From contig CAZOGI010000010.1 in the NCBI GenBank assembly GCA_964579435.1, positions 23,583 to 87,582 on the forward strand: a DNA stretch of 64,000 bases, in the 5' to 3' direction. Positions within the stretch are counted from its first letter, which is position 1, and each line of letters begins with the position of its first letter. The notes under the pieces are model-generated. The model was given only the letters and a program-made list of their open reading frames with translations. It was not told the origin of the DNA and did no database searches. Positions 1-64,000 of the stretch are shown one piece after another. This DNA is from an uncultured Planctomycetales bacterium. GTDB taxonomy: Bacteria; Omnitrophota; Gorgyraeia; Gygaellales; Profunditerraquicolaceae. A program made the translations under genes and the position numbers.

Positions 1-39
1 CCAAAGGCCGGCCGGTTTTTATCGTGAAGGAATCCTCCC

Positions 40-774
40 TTGAGCGCTAAAATCCTTCCCAAAGTAGTCATCCTCTGCGGCGGACAGGGCAAGAGACTGC
101 GCCCCCTGACCCAGAAACTCCCCAAGCCCCTGATCAAGCTCCACGACAAGCCGGTTCTGGAGCACATCATCGAGTTTTACTGGAAACGGGGATTCAAGGA
201 CTTCGTGCTGCTAGTCGGGTTCAACGCAGCCGCAATCAGGCGTTTCGTCGTGCGCTTGAAGCTGCCGGTCAGGATCGAACTTTCCGACGCGGGTGAAAAG
301 GCGGGGATCCTGGAACGCATCTACCGGGCGCGCGGACTGTTCGGGGACCGCGCGATCATCACCTACGGCGACACCTTCATCGACGTGGATATCGCAGCGA
401 TGCTCAAACGCCACCTTGCCCGAAAGCCTCTGGCGACGATCACCATCGCCGACATCCGCAGCCCCTTCGGACTGGTATCGCTGGACAGACAATCCCGTAT
501 TCGATCATTCGACGAGAAACCCCTGCAGCCATTCTACATCGGACATATGATCCTGGAAAAAACGGCCCTGCGGCGCCTTGACCGGCGAACGGTCAGCCTG
601 CCGGACGGGGAGGGGCTGGTCCGTTTCTTCAAACAGCTTATCCGCGGCAAGCATATTGACGCCTTCAAGCACGCAGGCCTGCAGATCACCTTCAACACGA
701 TGCAGGAATACCGCAAAGCCCAGACCGCATTCCTTCAATTCTACACCCAACGTGAGGAGAACGAAAGACCATGA
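40..774 (+). CDS. sugar-1-phosphate nucleotidyltransferase (NTP_transferase fold)
   Basis: 244-aa ORF with TTG start. N-terminal VVILCGGQGKRLRPLTQKLPKPL pyrophosphorylase signature. Stop overlaps the next start (ATGA at 771-774). Confidence 0.8.
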   Translation: MSAKILPKVVILCGGQGKRLRPLTQKLPKPLIKLHDKPVLEHIIEFYWKRGFKDFVLLVGFNAAAIRRFVVRLKLPVRIELSDAGEKAGILERIYRARGLFGDRAIITYGDTFIDVDIAAMLKRHLARKPLATITIADIRSPFGLVSLDRQSRIRSFDEKPLQPFYIGHMILEKTALRRLDRRTVSLPDGEGLVRFFKQLIRGKHIDAFKHAGLQITFNTMQEYRKAQTAFLQFYTQREENERP

Positions 775-1751
775 GCACCCTCAAGGGAAAACGAATCCTG
801 GTAACCGGAGGCAGCGGATTCATCGCTTCGCATCTGGTCAAGCGGCTCCTCGGCGAGGGCGCGCGCGTCGCGATCCTCACCAAATACAACAGCGTCATCG
901 ATAACGTGCGCCTCAGCGGCGTCTGGAGCCGGATACTGCCGCTGGAGGCGGACCTGCGCAACGGCGACTCCCTGGAGAAGGTGCGCGCGCTGCGGCCCCA
1001 GATCGTCTATCACTTCGCCGCCTACAACCACGTCGGCGACAGCTTCGAAAACGTCGCCGAGGCTATCGACTCAAACTCCAAAGGAACCGTCAACCTCATG
1101 CAGGCCTACGGCGGTTACGAGCGCTTCGTCTACATCTCTTCTTCCGAGATTTACGGGTTCCAGAAGACGGTTCCCTTCAAGGAAACGATGACGCCGTTTC
1201 CGACCTCCCCCTACGCGGTCGGCAAATACTCCGGAGAACTCTATGCGCGCATGGTCCGGCACGTCTTTAAAAAACCGGTGGTCGTCCTGCGTCCGTTCAA
1301 TGCCTTCGGCCCCTACCAGAGCCCGCGCGCGATCATCGCCGAGCTTATCCTCAAGGCCCTGCGCGGGGAGGAGATCGTCACCACCAAAGGCATCCAGACC
1401 CGCGATTTCAACTTCGTCGAAAACCTCGTCGACGGATTCATCCTCGCCGCACAGAAAGACGCGGCGATCGGGGAGGTCATCAACATCGGCTCGGGCCGGG
1501 AGATCACTATCCGCGACCTGGTGACACTGGTCCACTCCCTCAGCGGCTCCCGCTCGAAGCTCTCGATCGGCAAACTCCCGTACCGGCCGACCGAGATCTG
1601 GCGCATGCAGGCTGACGCAAGAAAAGCGAAAAAGATCCTCGGCTGGTCACCGCGGGTGAACCTCGAAGAAGGGCTGCAGCGCACCATCGCCTGGTTCCGG
1701 GATTTCGTCGCGCTCTATACGCAGGAAGATTCCCCCCTCAACCAGTTATGA
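771..1751 (+). CDS. NAD-dependent sugar epimerase/dehydratase (extended SDR)
   Basis: 326 aa. Rossmann motif ILVTGGSGFIASHL and catalytic YAVGK (YxxxK). ATGA coupling at both ends. Confidence 0.85.
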   Translation: MSTLKGKRILVTGGSGFIASHLVKRLLGEGARVAILTKYNSVIDNVRLSGVWSRILPLEADLRNGDSLEKVRALRPQIVYHFAAYNHVGDSFENVAEAIDSNSKGTVNLMQAYGGYERFVYISSSEIYGFQKTVPFKETMTPFPTSPYAVGKYSGELYARMVRHVFKKPVVVLRPFNAFGPYQSPRAIIAELILKALRGEEIVTTKGIQTRDFNFVENLVDGFILAAQKDAAIGEVINIGSGREITIRDLVTLVHSLSGSRSKLSIGKLPYRPTEIWRMQADARKAKKILGWSPRVNLEEGLQRTIAWFRDFVALYTQEDSPLNQL

Positions 1752-2596
1752 GCAAAGATCGGCGCAAGATACTGGTGACCGGGGCGCAAGGCTTTTTGGG
1801 CACACACCTCCTCAAGGCCCTGCGCGACGGCGGGCTCATTCCCTTTCAGTACGAGGGGGACGTGCGTCTCATCCACACCCTGCGCGCGCATTTCCCCGCG
1901 GTCTGCCATCTCGCAGGTTTCACGAAGACAAGCCCCTGCGTCTCCGAGCGGCTGCTGTTTGACTCCAACGTCACCGGCACCGCCAGCGTGATGCTCTACT
2001 GCGCGAGGGAAAACGCGCGCTGCGTATTCGCCTCGTCGGCTGCCGTGTATGAGCCGAAACCTATACTCCGGCGGATCAAAGAGGAAGACGCACTCGCCCC
2101 GGTTTCTGCCTATGGGATCAGCAAGCTGCTGGCGGAAAACATCTGCGCCCAATTCGCCCAGAGCGCCGGCGTCGCGACCGTTGCCCTGAGGATCTTCAAC
2201 CTTTACGGGCCGGGACAGAAGATGCCGTTTCTCGTCCCGTCCCTGCTGGATGCGCTCTCCCGGAACAAACCGGCGGACCTGGCCACCCCCGCAGCCATGC
2301 GCGATTTCGTGCATGTCCAGGATGTCTGTGCGGCGTTCGTGGCTGCCTGCGGGATAAAAACTTCAGGTTTCCTGGCCCTGAACGTCGGCACCTCCCAGGG
2401 CCACTCGGTCGAAGAAGTTGCCCGCCTGGCGGCGCAGATCCTGAAAGTGAAACCGCGGTTGCGACGCGATCCCCGGCGCAGAAAAGAACGGGACTTCGTC
2501 ATCGCTGAAACACGCGCCATCAGAAGAACGCTTGGCTGGAAACCATCCGTGCTTTTGCGCGCCGGGCTGGAACAGACAGCACAAACAGTATCCTAA
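1748..2596 (+). CDS. NAD-dependent sugar epimerase/reductase (extended SDR)
   Basis: 282 aa. ILVTGAQGFLGTHL Rossmann motif and SAYGISK YxxxK motif. Confidence 0.8.
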   Translation: MSKDRRKILVTGAQGFLGTHLLKALRDGGLIPFQYEGDVRLIHTLRAHFPAVCHLAGFTKTSPCVSERLLFDSNVTGTASVMLYCARENARCVFASSAAVYEPKPILRRIKEEDALAPVSAYGISKLLAENICAQFAQSAGVATVALRIFNLYGPGQKMPFLVPSLLDALSRNKPADLATPAAMRDFVHVQDVCAAFVAACGIKTSGFLALNVGTSQGHSVEEVARLAAQILKVKPRLRRDPRRRKERDFVIAETRAIRRTLGWKPSVLLRAGLEQTAQTVS

Positions 2597-2601
2597 CCCA
2601 T

Positions 2602-3315
2602 ATGCAAAAATCGACCATCGATCCGGCGCTGCGCCGGCACATCGAATCAGTAGGGGGCAAATACCGCCAGCTCACCGATACCCCCAGCTTCCGCTACTAC
2701 CTGAAGCGCCGGACCCGGCTGATGCAGGAACTTTTATGCCCCCGTATCAACGCCTCAACCGTTATACTGGACCTGGGCAGCGGCAACGGCGACTACCTGC
2801 AGACACTGCCGGGGCGCAAAAAACTCATCTGCCTGGATTTGTCTTTCAACGCCCTCAAGGCAAGCCGCAACGAAGCCGAAGATACCGTGCCGCTGAATGC
2901 CGACGTCCTGCGCCTGCCCCTGCAGGACGGCTGCATCGACGCGATCCTGCTCTTCGGCATGCTCCACCACGCCCCCGACCACCTGGCGCAGATATTCCGG
3001 GAGCTGGCGCGCGTCCTGCGCGCAGGCGGCATCGTGCTTATCGACGAGCCGAACGGCTACAACCTCTTCTGGTTCCTCTTCATGAAACTCAACGAGATAG
3101 ACCGCATCGGCGCCCGGCCCCTCTTTGCCCATACCCTCAAGAGATGCGCGCGACACAGCGGCCTGACCTTGAAAAGCTCCTCCTTCTGGGGCCTGGTTCC
3201 GCCGTTTTTGAAAGGAGAGTCGGGCGTGCTTTTTTTCGAACGGCTCTCCCGGGCGCTTGAGCGCACCCCGCTGGCCTTTGTCTGCACGCGCCTGACCATG
3301 GTGCTGGAGAAGTAA
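2602..3315 (+). CDS. class I SAM-dependent methyltransferase
   Basis: 237 aa. Motif I VILDLGSGNGDY, plus downstream LRAGGIVLIDEPN typical of Methyltransf_11-like enzymes. Confidence 0.8.
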   Translation: MQKSTIDPALRRHIESVGGKYRQLTDTPSFRYYLKRRTRLMQELLCPRINASTVILDLGSGNGDYLQTLPGRKKLICLDLSFNALKASRNEAEDTVPLNADVLRLPLQDGCIDAILLFGMLHHAPDHLAQIFRELARVLRAGGIVLIDEPNGYNLFWFLFMKLNEIDRIGARPLFAHTLKRCARHSGLTLKSSSFWGLVPPFLKGESGVLFFERLSRALERTPLAFVCTRLTMVLEK

Positions 3316-3317
3316 CC

Positions 3318-5156
3318 GTGCGCCCACTCATTCCCCGGCTGATACTCTGCGCGGCGCTGGCCTTTCCGGCGCTCCTGAGCGTTCCGGCGATCACCAGCCA
3401 TATCGATGATCCCAATGCGATCGTCTACTTCAACAACGACGAAGGCTACCTCATGGACCTGGTCTGGCACTATTACTCCGGGGAAAAACGCGCCAGTTAC
3501 CAGGCGGATTTCGATTACGGGCTGCAGCTGCTCTACCTCTCCGACGCCGCGAAGCTCTTCCTGCCGGCACACATCCGATTGAGCCCCGGATCGTTCGTCC
3601 TCTTCCTGCGCTGGCTCCACCTGTGCGCCTGGATCGCCTGCATCGCACTGCTCTACCGGATCATGGCGAAGCAGTTCAACTCTGAGGCTGCGGCAGCCGC
3701 GGCCGCAGCGCTCCTTGCGGTGCGGCCGGCATTCGCCTATTTTTCGATGAACCTCAAGCCCGAACCACTCGTCTTGCTCTTTACACTCCTGGGACTCTTT
3801 TTCTGCCTGCGCATTCTTCATGAAAAACCCCTGCCGAACATGCTGCTCTCGTGCGCATTCGCGTCCCTGGCGTTCCTGACCAAGTACGCCGGGGCGCTGC
3901 TCTTGCCGGCGATAGTCTGCGCGCTGTACCTGCGCCAGCGGACGGACCGTTCGACGCCGCGCCTGCGCGTCAGCACATTGCTGCCTTCTCTTTTCGGTCT
4001 GGCGCTTGTGGGGATCATACTCTTCCTCGTCACCGGCTACGTCCGCAAATCAACCGGCACGACCTGGGCGCAGGAATACGGGATAGGCCACTGCCTTTTC
4101 GCCGAACGCGCTTTCAGCCTCCCTTTTGCCTTAGCCATACTGCTGATACTCGTTCCGCTCATCGCCGCGCTGCTCAAGCGTATCCGTCACCCGCCTATCG
4201 AGCGTCTGGTCAAAGAAGGAGAGAGGCTCGAGGCCGCTGCGCTTCCGGTCTGCGCCGCCTTTGCTGCCTTCAGCACGATTTTCGGGATTCGCTGGCTTTT
4301 CAATCCCCGGCATTTCGTAACCACCTACGCCTTCCTGGGCTCATCCGCCACATCCTCTCGCCACCTCAGCGCACTCACGGGCAACGCCTCGATCGCGGTT
4401 GAGTTCCTGAAGAATGCGCTTGAGCAGATCGTTGCCCTCGACCCCTTCCTGTGCCTGGGACTGCTGGCGTACGCTTACGCCGAATACAGAACCGTTTGCC
4501 GCCTCAACGCCGCAGCGGACCGCTTTGCGGCACACCAACGCCTCGTGCTCGTCGTTTTTCTCTTGCCCGGGCTGGCCCTGGCCTTCTCGATGCTGCGCAT
4601 GGCGCAACACCACCTGCTCGCCTACACGGCGGTCATGATCGTACTGACCCTGCAGGCGATCCCGCTCCTTGCCGGGTTCCTGCGTCCGCCGAAGCTGCGT
4701 ACGGCCCTCGCCGTCCTTTTGTGCGCGGGGATAATCCTTGATCTGTCGATCAACGGCTCGATCGTCATCGCCCAACGCAGGAGATATCTCCTGCAAAGTC
4801 ACGACGTGGCTTTCCGGGTCAAAGACTGGTTCCTGCGCACCATCCCCAGAAACGCGCGGATCGTCGCCGACCATCCGACGCGCGTCTATGTGCCCGATGG
4901 ATACACGGCTATACGCCATTTCATCGGTTATCAGGATGACCGGGTCGAGCAGCTCCGAAGCCTGGTTGAGCTTGTGAAGCCGGAGTTTATCTATTATAAT
5001 AGAGGTCCCAGCGGCGGGGAACCGATCCCGGCGCTCGAGCGGATACTTCCGGAAGCACCCTACCGGCTTATCAAGCTTTTTAAAGACGATACCGGACCCT
5101 TCCAGCGCAGGGAGGGCGACGAATTCGCGCTGTACCAAAGGACCGTCAAACAGTAA
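3318..5156 (+). CDS. polytopic membrane protein, probable GT-C type (ArnT/PMT_2-like) glycosyltransferase
   Basis: 612 aa. GTG start 2 nt after the previous stop, behind a GGAGAAG SD. About 10 or more hydrophobic helices, acidic first-loop motif NNDEGY, C-terminal soluble domain. Confidence 0.55.
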   Translation: MRPLIPRLILCAALAFPALLSVPAITSHIDDPNAIVYFNNDEGYLMDLVWHYYSGEKRASYQADFDYGLQLLYLSDAAKLFLPAHIRLSPGSFVLFLRWLHLCAWIACIALLYRIMAKQFNSEAAAAAAAALLAVRPAFAYFSMNLKPEPLVLLFTLLGLFFCLRILHEKPLPNMLLSCAFASLAFLTKYAGALLLPAIVCALYLRQRTDRSTPRLRVSTLLPSLFGLALVGIILFLVTGYVRKSTGTTWAQEYGIGHCLFAERAFSLPFALAILLILVPLIAALLKRIRHPPIERLVKEGERLEAAALPVCAAFAAFSTIFGIRWLFNPRHFVTTYAFLGSSATSSRHLSALTGNASIAVEFLKNALEQIVALDPFLCLGLLAYAYAEYRTVCRLNAAADRFAAHQRLVLVVFLLPGLALAFSMLRMAQHHLLAYTAVMIVLTLQAIPLLAGFLRPPKLRTALAVLLCAGIILDLSINGSIVIAQRRRYLLQSHDVAFRVKDWFLRTIPRNARIVADHPTRVYVPDGYTAIRHFIGYQDDRVEQLRSLVELVKPEFIYYNRGPSGGEPIPALERILPEAPYRLIKLFKDDTGPFQRREGDEFALYQRTVKQ

Positions 5157-5167
5157 GGGAGAGACCG

Positions 5168-5965
5168 ATGAAGGCAGCAGCCAATATCCCGGCCATCATT
5201 CTCTGCGGCGGCAAGGGAGAGCGCATGCGGGAAGAGACCGAGATCAAGCCCAAACCGATGGTTGAGATCGGCGGAAAACCGATCCTCTGGCACATCATGA
5301 AATATTACTCTCATTTCGGAATGAGTTCGTTTATCCTGGCCCTTGGCTATAAGGGCGACCTCATCAAAAAGTACTTTTTCGACTATCGACTGCTCTGCAG
5401 CGACCTGACGATCTCACTCGACCCGAAGGTCCCGGCGCATATCCGCTCCCTTTCGACCGAAACCCACTGGGAGATCACCTGCGCCGATACCGGAGAAAAT
5501 ACGCTTAAAGGCGGCAGGATCAAACGGCTGGAACCGTACCTGAAGAACGAGCTCTTCCTTTTGACCTACGGCGACGGGCTGTGCACGGTCGACATCAAAA
5601 AACTCCTGGCGTTCCACCGTTCCCACGGCAAAATCGGCACCGTCACCGCCGTGCGTCCGCCGTCGCGCTTCGGCGAGATACTGCTCTCGGGAGACCGGGT
5701 CAGGGAATTCGAGGAGAAACCGCAGCTGACCAGCGGTTACATCAACGGCGGATTTTTCGTCTTCAAGCGCGAATTCCTCGAATACCTCACCGCCGAGGAA
5801 ACCTGCGATCTTGAATTCGGCGCCTTGCAGCAACTGGCCCGGGACAAACAGCTCATGGCCTACCGGCACGACGGATACTGGCAGTGCATGGACACGATCC
5901 GCGACCGGGACTACCTCAACAAACTCTGGGAGACAGAGACACCTCCCTGGAAGGTATGGAAATGA
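5168..5965 (+). CDS. rfbF: glucose-1-phosphate cytidylyltransferase
   Basis: 265 aa, full length. AIILCGGKGERMREETEIKPKPMVEIGGKPILWHIMKYYSHFG is the characteristic RfbF N-terminus. Confidence 0.9.
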   Translation: MKAAANIPAIILCGGKGERMREETEIKPKPMVEIGGKPILWHIMKYYSHFGMSSFILALGYKGDLIKKYFFDYRLLCSDLTISLDPKVPAHIRSLSTETHWEITCADTGENTLKGGRIKRLEPYLKNELFLLTYGDGLCTVDIKKLLAFHRSHGKIGTVTAVRPPSRFGEILLSGDRVREFEEKPQLTSGYINGGFFVFKREFLEYLTAEETCDLEFGALQQLARDKQLMAYRHDGYWQCMDTIRDRDYLNKLWETETPPWKVWK

Positions 5966-7029
5966 CCCCGTCCGCTCAAAGAACGGTCCTGGTGACCGGG
6001 AACCTTGGCTACATCGGTCCGGTAATGGTCAAAACTCTCAAGGAAAACGGATACCGGGTCGTGGGGCTGGATACCGGCTGGTTCGGCGATTGCGACTTCT
6101 TCAGGCTCCCGCCGGCGTACCTGCCGGACCGACAGATCCGCAAGGACGTACGCCGCGCCGGCCCCGAAGACGTAGCCGGGATAGATGCGATCGTGCATCT
6201 GGCGGCGCTCTCCAACGACCCCCTCGGGGAGCTCAACCCCATTCTGACCGACGAGATCAACCGGCAGGCGAGCGTACGCCTGGCGCGGATCGCCAAGGAA
6301 GCGGGGACGCAGCGCTTCATCTTCGCCTCATCCTGCAGCGTCTACGGCATCATGGACTCCGACGCGCCCATCGATGAGAGCGGACAGCTCAACCCCCTCA
6401 CCGCGTACGCGAAGGCAAAGGTCGGCGCAGAGGAGGAATTGCGCGCGCTGGCCGATGACTCCTTTCACCCGGTCTTCCTGCGCAACGCCACCGTGTACGG
6501 CGTTTCGCCCCGGTTACGCCTGGACCTGGTCGTCAACAACCTCTGCGCCGTCGGCTTTCTCACCAAGGAGCTGCTTATCCTCAGCGACGGCACGCCCTGG
6601 CGTCCGTTGGTGCACATCGAGGATTTCTGCGCCGCATTCGCCGCCGCCCTGCAGGCGCCGGCGGAACAGATCCATGCCCAGGCATTCAACGTGGGCACGG
6701 ACGCGGGAAATTACCGGGTGAGCGAAATCGCCGAGGCTATACGCCTGCAGCTGCCGGGTGCGACCGTACGCATCTCCCGCACCAGCTCTCCCGACGAACG
6801 CAGTTATCGCGTCAGTTTCTCCAAGATACGCTCGAGACTGCCCGGGTTCAAACCGTGCCGCGACCTGCGCCAGGGCATCGCCGAGATCCTGCAGGCGTAC
6901 GCGCAGCAACGCCTCTGCCCAGACGATTTCCAGGGAAAACAGTTCTTCCGCCTGCGCGCGCTCAAGGCCCTCATTGAGACAGGCTCGCTGGATGAGCGGT
7001 TATATCAAACCATAAGGAGCTCACGATGA
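5956..7029 (+). CDS. NAD-dependent sugar epimerase/dehydratase (extended SDR)
   Basis: Track ORF 5884-7029 trimmed to in-frame ATG 5956; ATG 5962 is an alternative that forms an ATGA overlap with the rfbF stop. TVLVTGNLGYIGPV Rossmann motif and YAKAK YxxxK motif. Confidence 0.8.
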   Translation: MEMTPSAQRTVLVTGNLGYIGPVMVKTLKENGYRVVGLDTGWFGDCDFFRLPPAYLPDRQIRKDVRRAGPEDVAGIDAIVHLAALSNDPLGELNPILTDEINRQASVRLARIAKEAGTQRFIFASSCSVYGIMDSDAPIDESGQLNPLTAYAKAKVGAEEELRALADDSFHPVFLRNATVYGVSPRLRLDLVVNNLCAVGFLTKELLILSDGTPWRPLVHIEDFCAAFAAALQAPAEQIHAQAFNVGTDAGNYRVSEIAEAIRLQLPGATVRISRTSSPDERSYRVSFSKIRSRLPGFKPCRDLRQGIAEILQAYAQQRLCPDDFQGKQFFRLRALKALIETGSLDERLYQTIRSSR

Positions 7030-7475
7030 TCGACGGAGTTCAGGTCATTCCCTTGAAAAAAATATGCGACGAACGCGGCATGATCATGCACATGCTCAAA
7101 AAAACCGATCCGCACTTCGAGCAGTTCGGCGAGATATATTTCGCCACCGCTTATCCCGGGGTGGTCAAAGGCTGGCACGAGCATACCCGTCAGGTACAGA
7201 TGTACGCCTGTATCGTCGGCATGATCAAACTGGTCCTCTACGACAACCGGCCGAAATCGCCGACGATTCGGCAACTGGCGGAGCTCTTCATCGGAGAGGA
7301 CAACTACCAGCTCGTGCGCATCCCCACCGGCGTCATCAACGGCTGGAAGAACATCGGCACCGATACCGCGATCCTGGCGAACTGCTCCAGCCTGCCTCAT
7401 GAGCAGGACGAGATGCTGCGCTATGACCCGCACGGGGAAACCGTGCCGTACCGCTGGGAACGGGCCGACCGCTGA
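7026..7475 (+). CDS. cupin-fold sugar-nucleotide 3,5-epimerase-like protein (RmlC-related)
   Basis: 149 aa. GVVKGWHEH and IPTGVINGW beta-barrel motifs. Sits between an SDR gene and an RmlD-like gene. Confidence 0.6.
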   Translation: MIDGVQVIPLKKICDERGMIMHMLKKTDPHFEQFGEIYFATAYPGVVKGWHEHTRQVQMYACIVGMIKLVLYDNRPKSPTIRQLAELFIGEDNYQLVRIPTGVINGWKNIGTDTAILANCSSLPHEQDEMLRYDPHGETVPYRWERADR

Positions 7476-7478
7476 GCC

Positions 7479-8369
7479 ATGATCAAAACCTATGCGTTGG
7501 TGATCGGGGCAAACGGTCTTATCGGACGGCAGGTTGGCAGGCTCCTGGGGGAGGAGTCCAAGAGCTGGCAGGGAACGGTGCGCAGCCGGCCGGAAGAGCG
7601 CCTGCGGCAACTGGACCTCACCGACTCCGTGGCTACCGAACGGCTCCTGTACGAACTGATGCCGGAGGGGGTATACCTATGCGCGAACCTTGCCGGAGGG
7701 GTCGACTTCTGCGAACGCACCCCCGAGGCCGGCAGGGCCTTCTACGTCGAAGGCACCCGCACGATCGCCCTGGCCTGCAAACGTCTTGGCTGCTGGCTGG
7801 GGTTCATCTCGACGGACTATGTCTTCGACGGGCAGGCCGGCCCCTACCGCGAAGAGGATGCGACGCACCCCCTGAACAAATACGGGGAGTTCAAGCTCGA
7901 GGCAGAGGATATCATCCGGCAGACCCTGCAGCGTTACTCGATCGTGCGCACCACCAACGTCTACGGATGGGACCCGCTCACCGTGACCCCGAATTTCATG
8001 ATGCAACTCTACCGCAGCATCTCTCAGGACAAACCCTTTCGCGCCGCCAGCTACCTCTGGGGAAACCCGACCTACGCGGCGGACCTGGCTGCGGCCCTGA
8101 TCGAGCTGCAGGAGAAAAGAGGCTACGGGACCTTTCACGTCGTGGGCCCGACCTTCATTAACCGCTACGATTGGGCCCTGAAGGCATGTGCCGCCTGGGG
8201 TTTCAACACCTCGCTCATCGAAGAAGCTCGCGAGATTCCTCCGGGAATGGTAGCGCGGCCCCTGAAAGCCCCGCTTTCCTGCGAACGGTTCCAGACAAAC
8301 TACCGCACGCGCCTGATGCCGCTGGAGGAAGGGCTGCTGCGCATGAAGGATACGATGGGCGGACGATGA
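7479..8369 (+). CDS. RmlD-family NAD(P)-dependent 4-keto-sugar reductase
   Basis: 296 aa. VIGANGLIGRQ Rossmann motif, STDYVFDG, and NKYGEFK (YxxxK). Confidence 0.8.
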   Translation: MIKTYALVIGANGLIGRQVGRLLGEESKSWQGTVRSRPEERLRQLDLTDSVATERLLYELMPEGVYLCANLAGGVDFCERTPEAGRAFYVEGTRTIALACKRLGCWLGFISTDYVFDGQAGPYREEDATHPLNKYGEFKLEAEDIIRQTLQRYSIVRTTNVYGWDPLTVTPNFMMQLYRSISQDKPFRAASYLWGNPTYAADLAAALIELQEKRGYGTFHVVGPTFINRYDWALKACAAWGFNTSLIEEAREIPPGMVARPLKAPLSCERFQTNYRTRLMPLEEGLLRMKDTMGGR

Positions 8370-9289
8370 ACAAACCGTTTTTCAGCGTGATCATCTCCAC
8401 ATACAACCGCGCGGCGGTTCTGCCCCGGGCGATCGCCAGCGTCCTCGACCAGACCGAGAAGGATTTGGAGCTCATCATCATCGACAACGGCTCAACCGAC
8501 TCCACCCCGCAGACGCTCGCCCAAATCAAGGATCCGCGCATCATCGCCCTGCGCAACCCCGTTTCCACCGGCTCCTGCGACGGGCCGCGCAACCTCGGCA
8601 TAGAGAAAGCCCGCGGCGCTTACACCTCTTTTCTCGACGATGACGACCTCTGGTACCCCGAGAAACTCGCCAAGACCCGCGCCGCGATCGAGCGCCATCC
8701 CGGGATAGACGTCGTCGCTCATTACGAGAACAGGCGCGTCAACGGGATCTTAAGCGGATTGATCCGGCACGAAGCAGAACCGGACCAACTCTTTGAAACC
8801 CTGCTCTACGATACCAACTGCCTTTCGCCCTGCGCCATCTCTTTGCGCACGCCGCTGCTGCGAGAACTGAAAGGGTTTGACCTGCGCCCGGAGTTCGCCG
8901 CGGCAGCGGATTACGATTTCTGGCTGCGCATGGCAAAACGGGGGGTGAGCATCCATTTCATAAAGGAGGCGCTGGGGGAATTCAACCAGAACGCAGAAAA
9001 CGGCAGCGTCACCGACGGCCGCTTCGATGCCAAGATCGCCTGGCTCATCGAATACCACATCCGTCTTTACGAGCACAGACGTTTCCCCCGGTATTCCGCC
9101 CGGGCCCTCAACCGGCTCTTCGTCCTCAACCTGATCGCCGCGCGCTCGTTTTTTTGCCGCCGCGCGATCGGCTCGGCGCTGCGCCACGCGACCAAGGCGG
9201 CGGCCTGCCTCATCTTCGAACCGCTGATGCCCAACCGCATACCGAAAGAGAAAAACCCATGCCCCGGCATGAACGCATCGCCCTCATAG
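8366..9289 (+). CDS. glycosyltransferase family 2
   Basis: Track ORF 8171-9289 trimmed to ATG 8366 (ATGA with the upstream stop). FFSVIISTYNRAAVLPRAI...LELIIIDNGSTD, with the DxD motif present as FLDDDD. Confidence 0.85.
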   Translation: MNKPFFSVIISTYNRAAVLPRAIASVLDQTEKDLELIIIDNGSTDSTPQTLAQIKDPRIIALRNPVSTGSCDGPRNLGIEKARGAYTSFLDDDDLWYPEKLAKTRAAIERHPGIDVVAHYENRRVNGILSGLIRHEAEPDQLFETLLYDTNCLSPCAISLRTPLLRELKGFDLRPEFAAAADYDFWLRMAKRGVSIHFIKEALGEFNQNAENGSVTDGRFDAKIAWLIEYHIRLYEHRRFPRYSARALNRLFVLNLIAARSFFCRRAIGSALRHATKAAACLIFEPLMPNRIPKEKNPCPGMNASPS

Positions 9290-10227
9290 GAGGGGCCGGT
9301 TTCATCGGCGTCTCCCTCGCAGAGCGTCTGGTCGCGGACCAGCGCGTCCTGATCATCGACAACCTCCACCGCAACGCCCTGCACAAAAATCCCTTACGGC
9401 GCAACAGGAACCTGCGGCTGATCAAGGCCGACATCCTGAAGCCACGGACCTTCGCCCCGCACCTGCGCGGCGTCAATACGATCGTGCACCTGGCATCGAT
9501 CGCGGGAGTAGATACCGTCATCTCCCATCCGGTCAAGACCATGGAGGTCGCCCTGATCGGAACCTATAATGTCCTGAAGGCGATCAAAGATCCCGGGACC
9601 CTGCGGCGGTTCGTCTTTTTCTCGACAAGCGAGATCTACGGCCCGCAGGCGGAACAGGTCAAAGAGACCGACCCGGCGACGATCGGCCCGGTTTCGCAGC
9701 CGCGCTGGACCTACGCGGCGGCAAAGTACGCCGCCGAGCACCTGGTCATGAACTGGGCGCGCCAGAACCGGGCGGATGCGCTCACCGTCCGGCCGTTCAA
9801 TGTCTTCGGCCCGCGACAGGTGGGGATCGGCGCCATCCACACCTTTATCCGCCGCGCCCTCGCCGGGCAAGACCTCCTGCTCAACAACGCCGGAACGTCC
9901 GTGCGCTCCTGGTGTTACATCGACGATTTTATCGACGGGCTCCTGCGCTGCCTGAGCGTCAAAGAGGCAAACGGATATGCCTTTAACCTGGGCAATCCCG
10001 ACAATACCGTCCGGACGCGCTCGCTCGCAGAGACGATCGTGGCGTTGACCGGGTCAAAGAGCCGGATACTGAAAACCCCGCAGGCCGGGGTCGACGTGCG
10101 CACACGTATCCCGGATATCACCCTGGCAAAGAGCATCCTGGGGTACTGCCCGCGCATTGACCTGGAGACCGGCCTCAAACGCACGATCGAGTGGTACCGC
10201 AGGCAGAAAGACGAAGGCAGGCCATGA
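9259..10227 (+). CDS. NAD-dependent sugar epimerase/dehydratase (extended SDR)
   Basis: Track ORF 9154-10227 trimmed to ATG 9259. [14 protein letters not shown] Rossmann motif and YAAAK YxxxK motif. Confidence 0.8.
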
Positions 10228-10748
10228 ATTCCCGACCGTTCAGATCCCACGGAAACGGCACCTTCAAGCGCGCGGACTTCGCCGCGCTGGGTAAGAACGT
10301 CATTTTCGAAAAGGGAGTGCTGGTCTTTCATCCCGGAACGATCCGCATCGAAGATAACGTCTACATCGGCCACAGCACGATCCTCAAAGGCTATCATCAG
10401 AACACCCTAAAGATCGGCAGCGGCACCTGGATCGGCCAGCAGTGCTTCCTGCACAGCGCCGGAGGCCTGCGCATCGGCAGGAACGTCGGCATCGGCCCCG
10501 CGGTCAGGATCTTGACGTCTTCCCACAGCGCCGAGCCGCGGGGCATCCCCATACTGCAGACGCCGCTCATTTTCAGAGCGGTCGTGATCGAAGACGACGG
10601 CGATATCGGGACGGGAGCGATCATTTTGCCCGGGGTTTCCATCGGCCGCGGCGCCCTTATCGGGGCCGGCAGTGTCGTCACCAGGGACATACCCGCATAC
10701 AGCGTCGCCGCGGGTGTCCCGGCCCGCGTCAAGCGCAAACGAACTTGA
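10224..10748 (+). CDS. hexapeptide-repeat (left-handed beta-helix) O-acetyltransferase
   Basis: Trimmed to ATG 10224 (ATGA overlap). Tandem hexapeptide units, e.g. [25 protein letters not shown]. Confidence 0.8.
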
Positions 10749-10753
10749 ATACC

Positions 10754-11458
10754 GTGAACGCGCCGCCGCAGATCAGCGCTGTCGTCATGGCCTACAACGA
10801 GGCTGGGTCCCTGCGCAGCGTCGTCGAAGAGATCGGCAGGGAATTGCAGGGGCTCTCGCGTCCCTGCGAGATCATCATCGTAAACGACGGCTCGACCGAC
10901 GGGTCCGCGCAAGCGGCAGAGGAGCTCGCCCGGGCCAACCCGTCGGTAAGCGTGATACATCATCCGGCCAACCGCGGGTTAGGGGGGGTGTACGCGACCG
11001 GATTCGCCAAGGCGCGCGGCGACTACATCACCTTTTTCCCCGCGGACGGCCAATTCCCCGCCTCGATCATCAAACGCTTCTTGTGCCGCATGGACGATGC
11101 GGACCTGATCCTGGGATACATCCCCGAACGCAAAAGCCCCGTCCTGGGGATACTTCTGTCGGCATGCGAAAAACTGCTCTACCGCTGCCTTTTCGGCCCG
11201 GTCCCGCGGCTCCAGGGGATATTCATGGTGCGCCGCTCGATACTCCGGGAGCTGAACCTGCAGAGCGACCCCGCGCGGGGATGGGGGATCGTCATGGAGC
11301 TGATCATCAGGGCCCACCGCGCACGAATGCGGATCGCGCACGAATCAACCACCATGCGCCCCCGTTCCTGCGGCTCCTCGAAAGTGAACAACATACGGAC
11401 TGCAGCGGCTAATTTCAAACAGCTCCTGCGGCTCTTCTTCATCCTCAGACGCCGATGA
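10754..11458 (+). CDS. glycosyltransferase family 2, polyprenyl-phosphate glycosyltransferase-like (DPM1/ArnC/GtrB type)
   Basis: Track ORF 10442-11458 trimmed to GTG 10754 (TTG 10745 also possible). ISAVVMAYNEAGSL...IIIVNDGSTDGS...ANRGLGG. ATGA-coupled to the downstream GT-C-like gene. Confidence 0.75.
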   Translation: MNAPPQISAVVMAYNEAGSLRSVVEEIGRELQGLSRPCEIIIVNDGSTDGSAQAAEELARANPSVSVIHHPANRGLGGVYATGFAKARGDYITFFPADGQFPASIIKRFLCRMDDADLILGYIPERKSPVLGILLSACEKLLYRCLFGPVPRLQGIFMVRRSILRELNLQSDPARGWGIVMELIIRAHRARMRIAHESTTMRPRSCGSSKVNNIRTAAANFKQLLRLFFILRRR

Positions 11459-12975
11459 AACGCTCTAGCGGCATTATCCTGGCCGTACTGCTGGCGGCCA
11501 ACCTCGTTGCGCATTTCCTGCCCCTGGAACGCCAGGCCCTGGCGCCCGACGATTACGCGGCACTGGTCCGCGCCCGGGGAGTCTCCCTGAAACAGGCCCT
11601 GAGCAACACGCTGCGCTACCCCGACCGGCCGCTCAATTATCTGGTCCTGTATCTTCAGGCGCGCTTTACCGGCGACCATCCGCAAAGAGGGCTTGTCCTT
11701 GTATTTCTCTCCAGCACGCTTTTGCTGCTGTGCGTTTTCCTCCTCTTTGATGCGCTCACCGGCGAGCGGCGCCTGGCGCTGCTGGCAGGATTCTTTTACT
11801 GCCTGCTCCCTGTAAAGCTGGAGACCTACCATACGCCGATCTTTTTCAACACCAACCTCGCCAGCTGCCTTTTCGTGCTGAGTTTCTATTTCTTTGTGCG
11901 TTTCGCGAACGAAAACCGGCGTCTTTATCTGTCTCTGTCGCTGTTGCTCTACGGAACCGGCATCTTCTGGTACGAAATCGGATTTTTCCTCCCCATCATC
12001 GCCGCGTGCTACTACCTTTTCCAGCGCAAAGAAAAGATCGACTCCCGGGCGCTCCTGCCGTACCTGTCTCTCATGGGTATCTATGCGGCGTATCGCCTCT
12101 CGGGCGGGTTCGGTTGTGCGGACAGACCGGAGAGCACGCACCAGCTCCGGGCGGCGGCGTTTCCGCTCAATCTGCTGGAGCTGGCGCACCACCTGGGCGG
12201 CCGCTATCTCCTGCGCACCGCCGGCTACGGCCTTATGCAATTTTTCAAAGCGGATCTTGCCTGGCCGCTGGTATGGGCCGGGTGCAATGCGGCGTTACTC
12301 ACCCTGATCCAAAAGAGACACATGACACAGGACACAAGACACAAAAAAGAACCGGTCAACAACCTGTTTCTGACGTGTGTCTTCGCCTTTTTCGCGCTGC
12401 CCATCCTGCTCAACGGGGCAGGGGGGGTTGCCGGAAGACACCTGGTCCTGCCGTCGCTGGCCCTGGCACTGTGGCTTGCCCTCTGGTGCGACCGGCCTGC
12501 GCCCGCGGGCCGCCGGTTTTGGATCTGGATCAGCGCAGGGCTCCTGTGCATCAGCCAGGGGACTGCCTGGAGCCAGGTCGTCGCCTGCCGGATCAATGCG
12601 GGGATCTACCGCGCATTGAAAGCCAATGCCCCGCAGTTGCAGAAGGCCGAAACGGTCATCATCGATCTGGAGAGCTTCGCCCGCCACATCCCGTTCACCC
12701 TCGTGCAGCGCGATTTCAATGTGCTCAACACCTATTACGGCGTCCAGTGCCTGGAAGACTGGGGACTGGTCTCGATGGTGCGCCTTGCCGGCGGCTCCCG
12801 GCACCGGACGTATAGCGCGGTTTCTACGCCCGCTCCCGAAGGGGCCGATGAGCTGCGCTTCTCGATACTGCAGGACGCCGGCTACCGTACCAAGAAACGC
12901 CTGACGATAACCGTGCCGAAGAAAAACTCCTTCCTCCTCGACTATGCAGACGCACAACGATACTTTCCCCGCTAA
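11455..12975 (+). CDS. polytopic membrane protein, probable GT-C glycosyltransferase
   Basis: 506 aa. Many TM helices and a first-loop acidic motif APDDY. Carries an in-frame GACACNN heptamer repeat at 12316-12344. Confidence 0.5.
   Translation: MKRSSGIILAVLLAANLVAHFLPLERQALAPDDYAALVRARGVSLKQALSNTLRYPDRPLNYLVLYLQARFTGDHPQRGLVLVFLSSTLLLLCVFLLFDALTGERRLALLAGFFYCLLPVKLETYHTPIFFNTNLASCLFVLSFYFFVRFANENRRLYLSLSLLLYGTGIFWYEIGFFLPIIAACYYLFQRKEKIDSRALLPYLSLMGIYAAYRLSGGFGCADRPESTHQLRAAAFPLNLLELAHHLGGRYLLRTAGYGLMQFFKADLAWPLVWAGCNAALLTLIQKRHMTQDTRHKKEPVNNLFLTCVFAFFALPILLNGAGGVAGRHLVLPSLALALWLALWCDRPAPAGRRFWIWISAGLLCISQGTAWSQVVACRINAGIYRALKANAPQLQKAETVIIDLESFARHIPFTLVQRDFNVLNTYYGVQCLEDWGLVSMVRLAGGSRHRTYSAVSTPAPEGADELRFSILQDAGYRTKKRLTITVPKKNSFLLDYADAQRYFPR
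12316..12344. repeat. GACACNN heptanucleotide tandem repeat (4 units), copy inside a CDS
   Basis: AGACACATGACACAGGACACAAGACACAA matches 29274-29302 at 26 of 29 positions (23 of the 26-nt paired 12-mer core). Read in the same codon phase at both loci. Confidence 0.75.
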
Positions 12976-12991
12976 AAGCGGGAGATCGCCG

Positions 12992-14281
12992 ATGCGCATG
13001 CTGCTGGCAGCCGCCTTTGTGGGCGCCTGCGCGCTCTCTCCCGCATTCGGGCTCTGCAGCGCGCTCACCGTTGCATTTTTCCTCTTTGCGCGCTCCAGAA
13101 CCCCGAAAGAGTACCGGCTGCCCCTGACCGTTATCCTGGCAGGATCGCTTGCCGTCAGGCTGTTCCTGTTGGCCCTGCTGCAGCTGTTTTTACTCTCCCA
13201 GCAGCGGCTGGACCTCTTCGGCGACGCTGCCGACAATATCACGCACGGCATCCTGATCGCCCGGGCCCTGCCTGATCTAAACAGCCCCCTGGTCTACCAC
13301 ATCTCGCATCTCTGGTCGAATATCGCCTATAATATCCACATCAAAACCTTCTTCAACGGATTCTTCTTCCTCTTGGCCGGCCCGGATCTGCTGAGCCTCA
13401 AATACACCAACGCCCTGGCGATCGCCGCGGCCGCGTTTCTGCTCTTCCGGGTAGGCTGCGCGCTGCGCGGCCCCCGGACCGGGCTGTTCGCAGCAGCCCT
13501 GCTTTGCTTCTGGCCGACCCTGTTGATCTGGTCGCTCTCGGATCTTAAAGAGGCGCAGACGATCCTGACTATTTGCCTGCTCTTATTCTGCGGGGTGCGC
13601 ATCATCCTCAACCCTGGCGATGCGCGGATACTCGGTGCGCTCGTTCTCGCCGGAGGATACCTGGTGCTGCTGCGGACGAAACTGTTGCCGATCGTGATCG
13701 CCTATACGACGGCGGTCACGGTAACCGCTTTTTTCAAAACCATCCCTTCCGGCAAGCGCCCCTTCGCGGTTCTGATCCTGGCGCTGCTTTCGGGTGCGCT
13801 GCTCCTCTGGCAGCAAAAATACTTCTGGATCGGGTACGATCTGGTCCTCGGCGCCCAGATCGGCTTTCTCACCAGCGGCGGATGGAATTACGATTTCCTC
13901 CGTTATCTCAACGTACTCCCGCCACATTCACCCGGCTTCATGCTGCTTTTCTCTCTCTTTGCCTGGTTCCATTTCCTGAGCGAACCCTTGCCCTGGCACG
14001 GTTTTTCGCTGGGGCTGCGCACGCTCATTCCCTTTACCCTGCTCTGGTATGCGCTCTTGGCGATGGCCGTGCGCGGACTCTTTATGGTTTGGCAGCACCC
14101 GAACAAACGGTCCCGGATCGTACCTCTTTGCCTGTGGTTCTTGATCTACGGGACGATGGTCGGTATGTCCATCGCCAATATCGGCACCGCCGTGCGTTTT
14201 CGCGACGCGCTGCTGCCGGCCGTCGTCCTCCTGGCCGGCTGCGGGCTGCGCTCACACGATGACTCGACCGCCTGCCCATAA
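12992..14281 (+). CDS. polytopic membrane protein (glycan polymerase or GT-C-like; function unknown)
   Basis: Track ORF 12944-14281 trimmed to ATG 12992, which is preceded by a GGGAG SD. About 11 hydrophobic helices. No diagnostic motif recognised. Confidence 0.45.
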   Translation: MRMLLAAAFVGACALSPAFGLCSALTVAFFLFARSRTPKEYRLPLTVILAGSLAVRLFLLALLQLFLLSQQRLDLFGDAADNITHGILIARALPDLNSPLVYHISHLWSNIAYNIHIKTFFNGFFFLLAGPDLLSLKYTNALAIAAAAFLLFRVGCALRGPRTGLFAAALLCFWPTLLIWSLSDLKEAQTILTICLLLFCGVRIILNPGDARILGALVLAGGYLVLLRTKLLPIVIAYTTAVTVTAFFKTIPSGKRPFAVLILALLSGALLLWQQKYFWIGYDLVLGAQIGFLTSGGWNYDFLRYLNVLPPHSPGFMLLFSLFAWFHFLSEPLPWHGFSLGLRTLIPFTLLWYALLAMAVRGLFMVWQHPNKRSRIVPLCLWFLIYGTMVGMSIANIGTAVRFRDALLPAVVLLAGCGLRSHDDSTACP

Positions 14282-15416
14282 CCGTTTTTTCGATCCGCAA
14301 CGCTGCCGGCTCTTTGCCCTCGGCCGTAACGGCATGTATGCGGCAGGGCTCCTTGCCGGTATCGGTAAAGGGGATCAGGTGCTAACCCCTGCCTTTGACT
14401 GTGACGCAGCGCTACAGCCTTTCCGCGCGCTCGGGGCCGACTGCGTCTTTTACCGCAGCGATCCGCTGACCCTGGAGGCAGACCGGCAGGACCTCCAACG
14501 GCGGATCGGCCCGCGCACCAAGCTCATCCACATCATCCAGCATTTCGGCATGCCGCAACCGTGGGATGAGATCGCAAAGATCCGGGAGAGAACCGGCATC
14601 CCGATCCTGGAAGACAATGCCTACTCGCTTTTTTCCTCGTACCGCAACCGCCCCTTCGGCACGTTCGGCGACATGGCGGTCTTCTCCCTGCGCAAGAATT
14701 TTCCGTTGACCGACGGGGGGATGCTGCGCCTCAATGCCCCGGGATACAGCCTGCAACGCTTTCCCGACCGGAAACCGCCATTGCTGTACCGCGAACAGAC
14801 AGGCCCGCTCCTGAGCCTGACCAAACGCCGCCTTGTTTCGATGCCATATTTGGGGACCGCACTGCGCGGCCTCCGGCACCGCCTGGGGCAGGCCCCTTTG
14901 GTTGCGCCGCCGCTCTATTGCGAAAACGCCGGGATCCCCGTAGTGGCGCAGCGCGACAAAACCGGCACAGAATTCTCCTGCGACTATCTGCGGCCGATGT
15001 CGGGGTATGCGCGAAAGCGATTTTTCTCCTATACGGACGGACTGATCCGGGAGATAGGGGAGAAGAAACGCTTTTTCTACGCGCAGGCGACGCTGCGGCT
15101 TAAACAGGCGCCGGGAATCTCGGTACTCTGGCCACAGCTGCCCGAAGGCATCGTTCCCTTCGGCGTGCTGTTACTGGTACCGCGCGGCCGCGACCGGCTC
15201 TATGAGCGCCTCTGCAGGCAACACGAAGTATTGACCTGGCCGACCCTGCCGGGCGCGGTCCTGGAACGCCTTGCGGAATTTCCCGAAGTCCTCACCCTGG
15301 GAAGGCAACTGCTGATACTCAACCTTCCCGCCGACAGGATCCTGCGCAAAGACTTTGCCTCATCCTGGGAGCAGCTCCTTGAACGGACCGCCTCACTGAG
15401 CGCAGAATATTCATGA
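14259..15416 (+). CDS. DegT/DnrJ/EryC1-type PLP-dependent sugar aminotransferase-like protein
   Basis: 385 aa. GDQVLTPAFDCDA, ILEDNAYS, and FSLRKNFPLTDGGML with Lys at the expected PLP position. Confidence 0.65.
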   Translation: MTRPPAHNRFFDPQRCRLFALGRNGMYAAGLLAGIGKGDQVLTPAFDCDAALQPFRALGADCVFYRSDPLTLEADRQDLQRRIGPRTKLIHIIQHFGMPQPWDEIAKIRERTGIPILEDNAYSLFSSYRNRPFGTFGDMAVFSLRKNFPLTDGGMLRLNAPGYSLQRFPDRKPPLLYREQTGPLLSLTKRRLVSMPYLGTALRGLRHRLGQAPLVAPPLYCENAGIPVVAQRDKTGTEFSCDYLRPMSGYARKRFFSYTDGLIREIGEKKRFFYAQATLRLKQAPGISVLWPQLPEGIVPFGVLLLVPRGRDRLYERLCRQHEVLTWPTLPGAVLERLAEFPEVLTLGRQLLILNLPADRILRKDFASSWEQLLERTASLSAEYS

Positions 15417-16528
15417 GACACTCCTGGATCACGAGCCTGGAAGACTTTCTGCCCCTCGCCGCCGAATGGGACGCGGCCGCACAAAAGGCCAACAACGATA
15501 ACCCGTTTCTTCTTTCCAGTTTCATCACCGCCTGGTGGCAGTATTTCAAAAAGGGAAAGGCGTTGCGGATACTGGCCCTCTTCGACCACGGCCGGCTGTG
15601 CGCGGGACTGCCGCTCTTTAAAGAACGCCTCGGCACCCGGGCCGCAGGCATATCCGTCCTGCGTTACCCGGGCGGTTCAGCGGCGAATTACACCGAACCG
15701 TTCACGCTACTTGACGGAGCGCATTTTTGGGAGGCCTTCGAGGAAGCGCTGGGCGCACGCCGGGACTGGGACGCGCTTGCGCTCACCGACGTGCGCGCCT
15801 CATCGGTCCTCGTCGCTTCACAACCGTCTCTCTCTTTTGCGCGGACCGCGCAGCTGATTGCGCTGCACGACCATGACAATTACGTCCTGGACCTGGGCGC
15901 TGCCGCAGGTCCCGGCGCGCAACTCTCCAAAAAGCTCCTCAAAGATCTGCGCGCCAAACGCAAACACGCCGAAACGCGGCTGGGCCCGATCAGCTTGCGC
16001 GAAAAGACCGCTGAAGGGCACGTCCGGGAGCTCTTCGATACCTATCGCGCCTTTTCGCGCGCCGCCTTTTCGCAGCGCAGCCGCAGGAGCGCCTTCGAAG
16101 ACGGCGCCTACGCCGATTTTTTCCGGACCTTCCTGTCGGATATGCAGCGCCAGGGCCGCCTGGAGGCGCACGGGCTCTACGCGGGAGAGACCATCCTGGC
16201 GATCAGCTTCGCCTACCGCTTCGGCCCGGGATTCAACTGGGTACTCACCGGTTTTGACTACCGCTACCGGTATTTCCGGCCCGGCTACCTTCTCATCGAG
16301 GAGATCATTAAAATGCTCCTGAAGAGGGGAGAGACGCGCTATAATTGGTACGGGTACGGACGTTTTTACAAGGACCAGTGGTGCAACCGTACCGAGCCGC
16401 TCCTGCGCTTCTGGGCGATACGCAACAGCTTTCGCGGCGCGGCGTTCTGGACCGGGGAACGGATCAAACAGCGCGCCAGGCAGAACCCCTTGCTGGCAGG
16501 GATCAAACGAAAGCTCCAGCCCCGCTAA
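15413..16528 (+). CDS. GNAT/FemAB-like acyltransferase (CelD/BcsL-type)
   Basis: 371 aa with ATGA start. The C-terminal FNWVLTGFDYRYRYFRPGYLLIEEIIK region is typical of the Acetyltransf_6-like family. Confidence 0.55.
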   Translation: MRHSWITSLEDFLPLAAEWDAAAQKANNDNPFLLSSFITAWWQYFKKGKALRILALFDHGRLCAGLPLFKERLGTRAAGISVLRYPGGSAANYTEPFTLLDGAHFWEAFEEALGARRDWDALALTDVRASSVLVASQPSLSFARTAQLIALHDHDNYVLDLGAAAGPGAQLSKKLLKDLRAKRKHAETRLGPISLREKTAEGHVRELFDTYRAFSRAAFSQRSRRSAFEDGAYADFFRTFLSDMQRQGRLEAHGLYAGETILAISFAYRFGPGFNWVLTGFDYRYRYFRPGYLLIEEIIKMLLKRGETRYNWYGYGRFYKDQWCNRTEPLLRFWAIRNSFRGAAFWTGERIKQRARQNPLLAGIKRKLQPR

Positions 16529-16532
16529 CACC

Positions 16533-17495
16533 ATGAAGATCGCCTCTGGCCTTCTGAACTCATACCGCAGCGTCAAAAAAAGCGCCCGCCATTTTCATAA
16601 TACCCGGCTGGACCGCTCGCCCAAGATGCTGGTGATTACCTATCACCGGGTAGTGCCTGCGGCCTGCTTCGATCCGCTGGGCGTCACCGTGAACCTGGAG
16701 ACGTTCAGGAAACAGATCCTCGGGATCGGCAGGAGATATCCGATCATTCCCCTGGCGACTGCCGCGGATTGGAGCAAAAACGGATTCCCCCGCCTGCCGC
16801 GCACGCACGCGGTCATCACGTTCGACGACGGCTATGCCGACAATTTCGCGTACGCCGCGGAATTCCTGAATGCACAGGGCATCCCGGCGGCATTCTTTGT
16901 GGTGACCGACTGGGCCGGTTCAAACCGGCTGCCCTGGGAGCATGTGCTGATGAGCGAACTCCTTCGGAAGAACACGGCGCTACGCGAACTGACGATCGGC
17001 ACTCGAACGATTTCCCAACGCACCGCCGAGTCGCGGCGGGCGTTCGCCCTGCGCGTCTTTGCGGCGGTCAAAACCGCTGCGCCCCAGGCGCGCCGCGGGC
17101 TTCAGGAGCGCCTCAACGACGGCGAAAAAACAGGAGAGCGCCTTTTTATGACCTGGGAGGAGCTGCACAGCCTCACCCGTTTTGGCCATGAGATCGGCTC
17201 CCACACCCAAACGCACCAATCGCTGCCGACCCTGCCGTTGGAAGAAGCGCTCCGGGAGATCCGTCAGAGTAAGGTTACCGTCGAGCGTCATACCAAAAGG
17301 CCCTGCCGTCATTTCGCCTTTCCCTTCGGCAGCCCCGACGACTACACCGATGAGCTTATCGAAGCGGTGCGCGCCGCCGGATATGATACCTGCCTCCTGA
17401 ATACCCAGGGCCCGACCCGGTTCGGACCGGAAACGTTCTGTTACCGCAGGATCGCCATGAGTGAGACAACCCGTATCTCCTCGCTGGCGGGATGA
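16533..17495 (+). CDS. polysaccharide deacetylase (NodB homology domain)
   Basis: 320 aa. HAVITFDDGYADNF (TFDDG motif) and a downstream His-rich HTQTH. Confidence 0.8.
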   Translation: MKIASGLLNSYRSVKKSARHFHNTRLDRSPKMLVITYHRVVPAACFDPLGVTVNLETFRKQILGIGRRYPIIPLATAADWSKNGFPRLPRTHAVITFDDGYADNFAYAAEFLNAQGIPAAFFVVTDWAGSNRLPWEHVLMSELLRKNTALRELTIGTRTISQRTAESRRAFALRVFAAVKTAAPQARRGLQERLNDGEKTGERLFMTWEELHSLTRFGHEIGSHTQTHQSLPTLPLEEALREIRQSKVTVERHTKRPCRHFAFPFGSPDDYTDELIEAVRAAGYDTCLLNTQGPTRFGPETFCYRRIAMSETTRISSLAG

Positions 17496-18448
17496 CCATG
17501 ATCTCCGTCGTCATCCCGACGCACAACCGGGCGGCATTCCTGCCCGAAGCGATCGAAAGCGCGCTGGCGCAGACGCACCCCGAGCGCGAGGTCATCGTTG
17601 TCGACGACGCCTCCACCGACGGGACCGGGGCGATCCTCACGCGCTTCGGCACGCGCATCCGCGCGCTCTTTCAGCAAAACAGCGAACGCGCCGCCGCGCG
17701 CAATAACGGCATCCGCCACGCACGCGGCGAGATCATCGCGCTGCTTGATTCCGACGACGCCTGGCTGCCCGAACACCTGGAATCCTGCTGGAAGTTGCTG
17801 CGGGATAACCCGCGCCTGGGCGTCGCTTTTGCGGGGTCCTACCTGATCGACGGGCAGGGACGCACCCTGGGGCGGATGCCGATACGCCGCCAGGAAGGGG
17901 CGCTTTTCGAAAAGATCGTCTCGAGCTTCTCCTCGGGCGGCTGCAACGCCTCATCCTGCCTGATCCGCCGGGATATCCTGCTCAAAGCGGGGCTCTTCAA
18001 CGAAAACCGGGCCCTCTGCGGCTCAGAGGACTGGGAGCTCTGGGCGCGCCTTGCGGCGCTAACACAGATCGCCCCGACCGACCGCTACACCGTCAAGGTC
18101 CGCACCCACGCACAGCAGACCTCCGCCAACGCCGAGCGCATGAGCGCGTCGATGCAGCTTGCCCTGCGCACGGTACTTGACAACCCGGCGCTGGCCGCAC
18201 GCACCGCCGGATTGCGCCGGCAGGCCGAATGCAGCATGCATACGGTCATCGCGACCGGCTATTACGGCTGCAAGGATATGCGCCGCGCCCGTGCGCACCT
18301 GGGTAAGGCGCTGCGCGCGTATCCAGCGGGGCTCTTCACCAACCGCCTCATTATCTTTACGCTGCTGCGTTCGCTCCTCGGAGGAGAACTCAGCAGTGCG
18401 CTGCGAAAGCTCAAATGGAAACTCCAGCACCAAACACTCAGCCGATAA
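17492..18448 (+). CDS. glycosyltransferase family 2
   Basis: 318 aa with ATGA start. ISVVIPTHNRAAFL...VIVVDDASTDGT and LLDSDD (DxD). Confidence 0.85.
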   Translation: MTMISVVIPTHNRAAFLPEAIESALAQTHPEREVIVVDDASTDGTGAILTRFGTRIRALFQQNSERAAARNNGIRHARGEIIALLDSDDAWLPEHLESCWKLLRDNPRLGVAFAGSYLIDGQGRTLGRMPIRRQEGALFEKIVSSFSSGGCNASSCLIRRDILLKAGLFNENRALCGSEDWELWARLAALTQIAPTDRYTVKVRTHAQQTSANAERMSASMQLALRTVLDNPALAARTAGLRRQAECSMHTVIATGYYGCKDMRRARAHLGKALRAYPAGLFTNRLIIFTLLRSLLGGELSSALRKLKWKLQHQTLSR

Positions 18449-19698
18449 ACACCCTCTTCATCAGCTATAACGGGGCGCTGCAGCCGCTCCTGCAATCGCA
18501 GGGCATCCCGTATCTGGAAGGCCTCACCCGCCACGGGTTTCGTCCGGTACTCCTCACCTTCGAGCGTCCGGATGACCTAAAGAAAGAGGGAGGCGAAGAC
18601 ACGGAAGAGACGCTGCGCAGGCGTCTCCGGGGAAGCGGCCTCATCTGGCGCCGCCTTATCTACCACAAACGGCCGACGGTTCCGGCGACTTTTTTCGACA
18701 TCGCCCTGGGGACGTGCGCCTCTATCGGCCTGGTCCTGAAATACCGGATCCGCCTCATCCACTGCCGCGCAACCATCCCGGCGCTCATCGGGTTCCTGGT
18801 CAGCCGCCTGACCCGGACACCCCTGATCTTCGACCTGCGGGGGCTGATGGCAGAGGAGTACGCTGACGGTGGGATGTGGAAGAAAAACGGGTTCCTCTAC
18901 CGCCTGACCCGCTGGATCGAAAAAAGGCTCCTCGTCAAATCAGACGCGCGCATCGTGCTGAGCGAGAATATCGCAACGTTCCTGAAGGAGAGCGATTACC
19001 TTCCGGCCCCGGCGGGCGATCCGGGAAAGGAGAGCACGGTCATTCCCTGCTGCGTCGACTCCCGCCGCTTCAGTCTAAACGCCGCCCCGGCATTGCCCGA
19101 ACCTGCCCGCACTGCCTCTGCCGGGCGTTTCGTGCTTCTCTACAGCGGGTCACTGGGCACCTGGTATCTCCTGGATCAGATGCTTGACTTTTTCCAAGAG
19201 CTGCGGCTGCGCGTTCCCGCAGCGCACTTCGTACTGGCAACCCATACCGGCACGGACGCTGTGCTCCGGCGCAGAGACGAACGCCGGATTCCCCAAAACT
19301 CCCTTTCGGTCATCGAAGCCGCGTTTGCGCAGATGCCCGGGGTAATCTCGGCAGCCGACGCCGGCATCTTTTTCATAAAGCCGGTTTTTTCGAAACGCTC
19401 TTCCTGCCCGATAAAATTCGCCGAATACCTGGCCTGCGGCAAACCCGTGGTGCTCAATGCCGGGATCGGGGACACCGACGCGATTGTCGAGAAGAGGAAG
19501 GTAGGAGTGGTAATAAAATCCTTCCATAGACGCGATCTTTCGGATAAGATAAGTGAATTGCTCGCCCTTCTGGCCCAGCCGCGCAGCATCCTGGCGCAGC
19601 GCTGTGCCGAGACCGCGGAGGAACTCTTCGGCCTCGCCGAAGGGATAGAGCGTTACGCGGCGGTGTATCGACGCGTTTTGGCGCGCAGCACCCCGTGA
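18415..19698 (+). CDS. glycosyltransferase family 4 (GT-B fold)
   Basis: 427 aa. C-terminal FAEYLACGKPVVLNAGIGD donor-binding motif. Confidence 0.7.
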   Translation: METPAPNTQPINTLFISYNGALQPLLQSQGIPYLEGLTRHGFRPVLLTFERPDDLKKEGGEDTEETLRRRLRGSGLIWRRLIYHKRPTVPATFFDIALGTCASIGLVLKYRIRLIHCRATIPALIGFLVSRLTRTPLIFDLRGLMAEEYADGGMWKKNGFLYRLTRWIEKRLLVKSDARIVLSENIATFLKESDYLPAPAGDPGKESTVIPCCVDSRRFSLNAAPALPEPARTASAGRFVLLYSGSLGTWYLLDQMLDFFQELRLRVPAAHFVLATHTGTDAVLRRRDERRIPQNSLSVIEAAFAQMPGVISAADAGIFFIKPVFSKRSSCPIKFAEYLACGKPVVLNAGIGDTDAIVEKRKVGVVIKSFHRRDLSDKISELLALLAQPRSILAQRCAETAEELFGLAEGIERYAAVYRRVLARSTP

Positions 19699-19709
19699 GA
19701 GAGGAATCC

Positions 19710-20594
19710 ATGCCCCCCAAAGCTTTCGTTACCGGCGCCAACGGCATGCTCGCCGACGCGCTCTGCCCGCTCCTGGCCAAAAGCGGCATGACCGTTATCG
19801 GTTCGGACATAGTCCCTGCTGAAGGGCTCCTGAAGCTCAATGTCGCCGAACGCAGCGCCGTCCAAGAAGCGATCCGGGAATGCCGGCCCGCCTTTGTCTT
19901 TCATCTTGCCGCAGAGACCAACGTCGACAAATGCGAGAGCGAAAAGGAACACGCCTTCGCCATTAACTGGCGGGGAACCGAATACGTGGCGCAGGCGGCG
20001 GCCGCGGCCGGCGCGACGCTGGTCTATATCAGCACCGGTGCGGTCTTTGACGGCCGCAAGAAAGGCGGCTACACCGAAGAGGATACCCCGGCGCCTTTGA
20101 GCGTTTACGGCACCAGCAAGCTCAAAGGAGAAGAGGCGGTCCGCTCCATCACCCCGCGCCATTGTATCGTACGCGCCGGATGGATGATCGGCGGCCTCAA
20201 TAAGGACAAAAAATTCGTCTGGAAGATCCTTCAGCAGCTCAAGGAGAACAAACCCCTCAAGGCGGTGGTCGACAAATTCGGCAGCCCGACCTTCACCGCC
20301 GATTTTTCCCGCGGGATCCTTTCGATCGTCGAGAAGGGCGCCTACGGCACCTACCATTGCGCCAACGAAGGGATCTGCACCCGCTACGATATCGCGCGAA
20401 AGATCGTCGAATTCCTGGGCCGCCGGGACATTGTTGTCGAAGCGGTCACCTCGGAGGCATTTCCGCTCCCGGCACCGCGCGGAGAATCAGAAGCGCTCCT
20501 CAACGCACAGATGCGCCGGCTGGGGCTTCCTGCGCAGCGGCACTGGGAAGAAGCCTTGCGGGAATACCTGAAAACCGCGACCGCCCCGGTATGA
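19710..20594 (+). CDS. RmlD-like NAD(P)-dependent sugar reductase
   Basis: Track ORF 19695 trimmed to ATG 19710, behind a GAGAGAGGA SD. AFVTGANGMLADAL and VYGTSK (YxxxK). Confidence 0.8.
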   Translation: MPPKAFVTGANGMLADALCPLLAKSGMTVIGSDIVPAEGLLKLNVAERSAVQEAIRECRPAFVFHLAAETNVDKCESEKEHAFAINWRGTEYVAQAAAAAGATLVYISTGAVFDGRKKGGYTEEDTPAPLSVYGTSKLKGEEAVRSITPRHCIVRAGWMIGGLNKDKKFVWKILQQLKENKPLKAVVDKFGSPTFTADFSRGILSIVEKGAYGTYHCANEGICTRYDIARKIVEFLGRRDIVVEAVTSEAFPLPAPRGESEALLNAQMRRLGLPAQRHWEEALREYLKTATAPV

Positions 20595-21676
20595 GGATCC
20601 TGTTCCTGCAGCCGTATCCGACCGAAGGACCCAGCAGCCGATACCGCGTCGAGCAGTTCATTCCCGGACTGCGCGCGCGGGGATGGGACTGCTGTGTGCG
20701 GCCGTTTCTTTCACCCGGGTTCTATCGCATCCGCTACACGAAAGGCCAGACCCTGCGCAAGATCTGGCTCTTCTTTCTCTGCAGTATCCGCCGCGCCGCA
20801 GACCTGGGGCGCGCCTTCGCCAGCGATATCGTCTTCATCCATCTTGAGGCATTCCCCCTGGGGCCGCCGCTCTTTGAATGGATACTCTTTCGCTGCGGCA
20901 AAAAAATAGTCTACGATATCGACGACGCCATCTACCTGGGCAGGACCAGCCCCGCAAACCGTTCCCTGCGTTTCCTGAAATGCCCCGGGAAGATCCCTCA
21001 CCTCATCCGCATGGCAGATGCGGTCGTCACCTGCAACACGTACCTGGGAGACTATTGCCGGCGCTGGAACAAAGAGGTATCCGTCATCCATACCGCCCTC
21101 GACACCGACCGCTTCAGCCCGCCGCCGGCATCCCGGCGGGGCGCGGGAGCGTTGACGATCGGCTGGATCGGCTCCCACAGCACCGCTGCCTACCTGGACC
21201 GGCTGCAGGGCATACTCGTGACGCTGGCCCGGGAATTTTCCTTCCGGTTCCTCATCGTCGGCGCAGGAGAATACCTCTTGCGCGCGCCGGGGGTTCGCGT
21301 CGAATACGCCGCCTGGCGGCTCGACGAAGAGGTGGAGCGCTTCCGGTCTCTCGATATCGGCGTCTACCCCTTACCGGACGACGAATGGGTGTTGGGCAAG
21401 ACCGGCTTCAAGACGCTGCAGTTTATGAGCGTCGGCGTCCCGTGCGTCGCCTCGGCAGTCGGGACGAACAGGCAGATCATCCGCGACGGCGTCAACGGCT
21501 TCCTGGCCAAGACCGACGATGAATGGCTGCGCAAGCTGCGGCTGCTGCTGCAGGATGAGCGGCTGCGCCGTTCGATCGGCGATGAAGGCCGCCGTACCGT
21601 CGAAAGCACCTATTCCCTCAAAATCGCTGCGGCGCGCCTGGAAGCGCTCCTGCAGTCAGTTCACCAACGGCGATAG
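20591..21676 (+). CDS. glycosyltransferase family 4 (GT-B fold)
   Basis: Track ORF 20357 trimmed to ATG 20591 (ATGA overlap). MRILFLQPYP N-terminus and LQFMSVGVPCVASAVGTN...DGVNGFL. Confidence 0.75.
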   Translation: MRILFLQPYPTEGPSSRYRVEQFIPGLRARGWDCCVRPFLSPGFYRIRYTKGQTLRKIWLFFLCSIRRAADLGRAFASDIVFIHLEAFPLGPPLFEWILFRCGKKIVYDIDDAIYLGRTSPANRSLRFLKCPGKIPHLIRMADAVVTCNTYLGDYCRRWNKEVSVIHTALDTDRFSPPPASRRGAGALTIGWIGSHSTAAYLDRLQGILVTLAREFSFRFLIVGAGEYLLRAPGVRVEYAAWRLDEEVERFRSLDIGVYPLPDDEWVLGKTGFKTLQFMSVGVPCVASAVGTNRQIIRDGVNGFLAKTDDEWLRKLRLLLQDERLRRSIGDEGRRTVESTYSLKIAAARLEALLQSVHQRR

Positions 21677-21680
21677 CCTT

Positions 21681-23585
21681 ATGTGCGGCATCTGCGGATT
21701 CATCGACAACCGGGCAGACGGGGCATGCGGCGAAGAGGTGCTGCGGGAGATGAACCGCCGCCTTTCGCACCGCGGACCCGACGACGAAGGAACCTACCTT
21801 GCCCGTTCGCCCCGTGTGGGGACCGTGGGCCTGGGCCACCGGCGCCTCAAGATCATCGATCTCTCCGCCGCCGGAAGGCAGCCGATGGCCAATGAAGACG
21901 GCAGCATCCGCCTCGTCCTCAACGGGGAAATCTACAACTACCGCCAGCTGCGCGCCCTGCTGCAGGAGAAAGGCCATGTCTTCTCTTCCGAGACCGACAC
22001 CGAAACCCTGGTCCATCTCTACGAAGAGGAGGGGACGGGACTGCTGCAACGGCTGCGCGGGATGTTCGCCTTCGCCCTCTGGGACGAAAAGAAACAGCTC
22101 CTCTTGCTTGCGCGTGACCGCATCGGGAAGAAACCGCTCGTGTACGCACAGGACGGCCGGTTTTTCTGTTTCGCTTCGGAGCTCAACAGCCTGATGGCTG
22201 CGGCAACCGGCCGCCCCCAGATGGAAATGCCGGCGCTGGACGACTACTTAAGCTTCGGGTACATCCCGGCGCCGCTGACCATTTACAAGGGTATCCGCAA
22301 ACTCCCGCCGGGACATTTCCTCATACTCAGGGATGGGCGGATGAGCCTGGAGCGCTACTGGCGGCTGCAGTACGGGCCGAAGCGGCGCATCAGCGAAGAG
22401 GATGCCGCCCAGGAAACCCTGCGGCTGCTGGAGGAATCGGTGCGCGTTCGGCTCAACAGCGACGTGCCCCTGGGCGCTTTCTTAAGCGGAGGTATCGACT
22501 CAAGCGCGGTGGTCGCGCTCATGAGCCGGGCAGGGGCGGGACAAGTCAAAACCTTCTCGATCGGATTCGGCGACGCCGATTACGACGAGCTCAAATTCGC
22601 GCGCCTCATCGCCCGCCGTTACGGGACCGACCACCACGAATTCACCGTCCGGCCCAACGCCCTCGGGATCATCGACGAGCTCGTGACCCGTTACGGCGAA
22701 CCGTTCGCCGACTCCTCCTGCATCCCGACCTACTACGTCTCCGAGATGACCCGCCGCTCGGTCACCGTCGCCCTCAACGGCGACGGGGGAGACGAATTGT
22801 TCGCCGGCTATGACCGGTACCGGGCGATGCTCATCGCGCAAAAGCTCTTCGAATACCCGCATGCGCTGCGCAGCAGGCTGCGGGCGCTGGAACGGCTCCT
22901 GCCGGATTCACCCAACCCCCGCAGCAGGCTGCGCAGGGCAAAACGGTTCCTGCAGGCCGCGTTCATGCCCGAAGCGAAACGCTACTGCCGGTGGCTGGGG
23001 ATCTTCACCCCCGAGCAGCGGCACAGCCTCTATTTAACGCGGGACAGCAGCCTGTACGAAAAAGACCGCGCCGCTGACCTCATCACCGCACTCCTGGGCG
23101 AGGCAAACACCGAGGCGCTTCTGGACAGGATACTCTATACCGACAGCCTCCTGTACCTGCCCTTTGATCTGCTGGTCAAAGTCGATATCGCCAGCATGAC
23201 CCATGCGCTGGAAGCGCGTTCTCCGTTCCTGGACCAGGAACTCATCGAATTCGTCGCCCGGCTTCCGGCGGATTACAAGCTGCGCGGCTCGACGAGCAAG
23301 TACCTCCTCAAAAAAGCGCTCCACCCCCATCTGCCCGGCCCGATACTGTCGCGGGGCAAGATGGGATTCGGCGTCCCCCTGGGCAGGTGGTTCCGCGGAG
23401 AGCTGCGCGATTTCGTCAAAGACAACCTCTGCTGCGCGCAGACGCGTATCACCTCATTCCTGAACGCGGAAGAGATCGACCGCATCGTCCACGAGCACAT
23501 CGTGCTGAACAAAGACCGTTCGTACCAGATATGGAGCCTGCTGATGCTGGAGTTGTGGCATCGCCGTTTTATGCCGTCGCCGTAA
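21681..23585 (+). CDS. asparagine synthase (glutamine-hydrolysing) family amidotransferase
   Basis: Track ORF 21519 trimmed to ATG 21681, giving the N-terminal MCGICG nucleophile. PP-loop FLSGGIDSS. Confidence 0.9.
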   Translation: MCGICGFIDNRADGACGEEVLREMNRRLSHRGPDDEGTYLARSPRVGTVGLGHRRLKIIDLSAAGRQPMANEDGSIRLVLNGEIYNYRQLRALLQEKGHVFSSETDTETLVHLYEEEGTGLLQRLRGMFAFALWDEKKQLLLLARDRIGKKPLVYAQDGRFFCFASELNSLMAAATGRPQMEMPALDDYLSFGYIPAPLTIYKGIRKLPPGHFLILRDGRMSLERYWRLQYGPKRRISEEDAAQETLRLLEESVRVRLNSDVPLGAFLSGGIDSSAVVALMSRAGAGQVKTFSIGFGDADYDELKFARLIARRYGTDHHEFTVRPNALGIIDELVTRYGEPFADSSCIPTYYVSEMTRRSVTVALNGDGGDELFAGYDRYRAMLIAQKLFEYPHALRSRLRALERLLPDSPNPRSRLRRAKRFLQAAFMPEAKRYCRWLGIFTPEQRHSLYLTRDSSLYEKDRAADLITALLGEANTEALLDRILYTDSLLYLPFDLLVKVDIASMTHALEARSPFLDQELIEFVARLPADYKLRGSTSKYLLKKALHPHLPGPILSRGKMGFGVPLGRWFRGELRDFVKDNLCCAQTRITSFLNAEEIDRIVHEHIVLNKDRSYQIWSLLMLELWHRRFMPSP

Positions 23586-23601
23586 GGCCCAAGAGAACCC
23601 C

Positions 23602-25488
23602 ATGACCGAAACCGTCAAAGAAGACATCATCTGCATTTCCTCCATCGACTGGGATTTCATCTGGCAGGGGCACCAGGAGATCTGCTCGACCCTGGCCCGC
23701 CAGGGCAACCGCGTCCTCTTCATCGAGAATACGGGAGTTCGCTCCCCCGGGATCCGGGATATGGGCAGGCTGCGCAGCCGCATCCGCAACTATCTGCGCG
23801 GGACCAAAGGCATACGCAAGGAAGCCCCCAACCTCTACGTTTACTCGCCGCTTGCCCTGCCGTTCCCGTATTCCCGCCTCGCCCGGATGATCAACCGGCG
23901 GCTGATGCTCTCGATGATCCGGCGCTGGATGGATGCGATCGGGTTCCAGCGGCCCGTGATCTGGACCTTTCTGCCGACCGGCACGGCGCTGGACCTCATC
24001 CACAGCCTCGAACCGAAACTCCTCATCTACTATTGCATCGACAATTTTACCGCCAGTTCCGCAGCCGCCGCCAGGATCCGTTCCAGCGAGCGAGCGCTGA
24101 TCAGGGAAGCGGACCTGGTCTTTACGACCTCGCACGCCCTCTATGAGTACTGCGCCCGGGACAGCTCCCGCGTGCACCTGTTCCCTTTCGGGGTCAACAT
24201 AAGCCGCTTCGAGGCGGTGCGCGACGATCCCAACGCGCCCGTCCCGCCGGACATCGCGGCGCTGCGCCCGCCGATCGTCGGCTACGTCGGCGGCATCCAC
24301 AAATGGATCGATTTTCCCCTCCTGGAGCATGCGGCGCGCGCGCTTCCCGATGTCACCTTCGCCCTGGTCGGCCCCCTGCAGGCCGACCCGGGAACGCTGC
24401 GGGGCCTGCCCAACGTGCATTTCCTGGGGAACAAACAGCACACCGAACTGCCGCACTACATAAAACGGTTCTCGGCTGCCGTCATTCCCTACCGCCTCAG
24501 CGAATACACCCGTAACGTCTATCCGACAAAACTCAACGAATACCTCTCCCTCGGCACCCCGGTTGTCTCAACCGCGCTGCCGGAAATAGAGGCATTCGCG
24601 CGCAAACATCCCGGGACCGTCGAGCTTGCCGATTCTCCGGAATCTTTTTCCCAGCGCCTCAAGGAAACCCTCCGCAAGAAAGAGGATGCGCCGCAACGCT
24701 CGGCGCGGATAGCCGCCGCGCGCCTGAACAGCTGGGAGGCGCGCATCGCCGAGATGTCCGCGCTTATCGGCGAAGCTCTGGAGAAAAAACGCATCCAGCA
24801 GGAAGCGCACTGGACGGAAAACATTCTGGCCTTCTCCCGCGCTGCTTCGCGCAAGATCTCCTCCATAATCCTCTTGACCGGCCTCGCCTACGGCGCCCTT
24901 TTTTACACCCCCTTGCTCTGGACCCTGGCCCGGCCGTTGCTGGTGGTCGAGAAACCGCTCAAGAGCGACGCGATAGTCGTCTTTGCCGGAGGGGTGGGGG
25001 AGTCGGGGAAATGGGGGCAAGGGTACGAGGAACGCGTGCAGTATGCCGTCGAACTGTACCGGCAGGGATTCGCCCCCAAGCTCCTCTTCTCCTCCGGCTA
25101 CAGCTACGCCTTCAAGGAACCGCAGATCATGAAAGCCCTGGCCGTTTCGCTGGGCGTCCCAACCACTGACATACTCCTGGAAGAGAATGCGATCCGCACC
25201 TACGAAAATGCCCTCTACAGCAGCGCCCTGTGCCGCGCGCACGGCTGGCACTCGATCCTCCTGGTCACTTCGCCCTATCATACGCGCCGCGCCTGCCTGG
25301 TCTTTCGAAAGATCGCGCCGCAGCTTTACGTCAGGTATACGCCCATTCCCCAAAGCCTTTTTTACACCCCGCCTGCCCGCAACGCAGGCGGCGGTATCCT
25401 GAAGAGATGGGCCACCCCCGATCAGGTCAGCGGCATACTGCATGAATATATAGGCATCGTCTACTATTGGATCAAAGGCTGGATTTAA
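23602..25488 (+). CDS. fusion protein: GT-B glycosyltransferase (TuaH-like) + C-terminal DUF218/YdcF-type domain
   Basis: 628 aa. N-terminal ICISSIDWDFIWQGHQE, a central hydrophobic segment, and C-terminal AIVVFAGGVGESG...LLVTSPYHTRRA. Confidence 0.65.
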   Translation: MTETVKEDIICISSIDWDFIWQGHQEICSTLARQGNRVLFIENTGVRSPGIRDMGRLRSRIRNYLRGTKGIRKEAPNLYVYSPLALPFPYSRLARMINRRLMLSMIRRWMDAIGFQRPVIWTFLPTGTALDLIHSLEPKLLIYYCIDNFTASSAAAARIRSSERALIREADLVFTTSHALYEYCARDSSRVHLFPFGVNISRFEAVRDDPNAPVPPDIAALRPPIVGYVGGIHKWIDFPLLEHAARALPDVTFALVGPLQADPGTLRGLPNVHFLGNKQHTELPHYIKRFSAAVIPYRLSEYTRNVYPTKLNEYLSLGTPVVSTALPEIEAFARKHPGTVELADSPESFSQRLKETLRKKEDAPQRSARIAAARLNSWEARIAEMSALIGEALEKKRIQQEAHWTENILAFSRAASRKISSIILLTGLAYGALFYTPLLWTLARPLLVVEKPLKSDAIVVFAGGVGESGKWGQGYEERVQYAVELYRQGFAPKLLFSSGYSYAFKEPQIMKALAVSLGVPTTDILLEENAIRTYENALYSSALCRAHGWHSILLVTSPYHTRRACLVFRKIAPQLYVRYTPIPQSLFYTPPARNAGGGILKRWATPDQVSGILHEYIGIVYYWIKGWI

Positions 25489-25501
25489 AAGAGGAGACCG
25501 C

Positions 25502-26353
25502 ATGAAACTCATCGACCCCAAAGGCAGACTCTTCGGCGTCATCAACGTCATCGACCTTCTCGCGCTCATCTTCCTTCTTTCCTTCATCCCGCTTTTCATC
25601 TTCTCCCTGCGCCTGCTCATGCCGCGCAAAATCGCCAAGCCGCAGGTCGAATACGTGACCATCGAGCTCTATGGGCTGTTCAAAAAGCTTCCGGCCGAAA
25701 CAGCCGAGACAGTTGCCGCCGCCGACACCGAACGCGCGCCCGACGGCTCTATCCTGGGCACCATCCTCTGGCGCGGAGAAACACGGCCGCACACCTGGAA
25801 GATAGACCTGGGCAACAACAAATTCCAGACCGTCCAGGACCCCTCCCTCAAGGAAATCCCGGTGAAACTGGCGCTTCGCGTCGAGCGGGTCGGCGAAAAG
25901 GCGACCTATAACATGCACCCAATCTCGCTGAATGAAGAACTGATCTTTTGCGCGGAAAAATACACCGCCCGCCTTCAGCTCAGGCCCGAGGGATTCCCGA
26001 CGGAATGGCTTACCGTTAAGGTCTGCTTCACCGGCCTATCCCCCGAATTGAGCAAATTGATCCGGGAAGGGGCCAACGAAAAAGACGAAACAAACCAGAT
26101 CATCGGCAAGGTCAGCAGGATCATCTCGTCGATCGTTTTAGAGCCCTCCCCGAACAAACTGCTGCAGGCGCAATTCGATCAAAACACAAAAGAGTACAAT
26201 CGCGTGATGACCGTGGTCGCAATGAAGCTTTTCTGCAGGAAGAGCCCTACCGGAGAATTCCAGTACAAGGATTTCGCCGTGCGCGTCGGCTCCCAGATCG
26301 TTTTCGCGACGCCGCACTTCATCATATCCGGGGATGTTCTCGAAATGGAATGA
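25502..26353 (+). CDS. DUF4330-like membrane-anchored protein
   Basis: 283 aa. The N-terminus MKLIDPKGRLFGVINVIDLLALIFLL resembles that family as I remember it. Confidence 0.5.
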   Translation: MKLIDPKGRLFGVINVIDLLALIFLLSFIPLFIFSLRLLMPRKIAKPQVEYVTIELYGLFKKLPAETAETVAAADTERAPDGSILGTILWRGETRPHTWKIDLGNNKFQTVQDPSLKEIPVKLALRVERVGEKATYNMHPISLNEELIFCAEKYTARLQLRPEGFPTEWLTVKVCFTGLSPELSKLIREGANEKDETNQIIGKVSRIISSIVLEPSPNKLLQAQFDQNTKEYNRVMTVVAMKLFCRKSPTGEFQYKDFAVRVGSQIVFATPHFIISGDVLEME

Positions 26354-26991
26354 CCATGAAATCTGAGGTCCTCAGCAAAAGCCTGACCAGACACCTCTTG
26401 AACGGGATGCGGCTATCCGCTATCCGGTGGCTGCGCCTGTTCGCATATGCCTATCCGCAGAGCGTCTCCTGCCGGTCGCTGCAACGCCTCGGATCCCCGT
26501 ACGGCAACAGCCGCACGCGCACGACAATCGCTCTGGCTCAACAGCTCTTTAATAATTCCGCTCACGGATACCCGTTCAGTCTTTTGCGAAGAGCCATGCT
26601 CATGCTTTCAGGAGTGCTGCTGCGGGAAAGGGGATTGCTCAAGAGCAGCCTTTTCGCTGCCGGCATGCGCACCGCAGGCGCACGGCTTATGCGCACGCTC
26701 GTTGACATTTCCGAGAACAGCATCCTGCGCGTCAGGGCAAAGCAACAAACCCGCGCGCCGGAATGGGCGATACTCCTTTTCTGCGGCCTGGGCATCGCCG
26801 CGGCACAGGCGCTCCTGGCACCGCCTCTGTGGACTTGCGTGTCTCCCCCCGTCGTCGTTTTTCGCAGCCTGTGCGCAGGACTGGGGGCATTGTCGGCGAT
26901 CGGCCTCATCGCCTTTCCCGATGAGCTCAAAAGGACCGCTGCGGGAAGCCTCGTCGCGGGGATCATAAATAGGTGTTGTAAAGGGGGCTGA
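26350..26991 (+). CDS. hypothetical membrane protein
   Basis: 213 aa. ATGA-coupled start, GC3-rich codons, C-terminal hydrophobic helices. No recognisable motif. Confidence 0.35.
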   Translation: MTMKSEVLSKSLTRHLLNGMRLSAIRWLRLFAYAYPQSVSCRSLQRLGSPYGNSRTRTTIALAQQLFNNSAHGYPFSLLRRAMLMLSGVLLRERGLLKSSLFAAGMRTAGARLMRTLVDISENSILRVRAKQQTRAPEWAILLFCGLGIAAAQALLAPPLWTCVSPPVVVFRSLCAGLGALSAIGLIAFPDELKRTAAGSLVAGIINRCCKGG

Positions 26992-27004
26992 TTTCCCTTA
27001 CAAT
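26976..27004 (+). promoter_or_regulatory. sigma70-like promoter TTGTAA-17 nt-TACAAT
   Basis: -35 at 26976-26981 and -10 at 26999-27004 with an exact 17-nt spacer. Lies across the stop of the upstream gene, about 45 nt before ATG 27053, which has a GAGGA SD. Confidence 0.4.
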
Positions 27005-27052
27005 ATGCGCCAGATGAAAGATAACCAAGGCTCACCCAAACGAGGACAAAAG

Positions 27053-28027
27053 ATGAATATACTGATCACCGGCGGCGCCGGATTCATCGGTTCGCACCTG
27101 GCAGAGCGCCTCCTGCGCGCGGGACACCGGGTAACGGCATTGGACAACCTTTCGACCGGCAAGATTTCCAATATCGCGCACCTGCAGAAAGACCGATCCT
27201 TCCAGCTGGTCATCGGCACGATCCTCAACGAGATGCTCGTCGACAAGCTGGTGGAGCGTTGCGACTGCATCTTCCATCTGGCGGCGGCGGTCGGCGTTGA
27301 GCTCATCGTCAAAAAGCCGATGGAATCACTCACCACCAACATCAAGGGCAGCGAGATCGTCCTGAACATGGCCCACCGTTACCACAAAAAGATCCTCATC
27401 ACCTCCACCTCCGAGATATACGGCAAAAACACCTCCGGCCCCCTCAAGGAAGACGGCGACCGGATCCTCGGATCCCCCTTAAAGACCCGCTGGAGCTACT
27501 CGACCGCCAAGGCAGTCGATGAGATGCTGGCATACGTCTACTGGAAGGAATACGGGGTCCCCTCGGTTATCGTGCGGCTCTTTAACACCGTCGGCCCGCG
27601 GCAATCAAGCGCCTACGGCATGGTCATGCCGCGTTTTATCGAGCAGGCGCTGGCAAACAGGCCGCTGACGGTCTTCGGCTCGGGCAAGCAAACGCGCTGC
27701 TTTATCCACGTCAAGGACGTGGTGAGCGCCCTCATCAAGCTCAGCAACGAGCCGCGCGCGATAGGGGAGGTCTTCAACATCGGCTCCCAGGAAGAGATCA
27801 GCATCGAAAAACTCGCCCTCAGGATCATCGCGCTCACCAGGAGCAAATCCAAGATCCAATACCTCCCGTACGAAAAGGCCTACGAAGAGGGATTCGAGGA
27901 TATGCAGCGTCGTGTCCCCGACACCTCCAAGATAAAAAAACTGGTCGGTTTTAAGCCGACGGTTTCCCTCTCCGGGATCATCCTCGACACCCTGCGCTCT
28001 CTTAAGAAAACAGCCAAGACACGCTAG
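27053..28027 (+). CDS. NAD-dependent sugar epimerase/dehydratase (UDP-sugar 4-epimerase/decarboxylase-like SDR)
   Basis: Track ORF 27005 trimmed to ATG 27053, behind a GAGGA SD. MNILITGGAGFIGSHL and YSTAK. Confidence 0.85.
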   Translation: MNILITGGAGFIGSHLAERLLRAGHRVTALDNLSTGKISNIAHLQKDRSFQLVIGTILNEMLVDKLVERCDCIFHLAAAVGVELIVKKPMESLTTNIKGSEIVLNMAHRYHKKILITSTSEIYGKNTSGPLKEDGDRILGSPLKTRWSYSTAKAVDEMLAYVYWKEYGVPSVIVRLFNTVGPRQSSAYGMVMPRFIEQALANRPLTVFGSGKQTRCFIHVKDVVSALIKLSNEPRAIGEVFNIGSQEEISIEKLALRIIALTRSKSKIQYLPYEKAYEEGFEDMQRRVPDTSKIKKLVGFKPTVSLSGIILDTLRSLKKTAKTR

Positions 28028-28049
28028 GCTCTTGCGCCATACGCACGCT

Positions 28050-29297
28050 ATGGCCGACTCCCGTCACCGACAACCAACCGCTGCGGTGCGCGTCATGCGC
28101 ATCATCGCCCGCCTGAATATCGGCGGCCCGGCAATCCATGCGGTACTGCTCAGCAGCTGCCTGGACCGGAACCGTTTCGAAACGCTCCTGGTCACCGGGG
28201 AAAAAGAGCCCCGGGAAGGGGACATGTCCTATCTGGCCAGGCGCGCGCGGATAGAAGCGGTGGTCATCCCGCAGATGCGCCGGTCACTCAACCCCTTGCT
28301 CGACCTGATCGCCTTCTTTAAGATCTGCGGCTTGATCTCCCGTTTCCGGCCGCAGATCCTGCACACCCACACCGCCAAAGCCGGCACCCTCGGGCGCCTG
28401 GCTGCCTTAACGATCAACCTCTGGCGCGCCCTGACCTTGAGCCCCTTCATCCGCACGGTGCATACGTTCCACGGTCATGTGCTCAGCGACTATTTCAACC
28501 CGATCCAGACCGCTTTCTTCCGAACGCTTGAACGCCTTCTCGCGGCAGGGACCGACCGGCTCGTGACCGTCAGCGAAACGGTTAAACAGGATCTACTGCG
28601 CCTCAAGATCTCCTCCGGGAAACGATTGAGCGTCATCCGGCTTGGGTTCGACCTCGAGCCTTTTTTGTCGCTTGAGCCGGCCCGTTGCGCTACCAGACCG
28701 CGGGTCGGCATCGTCGGCAGGCTCGTGCCGATCAAGAACCACCGCATGTTCCTGGACGCGGTCACGCTCCTGGAAACGGACGCGCAGGCGCATTGTGACT
28801 TTGAAATCATCGGTGACGGCGAGCTGCGCGAATCGCTTCAGTCTTATGCGCAACAGAAAGGCATCGCAGCGCACCTTGAGTTCCGGGGCTGGCAACAGGA
28901 CCTGCCGGCCGTCTACCGCAACCTCGACATCGTCGCGCTGACCTCACTCAACGAAGGCACGCCCGTCTCGATCATCGAAGCGCTCGCCTCAGGGCGAGCG
29001 GTCGTCGCAACCCAGGTCGGAGGGGTCAGCGATCTGCTCGGAGCGGCCCGCAGCGGTTTCGAGGATAACGCTGGTTTCAAAGTATGCCAGCGGGGAATAC
29101 TCATCCGCTCCGGCGATGCGCGCGGCCTCTTTGAGGCGCTGCGGTTTCTCTGCGCGCATCCGCAGCTGTGGCCGGCGCTTACCGAAGCAGGCAGGATATT
29201 CGCCCGGGAGAATTTCGGCAAGGAGCGGCTGGTGGGGGAGATAGAGCGACTGTACGGGGAGTTATTGAAACATAGACACATGACACCTGACACATGA
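28050..29297 (+). CDS. glycosyltransferase family 4 (GT-B fold)
   Basis: Track ORF 28032 trimmed to ATG 28050. RIIARLNIGGPAIH and EGTPVSIIEALASGRAVVAT. The last 8 codons and the stop lie inside the GACACNN repeat. Confidence 0.75.
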   Translation: MADSRHRQPTAAVRVMRIIARLNIGGPAIHAVLLSSCLDRNRFETLLVTGEKEPREGDMSYLARRARIEAVVIPQMRRSLNPLLDLIAFFKICGLISRFRPQILHTHTAKAGTLGRLAALTINLWRALTLSPFIRTVHTFHGHVLSDYFNPIQTAFFRTLERLLAAGTDRLVTVSETVKQDLLRLKISSGKRLSVIRLGFDLEPFLSLEPARCATRPRVGIVGRLVPIKNHRMFLDAVTLLETDAQAHCDFEIIGDGELRESLQSYAQQKGIAAHLEFRGWQQDLPAVYRNLDIVALTSLNEGTPVSIIEALASGRAVVATQVGGVSDLLGAARSGFEDNAGFKVCQRGILIRSGDARGLFEALRFLCAHPQLWPALTEAGRIFARENFGKERLVGEIERLYGELLKHRHMTPDT

Positions 29298-29334
29298 CAC
29301 AAGGTGGAGCACACGAACACAGGAACACAAGGAA
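29274..29334. repeat. GACACNN heptanucleotide tandem repeat
   Basis: GACACATGACAC CT GACACATGACAC is a perfect 12-mer repeated at a 14-nt period, i.e. 4 GACACNN units. It is followed by degenerate 7-nt units (GGTGGAG CACACGA ACACAGG AACACAA). Confidence 0.8.
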
Positions 29335-29390
29335 ATCCCGTGCCCTGATGCTCTTGTGCACCGGTGCGCCTGGCTCTTATAACTGGTGTC

Positions 29391-29419
29391 TTGTGCCTGG
29401 TCACCCGATTTGTTATAAT
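29391..29419 (+). promoter_or_regulatory. sigma70-like promoter TTGTGC-17 nt-TATAAT, leaderless-type
   Basis: -35 at 29391-29396 and -10 at 29414-29419. Only 8 nt separate the -10 from ATG 29428, and there is no SD. Confidence 0.5.
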
Positions 29420-29427
29420 ATAGACTT

Positions 29428-31233
29428 ATGACTCTGCCGATCGCACCCATACTCAGCTACCTGCCGGTATTCCTGCTGGCCTTCGCCCTGAGTTTTTTCG
29501 CCACCCCGATCGTGCGGCGCATCGCTCTGCACCAGGGCCTCATCGCCTACCCGCGCTCCGACCGCTGGCACAAGCAACCGACCGCCCTCATGGGAGGCAC
29601 CAGCATCTTCCTGGCAACGCTGGGGACGATCCTTTTTTTCCGGCTCTTTTCGCCCCCGATGACCGGGCTGCTCCTGGGAGGGACATTCCTCTTCCTCGCC
29701 GGCCTTGCCGATGATAAAATCCACCTGACGCCCTATACCAAGCTTTTCTTCCAGATCGCCGCCGGGTGCATCGCGGTCCTCTTCGGGACGACCCTGCCGC
29801 TCCCGCTGCACTCGATGCTCACCGTGCCGCTGACCCTGCTGTGGATCGTCGGGGTGACGAATTCTTTCAACCTCCTCGACAATATCGACGGCCTCGCGGC
29901 GGGGATCGCGACCATCTCCTCGCTCATGCTCTTCTTCACTTCACTGGTGCTCTCGCAGAACCCCTTCAGCATATTCGCGCTGATCCTGGCTGCTGCCGCG
30001 CTGGGATTCCTGCCCTATAATTTCAATCCCGCCCGGATCTTCATGGGAGACTCCGGCAGCATGTTCCTGGGATTCTCCCTGGCGGTCATCTCGATCTCGG
30101 GGAGCGGACGGCACCTCTCGAGCCTGTCCCTGACCATGCTCATCCCGGTCCTCATCCTTTCGGTGCCGATCTTCGATACTCTTTTCGTGATGATCGTGCG
30201 CACGCTCAACGGCCGCCGGATATTCGACGGCGGCAAAGACCATACCTCGCACCGTCTGGTCACCCTGGGGCTCTCCCAGCGCAAAACCGTCCTTCTGCTC
30301 TACGCCGTCAGCGTCGCCTTCGGCCTGATCGCAATACTCTATACCGCCCGCTTCAACCTCTTCGTCATCTCGGCGGTCGCCTTTCTTTCGGCGACGGTCC
30401 TGCTGTTCTTCGGCATCTTCCTCTTCGACGTAACCTCTTTCCCCGACGAAAAATCGGTCCGCCGCAAACAGCGGATGATGGCCGATGCCACGATCCTCAA
30501 CAACATCCTCATGCACAAACGCCGCTTCGTCGAGGTGCTCCTGGACCTGTCCTTTATCTTTATCGCCTACTACGCGTCGTATTTCCTGCGCTTTGAGGGC
30601 GTGGCCCTGCGGACCAACCTCGTGCTGATGCGGGAATCGCTCCTCTGGGTCATCCTCATCAAACTCTCGGTTTTCTTCATCTTCGGCATGTACCGGGGGA
30701 TGTGGCGTTATATCAGCGTCTCCGACCTGCTGACGATCTTCAAGGTCGTTTCCATCGGCTCGGTCTCCTCGATTATCTTCGTGACTTTCCTCTACCGCTT
30801 CCAGGATTATTCGCGCAAGGTCTTCTTCATCGACTGGATACTGCTGCTCTTTTTGACCTTGGGCTCGCGCATCATCATCCGGGTCATGGGCGAATTCTTC
30901 AGCGGATCGAAAAAAGGCAACACCAAGGTACTGATCTTCGGGGCAGGGGACACCGGCGAGATGCTCGTGCGCGAGATAAAACGAAACGCCGCGCTCTGCT
31001 ACAGCCCCGTCGGTTTCATCGATGACGACCCCACCAAGATCGGCACCAAGATACAGGGGGTCGCGGTTTTGGGCAACCGCGAACGCCTCGACCAGATCGT
31101 CCGGGAACGGGGGATACAGCTGCTCCTGGTCGCGGCCCCGGACATCGGCACCGAAGAATTCCAGGAACTGAGCGCCTACTGCAAGGAAAAAGGTATCGCG
31201 CTCAAGAAGATCAAGGGGCTTCTCGACGACTAA
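29428..31233 (+). CDS. WecA/MraY-family polyprenyl-phosphate sugar-1-phosphate transferase fused to a CapD/WbpM-N-terminal-like membrane + Rossmann module
   Basis: 601 aa. NSFNLLDNIDGLAAG and FMGDSGSMFLGF signatures. C-terminal KVLIFGAGDTGEMLVREI...VGFIDDDPTKIGTKIQGVAVLG. Confidence 0.8.
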   Translation: MTLPIAPILSYLPVFLLAFALSFFATPIVRRIALHQGLIAYPRSDRWHKQPTALMGGTSIFLATLGTILFFRLFSPPMTGLLLGGTFLFLAGLADDKIHLTPYTKLFFQIAAGCIAVLFGTTLPLPLHSMLTVPLTLLWIVGVTNSFNLLDNIDGLAAGIATISSLMLFFTSLVLSQNPFSIFALILAAAALGFLPYNFNPARIFMGDSGSMFLGFSLAVISISGSGRHLSSLSLTMLIPVLILSVPIFDTLFVMIVRTLNGRRIFDGGKDHTSHRLVTLGLSQRKTVLLLYAVSVAFGLIAILYTARFNLFVISAVAFLSATVLLFFGIFLFDVTSFPDEKSVRRKQRMMADATILNNILMHKRRFVEVLLDLSFIFIAYYASYFLRFEGVALRTNLVLMRESLLWVILIKLSVFFIFGMYRGMWRYISVSDLLTIFKVVSIGSVSSIIFVTFLYRFQDYSRKVFFIDWILLLFLTLGSRIIIRVMGEFFSGSKKGNTKVLIFGAGDTGEMLVREIKRNAALCYSPVGFIDDDPTKIGTKIQGVAVLGNRERLDQIVRERGIQLLLVAAPDIGTEEFQELSAYCKEKGIALKKIKGLLDD

Positions 31234-32466
31234 ATGACCGCGCCTTCGGCTCTGCTGACGCTCATCCAGGCACTCCTCTTCGGCGGCTGCCTGTGCTTTT
31301 TGCTCTTCGCCCCGTTCTCCAACGTCCTGGTCAAGGTCTGCTTCGGCGTCGGATCCTTTCTCTGGCTCGTCTATAACGTCCTCGATCGCAAAAAAAAGTT
31401 CCTCCGGGGCGTCCTGCCCGCACACCCGGTCAACCGCGCCCTTGCGTTCTTCGCCCTTGCCGGGCTGGCGTCGGTCCTCCTGGGCCATAACCCCTACCAG
31501 AGCCAGGGCGTATTTTTCGACAAATACCTGACCTATTTCTTCCTCTACGCTATCGGCATGGGACTCGCCGCGCGCATCGCTTCGGCGCCGCGCTGCCTCT
31601 CCTGGATACTGGTAACCGTCGCCCTGCTTTTCGGGATAGGGGGGGTGCACGATCTTATTCTCTACCACCGCATCAATGCGGCGCTCGCCGAACGGTTGTG
31701 GTCTGTCTTCAGGCACCAGATTAAATTCTACGCCTTCCCGCTGTATGTGACCTTCTATCTGCCGTTGTGCTTTTACCTTTTCATCGGATCCCGCAAACGG
31801 TTCCTGCGCGCCTCGGCGGCATGCGCCACGGCGCTCTTGTCCGTCTGCCTCTTCGCCAATGCCTCGCGCATCGCCTTCGGCGCCGTCCTCTCCAGCATCC
31901 TGCTGATCGCCTTTCTGCGCAGCCGCCGCAGCGCCCTCACCGTTTCGGCATTCTGCCTCCTGGCCGTCGGCGCGGTCCTGCTCATCCCGCAGGCGCGCGT
32001 GCGCATGAAGACCATCCCCAAGCCGGCTGAATGGTCCAACCGCCTGCCCCTGTACCGCTCGGCCTGGATGATCTACCGCGACAATCCGCTCTTCGGCGTC
32101 GGGGTCGGCAACTTTGAGCGGAGCCTGCATATCCCCAAATACGAACTCCCCGCCGATTATCCGGTCCCCCGCGAGCTTAACCTCCATGCCCACAACACCT
32201 ACCTTGAGCTGGCTGCCGAGATGGGGACGATCGGCCTTGCCGCGTTCCTGGGCGTATTTGCGGCATTCTTCATCGCCCTGCGGCGCAGGCTTACGCACAC
32301 TCCTGCCCCGCAGGACACCGCGCTTCTCTGCGGCATGGCGGCATCGATACTGGCGGTTTTGATTTTCGGCGTCGGCGCCTCGATCATTACCGTCGGCCTT
32401 ACCGTCTCCAGTTATTTCTGGCTTTTCTTCGGCCTGGCTTCCGGATTGCTGATCTCTAAACAATAA
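31234..32466 (+). CDS. O-antigen ligase/polymerase family (Wzy_C-type) membrane protein
   Basis: 410 aa with about 10 TM helices. Loop motif LHAHNTYLELAAEMGTIGL. Confidence 0.75.
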   Translation: MTAPSALLTLIQALLFGGCLCFLLFAPFSNVLVKVCFGVGSFLWLVYNVLDRKKKFLRGVLPAHPVNRALAFFALAGLASVLLGHNPYQSQGVFFDKYLTYFFLYAIGMGLAARIASAPRCLSWILVTVALLFGIGGVHDLILYHRINAALAERLWSVFRHQIKFYAFPLYVTFYLPLCFYLFIGSRKRFLRASAACATALLSVCLFANASRIAFGAVLSSILLIAFLRSRRSALTVSAFCLLAVGAVLLIPQARVRMKTIPKPAEWSNRLPLYRSAWMIYRDNPLFGVGVGNFERSLHIPKYELPADYPVPRELNLHAHNTYLELAAEMGTIGLAAFLGVFAAFFIALRRRLTHTPAPQDTALLCGMAASILAVLIFGVGASIITVGLTVSSYFWLFFGLASGLLISKQ

Positions 32467-32482
32467 CCGCTCCTTTTCCCGC

Positions 32483-34717
32483 ATGAACCGGTTTGCCGCA
32501 GGCATTACCTTCAGCGCCGCCGCAGGCATCATTGCCCAAGCGCTCCTTTTCCGGGAACTCTCGGTTGCCGTCTATACAAACGAGCTGCTCCTGGGGGCGC
32601 TTTTGTGCCAGTGGCTCATCATTGCCGCCCTGGGCGCAGCCGGTGCGATTTTCTTTCTGCGCCGCGCTACCCCTGCAAATTGGTTTTTTCTTTTCCTTGA
32701 GATCGCCTTCGCCCTTACCCTGGCTGCCGCCGTTACCTTCATTCGCTCCTTCAGGATTGTCTTTGCGATCGCTCCGGGAAAAGAACCGGGCCTCGGCATC
32801 GCGCTCCTCGTCTGCGGCATGAGCTGTCTGATCCCGGCCCTTATTCACGGAGCGCTGTTCCCTCTCTGGGCGCGCGTGCTGCCCGGGGAAAAAACAGTCG
32901 CACGGGCGTACGGCTGGGAAGCCCTCGGAGCGGCAGGCGGGGGAGTACTCTGCAGCTTCTGGCTCTTCCCGCACTTTTTTACGTACACAATACTCTTTGC
33001 GCTTTTTTCGGGTTGTCTGTGCATCGGCATAAGCATGCTGCGCAGGCCGGCGAAAACACGTCTGGCTTGGTGCGCCTTGGTTCTCGGAACCGCCCTGATC
33101 GTACGGCACCCGCTCGGCGCAGCCCTGGACCGGATCGAAAAAACAACCGCAGCCCGGCAGTGGGCGCATGCCGGCAGGCTCCTGGATTCCCGGCATTCGC
33201 GTTACGGACACCTCGCCCTTATTGCACGCAACGGACAACATACATATTATTACAACGGGACGCCGTTGCTGAGTTTGCCCGGATCGGACATCGACTTCGA
33301 AGAAACCGTCTCCCATCTGGCGCTTCTGGCGCATCCGTCTCCGGCGCAGGTACTGCTCCTGGGCCAAGGAAGCATCCGGCTCATCCCGCAGATACTCAAA
33401 CACCCCGTCGAAAAACTCGACTACGCCGAGCTTGACGACACACTCTTCTTTCTCATGGAACACAACGACCCGCAGAGCTCCCGCGCCTCCCTCAGCGACC
33501 CGCGCGTCAACCTGCGCTACCGCGACGGCCGCGCCTTCCTGACGGAGACGAACGCACTCTATGACGTCATCCTTATCATGCCTTCGAGTCCCCGCAGCCT
33601 TTTTACCAACCGCTTTTTGACGCGCGAATTTTACCTTCTGGCGCGCCAACACCTGAAACCGGGCGGCATCGTTGCCGCCTGGCAGGACGGATCAGACCAT
33701 TACCTGAGCCCGCAGAGAAATCGTATCCTCTCCAGCGTCTATGCCGCTTTCTCTTCTGCGTATCCCCGAACCCTGCTGCTGCCCGGGACGACCACCGTTC
33801 TTATCGGAACCGAAGACGAAGCCGCGTTTACAAAGACAGGGGATTGGGCCGAAGAACGCTACAGTGAACGCGGGCTGAAGCTATCGACGACGAACGAAAT
33901 GCACCTGCGCGATCGTTTCGCGCTGGGCCTGCCGCCTGCGAACTGGATGCTGCGGGAACTCCTCCCGCAAACACCCCGCAACAGCGACCGCCGTCCTTTT
34001 GGCGTCTTTGCCGGGATGGCCTTCTGGCAGAAACAGAATAGCCCCTCAACGGCATGGATTCTGGAGTCTGTCTCAGGCATCAGGACAAAACACTTGCTTT
34101 TCTTTTTACTGTCGGCAATGGCGTTTTGGGGAACAGCGCTTCGGCGCAGAAGAGACCCGGTCTCCCGCATTACAGAAATCGCGGTCTTTTCAACCGGATT
34201 CTGGGGGATGTGCTCTTCGATGCTGATCCTGTGTTCCTATCAAACAGTTCAGGGATACATCTTCGAGCGCTACGGGCTGATCGCGGGACTGTACATGGCA
34301 GGCCTGGGCATCTCAAGCTTCTGGGCGGCGAGAAGCGGAAGAAGAACAACGCGGCAGTTTCTCCTGCGCACCGAGATCGGCATGGTGCTGGCCTCATTCG
34401 GGCTCCTCCTGCTGCCGTCGATACGGGTACCCCATGCAACTGCGGTTTTTTGCCTGGCCTCTTTTGCGGCGGGCCTTCTCTGCGGGGCGGATTTCGCTTT
34501 TTCCAGCATCCTTGCATCAAATGATTCCGGCAAAGAAAACGCCCGGTTATACGTCGCGGATTTGGCCGGAGGATGCCTGGCGGCTTTGAGCGCGGGGGTC
34601 GTCCTGCTGCCGGTCATCGGGATGGCCTCGACGGCAGCGCTTTTGGCTGCGCTCAAAGCCTGCAGCGCCGCCTTCGCCTGGCGTTTAGGGCGCTTCCTGC
34701 CGCTGCCTTCCGATTAA
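32483..34717 (+). CDS. polytopic membrane protein with embedded spermidine-synthase-like (class I MTase fold) domain
   Basis: 744 aa. VLLLGQGSIRLI, ELDD, RDGRAFL and YDVILI motifs lie between two TM bundles. Confidence 0.65.
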   Translation: MNRFAAGITFSAAAGIIAQALLFRELSVAVYTNELLLGALLCQWLIIAALGAAGAIFFLRRATPANWFFLFLEIAFALTLAAAVTFIRSFRIVFAIAPGKEPGLGIALLVCGMSCLIPALIHGALFPLWARVLPGEKTVARAYGWEALGAAGGGVLCSFWLFPHFFTYTILFALFSGCLCIGISMLRRPAKTRLAWCALVLGTALIVRHPLGAALDRIEKTTAARQWAHAGRLLDSRHSRYGHLALIARNGQHTYYYNGTPLLSLPGSDIDFEETVSHLALLAHPSPAQVLLLGQGSIRLIPQILKHPVEKLDYAELDDTLFFLMEHNDPQSSRASLSDPRVNLRYRDGRAFLTETNALYDVILIMPSSPRSLFTNRFLTREFYLLARQHLKPGGIVAAWQDGSDHYLSPQRNRILSSVYAAFSSAYPRTLLLPGTTTVLIGTEDEAAFTKTGDWAEERYSERGLKLSTTNEMHLRDRFALGLPPANWMLRELLPQTPRNSDRRPFGVFAGMAFWQKQNSPSTAWILESVSGIRTKHLLFFLLSAMAFWGTALRRRRDPVSRITEIAVFSTGFWGMCSSMLILCSYQTVQGYIFERYGLIAGLYMAGLGISSFWAARSGRRTTRQFLLRTEIGMVLASFGLLLLPSIRVPHATAVFCLASFAAGLLCGADFAFSSILASNDSGKENARLYVADLAGGCLAALSAGVVLLPVIGMASTAALLAALKACSAAFAWRLGRFLPLPSD

Positions 34718-37456
34718 CGCAGAGAGCTCCGGGGCAAGGGGAGAACGCATCTGCCGCAATCTCTGCAGCTGCTCCTGCGCCGAAGCGAAATCCTTACGTT
34801 CCAAAAAAAGCCTCCCGAGGTGAAAAACTGCCAGGGGAGAGGGGCTGGGCAGCGACAAAGCCCGGACGAACGCCTCCTGAGCCTCATCGAGCCTGCCGCG
34901 TGCCATTTCAATGACACCGACGCTCACCCATGCCTCGCAGGATTTGGGGTCTCGCGCAAGGAAATCCTGAAGCACAGCCAGGGCATCATCGAAACGCCGC
35001 TGCGTTGCCAACAGAGCGCTCAGGTTCAACGCTGCCCGCCGGTGTCCCGGCTCAAGCCGGAGGGTTAAGCGGTATTCATCGATCGCCGGCGCCGTGATCT
35101 TCTGGCTTTCGTACGTGACTGCAAGATTGTAATGCGCCCGGGCGTTGGAAGGATCCAGGTCCAGCGCGCGCTTCAGGGCATTCGCCGCTTTGACGGGATC
35201 GCGCCGTTTTCCGCTCAAGATCCCCATCCGCAGGAATGCCTCGGCTGAACCCGGGTCGATCTCGGCCGCCGCCTGGTACAGGCGCAACGCTTTCTCCTGC
35301 ATCCCCAGCTCCTCCAAAACGCCGCCGAAGGCAAGATACGGTCCCGCACCCGGGGTTTGGCGCCGCGCCTTTTCAAAAGCCTGCTCCTGCGCCGTAAACG
35401 TCGCCTGTTCCTCCCGCAAGCCGATTAGTTGCCGCAGAAGGCGTTTGTCCTGAGGCCGGCGGGAAGCCTCTGACTGCAGAAGCTCCAGCGCCTGCGCGAA
35501 GAGTCCTTCCTGGCGGTAAAGCTTCAGGAGCAAGCGCAGGGCCGGGACAAAATCAGGCGAACGCTGCACGCACTCCCGGGCATACCGGATTGCTTGCGGG
35601 GAATCATTCTTCTGCTCAAAAAGCTGAGCCAGAGTGTAGAGCGCCAGGTAATCCCCGGGGTTCAAAGAGAGAGCGGTGCGCAGCGATTCTTCGGCGCGTT
35701 CCATCATACCCTTGCGCAGATACAACGCTCCCAGATCGGAGTAAACCCGGGATTCCTGCGGTTCTCGGGAAATAAGCTTCAGATACGTATCGATCGCTCC
35801 GGTAATATTGCCTGCCGCCACATAAGATTCGGCAAGGTTAAAATACGCCTCTTGGTATCGCGGTTCGACGGAAATCGCGGTCCGGAATGAGGCGATTGCC
35901 CGCTCATACCGCTCGCGCGAACGGTACAGTACGCCCAGGTTATTATGCACCTCCGGCAGCCGGGGATTGACCGCAAGGGCCTGGCGCAGGAACGCCTCGC
36001 CTTTATCCGTTTCGCCCCGCTCAAAATAGAGCACGCCCAGATTGGCGATTCCCCTGACATACGAAGGGTCAAGGCGGAATGATTCGCGAAACGCCCGCTC
36101 GGCGCGCTGGAAATCATGCGCATTCTTGTAGGCCATCCCCAGGTTGAGCTGCGCGCGCGGCTTGCGGGGAGATTTGGAGACCACATCCTCCCACAGTCCG
36201 GTATCGGTAAGCCAGACATTTCCGTAACGCAGCGTCCCCGCGCCGAAGGCGAAAACAACCAGAGCCAGAAACAAAACCCATGCACGCGTTGCCGCCTGAG
36301 CGCCGAGTTCGGCCCGCTGCTGCGGCATGATGCGCCCGAAAAAACGGTACAGGGCCAGCACCCCCAGCACGATCCAGCCCACGGAGGGCAGATACAGCCG
36401 GTGCAGGAAGACCGTATCTTTAAGCGGCACAAAACTGGAATCGGGAGCGCTGATCAGAAAATAGAACAGCGCCCAGAAAACCAGGGACGGATGCGACCGG
36501 AAGCGGCGTCGCAGCCACACCAGAAGCGAAAACAGCGCCGCGCAGGCCACAAAGGTCAGCGGCTCGAATATCGACGCCGCATAACGCCAGTCATAATCGA
36601 GGTTGAGCCCAACGGGAAAAATAAGGATAAAAAGGTAATACCAGAAAACCGAACACTGCGTCAGCAAATACGTCCAGGCGCTCACAAACGGTATGCCAAA
36701 ACCTGCAGCCGCTTGTTCCCCGTACGCGCCGCTGCGGTAACCTCCCCCGATCAGATATGCGCCGAAGAGCAGGGTCGCCGCAAGGCACAGGTAGAACCAG
36801 CGTCTCCTTGAAAGTGCGCGCAACGAGCGCCCGGAAATAAAACAGTAATCGAAGAGCGCAATTACCAGGGGGGCGGTATTTCCGGTCTCCTTGGAGCCGA
36901 TCGCGCACAAAACCGCAACGACGGTTGCCGAAAGCAGCGGCACGCGGAAACGCCGAAACCGTTCGGCGAGGATGAATAAAACCAGAGACGCCAGATAAAA
37001 GAACGAACACAACAGGACTGACCGGCTCGAGACATAGACGACTGACTCCACGCGCACCGGATGGACCACGAAAATAAGCGCGCTCAGGAACGCGGCACGA
37101 ATCCCCGGCGCACGCCATCTCTCGGGCACCGACGGGAGCGAAAACGTCAGGGAGAGGAAAACGAAGAGCAAAACCCCGTTGAGCGCATGCAGCAGCGTAT
37201 TGAAGAGATGGTATCCGAAAGGCTCGAGCCCGCCGAGGCGATAATTGATCGCGAAACTCAATTGGTACAGCGGACGCTCGCTGAAACGCAGGAAGGGATT
37301 GCTCAGGTTCCGGATAAACCGGTTCTCGGTAACCGTCCCCTGGTCGTCGAACTGAAAAGGGCTGCTCAGCGTGTGGGCATACAGCAGGAAGGCGCTTGCC
37401 ACCAGCAGCACCGCCAGGAATACGACCGGAACGGTTTGTTTCGAGCTCATAGTCAT
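34685..37456 (-). CDS. TPR-repeat GT-C glycosyltransferase-like protein (TMTC/DUF1736-type)
   Basis: Track ORF runs to 37795; trimmed to ATG 37456 (MTMSSKQ...). TM1 is followed by FQFDD, then about 10 TM helices, then 10 or more TPR units. Confidence 0.7.
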   Translation of the reverse strand: MTMSSKQTVPVVFLAVLLVASAFLLYAHTLSSPFQFDDQGTVTENRFIRNLSNPFLRFSERPLYQLSFAINYRLGGLEPFGYHLFNTLLHALNGVLLFVFLSLTFSLPSVPERWRAPGIRAAFLSALIFVVHPVRVESVVYVSSRSVLLCSFFYLASLVLFILAERFRRFRVPLLSATVVAVLCAIGSKETGNTAPLVIALFDYCFISGRSLRALSRRRWFYLCLAATLLFGAYLIGGGYRSGAYGEQAAAGFGIPFVSAWTYLLTQCSVFWYYLFILIFPVGLNLDYDWRYAASIFEPLTFVACAALFSLLVWLRRRFRSHPSLVFWALFYFLISAPDSSFVPLKDTVFLHRLYLPSVGWIVLGVLALYRFFGRIMPQQRAELGAQAATRAWVLFLALVVFAFGAGTLRYGNVWLTDTGLWEDVVSKSPRKPRAQLNLGMAYKNAHDFQRAERAFRESFRLDPSYVRGIANLGVLYFERGETDKGEAFLRQALAVNPRLPEVHNNLGVLYRSRERYERAIASFRTAISVEPRYQEAYFNLAESYVAAGNITGAIDTYLKLISREPQESRVYSDLGALYLRKGMMERAEESLRTALSLNPGDYLALYTLAQLFEQKNDSPQAIRYARECVQRSPDFVPALRLLLKLYRQEGLFAQALELLQSEASRRPQDKRLLRQLIGLREEQATFTAQEQAFEKARRQTPGAGPYLAFGGVLEELGMQEKALRLYQAAAEIDPGSAEAFLRMGILSGKRRDPVKAANALKRALDLDPSNARAHYNLAVTYESQKITAPAIDEYRLTLRLEPGHRRAALNLSALLATQRRFDDALAVLQDFLARDPKSCEAWVSVGVIEMARGRLDEAQEAFVRALSLPSPSPLAVFHLGRLFLERKDFASAQEQLQRLRQMRSPLAPELSALIGRQRQEAP

Positions 37457-37475
37457 CGGGCCGTTTTGCGGCCGT

Positions 37476-37814
37476 TCATGTCTTCTGGCCCTCTGCCTCC
37501 AGCAGCACGAGTCTTTGGGTAAGCAGTTTGATCTTCTGTTCGAGACAGGAGATAGCGATCGAAAAATGGAGCAGCATCGCCGTGATGACGAAAAACGCTG
37601 CAAGAAAGAGCAGGGAGGGAGGGTAGTAGACGCCGACGAGCGCCGAGACCCGCTCCAGCAACGCGCGCCAAAGGCACAGGGAGAGGAGCATCCCGCAGCC
37701 CAGAAGCCACAGCAGGGCATACTTCTCCTTAAGACGCCCCGTGCGGATGCTGTAGAAGACAAAACCGACCAGCGCCAGGATCCCGCATACCGCAAACACT
37801 TGTATCCGGCTCAT
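37476..37814 (-). CDS. DUF2304-family small membrane protein
   Basis: 112 aa. LKEKYALLWLL...YYPPSLLFL core plus a C-terminal coiled-coil tail. Start overlaps the stop of the upstream GT2. Confidence 0.7.
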   Translation of the reverse strand: MSRIQVFAVCGILALVGFVFYSIRTGRLKEKYALLWLLGCGMLLSLCLWRALLERVSALVGVYYPPSLLFLAAFFVITAMLLHFSIAISCLEQKIKLLTQRLVLLEAEGQKT

Positions 37815-38548
37815 TCCTCGCCTCCCGGGTTATCCGTTTTTCCTGCCGACACCAGCAACAGCGCCAAAGAGACTTTGGCCATGTAATACAACGCCCGCAA
37901 AGGGGTAATGCTCGAGCGGCCGCCGCAACGTCCCCGCATCGCCACCGGCACCTCAAGCACCCGGAAACCGCTCTTGAGCGCCAAAACCGTCGATTCCGGC
38001 TCCGGATAATCATCCGCATACTCCCGGGAAAAAAGCTCGACCACCTCACGCCTCATGAGACGCATACCCGAAGTCGGATCGGTTATCCAAACTCCGGTCC
38101 GCAGCCAGATCAGGCAGGACAGGAACCGGATACCGATCCTGCGCAGGAACGTGGAAGGATAGCCGCCTGCGGCACGGAAACGCGAGGCAATGACCATATC
38201 CGCACCCGCCTGCGAAGCGCGGCGGCACAGCAGCGCCGCCATCGCCGGGAGCGCCGCGGCGGGATGCTGTCCGTCGCCGTCAACCTGAACGAGGGCGTCA
38301 AATCCTTGGCGCAGGCAATAACGGAAACCCGTCTGCATGATCGCGCCGATCCCCATGTTGAAAGGCATCCGTAACACCGTAGCCCCGGCGGCACGGGCGG
38401 ACTCATCCGTCGCGTCCCCAGAAGCATCGTCGATCACCAGGACCTCGGCAGCCACGCCCGAACCCTTGACCTCGGCGATGACACCCCGAATGCTCTCTTC
38501 CTCGTTGTATGCGGGGACCACCGCCAGAACCCGCAATTGCTCACTCAT
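37811..38548 (-). CDS. glycosyltransferase family 2, polyprenyl-phosphate glycosyltransferase-like
   Basis: Track ORF trimmed to ATG 38548 (MSEQLRVLAVVPAYNEEESI). VLVIDDASGD and VDGDGQHP. Confidence 0.8.
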   Translation of the reverse strand: MSEQLRVLAVVPAYNEEESIRGVIAEVKGSGVAAEVLVIDDASGDATDESARAAGATVLRMPFNMGIGAIMQTGFRYCLRQGFDALVQVDGDGQHPAAALPAMAALLCRRASQAGADMVIASRFRAAGGYPSTFLRRIGIRFLSCLIWLRTGVWITDPTSGMRLMRREVVELFSREYADDYPEPESTVLALKSGFRVLEVPVAMRGRCGGRSSITPLRALYYMAKVSLALLLVSAGKTDNPGGEE

Positions 38549-40769
38549 AGGCCGGCGCATCCTCCCGCAACGGATCAACCGCTGCCCCCGCGAGGCTGCG
38601 CTCGATCATCCAGATCTTATCCTTCAACTGCTCCTTTATCAACGCCTCCTGCCGGGAATCCCCGAGCCGTTCCACCACCCGCCGGTAGACGGCAATACTC
38701 TCCTGCGCACGGCCAAGGCGCTCATAGCACACCCCCAGGTAATACTGTGACAGGGAAAATTCCGGGACAACGCAGACGATCCCTTCCAGATGGGGGAGCG
38801 CCTCGCTAAAAAGGGACTGGGACATAAGCGTCATGGCCAGGTTATACCGGGCCGGCAGCAGGGCCGGCATGATCTCCAAGCAGCGCTGATACAGCCGGAC
38901 CGCTTTTTGCGGATTTCCCGCGCTGCGGTAACAGACCGCCGCGTTTATCATCGCTTGCACCGCCTGCGGGTGCTCCTTAAGGACGGCCTCGAACGAGGCG
39001 ATCGCGTCAGAGTAGCGTTTCTGCTGCAGGAAAGAAAACCCCTGCGCATACGCCGGGCTGGCGCCTGCGTCATTGAGGAACGCAGCGATCTTCTTCTCTA
39101 CTCCCATCTTCAGGAAGGCCTCGCGGGCATCCCGGGGCGCCATCCCCTGTAACCGCAGCGCCGCCTCGAGCAACAGGTACAGCTCAAGCGCATCATGATG
39201 CAGGAGCAGCGTCTGCTTGATGACCGTTTCCGCCGCCGCAGCCTCGCCGCTGCGCAGCAGCGCCTCGGCGAGATTGCGCCCGGCCCACAGATGGTTCGGG
39301 CGCAAACGCAGAGCCTCCCGGTATTCGCCGATTGCCCGCGGCAAATCCCCCCGCGCGTGATAGAGGAGCCCGACCTGATTATGCGCATCCGCCAGCGGCA
39401 CCTGGTCGAAATTGGGCGCGTGCAGGCTCGTCGCCCTTACCATGACCAGCACCAGCGCGCCCCGCGCCAGGAGTTCCCTGCCGCGCTGCGCGCGCGCGGC
39501 ATTCACGGTTGCGGCCAAAAAATCAGCCGCCCAGAGAGCCAAAACCGGCACCAGGACTTCCCGGTACCGGTCGATTATGTGGCCCAGGATCAACACCAGC
39601 GACGTCACAAAAAAATAGAGGATCAGCGGACCGTGCCCTTCCAGACCGCGCCGGCGCAGGATCATCCACGCCAATCCGCTTAGACCAAAGACGGCCAGCG
39701 GCCAGAACCCGATCGAGCCGTAGCGCAGGAGGCGCGAGCGCAGCCGGAAATACGCCATCTGGTAATTATCGGAGAGCCCGGTCCGGTTTACCAGGAGTAT
39801 GGATTTGCGGCCGAGAAGCTGCCAGAAATGCGCCGGATCGGACCGGATCTCCTCGATCGTCTGTCGGGTCCAGAAACGGGAGACCTGCGACGGCTTCAGG
39901 GGACGGCCGCTGCGGCGCCGGGCCTCGCGCAGCGAATCGATCTCTTCGAACGCCGGGTCGATGCGCATGAAATCCGGCTCTTTGAGGCCGCCGTCGGCAC
40001 CCCGGAAATTACCGATGTAAAAGTTGATCCCGGCGCCGTAGGTCGTCAAAACCGCATCTTTACCGACAACCAAATTGCGCACGGCAAGGACGCCGATGAC
40101 CAGGCCGAAACCGAGCAGGAAAGAGAAAACGCGCTTGACGGCGGGTGCGCTGAGGCGGCCGGTAACGGCGATGAAAACGGCCAACGCCAGGGCAAAAACA
40201 AGCACGGTATCCTTTGCCAGGGCGGCAAACCCCAGGCACATCCCCGCGGCGAACCAGGCCGCAGGTTTCAAAGAACGCTGCGCCCGCATGACGCACCAGA
40301 GGCCGGCCGTGCACCAGAAGACTTCCAAAACCGATTTCAGGAGCAAGCTCTCGAAAAAGATCGCCGGTCCGTAGAAAACGCTGATCAGGGAAGCCAGGAG
40401 CGCCCTGCGGCGCGACATGAGCATGCACCCCATCGAATACACGAAAAGCGGGACGCAGGAACCGATCAGGAACTGGATAAGGCGAGCGGCGGTGATCGAA
40501 CCTCCGAGGGCGTACACCACCGCCAAAAAATACGCGTACAGCGGCGAGACAAAATAGATGCCGTTGCCCAGCCACCCTTTGGAGAGAAGCGAGCGCGCCC
40601 AGGCGTCATAATACTGGGAATCGAAAAGGAGGGAACCAAAAAGGATGTCGCCGCGCACCTCAAAAAAATAGGCCAGGCGCAGCACAAGGGCGGCGGCAAA
40701 GAGAGCTCCCCAGAGCCATCGGGGGGGAGGTTTGAGCGCCGCACCGGGAGTGGCGGGTGATCGCGACAT
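38541..40769 (-). CDS. ArnT/PMT_2-like GT-C glycosyltransferase with C-terminal TPR domain
   Basis: 742 aa. N-terminal LFDSQYYDAWARSLL...SPLYAYFLAVVYALGG, about 11 TM helices, and a C-terminal TPR array (e.g. AIASFEAVLKEHPQAVQAMINAAVCY). Confidence 0.7.
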   Translation of the reverse strand: MSRSPATPGAALKPPPRWLWGALFAAALVLRLAYFFEVRGDILFGSLLFDSQYYDAWARSLLSKGWLGNGIYFVSPLYAYFLAVVYALGGSITAARLIQFLIGSCVPLFVYSMGCMLMSRRRALLASLISVFYGPAIFFESLLLKSVLEVFWCTAGLWCVMRAQRSLKPAAWFAAGMCLGFAALAKDTVLVFALALAVFIAVTGRLSAPAVKRVFSFLLGFGLVIGVLAVRNLVVGKDAVLTTYGAGINFYIGNFRGADGGLKEPDFMRIDPAFEEIDSLREARRRSGRPLKPSQVSRFWTRQTIEEIRSDPAHFWQLLGRKSILLVNRTGLSDNYQMAYFRLRSRLLRYGSIGFWPLAVFGLSGLAWMILRRRGLEGHGPLILYFFVTSLVLILGHIIDRYREVLVPVLALWAADFLAATVNAARAQRGRELLARGALVLVMVRATSLHAPNFDQVPLADAHNQVGLLYHARGDLPRAIGEYREALRLRPNHLWAGRNLAEALLRSGEAAAAETVIKQTLLLHHDALELYLLLEAALRLQGMAPRDAREAFLKMGVEKKIAAFLNDAGASPAYAQGFSFLQQKRYSDAIASFEAVLKEHPQAVQAMINAAVCYRSAGNPQKAVRLYQRCLEIMPALLPARYNLAMTLMSQSLFSEALPHLEGIVCVVPEFSLSQYYLGVCYERLGRAQESIAVYRRVVERLGDSRQEALIKEQLKDKIWMIERSLAGAAVDPLREDAPAYE

Positions 40770-40773
40770 TGGG

Positions 40774-41757
40774 TTACCTCTCCTGGCGCGCCTGAAAAAG
40801 CGCCAGCGCTTTCAGGACGACGCAGGTGGTATGCAAATAGAACCCCTCATCGACGCGCCTGCCGTAGAGGGCGCGCAAGCGCTCGTAGTCCCCGAAGGAG
40901 CCGTTCGGATTCTGGCAGGAGAGAAGGAACTTTACTCCCTGAGGGATAATCGTTGCTGTGCGCATTTTGAGCAGTTCCATGCACAGTAAAAGCTCGGCCA
41001 CCAGGTCGGGATCCCGCTTTCCGATATATGCCGCAGCCAGATCGCTCAGGACCGAATCCAGGTATTGCGCATCGCTTTCGCTCAGCAGCTCCGACAGGGA
41101 GTCGTCACCGAAGCCGGCGAGCGCCAGGACCTCATGCGTCAGCGCGTACACCTCCAGCGTATCGAGGGCAGAAGCATCGGGACGCGCCTGGATAATGCCC
41201 GCGCGGTATGCCGCACGCAGGTCAAAGGGCGGCTCGATGCCGAAAAAACGGTAATAGACGGCGAAAGCCAGCTGCTGGTTAACGCCCCGGGAAGAAAGGT
41301 GCGCGTTCAGGCGGGGGAGGATGGCGCGGATCTCTTGGCGGTATGCGGTTGTCTCGAAGCCGGATTTCTCCAGGAGGTAACAAAAACGCAGGTACGAGGT
41401 CGCATCCTCGGCAAACTGCTCCGCCGGGATCGCTCCCATATCGTGAAACGAAGCCTCCTCGGTGATGCGGGCGATCTTGCGCAGGCGCAGCTCGAGGGAC
41501 GGCCGCAGCTGCGGCGGCAGACGGGGCGCGATCGCCGTATACGCTTCAAAAAGCTCGACGGTCTTTTTCTTCCCCTTGATCCCGAAACGGCGCAATTGCC
41601 CCGGGTTAAACTCGATCGTATCCAGCCAGGGCGCAGCCTTGATCATGCTGCGCAGCAGGAGTTCCCGGAGCAAAGGCTCCGAGGAAGCGCCGCAACCGGG
41701 CACCGCGACAGAGAGGCCGACAACCAAAGCAAGGGGGAGGAAGGTACGGTTCGTCAT
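40774..41757 (-). CDS. secreted protein or lipoprotein with a prenyltransferase/terpene-cyclase-like alpha/alpha-toroid repeat
   Basis: 327 aa. Signal peptide LALVVGLSVAVPGCG with a possible lipobox. C-terminal LLSCQNPNGSFGDY. Confidence 0.45.
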   Translation of the reverse strand: MTNRTFLPLALVVGLSVAVPGCGASSEPLLRELLLRSMIKAAPWLDTIEFNPGQLRRFGIKGKKKTVELFEAYTAIAPRLPPQLRPSLELRLRKIARITEEASFHDMGAIPAEQFAEDATSYLRFCYLLEKSGFETTAYRQEIRAILPRLNAHLSSRGVNQQLAFAVYYRFFGIEPPFDLRAAYRAGIIQARPDASALDTLEVYALTHEVLALAGFGDDSLSELLSESDAQYLDSVLSDLAAAYIGKRDPDLVAELLLCMELLKMRTATIIPQGVKFLLSCQNPNGSFGDYERLRALYGRRVDEGFYLHTTCVVLKALALFQARQER

Positions 41758-41773
41758 AGCGACTTGAGGAAAT

Positions 41774-41802
41774 ATTATAACATGAAAGGTCGCAGGGACA
41801 CA
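41774..41802 (-). promoter_or_regulatory. candidate promoter for the minus-strand block (TGTGTC-17 nt-TATAAT)
   Basis: On the minus strand, TATAAT (plus-strand 41774-41779) lies 16 nt upstream of ATG 41757. The -35 is weak. Confidence 0.3.
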
Positions 41803-41831
41803 ATGACCCTTGATACCAGCCTAAAATCCCA

Positions 41832-41860
41832 TTGAGTTAACCGGCGGCGGTTGATAGAAT
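41832..41860 (+). promoter_or_regulatory. sigma70-like promoter TTGAGT-17 nt-TAGAAT, leaderless-type
   Basis: -35 at 41832-41837 and -10 at 41855-41860. ATG 41869 lies only 8 nt after the -10. Confidence 0.5.
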
Positions 41861-41868
41861 AAGGGCAG

Positions 41869-43308
41869 ATGAATATATTACTCCTGAACCCCTCCTTCGG
41901 CCCCGACTTCTGCAAATCCGCCCGCTGGTTCGCCCGCTCGCGCGGCAGGGTGCAGCGCCATCCCGATTTCCTCTGCGAGGCAACGGCGCTTCTGGAAGCG
42001 CACGGACACGACTGCGCGCTTATCGACGCGGCTGCCGGGAACCTCGGCGCCGAAGAGACCGCCCAACACATACGCCGCATCCGGCCGCAGTTGACGCTCA
42101 TCCAGGCAACGACCCCGAGCATCGATTCCGACATCTCCTGGGCCCGGCAGGCAAAAGAGCTGACCGGCGGCAGGTCCCGCACCGTTCTGGTCGGAGCGCA
42201 CGTGACCGCCGAACCCGAAGACACCTTGCGGCGGGGCAGGGGCGCGGTTGATGCCGTTGCCCGGGGAGAGTACGACCTGACGCTCAAGGAACTGGCAGAT
42301 GGATCTGACTTCGGCTCGATCCTTGGCCTTGCGTACCTGAGCGCCGACACGTTCGTCGCCACCGCGCCGCGCCCGTTCATCGAAGACCTGGACACGCTGC
42401 CCTTTCCGGCGTGGAGACACATCGACCCGCGCACCTACCGCGACGGGACCAAACGCCACCCCTTTATCACGCTGCTGGGCTCCCGGGGGTGCTTGGGGAC
42501 ATGCACCTTCTGCCTTTTGCCGCAAACGATGTACGGCCGCCGCGCCCGGACCAAGAGCCCGCAGCGCATTATCGATGAGATCCGCTACGATCTTGGCCTC
42601 TTCCCGTTCCTGAAGGAGATCATGTTCGAGGACGACACCTTTGTCAGCGCCGCTAACGCGGGGCGCCTCGAAAGCATATGCCGCCTCCTGGAAAAAGAAC
42701 GCATCCGCATACCCTGGAGCGCAAACGCGCGCGCCGACCTGCTCGACCGCGCGCTCCTGGAGCGCCTTAAAAAATGCGGTTGCAGGATGCTCTGCGTCGG
42801 TTACGAATTCGGCGCCCAGGAGATGCTGGATGCGGCCGGCAAGAATATTCCGCTTTCGACGATGCGCGAATTTTCCGCGTGGGCTGCCGAAGCCGGTATC
42901 CGCCTGCACGGCTGTTTCATGTTCGGCGGACCGGGGGAGAACGAGCGGACCTGCAGACAGACCCTGGAGTTCGCCAAAGAGCTTCCCCTGGAAACGGCCC
43001 AGTTCTCGGGGATCGCCGCGTACCCGGGCACCGCGTATTACCGGTGGTCGAAAGAGAAGGGATATCTGTGCGCCCGCGACTGGAGCGACTGGGTCCGCGC
43101 AGACGGCGAGCAGGCGACGGTGCTGCAGTTCCCCGGACTCCCCAAAGAAGAAATAAACCGCTGGATCAACAGGAGCCTGCGCGAATTTTACCTGCGTCCG
43201 GCGCAGCTCGCCCGGCTCGCGGGGGCGAGCCTGCGCAGCTGGAACGATTTCGAAACAAGGCTCTACGGTCTGCGTCAATTACTCGCGGGCGAGGCGCTCA
43301 AACGATGA
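41869..43308 (+). CDS. B12-binding-domain radical SAM enzyme (paralogue 1)
   Basis: 479 aa. N-terminal MNILLLNP...HGHDCALIDA (B12-binding-like). LLGSRGCLGTCTFC CxxxCxxC cluster motif. Confidence 0.85.
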   Translation: MNILLLNPSFGPDFCKSARWFARSRGRVQRHPDFLCEATALLEAHGHDCALIDAAAGNLGAEETAQHIRRIRPQLTLIQATTPSIDSDISWARQAKELTGGRSRTVLVGAHVTAEPEDTLRRGRGAVDAVARGEYDLTLKELADGSDFGSILGLAYLSADTFVATAPRPFIEDLDTLPFPAWRHIDPRTYRDGTKRHPFITLLGSRGCLGTCTFCLLPQTMYGRRARTKSPQRIIDEIRYDLGLFPFLKEIMFEDDTFVSAANAGRLESICRLLEKERIRIPWSANARADLLDRALLERLKKCGCRMLCVGYEFGAQEMLDAAGKNIPLSTMREFSAWAAEAGIRLHGCFMFGGPGENERTCRQTLEFAKELPLETAQFSGIAAYPGTAYYRWSKEKGYLCARDWSDWVRADGEQATVLQFPGLPKEEINRWINRSLREFYLRPAQLARLAGASLRSWNDFETRLYGLRQLLAGEALKR

Positions 43309-44705
43309 ACGTGCTCTTTATCGAACCTCCTGCCTTCGGCCCGTTCGGGACCCTGCGGATCCTGGGCAGCATCGGCTCGCTCAAGGCCGACATCCGCTGG
43401 CCGCCGTACGACCTGATGATCCTGGCGGGGATGGCGCGCGCGCAAAAACATCGCGCGCAGATCATCGATGCCCAAACCCGGGGCATGGACCTGCGCGCCG
43501 TGAAAGCCGCGATCGCCTCGCGCAATCCCGATTTTGTCGTTTTCACGACGACGCCGTTGACGCTGAGAGAGGATGCCCGCGTCGCAGAAGCCGCAAAAGC
43601 GGCTTCTGCCGCCATTCGCACCGTTGCCGTCGGACTCTCCATGCGCGCCTATCCGCTCAACCCCCTGCAGGAGACCCCGGCGCTGGACTATGCGGCGTAT
43701 GCCGATCCCGAGCCGATCCTCTCACAACTCCTGGAAGGGTGCCCCCCCGAAACAATCCCCGGGATATACCGCAGAGGCGCCGATCTTGCCGTCAAGAACC
43801 CGCCTGCGCAGCCGGCCCCGGATCTTGACCGCTTCGGTATACCCGCCCAGGACCTCATCGAGCATGCGCGATACCGCGATCCGCTCATGCGCGCGCGGCC
43901 GATGACCATCGTCAACTGTTCCCGCGGCTGTGCGGGATCCTGCGCCCACTGCCTCTCCGTTTTCCAGAAACCCCTGCGCTACCGAAGCGTCGCTTCGGTG
44001 ATGGAGGAGCTGCGGCTGTGTTGGCGGCTGGGCGTGCGCGAGATAAAATTTTTCGATTGCGGATTGACCAACGACCCTGACTGGACACGAAGGCTCTGCG
44101 AGGAGATGCTGCGCGGGGGGCTGTGCTTCTCCTGGAACGCAAACAGCCGTTGCGACCGTCTCAGCCTGCCGCTTTTGAAGCTGATGAAAAGAGCGGGGTG
44201 CCATACGGTGGCGATCGGCTCGGAGAGCGCAAGCAATACGGTACTGCGGGAGATGAACAAAGGGGTCACCCGCGATGGCATTGCCAAAGCCGTCGCAGAA
44301 GCCCGGAAGGCAGGCCTACGCATCATGCTCTATTTCACCCTGGGGCTCAAAGGGGAAACCGAAGAGACCGTCAAAGAGACCATCTCCTTCGCAAAAAGAA
44401 TGAACCCGGACTTCGCCACCTTCGGCCTGGCCGTGCCCATCCCGCAGACTCCCTTTTACGATTATCTCGTATCACAGGGGCTGCTCAAGAACGCCGGGAA
44501 CGCCTCCGGCGACCCGGACAACATACCCGCGTTTTCCTATCCGGGTTTAAGCGCTGCGCGGCTCTTTGCGCTCTCCCGAGAAGCATACCGTTCGTTTTAT
44601 CTGCGCCCGTCCTACATCCTGAAGAAACTCCTGGGGGCAACGCCCCGGGGGCTGATCAACGACGCGCGCAACGCCGTATACCTGGCGAAACGGATACTGC
44701 AATGA
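43305..44705 (+). CDS. B12-binding-domain radical SAM enzyme (paralogue 2)
   Basis: Track ORF 42774 trimmed to ATG 43305 (ATGA overlap). MNVLFIEPP..., VNCSRGCAGSCAHC. Confidence 0.85.
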   Translation: MNVLFIEPPAFGPFGTLRILGSIGSLKADIRWPPYDLMILAGMARAQKHRAQIIDAQTRGMDLRAVKAAIASRNPDFVVFTTTPLTLREDARVAEAAKAASAAIRTVAVGLSMRAYPLNPLQETPALDYAAYADPEPILSQLLEGCPPETIPGIYRRGADLAVKNPPAQPAPDLDRFGIPAQDLIEHARYRDPLMRARPMTIVNCSRGCAGSCAHCLSVFQKPLRYRSVASVMEELRLCWRLGVREIKFFDCGLTNDPDWTRRLCEEMLRGGLCFSWNANSRCDRLSLPLLKLMKRAGCHTVAIGSESASNTVLREMNKGVTRDGIAKAVAEARKAGLRIMLYFTLGLKGETEETVKETISFAKRMNPDFATFGLAVPIPQTPFYDYLVSQGLLKNAGNASGDPDNIPAFSYPGLSAARLFALSREAYRSFYLRPSYILKKLLGATPRGLINDARNAVYLAKRILQ

Positions 44706-46093
44706 CCGGACAAACAATCCTCCTGGTCAATCCCGGTCACCGCGAATGGGCGCGTGTGCTGCCGCTGGGCATCGCCTACGTTGCCGCTGCCGCCCGGAAA
44801 GCGGGATTCCCGGTGCGCACGATCGACGCAACCGCCGAACGACTTTCACCGCAGGCGCTGGCCCTGCGATTGAAAAAACTCAAACCTGCGGTCCTGGGGA
44901 TCACCGCGACCACGGTGCAGATCGCCTCTGCCTGGGAGATCGCCCGCCTGGCAAAAGAGCATGATCCCGGCTGCGTCACGGTGCTGGGAGGAGTCCACCC
45001 CAGCGCGCTGCCCGAGGAGAGCCTGGGACAGCCGTCTGTTGATTTCGTCTGCAGGGGAGAGGGAGAAGCAACTTTCGTTTCTTTACTCAGCGCCCTTTCC
45101 TCCCGCACTCACCCAGGGTCGGTCCAGGGGATATCCTTCCGCTCAAACGGCTCTGTCGTGCACACGCCGGACCGCCGGCTCGTTCCCGATCCGGACCTCT
45201 TCGCGTTTCCGGCGCGGGAGCTCTTTGACTTCCCCCGCCGGTACCAAAGCCCCCTTGCCCTGCGAAGAAGATGCGCGACGATCCTGACCAGCAGGGGCTG
45301 CCCGGGCACCTGCACCTTCTGCAACAAAAATATCTCCGGAAGCGTCTTTAGGCCGCGCAGCCCCGCCTCGGTCATCGAAGAGATGGAATCGCTCATCCGC
45401 ACCTTCGGCATCCAGGAATTCCATATTGCCGACGACTGTTTCAGCTGGGACATGCAGCGGGTCATGGACCTCTGCGCGCTGATGCGCAAACGCATCCCCG
45501 CCATCCGCTGGGCCTGCACCAACGGCATCCGCGTCGACCGCTCGACCAAACCGTTCTTTCGCGAAATGAAAGCCGCCGGCTGTTACCGCGTCTCCTTCGG
45601 CGTCGAATCGGGAGACGAGGCGCTGCTGAAGCGCATCGGCAAGAATATAGACCAGGAATCGATACGCAGGGCCGTCTCGCTTGCCCAAAGCGCAGGACTC
45701 GTCACCATCTGCTTTTTTATGCTCGGCAATCACGGCGAGACTGCCGCTCACGCTCAAAAAACCATCGAATTCGCCCGCTCTCTGCGCACCGATTACGCCC
45801 AGTTCACGCTGGCCATGCCCTATCCGGGAACCGCATTTTTCAGGCAGCTGGAGAAAGAAGGCCGGATCCGCAGCCGCGATTGGAGGAGGTATTCGGTGTA
45901 CGGGCCGGACATTCCCTACGAGCCGGCCGGGATGAGCGCAGAGGAATTGCTGGGCTTCTACAGACAGGCGTACCGCGCCTTTTATCTGCGGCCACGGCAG
46001 ATCGCCTTTCTCCTTTCCCGGCGGCTGCGCCTCGGCGCCGGCATCGGCAGCTTCGTACGCTCATCAGCGGAGGTCTTGCGCCGTGCCCGATAA
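44702..46093 (+). CDS. B12-binding-domain radical SAM enzyme (paralogue 3)
   Basis: Track ORF 44123 trimmed to ATG 44702 (ATGA overlap). TILLVNPGH..., LTSRGCPGTCTFC. Confidence 0.85.
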   Translation: MTGQTILLVNPGHREWARVLPLGIAYVAAAARKAGFPVRTIDATAERLSPQALALRLKKLKPAVLGITATTVQIASAWEIARLAKEHDPGCVTVLGGVHPSALPEESLGQPSVDFVCRGEGEATFVSLLSALSSRTHPGSVQGISFRSNGSVVHTPDRRLVPDPDLFAFPARELFDFPRRYQSPLALRRRCATILTSRGCPGTCTFCNKNISGSVFRPRSPASVIEEMESLIRTFGIQEFHIADDCFSWDMQRVMDLCALMRKRIPAIRWACTNGIRVDRSTKPFFREMKAAGCYRVSFGVESGDEALLKRIGKNIDQESIRRAVSLAQSAGLVTICFFMLGNHGETAAHAQKTIEFARSLRTDYAQFTLAMPYPGTAFFRQLEKEGRIRSRDWRRYSVYGPDIPYEPAGMSAEELLGFYRQAYRAFYLRPRQIAFLLSRRLRLGAGIGSFVRSSAEVLRRAR

Positions 46094-47084
46094 GAGCGCC
46101 ATGCCGGACATAGCCATCATCATTCCCGCCCGCAACTGCGCCGGCACCATACCGCTTGCGCTACAGGCGTGCCTCAAGCAGGATTACGCCGGCAGATACG
46201 AAATAATCGTCGTGGATGACGGCTCAACCGATGATACCGCAGCGGCCGTCAAAAATTTCCCCGTGCGTCTCATCGAACAAAAACACGCCGGCCCTGCCTG
46301 CGCGCGCAACCGGGGGACAAAAGCTTCAGAGGCGCAGCGCTACGCTTTCATCGATGCGGACTGCGTGCCGCCGTGCGATTGGCTGCGGCGCCTCAACGCT
46401 GCCTTCACGGCAACGGGGTACGCCTGCGCCTACGGCAGCTACACGATCCGCAACAAAAACTCCCTCCTGGCGGAAGGGATCTACCGGGAAATACTCCTGC
46501 GCCACAGCCGCCTCAAACAGGACTCTGCCGCACTCGGCTCCTACAACGCAATCTTCGACGCGACAGTCTTTCACGAATGCGGCGGCTTCGACGAATCATT
46601 CCGGGACGCAAGCGCCGAGGACACGGAGCTGGCGTACCGCCTTCGCCGCAACGGCAAACGCATACTTTTTCTGCCGGAGTGCACAGTGGCGCATCTTTTC
46701 CCCGAGCAGCTGGATTTCTATCTGGCTTCCCAATTCCGCCACGGTTTCTGGAGAGCGCGTCTCTACAGGCTGCATCCGGCAATGGCGGCAGGGGACGGAT
46801 ACACGCGGCTCAAGGACATCATCGAGACGCCCGCGGCGCTCCTGCTGAGCCTCTGCGCCGCGTTCTTTTTTCATCACGCCTGCCGCGTTGCCGCACTCCT
46901 GCTCTTTGCGGGACTGCTGCTTGCGCATGGCGCCTCCGCGGCGCAGCTCTCCCTGCAGGCGAAAAAGCCGGCGCTCCTCCTGTATGCCGGCGCGCTGCTC
47001 CTGCGCAGTTTTGCGCGGGCATACGGATTCTTTTTCGGGCTTCTGGCACTTCCCGGCAAAAACCGATGCGCTGCTCGATCGTAA
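46083..47084 (+). CDS. glycosyltransferase family 2 with C-terminal TM helices
   Basis: 333 aa; GTG 46083, or ATG 46101 as an alternative start. IAIIIPARNCAGTI...IIVVDDGSTDDT and FIDADC. Confidence 0.75.
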   Translation: MPDKSAMPDIAIIIPARNCAGTIPLALQACLKQDYAGRYEIIVVDDGSTDDTAAAVKNFPVRLIEQKHAGPACARNRGTKASEAQRYAFIDADCVPPCDWLRRLNAAFTATGYACAYGSYTIRNKNSLLAEGIYREILLRHSRLKQDSAALGSYNAIFDATVFHECGGFDESFRDASAEDTELAYRLRRNGKRILFLPECTVAHLFPEQLDFYLASQFRHGFWRARLYRLHPAMAAGDGYTRLKDIIETPAALLLSLCAAFFFHHACRVAALLLFAGLLLAHGASAAQLSLQAKKPALLLYAGALLLRSFARAYGFFFGLLALPGKNRCAARS

Positions 47085-47752
47085 TCCCCGCCCACAACGA
47101 AGAGGGCACGATCCGGACGCTCCTGGAAAGAACCCGGGAGTTTCTCGGCGGAACCGGGGAATGCGAGATCATTGTGGTCGATGACGGCTCAAGCGATAAA
47201 ACCGCAGAGCGGGTGCAGAAACTGGCGGCATCGATCCCGACGATACGGCTCCTGCGTCTTTCTCCCCGCAGAGGGCAGGGGATGGCGCTTGCCGCCGGGA
47301 TTGCTGCCGCACAGACCGGCATCATCGTCACGATGGATGCCGACCTGCAGAACGACCCGGCCGATATCCCGGCCCTGCTTGAGCGTCTCGAAAACGGCTT
47401 TGACGTTGTCTGCGGCTGGCGCAAAAACAGGAAAGACCCGTTCGTAAAACGAATAAAATCCCGGGTCGCCAACCTCTTGCAACGCCTTTTGCTCGGCGTT
47501 AAACTGCATGATATGAGCTGCACCCTGCGCGCCTACCGGCGGGAGGCGCTCGAAGGGATCGAATTCGGGCGGGGGTATGATTTTTCGCTCCTGCCGTACC
47601 TGATCGCGCGCCGCAAAGCCATGCGCATCTGCGAGGTCCCGGTCAGCCACGAGCGCCGGCACAGCGGCACCTCCAAATACGGGTTTTGGGGGACCTGCGC
47701 CGGGACATTCGTCAGTTTTGTGCGCTGCGTTGCAGCGCGACCGCATAAATGA
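47066..47752 (+). CDS. glycosyltransferase family 2, polyprenyl-phosphate glycosyltransferase (ArnC/GtrB/DPM1 type)
   Basis: Track ORF 46373 trimmed to ATG 47066. CSIVIPAHNEEGTI...IIVVDDGSSDKT...MDADLQNDP...CTLRAYRREAL. Confidence 0.85.
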   Translation: MRCSIVIPAHNEEGTIRTLLERTREFLGGTGECEIIVVDDGSSDKTAERVQKLAASIPTIRLLRLSPRRGQGMALAAGIAAAQTGIIVTMDADLQNDPADIPALLERLENGFDVVCGWRKNRKDPFVKRIKSRVANLLQRLLLGVKLHDMSCTLRAYRREALEGIEFGRGYDFSLLPYLIARRKAMRICEVPVSHERRHSGTSKYGFWGTCAGTFVSFVRCVAARPHK

Positions 47753-47799
47753 GGCGTGACCATCTAGAAACAAGAGACCTGGGTCAGGAAACATGCACA

Positions 47800-49704
47800 A
47801 TGCAAGGATACCCCATGACTGATCGCCGATTCAACCTTTTCATCAGCTTCGCCTGCCTGGCGCTCATCGCGCTCTCCTACGCCAACACTCTCAAGGCGGA
47901 TTTCCACTTCGACGATTTCGACAGCATCGTCAATGTCCCGGCGATCCGCAGCCTGACCAATTTCAAGGAGATATTCCGTCTCACCGAACGGCCGCTCGTC
48001 AACTACTCCTTCGCCGTCAACTACTTCTTCGGAAAACTCAACGTCACCGGATTCCATCTGGTCAATATCGGGCTCCACGCGCTCTGCACGCTGCTGGTCT
48101 TTTTCTTCCTGCGGGAATTGCTTGGCGTACCCCTGCTTAAGGAACGCTACAGCCAAAAGATTGGCCGGTGGCTCTCTGCGGGAAGCGCGTTTCTTTTTGC
48201 CGTCCATCCGGCCAGAGTGGAAGCGGTCACGTATATTACCGCCCGATCGGAGAGCATGGCGTCGGCTTTTTATCTGCTCTCCTGCCTTTGCTTCCTGAAA
48301 TCCCTCTCTGACATCAAGAGAGAGCGGCTCTTCCAAGCGGCGGCAATTGTAGCCAGCGCCATCGGCATGGCAACCAAGGAGATCGTCGCCACACTGCCGG
48401 CGTCCCTGCTGCTGCTCGATTATCTTTTTGTGTGCGCCGGGAATCCCGCCTGCCTGAAGAAACGCGCCCGGTTCCATGCCTCGATGTTCGCCACGATCGC
48501 CGTTACCGTTGCGCTGGTGCTCTATTCGGACAAATGGGGAGCAGCCGGACTGGGTAACCCGAACCTGCACACGCCCCTTCAACACGCCCTCAGTGGTTTG
48601 CGCGCGTACGTCTATTATCTGGCCCTTTTCATCTTTCCGGCACCCGGACGCCTTAACTTCGACACCGATTTTGCCCTCTCCCGCAGCTTCACCGAACCGC
48701 AGGTCCTCGGCGCAAGCCTCTTCATCGCCGCGGCACTTGTCTTGGCCCTGTACGAATCGCGCCGGTGCCCCTTGATCACCTTCGCGATCTTGTGGTATTT
48801 TCTCCTGCTTCTGCCGACCACCAGCTTCATTCCGATCGAAGACCTCGTCTATGAGCGCAGGATGTATCTGGCCGCGCTCGGGCCCGGGCTCATCACGCTC
48901 CTTGCCCTCGGGCCGCTTCCCCGACGCCTGCGCATCGGCATTCTGGCGCTGACAGTCGGGATCCTCTCCCTGTGGACCATCCAGCGCAACGCCATCTGGC
49001 GAACCGAATTCTCCCTCCTGAGCGATTCGCTCAAAAAATCTCCGTACAAAACCCGCACGCTTACGAATATGGGCATGTTTTACCTCACCAAACAACAGGA
49101 CTTAGCTGCTGCCCGCTCCTACCTTGCCAGGGCCTTGCACTACAACCCGGATGCGGCAAACAGCCTGCTGAATATGGGCGTGGTGCAGCTGTTGGAGAAC
49201 AATCTGTCCGGGGCAGAACAACTTTTCCGTAAATTGCTTTATCTCTTTCCGGACGCAACCGCCGGCTATGTCAACCTGGCGACCGTATACCGCCGCTCCG
49301 GCCGGCTCCGGGAAGCAGAAGAGCTTCTACGAACCGCAATCACCATCGAACCTTCCTTCGCGGAAGCGTACGGGAATCTGGGCGTTATTCTGGCAAGCAA
49401 AAGAGAATTTGAGGAAGCCGAAAAGGCGCTTATTAAATCAATCGCTCTGAATCCCGATCTGCCTGAGCCGCACCATAGCCTGGGGCTCATCTATCAGAAG
49501 AGGGGTGACCATAAAAACGCTATCACTCAATTCCAGAGAGCCGTCACTTTGCAGCCTCAATTTTCAAAGGCTCTTTACAGCATGGGCATCTCGTACCTGG
49601 CGCTTGGAGATAAAGAAAAAGCAGAGGAGACGTATGCGAAGCTCCTGAAAATCAATCTTGATCTGGCGCTAAACTTGTTGTCCAGGATTGAGTTAAGACT
49701 TTAG
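47800..49704 (+). CDS. TPR-repeat GT-C glycosyltransferase-like protein (TMTC/DUF1736-type)
   Basis: Track ORF 47749 trimmed to ATG 47800. TM1 then FHFDDFD, about 10 TM helices, and a C-terminal TPR array. Paralogue of 34685-37456. Confidence 0.7.
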   Translation: MQGYPMTDRRFNLFISFACLALIALSYANTLKADFHFDDFDSIVNVPAIRSLTNFKEIFRLTERPLVNYSFAVNYFFGKLNVTGFHLVNIGLHALCTLLVFFFLRELLGVPLLKERYSQKIGRWLSAGSAFLFAVHPARVEAVTYITARSESMASAFYLLSCLCFLKSLSDIKRERLFQAAAIVASAIGMATKEIVATLPASLLLLDYLFVCAGNPACLKKRARFHASMFATIAVTVALVLYSDKWGAAGLGNPNLHTPLQHALSGLRAYVYYLALFIFPAPGRLNFDTDFALSRSFTEPQVLGASLFIAAALVLALYESRRCPLITFAILWYFLLLLPTTSFIPIEDLVYERRMYLAALGPGLITLLALGPLPRRLRIGILALTVGILSLWTIQRNAIWRTEFSLLSDSLKKSPYKTRTLTNMGMFYLTKQQDLAAARSYLARALHYNPDAANSLLNMGVVQLLENNLSGAEQLFRKLLYLFPDATAGYVNLATVYRRSGRLREAEELLRTAITIEPSFAEAYGNLGVILASKREFEEAEKALIKSIALNPDLPEPHHSLGLIYQKRGDHKNAITQFQRAVTLQPQFSKALYSMGISYLALGDKEKAEETYAKLLKINLDLALNLLSRIELRL

Positions 49705-49810
49705 TGAGGAGTGAGGAGTTAGGAGTTTGGAGTTTGGAGCTATGCTTTTAGTTCGTATTTTCTCCCAACTCCTAACTCCCTACCCCCAACTCCCTACTCC
49801 CAACTCCCGA
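49705..49810. repeat. inverted arrays of heptanucleotide tandem repeats (long imperfect hairpin; possible terminator/insulator)
   Basis: Left arm: GAGGAGT GAGGAGT TAGGAGT TTGGAGT TTGGAGC. About a 20-nt AT-rich spacer. Right arm: CTCCCAA CTCCTAA CTCCCTA CCCCCAA CTCCCTA CTCCCAA CTCCCGA. The arms are largely complementary. Confidence 0.8.
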
Positions 49811-49910
49811 ATCACCTTGCCGCCTAAAATGAGCGATGGCATACTTTATAATAGGTAAGAAGATCGGCAACAAAAACCATGACACCAGAGACAAGAAAAC
49901 AAAAAAGAAA

Positions 49911-49938
49911 GTGACTCTTGAGAATAAAATAATATAAT
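49911..49938 (+). promoter_or_regulatory. candidate promoter GTGACT-16 nt-TATAAT, very short leader
   Basis: Sits in the AT-rich 245-nt intergenic region. -10 at 49933-49938, with ATG 49951 lying 12 nt downstream and no SD. Confidence 0.4.
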
Positions 49939-49950
49939 AATAGTTAAGCC

Positions 49951-52900
49951 ATGAAGAGCTTACCGACAAAGAAATTTTTCCGCACTTTTCTCATCCTGGG
50001 GATAACGACGCTCCTGTGCGCAACCCCGCATGCCCTTGCCGCAACCCGTTTCTATTTCGACGCCTCAACCGCAGCAGATGTCACTGCCTCCTATGACGCC
50101 GGCTGGGAATACCAATCCGAGGCAGGCCGCTACAAACTCAACAGGACCAAAGGCTCCTCCGCAATAACCATCGGCACCCAGATCGGCCCCTGGACCGCCG
50201 GCAGCGCCAACCAGGCCCTTGACCGCCAGTACATAAGCGATCCGATCGAAGCCCAGACCATAAGCGGCACGGTCAAAGGCCAGGTCATGTCGCGTGAATA
50301 CAACACCAGCGATAACGTGAACCGGATGTACATCACGGTCAAAGTCGTCTCCAACGACGGTTCCAGCGTGCGGGGGACACTCCTTGCCCTCAATACCTAT
50401 TACACGAATGCCGAACTGATCAGCAACGTAACCCACCGCAACGCCATCCTTGCCAATTCCGACACCGTCACCAACGTCACCGCGCAGCAGGGCGACCGCA
50501 TCCTCATCGAGATCGGCTTCGGCAGCTCGACAACCCAGACCACGCCCGAAGGCTCCTGCAAATGGGGGGAGAATGCATCCGACCTCCCGGAAAACGAAAC
50601 CCAAACAACCGACGGTGCGGGGTGGTTTGAGTTCTCCGCGGATATCACTTTCTATACTCCGCCCAAACCGCAATTCACCCAGAAAGCCTACCAGTGGGAG
50701 AATGACGATTCAACCTCAGGCGTCAACGCCAATTCACAGGCAGCCGAAGACAATACCGCCCTTACCGACGTGCGCATCGGACAGCGCCTCACCTGCAGGA
50801 TGCAGGTCGAGAACGACTCAACCGCCGCATCGAGCGACACCGTCTATCAGCTGCAGTGGGAGAACAACACCGATAACCCCGGGCGCTGGTTCCCGGTCGG
50901 CTACGGGACGCAGATCTCGTACGCAACCGGGCTCGCCGGCTTAAGCGGCGCCTCAACCGGCACCACCGCGCTCTGCGGAACCCCCACGTACACCATGGTC
51001 GCCGGCACCTGGCAGTCAGGGACGAGCCAGAACCCGCCCCACTCCATGGAGACGCAGCGAAGCGCGGAATTCTCTTTTGTCATCGACACCGCCAACGCAA
51101 AAGAAAATAAAGTCTATCGCCTGCGCCTCTTCGACAAAACAAACGCCCAGGCTTTCAATGCCTACACCGTCTATCCGCAGCTGACCACCGTCACCGCCGC
51201 CAACAACACCCTGCGCTACAGCAAAGAGCCACTCGATGCGGTGCAGAACACCTGGCGCATGGCCTCCTATCTGGACGAAACCGGCTATGACAACAGCGCC
51301 TCGGATAACTCGGTTTACGATTCGCTCCCCGCCCGGCGGCTTGCCCTTCGTGCGCAAGCCGACCTGACCTTTACCTCATTCGATGTTTCGCAATACCCGA
51401 CCTCGCAGATGGCCGTAGGCGTGGGAGACTTCAACAACGACGGCTACAACGACCTGCTCATGGGCGGCCAGCGCTACGCGACCTATGTCGGCCGGGCATA
51501 CCTTTATCTCGGCGGCAGCCCGATGGACAGCGTCTGTGACCTCACCATGCAGGCCGGTGCCCTCTACACCAATTCTTATTTCGGCTCCGCGGTCGCGGTC
51601 GGAGATATCAACAACGACAGTTTCGACGACGCCGTGGTCGGCAACTGGGGGTATTACCGTATGTACCTCTACTACGGCTCCACGACCATGAACAACGTCA
51701 TCGACATGACCTTTACCGGCGAAGCGACGAGCGACTACTACGGCTATTCGATCGGCATCAACGACGTCAACGGCGACAGCTTCAAGGATATCGTCACCAA
51801 CGCCCAGTGGTGGAATAACGGCCAGGGAAGACTCTACGTCTATTACGGCGGCACCACGATGAACAATGTTTGTGACCTGACGATAAACGGACAGGGAGGG
51901 GTGCACAACTATCCCGGGTTCGCCTGCGTCGTCGAAGACGTCAACAACGACAGTTTTGCCGACATACTCGTCAGCTCTCCCTACTACTACTATTCGGACA
52001 TGCGCGGCAGGGCATGGCTCTGGTACGGCGGAAACCCGATGGATGCCACCTGCGACAAGACCTTTACCGGAGAGACAACGGGCTCCTATTTCGGCGCTTC
52101 GGGATTATCGATCGGCGAAGTCAATAACGACGGCTTTAAGGACATCCTTATCGGAGCCTACGTCTACAGCTCCACGAAGGGCCGATCGTATCTTTTTTAT
52201 GGAGCGACCGGCACGAGCATGGATATAACCGCTGACAAAACCATCACCGGGAACGCGGGAGACTATCAGGGACAGGGAGAGCAGATCGTCGACGTCAATA
52301 ACGACGACTACGCTGACCTGGTCATCGGCGCCGATGCCTTCGGCAACAGCAGGGGAGTGGTCAAGATTTACTACGGCGGCGCCGACATGGACATCGTCGA
52401 AGACCTCAGCATCGCCACGGGCCAGACAGGCAACTATTTTTCCCAATCGGTCAATACGGGCGACCTGAACAACGACGGGGCCGCTGACCTGATCATCGGA
52501 GCCAACAGCTATCCGAGCCTCACCTACCAGGGCCGCGCCTGGGTTTATTACACCAAACCCCTCTTTGCCCCAACCCAGATCTTCGCCAAAAAGAACACCA
52601 ACAACACCGATTACATCGCCTTTGCCTGGAAAGGCAAAACCGACATGGCCGCAACTTCCGACAACATCATCGTCGAGGCTGCCCAGCAGACGGCGATGGA
52701 TGGCACTAACGACGAGACATTCACCGGAGAAGCGGGGAGCAATTTTTTCAGCAACTGTATCGCGCTTGCCGATTTCAACAACGACCATTACCAGGACCTG
52801 GTGCTGGGCGCCGACGGCTACAACAGCAACCAGGGCCGCGCCTATCTCTACTACGGCGGCACCGGCATAGTCGACACCGCCGCGGCACTTACGTTTAATT

Positions 52901-55900
52901 GTCCGGACACCGGCACCAATTATTTTGCGGGAGGCGGCTGGACCGTATCAACCGGGGACGTAAACGGGGACCTTTATGCCGACCTGCTCCTGGGGGCCGT
53001 CGGCTATAACACGAACATGGGCCGGGCTTTCCTGTACTTAAGCAAGCGCTTCGGCCTCATGGACGGCAGCCCTGACCTGACGCTCACCAGCCCGGCGACC
53101 GGCACAAACTCTTTCGGCAGGAACGCCGTCGGAGACGTCAACGGCGACGGTTTTGCCGATATGCTTATCGGTGCGCCCAGCTACGACACCAATAGGGGCC
53201 GGGTATACCTCTACTACGGCGCCTCAACTCCCGACGCCACTGCTGACCTGGTCCTCGCCGGCGAGACAACCGGAACCTATTTCGGCGACCGGATTGCGGT
53301 CAGTGACGTGAACGGCGATTATTTCTCGGACGTGCTGGTTATGGCTTATGCCTATGCCTCGACCCGCGGCAGGGCATACCTCTATTACGGCGGCACGACC
53401 ATGGATGCCACCTGTGACAAGACCTTTACCGGAGAAGCATCAAACACCAATTTCGGCCGCAGCGGCGGCATCGGCGATATCGATAACGACGGCTACGGCG
53501 ACGTCGTCATCGGGGCCAACCTGTACGCAACAAGCAGCGGCCGCGCCTATCTGTTCTGGGGCGCCACCAACATGGATGTCACCTGCGACAAAACCTTCAC
53601 CGGCGAAACAGCAAGCATACAGTTCGGCCAGGATGTCAGCATTTCCGACCTCAACGCCGACTCCTACGGGGATCTGGTCGTCACCGCCTACACCTGGAAC
53701 ACCAGCCAGGGCCGCGCCTATGTCTACAAAGGCGCCAGCCAGGCCTCCTTTGATACGACCTGTGACCTCACCTTAAGCGGCCTCACCACTACCGACAACT
53801 ACGGACGGGCCGCCCGCTCAGGCGATGTCAACAACGACGGATTCGCCGACCTGGTCGTCGGCGCCTACAATTACAACAGCGGACGCGGCCGGGCGTACCT
53901 CTATTACGGCGATACCGTCTCCTGGGTGACCCAGGCAACCGAAAGTTCCCTGGCAGCAGACACCCCCGGATGGATATACGCGTTCATCGATACCGACCCG
54001 AACCTCTATTACACGCCGGATAACTGGACGTATTGGCGGGTCTATCAGGCTCCGGGACAAGATACCAAAATTCTGGATATCGATTACGTGCAGTTCGACT
54101 TCCAGGCAACGGCGGTCAAGCTCATCTCTTTCTGGGCATTCGGCAAGGACGAAGAGGTCCAGGTCAGATGGGAAACCGCCTCTGAATCGCAGAACCTGGG
54201 CTTCAACCTCTACCGCTCGACATCCTCCGACGGAACTTACACCAAGATAAACGCAGGGATCATCTCCGGCCTCGGCAGCTCGCTGACCGGCAAAGAATAC
54301 TCCTTTACCGACGCCGATGTCTCAAACGGCCGCACCTACTACTACAAGCTGGAATCGATCGAGTTCACCGGCACCCGCGTCATGCACGGCCCCATCGAAG
54401 CGCATCCCGGGCTCGATGCCGACTCAGACGGCATGAGCGACGACTGGGAGGCGCATTACGGGCTCAACAGCGCTGACGCCTCGGACGCAGGGGCAGACCG
54501 CGACAGCGACGGACTGACGAATCTGCAGGAATACACCCTGGGCACCGACCCGACCCGCTCGGGCCAGGTAAGCGCAGGCGCAAGCGGCAGCGGCGGGCTC
54601 ACCGTCGTCTCCAGCGACTCAACCGGCATCACCCTGGAACTGCGCACCCCCGGGATCGAAAGCCGCACCGTCACCGTCAACAAACAAGCGTATCAATCCC
54701 TGAGCATCCCTGCCTATGCGCACGGCTATACGGCCATAAGCGCAAGCGCGCGCATGCCGGTCAAGCCGGTGATGCTTGCCCTGCCGCCCAATGCCGGCTG
54801 TTCCGTAGAAATCCTCAGCGAAGAGACGGAGATCTTCAGTAATTATACGGTAGAGCCGGTTACCACCTACACCCTGGAAGCGGATGCCAACGAAGAAGCG
54901 CTGCAATCGGGAGGCTTCGGCAAAACAGGACCGCTCGAGATAACGGTCGATCCGGCCGCGATCAACACCGTCTTCTATCAGCAGGACAGCAGCTATCCCG
55001 GGGAGCGCGCCGAGGTCGAATGGGTGGGAGATCTGCGCTCTCAGCGTATCGCCTGCCTGCGCCTGGCGCCGCTGCGCTTCAACCCGGCAAAGAAGGAGCT
55101 GACGATCTCCAAAGTCCTGCGCGTGCGGGTCACCTTTACCCAGGGAGGCGCTGCATCGGGAAACTGGCAGCTCTCCGAAACGGCCAAAAACGCGCGCATC
55201 AAGATCAAAACCGAAGGAGGCGGCATCCGCCGGCTTACCTGGACCGACCTGTATAACGCCGGCCTCACCGACGTGATCTGGTCCGACCCGCGACTCCTTT
55301 CCATGACCAACCTCGGCACGGAAATCGCTATCCGCGTCAAAGGCGAAGAGGACGGGATCTTCAATTTCGACGATTACGTGGAATTTTACGCCCGGGAAAT
55401 ACCGGCGCATTACGATGGATCGAGCCCCTACGCCGCGTATGCAAAATACTCTCCCCACAATGTTTACTTTTTGGGCTTTGGATCCTCCAACGGCAAACGC
55501 ATGGAGACGCGCGAAAGCAGCGCCAATGAAGGAAGCGTCTCGCCCGCGCGCTTCCGCCACACCGCCACCTTCGAGCAGAACGATTTTTACTGGAGCACCC
55601 GGGCGGGAGGGGAGCACGCAGACCGCTGGTTCTGGTCGCCTGCCCTCTGGGAAGACACGAGCCAGGAATACGCGCTGAACCTGCCCCATGTCGATGTCGA
55701 CAGCGCCGCCGAGACGGCAAGCGTCTCTTTGGTGTACTACCCGCTCCTGTACCTGCCGCAGCCCAGCGAAACCGCCAAAGCGACCGTCGCCCACGAAACA
55801 AGCGCAACCCTCAACGGCGTCTCCCTCGGCAGTGACACCTGGCAGGGCATGCAGGAACGCACCATCGAGGCGGAAATCGCACACGCCAGCCTTATTACCG

Positions 55901-57924
55901 GAAGCAACACCCTCAAGCTCGCGCACAAGAAAGTATCGCCTGCCGAGCACGACGCTCTTATCGCCAATTATTGCACGATCACCTACTGGCACACATTTGA
56001 GGCGGATTCGGACGCGCTCTCCTTCTCCTGCGCGAGCGAAACAGGGGACACCGCCGCATTCACGGTCACCGGCCTGACGACCCAGGAATGCTCTGCTTAC
56101 GATATTACCGATCCTGCCCAGCCGGTCGCCTTTTCCGGGCTCTCCGCGGTTTTCGACCCCGGAACCAACACCTACTGCGTTTCCTTCAAAGACGATATCC
56201 CGGCGGCGCAGGAGCGCCGTTATCTGGTGCTGGCCGACGCGCAAAAGACAGCCCCCGCGGCCCTTTCCTTCGTTGCCGCGCCGGCGCTTGACCTGAGCCT
56301 CGCCGGCAACCACGCCGATTACCTGATCATCACTCATTCCTCTTTTTCGGACGCCCTGGAGCCCCTCAAAAACCTGCACACCGCCCAGGCACTCGACGTG
56401 CAGATCATCGACATCGAAGATATCTATAACGCCTTCGCGTACGGGTTCCCGACGCCGCAGGCGGTCAAGGACTTCGTCAGCTACGCCTACGCGAACTGGA
56501 AAGGGCTCTGCCAAAAAACCTCGCCGCCCCGGGTCATGGCCCCGACGTACGTGCTCCTCGTCGGAGACGCCCACTACGATTACCGCGACAATCTCGGGAC
56601 CGGGCGCAGCATCTATGTGCCGACCTACCTCATTGCGGATCAACCCAATATCGGCGAGACCGCATCCGACAACTGGTTCGCCTGCATGGGGGGACAGGAG
56701 GATACCCTTGCGGATCTCTTTATCGGAAGGCTGCCGGTCAGGACAAACCAGGAGTGCCAGGCGGTAGTCTCCAAAACAATCGCCTACGCGGCACAGGAGG
56801 CCGGGGGAGCGTATACGCGGGCAACCTTCCTGGCCGATGTCGGCAGCGAATTCGAGCAGACCTGCGAGAGCCTCTCCGGCAAACTCTCCGCCGAAGTAAC
56901 CGGGCAAAAACTCTATTTGTCGGACTACCCCAGCGCCGCCTCGTTCGTCTCCGGACTCATCTCCTCCGTCAACAGCGGGACGCTCCTCTTGACCTATGTC
57001 GGCCACGCCGCAACCTATCTCTGGACCGCCGACGGCTCATTCGACACCGACTCCGTCGCCTCTCTGAACAACACCGCCGCCTTCCCGCTGGTCGTTTCCC
57101 TCGACTGCCTCGACGGCTACTTTATCAACCCCCAGGAACAGTACGAATCCCTCGCCGAGACCTTCCTGCGCAAATCCGGCTCCGGCGCCGTCGCCTGTTT
57201 CTCGCCCTCGGGCATGGGCATGCCGTCAAGCCATCTCATACTCGGCACCTATTTCTATAAAGCGCTCTTTGAGAGCGGCTCAACCCATCTGGGACAGGCG
57301 GCAACCGAAGCAAAACTCAATTATTTCGCCAGCACCGGCGCCGCCGGGCTGGACTTGGTGCATACCTATAACCTCTTGGGGGACCCGGCGCTCGCCCTGA
57401 AGATCCCGGCCGCTGCGTCCCAGACCGGCCAGACCGCCGTGACGACGACTGCCGCCGCGACAACTCAAACCGCAACAGAATCGGAATCCGCAACGACAAC
57501 GAGCGCGGAAACAGACGCCTTTACCTCGATCCTCGGCTCGGCGCTGGCCAACGTTGAAGAAGGCAAGAAATGGCGCGACGAAACCAAACAGGCCAAAGAC
57601 CCCCAGGACCCGGCAGAAACATCCGCGGAACCGCAGGGCGTCCTCGCGAAACTGCCGATCCCCAGGATCATCAAAGAGATCGTCAAGAAACAGAAGACGG
57701 CGCTGACGCAGCCAGCCGGCCAACCCGCGGCAACCGGTCTCACCCATGCGGATACCGCGCCGGAGGGAAGCGAATACGCTCAAGACGCAACAGTCCCGGA
57801 GCGTTCATCCGCCGTGCAGCAGAAATCCCCGCGCACGAATATCCTGCGCACCGTCATCGAAACAGTCTGGAAAGCTGTAGTCACCTTCTTCAAAAAACTC
57901 CTGGCCCTGATCCTGGGTAAATGA
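49951..57924 (+). CDS. giant secreted protein: 14 FG-GAP repeats (two predicted 7-bladed propellers) + TSP3-like acidic motif + peptidase C25 (gingipain-like) domain
   Basis: 2657 aa. Signal peptide ...LLCATPHALA. 14 D-x-N-x-D-x-x-x-D / GRAYLYYG units. DADSDGMSDDWE...DSDGLTNLQEYTLGTDP. C25-like ADYLIITH..., YVGHA (His codon 57004-57006), SLDCLDGYF (Cys codon 57106-57108). T/A/E-rich linker and a hydrophobic C-terminal tail. Confidence 0.9.
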   Translation: MKSLPTKKFFRTFLILGITTLLCATPHALAATRFYFDASTAADVTASYDAGWEYQSEAGRYKLNRTKGSSAITIGTQIGPWTAGSANQALDRQYISDPIEAQTISGTVKGQVMSREYNTSDNVNRMYITVKVVSNDGSSVRGTLLALNTYYTNAELISNVTHRNAILANSDTVTNVTAQQGDRILIEIGFGSSTTQTTPEGSCKWGENASDLPENETQTTDGAGWFEFSADITFYTPPKPQFTQKAYQWENDDSTSGVNANSQAAEDNTALTDVRIGQRLTCRMQVENDSTAASSDTVYQLQWENNTDNPGRWFPVGYGTQISYATGLAGLSGASTGTTALCGTPTYTMVAGTWQSGTSQNPPHSMETQRSAEFSFVIDTANAKENKVYRLRLFDKTNAQAFNAYTVYPQLTTVTAANNTLRYSKEPLDAVQNTWRMASYLDETGYDNSASDNSVYDSLPARRLALRAQADLTFTSFDVSQYPTSQMAVGVGDFNNDGYNDLLMGGQRYATYVGRAYLYLGGSPMDSVCDLTMQAGALYTNSYFGSAVAVGDINNDSFDDAVVGNWGYYRMYLYYGSTTMNNVIDMTFTGEATSDYYGYSIGINDVNGDSFKDIVTNAQWWNNGQGRLYVYYGGTTMNNVCDLTINGQGGVHNYPGFACVVEDVNNDSFADILVSSPYYYYSDMRGRAWLWYGGNPMDATCDKTFTGETTGSYFGASGLSIGEVNNDGFKDILIGAYVYSSTKGRSYLFYGATGTSMDITADKTITGNAGDYQGQGEQIVDVNNDDYADLVIGADAFGNSRGVVKIYYGGADMDIVEDLSIATGQTGNYFSQSVNTGDLNNDGAADLIIGANSYPSLTYQGRAWVYYTKPLFAPTQIFAKKNTNNTDYIAFAWKGKTDMAATSDNIIVEAAQQTAMDGTNDETFTGEAGSNFFSNCIALADFNNDHYQDLVLGADGYNSNQGRAYLYYGGTGIVDTAAALTFNCPDTGTNYFAGGGWTVSTGDVNGDLYADLLLGAVGYNTNMGRAFLYLSKRFGLMDGSPDLTLTSPATGTNSFGRNAVGDVNGDGFADMLIGAPSYDTNRGRVYLYYGASTPDATADLVLAGETTGTYFGDRIAVSDVNGDYFSDVLVMAYAYASTRGRAYLYYGGTTMDATCDKTFTGEASNTNFGRSGGIGDIDNDGYGDVVIGANLYATSSGRAYLFWGATNMDVTCDKTFTGETASIQFGQDVSISDLNADSYGDLVVTAYTWNTSQGRAYVYKGASQASFDTTCDLTLSGLTTTDNYGRAARSGDVNNDGFADLVVGAYNYNSGRGRAYLYYGDTVSWVTQATESSLAADTPGWIYAFIDTDPNLYYTPDNWTYWRVYQAPGQDTKILDIDYVQFDFQATAVKLISFWAFGKDEEVQVRWETASESQNLGFNLYRSTSSDGTYTKINAGIISGLGSSLTGKEYSFTDADVSNGRTYYYKLESIEFTGTRVMHGPIEAHPGLDADSDGMSDDWEAHYGLNSADASDAGADRDSDGLTNLQEYTLGTDPTRSGQVSAGASGSGGLTVVSSDSTGITLELRTPGIESRTVTVNKQAYQSLSIPAYAHGYTAISASARMPVKPVMLALPPNAGCSVEILSEETEIFSNYTVEPVTTYTLEADANEEALQSGGFGKTGPLEITVDPAAINTVFYQQDSSYPGERAEVEWVGDLRSQRIACLRLAPLRFNPAKKELTISKVLRVRVTFTQGGAASGNWQLSETAKNARIKIKTEGGGIRRLTWTDLYNAGLTDVIWSDPRLLSMTNLGTEIAIRVKGEEDGIFNFDDYVEFYAREIPAHYDGSSPYAAYAKYSPHNVYFLGFGSSNGKRMETRESSANEGSVSPARFRHTATFEQNDFYWSTRAGGEHADRWFWSPALWEDTSQEYALNLPHVDVDSAAETASVSLVYYPLLYLPQPSETAKATVAHETSATLNGVSLGSDTWQGMQERTIEAEIAHASLITGSNTLKLAHKKVSPAEHDALIANYCTITYWHTFEADSDALSFSCASETGDTAAFTVTGLTTQECSAYDITDPAQPVAFSGLSAVFDPGTNTYCVSFKDDIPAAQERRYLVLADAQKTAPAALSFVAAPALDLSLAGNHADYLIITHSSFSDALEPLKNLHTAQALDVQIIDIEDIYNAFAYGFPTPQAVKDFVSYAYANWKGLCQKTSPPRVMAPTYVLLVGDAHYDYRDNLGTGRSIYVPTYLIADQPNIGETASDNWFACMGGQEDTLADLFIGRLPVRTNQECQAVVSKTIAYAAQEAGGAYTRATFLADVGSEFEQTCESLSGKLSAEVTGQKLYLSDYPSAASFVSGLISSVNSGTLLLTYVGHAATYLWTADGSFDTDSVASLNNTAAFPLVVSLDCLDGYFINPQEQYESLAETFLRKSGSGAVACFSPSGMGMPSSHLILGTYFYKALFESGSTHLGQAATEAKLNYFASTGAAGLDLVHTYNLLGDPALALKIPAAASQTGQTAVTTTAAATTQTATESESATTTSAETDAFTSILGSALANVEEGKKWRDETKQAKDPQDPAETSAEPQGVLAKLPIPRIIKEIVKKQKTALTQPAGQPAATGLTHADTAPEGSEYAQDATVPERSSAVQQKSPRTNILRTVIETVWKAVVTFFKKLLALILGK

Positions 57925-58745
57925 CAACCCGTCTTTTTTGCATCGAAATAGCCGATTATCCCTTCGGCATAGAAGCGCCCGAACCCCTCTGGGGCGCATT
58001 TCAGGAAACCTATCTGCCGTTCCTGAGCGCCCGGGAGCCGCGCTACCGCATCCGCGCCGAGATCGACCCCACCGCGCAACCCGTTGACCTCTGGGAGGGG
58101 ATGACCCTGGATAAGACGACGCTCTCGATCAGCGATGACACCTCGAGTGCGCGTTTCGATTTCAAGACAAAAGAAGGGACGATCCGCCTGAACCCCGCCA
58201 GACTCCTGGTGCCGTTGGGCGCCTTCCTGCGCAATATCGTCACTGTGCTCTTGAGCCTCCAGGATGACGGCCTCCTGATGCATGCCTGCGGGGTCCTGTA
58301 CGAAGAGGAAGCATTCCTCTTCACCGGGCGTTCCGGCGCCGGAAAAACGACGGTATCGCGCGCGCTCGCCCATTTGCCGACGATCTCCGACGATCTTTTG
58401 CTGGTCAAGCCCACCCCCGGAGGATTCGGCGTCTGGCCGCACCCGCGCTGGGGAGACCGCCAGAGCGGATCATTCCAAAACCGGCCGCACCGGATCAGCA
58501 GTATTTACCTCTTGTGCCAGGATACCGGGGTTTTCGTGAAAAGGCTCGGCCCGGCCCGGGCCACCGCGCACCTCTTGACCGTTCCGCACGTCCCCGTCAA
58601 CCGCATCCCCGCCGCGCGCATCCTGGAAAGCACCCAACGCCTGGCGGAGACGGTCCCGGTGTACGAACTGCACTTCCGGCCCGACCCGTCGTTCTGGGAA
58701 AAGATACTGCAGGAGAGAGAAAGGATTGTCGCTGCATGGAAATGA
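57921..58745 (+). CDS. HPr kinase-related (HprK-like) P-loop kinase
   Basis: 274 aa. ATGA overlap with the giant gene stop. MHACGVLYEEEAFLFTGRSGAGKTTVSRAL...ISDD aligns with the HprK C-terminal catalytic core. Confidence 0.7.
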   Translation: MTTRLFCIEIADYPFGIEAPEPLWGAFQETYLPFLSAREPRYRIRAEIDPTAQPVDLWEGMTLDKTTLSISDDTSSARFDFKTKEGTIRLNPARLLVPLGAFLRNIVTVLLSLQDDGLLMHACGVLYEEEAFLFTGRSGAGKTTVSRALAHLPTISDDLLLVKPTPGGFGVWPHPRWGDRQSGSFQNRPHRISSIYLLCQDTGVFVKRLGPARATAHLLTVPHVPVNRIPAARILESTQRLAETVPVYELHFRPDPSFWEKILQERERIVAAWK

Positions 58746-59017
58746 AATCAGCAATCCCGTTCAAGAACGAGAAGACCGCTTCCCGCATCATCCAGGACCA
58801 GGCCGTGATCGTCATCCTGGAAAACCAGGAGACGGTGGTCCTCAACGAGAGCGCCTCGCGCATCTGGGAACTAAGCGACGGGAAACGCACGCTCGGGGAA
58901 ATCGCCCGCATACTGGAAGAGGAATTTTCGGTATCCGCGCAAACCGCCCTGCAGGACGCCGCCGCCTTCCTGGGCGAAGCGGAAGGCAAGGGGATCTTTT
59001 CACTCAACCGCCCATGA
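58742..59017 (+). CDS. PqqD-family protein (stand-alone RiPP recognition element-like)
   Basis: Track ORF 58514 trimmed to ATG 58742 (ATGA overlap); ATG 58736 is an alternative. VVLNESASRIWELSDGKRTLGEIARILEEEFSV...AAFLGEAEGKGIF. Confidence 0.75.
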   Translation: MKSAIPFKNEKTASRIIQDQAVIVILENQETVVLNESASRIWELSDGKRTLGEIARILEEEFSVSAQTALQDAAAFLGEAEGKGIFSLNRP

Positions 59018-60036
59018 CCCCGACCGGCTTCACCGATATCTTTGCGCACAGCATGCGGCAGAACCTCTGCCTGATCGCGCACCTGGAGCTCACCCACGCC
59101 TGCAACCTGCGCTGCCGGCACTGTTACTGCGTCCCCGACGCGGACCGGCCGGAGTGCTCGTTCGGGGAAATCCGCTCGGTCCTGCGGCAGCTCAAAGAAG
59201 CGGGAACGCTCTTTTTGTGCCTCAGCGGAGGCGAACTGCTCTGCAGAGCGGACATCTTCGAGATACTCTCCTGCGCGCGCGCCGAAGGGTTCGCCCTGCG
59301 CCTGATGACCAACGGCACGCTCATCGACGAAACGGCAGCCGCGCGCATCGCAGCCGCAGCCGCGGTTACGGTCGACATGAGCATCTACGCGGCAAATCCC
59401 CGGCTGCACGACGCGGTGACGGGAAAACCCGGATCGTTGCACCTGACCCTGCAGGCAGCAGCGCTCCTGAGGGAACGGGGGATACGCGTCGTGTTCAAGT
59501 TCATCGTCATGAAAGACACCGTCGGGGAATTCAAAAACATCCGCGCGCTCTGCCAAGAGAGAGGGATCGATTTCATCTACGACGTCTGCCTGGTCGAGCG
59601 CACCGACGGCGACGCCCGGCCGCTGCAGTACCGCCTGGACAAAGAAGGAATCAAATCGTTCCTGCGCCGGAACGCGCTGTCTCCCGCGGCATCGCCCGAC
59701 GGGTCGGTTTTGTGCACCGCCGGACTCAACAACATCTTCATCTCTCCGCAGCTGGACGTCTATCCCTGCATCGGCATCCGTGAAAAGATCGGCTCCCTGC
59801 GCCAAGGTTCCCTGAAGGACATCTGGGAATCCGCGCCGCTGCTGCGGAGGCTGCGCACCCTCACCGATGCCGAACTGAACGCCTGCTCTTCCTGCGCGAA
59901 GCGCGCCTACTGCTTCCGCTGCGCCGGCCTGGCGCTGGAAGCGTCAAACGACCTCTGCGCCCGCTCGCCGTTCGACTGCGAAGTTGCCCAGGCGCTCGCG
60001 GAAACCGCACAAAGAGAAAAGGAGACCGTCCTATGA
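59014..60036 (+). CDS. radical SAM enzyme with C-terminal SPASM domain (peptide-maturase type)
   Basis: Track ORF 58726 trimmed to ATG 59014 (ATGA overlap). LELTHACNLRCRHCY. C-terminal Cys array CTAG...YPC...CSSCAKRAYCFRCAG...C...C. Confidence 0.85.
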   Translation: MTPTGFTDIFAHSMRQNLCLIAHLELTHACNLRCRHCYCVPDADRPECSFGEIRSVLRQLKEAGTLFLCLSGGELLCRADIFEILSCARAEGFALRLMTNGTLIDETAAARIAAAAAVTVDMSIYAANPRLHDAVTGKPGSLHLTLQAAALLRERGIRVVFKFIVMKDTVGEFKNIRALCQERGIDFIYDVCLVERTDGDARPLQYRLDKEGIKSFLRRNALSPAASPDGSVLCTAGLNNIFISPQLDVYPCIGIREKIGSLRQGSLKDIWESAPLLRRLRTLTDAELNACSSCAKRAYCFRCAGLALEASNDLCARSPFDCEVAQALAETAQREKETVL

Positions 60037-60194
60037 ACAAGAAAAATCAACCCGCCGCGAAACGACCGTACACCAAACCCGCTATCGCCTTCAGCAAAAA
60101 GATCGAGATCATCTCCGCGGTATGCGATTCCGGCTTCGGCGGACTGAGCAACTGCCGCAAATCATCGACGCCCTGCCTGCGTTCCCGGGCCTAA
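60033..60194 (+). CDS. 53-aa candidate precursor peptide (not in the supplied ORF track)
   Basis: ATG 60033 overlaps the rSAM stop (ATGA), with GGAG 8 nt upstream. Translation: MNKKNQPAAKRPYTKPAIAFSKKIEIISAVCDSGFGGLSNCRKSSTPCLRSRA. GC3-rich codons. Three Cys and several Ser/Thr lie in the C-terminal 23 residues. Confidence 0.55.
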   Translation: MNKKNQPAAKRPYTKPAIAFSKKIEIISAVCDSGFGGLSNCRKSSTPCLRSRA

Positions 60195-60207
60195 GCTCAG
60201 GCGTACC

Positions 60208-61824
60208 GTGGACCGTTCAGACCCCGAGACCGTCTCGCTCTCGCTGGTACGCGACAGCCTCAATGTCCGCGGCGGGACGATCACCCTCACGATCGCCGGA
60301 TCCTGCATGTCGCCGCTGATCCGGGCAGGAGACCGCGTCACCATACGATCGGTTTCTTTCGCTGAACTCACTCCCGGCGACATAATCGCCTTCCAGGACC
60401 GCAACCTGCTCTACGCGCACCGCCTGACCGGCAAAGATCCCCGCACGCAGAATCTGCACACCCAGGCGGACCGGTCATGGCAGACGGACATCGCGTTCTC
60501 CTTTTCCCAGGTGTTGGGAAAAGTGACCGCCGTCTCGAAACAGGGCAGGACCCTGCATCTTGACCGCTTCCCCGGCCGGCAGATCAACCGTGCCTATGGC
60601 GCCTGCCGCCGCCTGCTTCAGGCGATCACGCTCCCCGCGCGAGCGGCGCATGAGGCCCTGCGCCGGAGGCAGGGGACAGAGGAGCGGCAAGCACTCTTTG
60701 CGGTTGTCTCTGTCGCCAGCCGCGGCTTTCTGGAGACCCCGTTCCCGCTGCCGGAGCGCATCGATGAGCCCCTCTTTGGGGAACAGGCGCGCGCCCAAAC
60801 ACTGGCACCCTGGTGCTTTTGCGTACTGCGCGATCGGCAGCGCGACCACGATGTTTTTTCTCCCACTCTGCGCGAAACGCTCAGGCTCGAATATTACGAA
60901 ACCTTTTCCCTGAATGCCCAATCCCTCCCCGGGACACAGGAACTCTTCGCTCACCTGCGCGCCCAGGAGATCGGATTCCTCGTCTTCAAAGGCCTGGTGC
61001 TGGCCCAGGGCGTCTATGCGGATATCGGAGCGCGCCGCCTGGGAGACACCGATATCCTCATCAGAAGGGAGGACCTCTCCCGTCTCGACCGGGTCCTGCG
61101 CGAGAGAGGCTTTCGTTGTCCGGTTCCCCTCACGGCAGTCCCGGAGGCGCCCAACGCGTACCGCAATGCGCTGCTGTATTTGCCTCCCGACGGATCCCTG
61201 CAGAGACCGCTGCATGTGTACTGGCACTGGGTCAATCTCGCCGCGTTTTCCCGGCGCCTCCCCGGGTCGATACGGATGGAACGGATCTGGCAGGACCGCA
61301 TCAAGGTCGACATCGCCGGCATCTGCCTGGAGACGTTCTCCTGGGAACATCACCTCATCTACCTGTCCATGCACGCGCTCGCCCATTCCTATTTCCCGCT
61401 CAGCACCCTTATCGACATCGCCGGGCTGCTGACGAAACGCCGAAAAGACCTCGAGTGGAACGGCATCCTCAAAGACGCCCAGACCTTCGGCCTGGAGCGG
61501 CCGCTCTTGCTTGCCCTCACCCTGGCCCGGGAGATCTGCTCCGCCCCGGTTCCCGCCGCGGCGTTAAGCCGGCTACGGCCAACCCGCCTGAGCTTATTCG
61601 AAAGACGCTTCATCGCAGACGCGCAGCGGTTACGGCTGAAAACGGGAAAAGAGTGGCTCCTTTACCTGGGCATGAACGACACGCCGCTTGAGCGCCTCGA
61701 TTTTATCCTCCGCGCGCTTTTTCCGCCCGCGCACCTTCTTGCCCTCATCCGCCAGCAGCCGCGCGCCGCCCTCGCCGCATCGTACGGGAAACGCCTGGTC
61801 GCGGCAATGCGCAGCGCCTCCTAA
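60208..61824 (+). CDS. fusion protein: S26B (SipW/Sec11)-like signal-peptidase domain + NTP_transf_5-type nucleotidyltransferase
   Basis: 538 aa with GTG start. N-terminal IAGSCMSPLIRAGDRV...GDIIAF...YAHRL...ADRSWQTD...LGKVTAV follows the ER-type SPase pattern. Central KGLVLAQGVYADIGARRLGDTDILIRREDL nucleotidyltransferase motif. Confidence 0.7.
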   Translation: MDRSDPETVSLSLVRDSLNVRGGTITLTIAGSCMSPLIRAGDRVTIRSVSFAELTPGDIIAFQDRNLLYAHRLTGKDPRTQNLHTQADRSWQTDIAFSFSQVLGKVTAVSKQGRTLHLDRFPGRQINRAYGACRRLLQAITLPARAAHEALRRRQGTEERQALFAVVSVASRGFLETPFPLPERIDEPLFGEQARAQTLAPWCFCVLRDRQRDHDVFSPTLRETLRLEYYETFSLNAQSLPGTQELFAHLRAQEIGFLVFKGLVLAQGVYADIGARRLGDTDILIRREDLSRLDRVLRERGFRCPVPLTAVPEAPNAYRNALLYLPPDGSLQRPLHVYWHWVNLAAFSRRLPGSIRMERIWQDRIKVDIAGICLETFSWEHHLIYLSMHALAHSYFPLSTLIDIAGLLTKRRKDLEWNGILKDAQTFGLERPLLLALTLAREICSAPVPAAALSRLRPTRLSLFERRFIADAQRLRLKTGKEWLLYLGMNDTPLERLDFILRALFPPAHLLALIRQQPRAALAASYGKRLVAAMRSAS

Positions 61825-61859
61825 CCCAACTCCTTCAGCGACTGGGAATTAAAAAAATC

Positions 61860-61888
61860 TTGCCCGATCGGATGAATTGTGTTAGAGT
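61860..61888 (+). promoter_or_regulatory. sigma70-like promoter TTGCCC-17 nt-TAGAGT
   Basis: -35 at 61860-61865 and -10 at 61883-61888. The downstream gene has an AAGAGGGG SD 4 nt before ATG 61915. Confidence 0.4.
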
Positions 61889-61914
61889 ATTAAAAATATA
61901 GGTAAGAGGGGACA

Positions 61915-63846
61915 ATGCCGCAATACGATTTCAACCTTCGCGATTATTTCCGGATCTTCCGCAAACGCAAGCTCGTCATCATCCTGACCTTTCTTCTGGT
62001 TTGTGCCGTCAGCTATGCCTTTCTTTCCACCCAGCCGACCGTCTATCAGGCCGATTGCACCGTCAAGATCGAAGAGCGCAAGACCATCGCCGGGCTCCTG
62101 ACCGAATGGATCATGTACAATCCGGGCGATGTCATGGAATCCCAGACCAAGATCATCCGGGGGTTCCCGATCATGCGCCAGGTCGCCCTGCGCCTGAAGC
62201 TCATCGACCAGAACAGCTCGGAGGATCAGATAAACGAAGCGGTGAACCGGCTCCAGGACCAGGTCGAGACCGAGCGTATCGAGTCGACCAACATGATCAA
62301 GATCAAGACCTCTTCCGCATCGCCCGACGAAGCGATGAACCTGGCCAATACCGTCGCCGAGGTCTATATAGAAGAGAACCTCACCGAAAAAGCCAAACAG
62401 GCACGCCACGTGCGCCAGTTCATCCAGGACCAGCTCTCGGGGCTTGACTCCCGACTCAAGGAATCAGAAGAGAAACTCAAGGAATTCGGGACCGGTACCG
62501 ACGTCAAATTTGCCGCGCCCATCGAACAGAAACTCATCGAGCTGGAATTCCAGCGCGCGGAACTCCTGCAGAAATACACCGAAAAACACCCTCTGGTCAT
62601 CCAGATCCGCGAACAGATCAAAGAGCTCCAGCAACGGGTCAGCGATTACAGCGGCCAGGAGCTGGAGTACGCGCGGCTGACCCGGGAGATCGATGTCAAT
62701 AAGAAGCTCTACGCCATACTCAAGGAAAAGCTCGAAGAGGCGCGCATAACCGAGGCACAGAAGGTCGGCGACATCTCGATCGTCAACCCGGCCTTTTTGC
62801 CGACGACGCCGCTTTCCGGGAACAAACAACTCAAATTTCTCATCGGCGCCTTCCTCGGGCTCCTGCTGGGACTGACCTTCGCCTTCGTGACCGAAACCCT
62901 GGACACCTCCATCGCCACGATCGAGGACGTCGAATCGGTGATCAAGCTGCCGGTCCTGGGGGTCGTGCCTTCCTTCGAATCCGCGGCCCAGGAAGACCGC
63001 AGCATGCTCGACGAAATAAAAGAGCTCTTCCGGGGGAAAAAACGCACGCCGAGCGAAGAAGCCGCGATCCGGCTCATCGCGCACTATAAGCCGCAGTCGC
63101 CGATAACCGAGGCCTACCGCAACATCCATACCAACCTGAAACTGGACCAGAGCAAGAAGACGATCCTCATCACCAGTTCCAACCCGCAGGAAGGCAAGAG
63201 CAGCGTCGTCTGCAACCTGGCCATCGTCATGTCGCAGCTGGGGCTTAAAACCCTGATCATCTCCTCAGACCTGCGCCGTCCCGTGCTCTCCAAAACCTTC
63301 GGGATCCCGCGCGAACCGGGGCTCAGCGAGCTTGCCATGGGTACGGCGACCCTGGACCAGGCCCTCTACAGCATCACCGACATCCTGCTGGGGACCCTCA
63401 AGATCGAAGACATCCAAAAGACCCGCGGCATCGACAATATCTGGATCATCCCCTCGGGGAGCATGGTCACCAACCCCGTGGAGATCATCGAATCCGCCAA
63501 GCTGCAGGAGATCGTCGAGGCCGCCAAGAAACGTTTCGATTTCATCATCTTCGATTCCCCGCCGGTCCTTCCCGTCACCGACGCCAGCCTCCTGGCGCCG
63601 AAAATGGATTGCGTCATCATCGTCTACGAGATCGGCCGCACCAGCCGTGAAGCGCTCCTGCGCACCAAGATCCAGCTGGAAACCGTCGGCGCGCGTATAA
63701 CCGGGATCGTGCTCAACCATACCAAGCCCCAGACCGAAGCCCTGGCGACCTATCCCTACAATTACCGGTACAAATACCGCTACTATGACGAAGAGCACCA
63801 GAAGAAGCAGGGAGGGTTTTTCAAAAAGGCGCGCAAGAGAAGCTAA
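61915..63846 (+). CDS. polysaccharide co-polymerase (Wzz domain) fused to BY-kinase tyrosine autokinase
   Basis: 643 aa. N-terminal TM + coiled-coil Wzz region. Walker A SSNPQEGKSS, A-prime ISSDLRRP, Walker B IIFDSPPV. C-terminal Tyr cluster YPYNYRYKYRYYDEE. Confidence 0.9.
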   Translation: MPQYDFNLRDYFRIFRKRKLVIILTFLLVCAVSYAFLSTQPTVYQADCTVKIEERKTIAGLLTEWIMYNPGDVMESQTKIIRGFPIMRQVALRLKLIDQNSSEDQINEAVNRLQDQVETERIESTNMIKIKTSSASPDEAMNLANTVAEVYIEENLTEKAKQARHVRQFIQDQLSGLDSRLKESEEKLKEFGTGTDVKFAAPIEQKLIELEFQRAELLQKYTEKHPLVIQIREQIKELQQRVSDYSGQELEYARLTREIDVNKKLYAILKEKLEEARITEAQKVGDISIVNPAFLPTTPLSGNKQLKFLIGAFLGLLLGLTFAFVTETLDTSIATIEDVESVIKLPVLGVVPSFESAAQEDRSMLDEIKELFRGKKRTPSEEAAIRLIAHYKPQSPITEAYRNIHTNLKLDQSKKTILITSSNPQEGKSSVVCNLAIVMSQLGLKTLIISSDLRRPVLSKTFGIPREPGLSELAMGTATLDQALYSITDILLGTLKIEDIQKTRGIDNIWIIPSGSMVTNPVEIIESAKLQEIVEAAKKRFDFIIFDSPPVLPVTDASLLAPKMDCVIIVYEIGRTSREALLRTKIQLETVGARITGIVLNHTKPQTEALATYPYNYRYKYRYYDEEHQKKQGGFFKKARKRS

Positions 63847-63852
63847 GAACGC

Positions 63853-64000
63853 ATGTCCGGCATGAACTCGTTTTGCACCCCAGGGCCACAGCGCCTTTTT
63901 TTTTCGCCCCGCGATGCTTTTGCGCAAAAGAGAGCGCAGGCAAGCCTTGCCCTCGTTTTTTCCCTCATCGCCCTCGCGCTCATCCTGCCGGTCGGCCTCC
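63853..64000 (+). CDS. 5-prime fragment of a downstream ORF (truncated by the window edge)
   Basis: ATG 63853 is open to the window end (49 codons). MSGMNSFCTPGPQRLFFSPRDAF...LVFSLIALALILPVGL suggests an N-terminal TM helix. Function unknown. Confidence 0.3.
   Translation, partial: MSGMNSFCTPGPQRLFFSPRDAFAQKRAQASLALVFSLIALALILPVGL

Follow-up and report, generated by a model that had tools for sequence, protein, structure and literature searches.

A Sec11-like peptidase domain with cysteine at the nucleophile position, fused to a nucleotidyltransferase domain in a candidate peptide-maturation cassette

The signal peptidases of the ER and archaeal type (SEC11A/C, yeast Sec11 and B. subtilis SipW; MEROPS S26B) are housekeeping secretion enzymes. 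They share three sequence boxes, namely box B (x-M-x-P...GD), box D (H-R) and box E (D...D), and use His instead of Lys as the general base. To our knowledge, the peptidases of clan SF (S24 and S26) are regarded as serine enzymes without exception. LexA, UmuD and lambda cI (S24) as well as LepB and SpsB (S26A) differ from S26B in using a Ser-Lys dyad; the S24 members cleave themselves, while the S26A members are membrane-anchored. In SEC11A, the triad Ser56/His96/Asp122 and the salt bridge between Asp116 and Arg97 have been experimentally established (bioRxiv 10.1101/2020.11.11.378711).

Two described peptide-maturation systems are close in gene content to the locus studied here. Lasso-peptide machinery includes a PqqD-like B1 protein, a B2 leader peptidase, which is a Cys protease of the transglutaminase type, and the enzymes PadeK/PsmK and PsmN. 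PsmN, annotated as an NTP transferase, puts a hexose on the phosphoserine that the HprK-family kinase PsmK produces, and its D134/D136 pair is required (PMC6993621). The SynChlorMet (SCM) cassette (ScmC TIGR04249, ScmE/F TIGR04250/1; PF27840) combines a ScmC-like P-loop protein, PqqD and two radical SAM/SPASM genes. We know of no S26B-like peptidase, NTP_transf_5 partner or precursor family of the present kind in the published SCM cassette definition.

Here, a stretch of 64,000 nucleotides (the window) was analysed, in which one ORF joins an S26B-like domain to an NTP_transf_5 domain (Table 1). With a probability of about 0.6, we read the N-terminal 120 or so residues of its product as a cytoplasmic Cys-His-Asp leader peptidase, guided by an RRE and acting on the precursor peptide encoded immediately upstream.

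Table 1. Features of the window around the fusion gene (positions count from the first nucleotide of the window)
Feature	Position	Strand	Remarks
Giant secreted FG-GAP / Propeptide_C25 / Peptidase_C25 protein	49951..57924	+	ATGA translational coupling to the ScmC-like gene
ScmC-like / HprK-related P-loop protein	57921..58745	+	Walker A GRSGAGKT at 58326-58349
PqqD-like RiPP recognition element (RRE)	58736..59017	+	PF05402 E=1e-15 (ORF 58700-59017); stop overlaps radical SAM start
Radical SAM/SPASM maturase	59014..60036	+	CxxxCxxC from 59101; PF04055 E=1e-20, PF13186 E=5e-8
Precursor peptide gene, 53 aa	60033..60194	+	Good SD (AGGAG); ATGA overlap with radical SAM stop
Fusion ORF, 538 aa	60208..61824	+	GTG start at 60208, stop ends at 61824; S26B-like peptidase domain, linker helices, NTP_transf_5 domain
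S26B-like (LexA/signal-peptidase fold) catalytic core, aa 20-120	60265..60567	+	
Cys33, box B nucleophile position	60304..60306	+	Codon TGC; aligns with SpsB Ser36 and SEC11A Ser56
His71-Arg72, box D HR in YAHRL	60418..60423	+	His71 codon 60418-60420; predicted general base and salt-bridge Arg; aligns with SEC11A His96-Arg97
Box E, Asp88 to Asp94, in ADRSWQTD	60469..60489	+	Codons 60469-60471 (Asp88) and 60487-60489 (Asp94); aligns with SEC11A Asp116 and Asp122
Gly104 of the LGKVTAV strand	60517..60519	+	Invariant, 266/266
NTP_transf_5 (PF14907) domain, aa 188-443	60769..61536	+	Pfam E=5e-40
GDTDILI, aa 279-285	61042..61062	+	D-x-D metal-binding motif expected of a Pol-beta-type nucleotidyltransferase; present in the sequence
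Wzz/GNVR chain-length determinant fused to BY-kinase	61915..63846	+	Polysaccharide locus context

A sequence-only reading of the window had assigned the N-terminal domain to the S26B pattern, with a His box and not a Lys box and with Cys in the column of the catalytic Ser. The motifs and codons lie exactly where it had placed them (AGSCMSPLIRAGD as box B, YAHRL, ADRSWQTD, LGKVTAV and GDTDILI), and both parts of the assignment were borne out by profile and pairwise comparisons, with agreement far above what chance would give. TIGR02228 (sigpep_I_arch) was the top NCBIfam match for every family member tested, at E=4e-6 and 26.6 bits for the window's domain, which is under the cut-off of 51.85; Peptidase_S24 (PF00717) matched at E=0.009 and 16.1 bits, again under its cut-off (23.3). 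The best sequence match of the family profile was human SEC11C (E=4e-12), next to SEC11A (E=3e-11), and boxes B, D and E (SM.P / HR / GD..D) stood in register. When aligned pairwise with S. aureus SpsB, Cys33 falls on the nucleophile Ser36, replaced by Ala in the mutant 4wvg, and the Lys that serves as general base falls on His71. An AF2 model of the domain built with an alignment reached a pLDDT of 90.3; it was the only model used, the whole fusion protein predicted from a single sequence having given a pLDDT of 37. In summary, the domain has the fold of clan SF together with the His and the box E Asp residues of S26B enzymes, and differs from them by Cys33 at the nucleophile position of G-S-C-M-S-P, scores under the curated cut-offs, the NTP_transf_5 fusion, and the lack of any hydrophobic segment ahead of the core, hence of the N-terminal membrane anchor.

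A phmmer search with residues 1-133 as query found 2,575 cluster representatives at E<=1e-3, and the domain marks a large family, without a name, of soluble Sec11-like peptidases, which are mostly stand-alone proteins of 140-200 aa. Their N-termini match the start of the fusion ORF given in Table 1. An N-terminal TM-like segment, judged by hydropathy only, is found in just 8 of 277 sequences, and most of these 8 are true SipW-like enzymes. Because the family has no N-terminal membrane anchor and is set in a peptide-maturation cassette, a signal-peptidase function of the window's domain is not likely.

The survey of homologues for Ser versus Cys, which had been suggested along with the first assignment, confirmed that the column is conserved as a nucleophile. 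Among 266 aligned members, 254 have Ser there and 12 have Cys, while none has Ala, Gly or Thr. Met34, Pro36, His71 and Arg72 are, like Gly104, present in all 266 sequences, Asp88 in 264 and Asp94 in 252. Moreover, the 12 Cys variants all keep His71, Arg72, Asp88 and Gly104, and most keep Asp94. The fraction of Cys might be inflated by the choice of query, since the aligned set comprises the 150 closest relatives of a Cys-bearing protein (12 with Cys) and 116 profile-selected members (0 with Cys); a locus search started from a narrower alignment used a Ser-only pattern and was thus blind to Cys variants.

The Cys variants are scattered among Ser variants, and the nearest relative of each is a Ser variant. 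Within lineages the residue is kept, for example across cluster P0029, whose member P0281 occurs on 18 contigs, one of them an NCBI contig of 914 kb, and across the Thermodesulfovibrionia cluster P0047. Five loci with Cys variants (L006, L007, L022, L024 and L025) have intact cassettes. The Ser codon is AGY in 13 of 14 Ser loci, from which the Cys codon TGY is one transversion away. The Cys at the nucleophile position is genuine, recurrent and stable within the sampled lineages.

As for the fusion with NTP_transf_5, which had been called unusual, its presence is clear, but it is not unique. The second domain of the window protein scores 138.1 bits, above the gathering cut-off of 31.2, and its D-x-D is intact, with the same type of motif in P0002 and P0285; by analogy, the acidic pair of GDTDILI may be equivalent to D134/D136 of PsmN. 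A word-indexed homologue search with the full fusion protein returned only itself and one relative having NTP_transf_5 alone (32% identity). However, three Ser-type fusions exist (P0009, P0039 and P0040) as well as a second Cys-type lineage (P0047/P0285), and unfused genes are commonly adjacent, with separate S26-like and NTP_transf_5 genes adjoining or overlapping in L006, L021 and L024. The fusion is simply a joining, seen repeatedly, of two enzymes normally encoded by adjacent and often overlapping genes.

Besides the S26-like peptidase and NTP_transf_5, the cassette comprises an HprK-like ScmC protein, PqqD, a radical SAM/SPASM enzyme and a small precursor, and in the window its genes are translationally coupled. 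The ScmC-like protein has weak NCBIfam matches (ScmC E=2e-5, HprK_rel_B 8e-4, HprK_rel_A 6e-3) and matches by phmmer, at E=1e-8 to 1e-16, the ScmC-annotated proteins of PF27840 in L001, L004-L006, L008 and L018. The radical SAM enzyme matches ScmE/ScmF, PqqE and sactipeptide-maturase-like families in NCBIfam. As in a RiPP cassette, a PqqD-like RRE is accompanied by a precursor whose leader is conserved and whose core varies. In the window the leader, KRPYTKPAI...KKIEIISA, has a lasso-like YxxPxΦ motif (KRPYTKPAI) and is followed by the Cys-rich core VCDSGFGGLSNCRKSSTPCLRSRA. In most loci, a small ORF with this leader motif and a conserved junction adjoins the peptidase gene. ORFs homologous to the precursor adjoin S26-like genes in L001, L004, L005, L008, L018, L021, L022, L024 and L025. 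Nine homologous small ORFs have K[KR]PY.KP.Φ in common, together with a junction box, E-Φ-x-[S/A]-[A/V/L]-x-C, which obeys the rule of small P1 and aliphatic P3 of type I signal peptidases; the ORF of L025 (39 aa) likewise bears YxxPxL.

From these features we infer what the substrate is, where it is cut and which chemistry the other cassette enzymes perform. The PqqD-like protein would bind the YxxPxΦ leader of the precursor, and the radical SAM/SPASM enzyme would cross-link its Cys-rich core. The HprK-like ScmC protein and the NTP_transf_5 domain would tailor the peptide, by analogy with PsmK/PsmN through phosphorylation and then transfer of a sugar or a nucleotide onto the phosphate; the kinase analogy is weaker for the window because its precursor ends in ...RSRA, without the C-terminal Ser of most other precursors. 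Finally, the S26B-like domain would remove the leader by cutting within the junction box. Proteolysis by the Cys form would depend on a predicted triad of Cys33, His71 and Asp94 instead of the usual Ser-His-Asp, in which Asp94 is the third member and Asp88 has a structural role, pairing with and bracing Arg72. The peptidase is predicted to be cytoplasmic, and a thiol nucleophile would fit such a reducing compartment. For E. coli LepB, an engineered S90C mutant is reported to be still active, which would make a natural Cys form plausible.

In comparison with lasso-peptide machinery, the cassette of the window shares the YxxPxΦ leader, a stand-alone PqqD-like protein, an HprK-related P-loop protein with a nucleotidyltransferase-like tailoring partner, and a putative dedicated cytoplasmic leader peptidase. 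However, the protease fold is S26B-like and not that of B2, and a radical SAM/SPASM enzyme acting on a Cys-rich core would take the place of a lasso cyclase, which the cassette lacks. With SCM it shares the ScmC-like, PqqD and radical SAM/SPASM proteins, but it has one radical SAM gene, and its proteins stay far under the SCM equivalog cut-offs (ScmC 23.8 vs 125 bits, ScmE 100.7 vs 400, ScmF 74.3 vs 400); judged by these scores, the two cassettes are related, not equivalent. The NiSOD maturation protease (TIGR02754) gave weak matches (E=6e-6 to 3e-3), and the NiSOD system is without RiPP enzymes. A literature search found no published study of the cassette and nothing relevant on SynChlorMet/ScmC, HPr kinases with SPASM RiPPs, or S24/S26 leader peptidases.

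The Cys itself might be explained away in two manners. Sequencing or assembly might have introduced it in error, or an AGC Ser codon of this one genome might recently have undergone a deleterious A-to-T mutation; AGC and TGC are a single transversion apart, and the databases searched contain no close relative of the window protein, which forms a singleton cluster. Nevertheless we regard this as very improbable, for the same replacement is found in 11 other divergent cluster representatives, is conserved in two multi-member clusters sampled on many contigs, and in L024 stands beside a near-identical type of precursor. Even harder to accept is a shifted active site with Ser32 as nucleophile and Cys33 as a bystander, an alternative that the sequence-only reading had left standing because a Ser does lie one residue upstream. 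Column 32 is variable (T97, S44, N34, G26, D16, A13 among the 266), and of the 12 Cys variants no more than 4 have Ser there, the others having D, Q, G, H, R or A; the register is fixed by Met34, Pro36 and Gly41-Asp42; the shifted nucleophile is rejected since the column of Ser32 is not conserved.

If Cys33 instead marked the loss of proteolysis, the domain could, like S. pyogenes SipA, be without catalysis and serve as a peptide-binding or chaperone module, holding the precursor or another partner for NTP_transf_5. This is unlikely: SipA is without catalytic residues, whereas the window's domain keeps all except for the change of Ser to Cys, and the other residues, which would be expected to be lost too, persist among the Cys variants as described above. 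Cys is moreover a competent nucleophile and the sole alternative in its column, and leader binding is already supplied by the PqqD protein. A similarly low chance is given to an active peptidase with another substrate, either the neighbouring C25 proteins before their export or, by self-cleavage as in the S24 relatives LexA and UmuD, the fusion protein itself, which would free NTP_transf_5. Peptidase_C25 proteins indeed lie next to family members, both in the window and in seven loci (L008, L012, L013, L015, L016, L017 and L025), of which L012, L013, L015, L017 and L025 have no radical SAM gene in view, and the C25 gene of the window is translationally coupled to the cassette. The small peptide alone may therefore not be the conserved partner of the family, given such neighbours. 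On the other hand, C25 proteins bear ordinary N-terminal signal or anchor sequences and S26-like proteins do not, so that the two are expected in different compartments, and the C25-rich L025 still has a small ORF (39 aa) with YxxPxL. Self-cleavage is at odds with the mostly stand-alone members, in which only about 20 residues precede the core, leaving no LexA-like region for a cleavage site.

If the leader-peptidase reading is true, it would add to the RiPP leader peptidases a new type whose cut site can be predicted. Chymotrypsin-like proteases are a group with mixed nucleophiles, and a recurrent natural Cys-His-Asp form would render clan SF the same; it would also illustrate, in living organisms, the one-step Ser/Cys codon exchange, because the Ser codon of the family is AGY. 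A broader proposal is more tentative, and we put it slightly short of an even chance: that clan SF includes natural functional thiol proteases, that the cytoplasmic S26B-like family provides the leader peptidase, guided by an RRE, of a system that is widespread but undescribed (HprK-like ScmC, PqqD, radical SAM and NTP_transf_5) and has genetic ties to polysaccharide loci and giant Peptidase_C25 surface proteins, and that repeated switches of the nucleophile between Ser (AGY) and Cys (TGY) have taken place. This would give a testable link that connects peptide maturation with gingipain-like surface proteins and with exopolysaccharide loci.

So far the cassette has been seen only in metagenome-derived sequences, under MAG labels that include Acidobacteriota, Chloroflexota, Desulfobacterales/Desulfobacteraceae, Acidimicrobiia and Thermodesulfovibrionia. 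Near the family, Peptidase_C25 proteins and genes for polysaccharides turn up repeatedly; for example, in L007 a Wzz/GNVR-BY-kinase gene likewise follows a Cys variant. An Asn_synthase gene of the window (21519-23585) was considered as a lasso cyclase and rejected, as it has intact GATase domains, lies 36 kb away and belongs to the polysaccharide part of the locus. Box E of the window protein reads AD where GD is the usual form, a point against the leader-peptidase reading, and this Ala87, to which no weight is given since the sequences were picked by similarity to a query carrying both features, is commoner in Cys variants (5 of 12) than in Ser variants (8 of 254; p=8e-5).

All motifs quoted in the sequence-only reading lie where it had placed them in the window ORF (Table), and its observation of a Cys-bearing S26-type domain fused to a nucleotidyltransferase is confirmed, with its interpretation supported with qualifications. 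What is new here is a Cys-nucleophile member of an uncharacterised, predicted cytoplasmic Sec11-like family. In the window protein, NTP_transf_5 is a strong Pfam match (aa 188-443, E=5e-40), Peptidase_S24 matches below threshold (aa 19-85, E=0.009), and the NCBIfam match to TIGR02228, the archaeal/ER-type signal peptidase, is likewise below threshold (26.6 bits versus a cut-off of 51.85, E=4e-6). A phmmer search of 1.84 billion cluster representatives with aa 1-133 found 2,575 proteins at E<=1e-3, and a profile built from 71 of them gave human SEC11C (E=4e-12) and SEC11A (E=3e-11) as best PDB-sequence matches, with the SM.P, HR and GD...D boxes in register. The AF2 model of aa 1-133, using the 71-sequence alignment (mean pLDDT 90.3), superposes on SipA (13.6), LexA (11.8), E. 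coli signal peptidase I (11.0) and SEC11 chain 7p2q_A (9.3), and Foldseek agrees with these matches. The N-terminal domain has a real Sec11-like fold. Human SEC11A catalyses via Ser56, His96 and Asp122, with an Asp116-Arg97 salt bridge (bioRxiv 10.1101/2020.11.11.378711); in the alignments Ser56, His96, Asp122, Asp116 and Arg97 correspond to Cys33, His71, Asp94, Asp88 and Arg72. In the pairwise alignment with S. aureus SpsB, the nucleophile falls on Cys33 and the general-base Lys on His71. The SEC11 matches bear out the assignment to S26B.

Table. Features of the window and of loci carrying relatives (L numbers)
Feature	Position	Detail
Giant FG-GAP / Peptidase_C25 protein	window 49951-57924	
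ScmC-like / HprK-related P-loop protein	window 57921-58745	
PqqD	window 58736-59017	PF05402, E=1e-15
Radical SAM/SPASM	window 59014-60036	
53-aa ORF	window 60033-60194	putative precursor
S26-like / NTP_transf_5 fusion ORF, 538 aa	window 60208-61824	GTG start at 60208, stop at 61824
AGSCMSPLIRAGD (box B, nucleophile position)	60304-60306 (Cys33 codon)	Cys33 = TGC; sequence
YAHRL	60418-60420 (His71)	sequence
ADRSWQTD		Asp88 and Asp94; sequence
LGKVTAV		Gly104; sequence
GDTDILI	61042-61062	sequence
Wzz/BY-kinase	window 61915-63846	
Peptidase_C25 neighbours	L008 1-3779; L012 8658-10850; L013 8605-10770; L015 24-7913; L016 2094-6050; L017 51-1112; L025 1714-12874	
Polysaccharide-biosynthesis loci	window 21519-34717, 46083-47752, 61915-63846; L006 2633-3646; L007 2020-4383; L022 3037-5715	

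In the alignment of 266 family members (window numbering), position 33 is either Ser (254) or Cys (12), with no other residue. Met34, Pro36, His71, Arg72 and Gly104 are each found in 266 of 266 members, Asp88 in 264 and Asp94 in 252, and His71, Arg72, Asp88 and Gly104 are kept in all 12 Cys variants. These column counts and the SpsB alignment uphold the claim that Cys33 takes the place of the catalytic Ser. The alternative raised with it, a shifted active site with Ser32 as nucleophile, fails because column 32 is variable and holds Ser in just 4 of the 12 Cys variants. Cys33 might also be an error or a recent mutation; however, Cys is stable within lineages. It is kept in every full-length P0029 cluster member, one of which was read on 18 contigs, among them an NCBI contig of 914 kb, and in the P0047 cluster (Thermodesulfovibrionia), whose member P0285 runs on into NTP_transf_5 and thus represents a second, independent lineage with Cys and fusion.

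Within the aligned set, the nearest relative of every Cys variant is a Ser variant, so the Cys forms are scattered and not a single clade, at the limited phylogenetic resolution of 37-55% identity. The nucleophile Ser codon is AGY in 13 of 14 Ser loci and TCG in one (L019), while the Cys codon is TGY in 5 loci; being one transversion from the usual AGY, Cys is a one-step neighbour, and TGY might also link the two classes of Ser codon. All 12 Cys variants come from the set picked for its resemblance to the query, itself a Cys form (12/150; profile-selected set, 0/116), hence the true Cys frequency is uncertain. Box E reads AD in the window (Ala87-Asp88, 60466-60471), the usual form being GD. 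Ala87 is enriched in Cys variants (5/12 versus 8/254, p=8e-5) in a sample biased by a query having both features, and may be a co-adaptation.

The nucleophile stands at median residue 34 across the family, and an N-terminal TM-like segment is present in just 8 of 277 sequences, most of them genuine SipW-like enzymes caught at the margin; none is seen in the window protein. This points to a cytoplasmic family, and the cytoplasm would be the compartment that keeps a thiol nucleophile reduced. The window domain descends from S26B enzymes and is predicted to work like them, but it differs in its Cys nucleophile, missing membrane anchor, sub-cut-off scores and lack of secretion context, and is unlikely to serve as a signal peptidase.

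The window genes lie close together and are coupled in translation; ATGA overlaps occur at 57921-57924 (joining the C25 and ScmC-like genes), 59014-17 and 60033-36. The same set is seen around other family members (S24-like genes): L001-L005 contain a small ORF, S24-like, ScmC (PF27840), PqqD and rSAM/SPASM, with or without NTP_transf_5, and L021 contains rSAM, a 56-aa ORF, S24-like and an overlapping NTP_transf_5-like gene. Cys-type S24-like genes occur with NTP_transf_5, ScmC, PqqD and rSAM in L006, between ScmC and Wzz/AAA_31 in L007, and after ScmC, rSAM, glycosyltransferases and PqqD in L022. Since the two genes are separate but neighbouring in relatives, the fusion joins two normally adjacent genes. 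It had been called unusual; it is real in the window ORF but not unique, as P0285 and the Ser-type P0009, P0039 and P0040 are fused likewise.

The small ORFs adjoining S26-like genes are homologous to one another and share a basic N-terminus, a K[KR]PY.KP.Φ motif and a conserved E-Φ-x-[S/A]-[A/V/L]-x-C junction; their cores vary, contain two or three Cys and often end in Ser. The K[KR]PY.KP.Φ motif resembles the Y-x-x-P-x-Φ of lasso leaders, which is read by PqqD-type recognition elements. The window precursor is MNKKNQPAAKRPYTKPAIAFSKKIEIISAVCDSGFGGLSNCRKSSTPCLRSRA, and that of L024, beside another Cys-type peptidase, is 55% identical to it. Type I signal peptidases follow a P1/P3 rule, a small residue with an aliphatic or beta-branched one two positions earlier; the junction (small S/A, aliphatic or beta-branched residue two positions before) fits it, and the predicted cut accordingly lies two or three residues ahead of the first Cys in the core. 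The small ORF is the likely substrate of the S26-like domain. Precursors in L001, L004, L005 and L008 mostly end in K-x-S or G-S, resembling paeninodin-type lasso peptides, where the C-terminal Ser is the phosphorylation site. The window precursor ends in ...CLRSRA (60150-60194) without this Ser, so the target of its ScmC-like protein may differ. Short ORFs in L025 (923-1042, - strand) and L022 (7567-7674) have a YxxP-type leader motif and a core without Cys (MNPKMTYEAPKLIKHQRLQKVTLATTPPPLNFPNALPGQ; ...KKYRKPTLTKYTNVKRVFGYET), and no rSAM gene was seen within L025; the chemistry is thus not uniform across the family.

In the proposed pathway, the leader would be bound by PqqD, the core cross-linked by the rSAM/SPASM enzyme and then tailored by the ScmC-like protein and NTP_transf_5, and the leader finally removed by the S26B-like domain via Cys33-His71-Asp94. 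The tailoring step follows pseudomycoidin, whose C-terminal Ser is phosphorylated by PsmK, a kinase of the HprK family; addition of hexose to this phosphate requires PsmN, which is NTP-transferase-like (PMC6993621). We give this full reading, an active thiol leader peptidase, a probability of about 0.6. Alternatively, the domain could be a non-catalytic scaffold like SipA, or an active peptidase acting on itself or on C25 proteins. Peptidase_C25 proteins are neighbours of the family in the window as well as in L008/L010, L012, L013, L015, L016, L017 and L025, where four C25 genes surround a Cys-type gene, and this association is too frequent to ignore. However, the neighbouring C25 proteins carry signal or anchor sequences of the ordinary kind, and a cytoplasmic enzyme therefore seems unlikely to process them directly.

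The cassette resembles SynChlorMet, a cassette described in silico, yet scores far under its equivalog cut-offs; it is alike in logic to lasso B1/B2, kinase and PsmN modules but has no lasso cyclase. Our literature search found no paper on this cassette or on a natural Cys-type S26 enzyme.

The gingipain-like C25 proteins, often giant, adjoin S26B-like genes in many MAGs that are unrelated to one another, whether or not the rSAM cassette is present. The cassette lies repeatedly inside polysaccharide-biosynthesis loci (Table), with Asn synthase, GT1/GT2/GT4, epimerase, WecA-type transferase, Wzy_C and Wzz/BY-kinase in the window and DegT, Wzz, GT2 and hexapeptide transferase near relatives. Upstream in the window, three successive B12-binding radical SAM genes (41869-46093) lie between TPR proteins and glycosyltransferases. 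Several large proteins with TPR repeats flank the locus (34685-40769, - strand; 47749-49704); the N-terminal domain of the one at 38541-40769 is PMT_2 glycosyltransferase-like.
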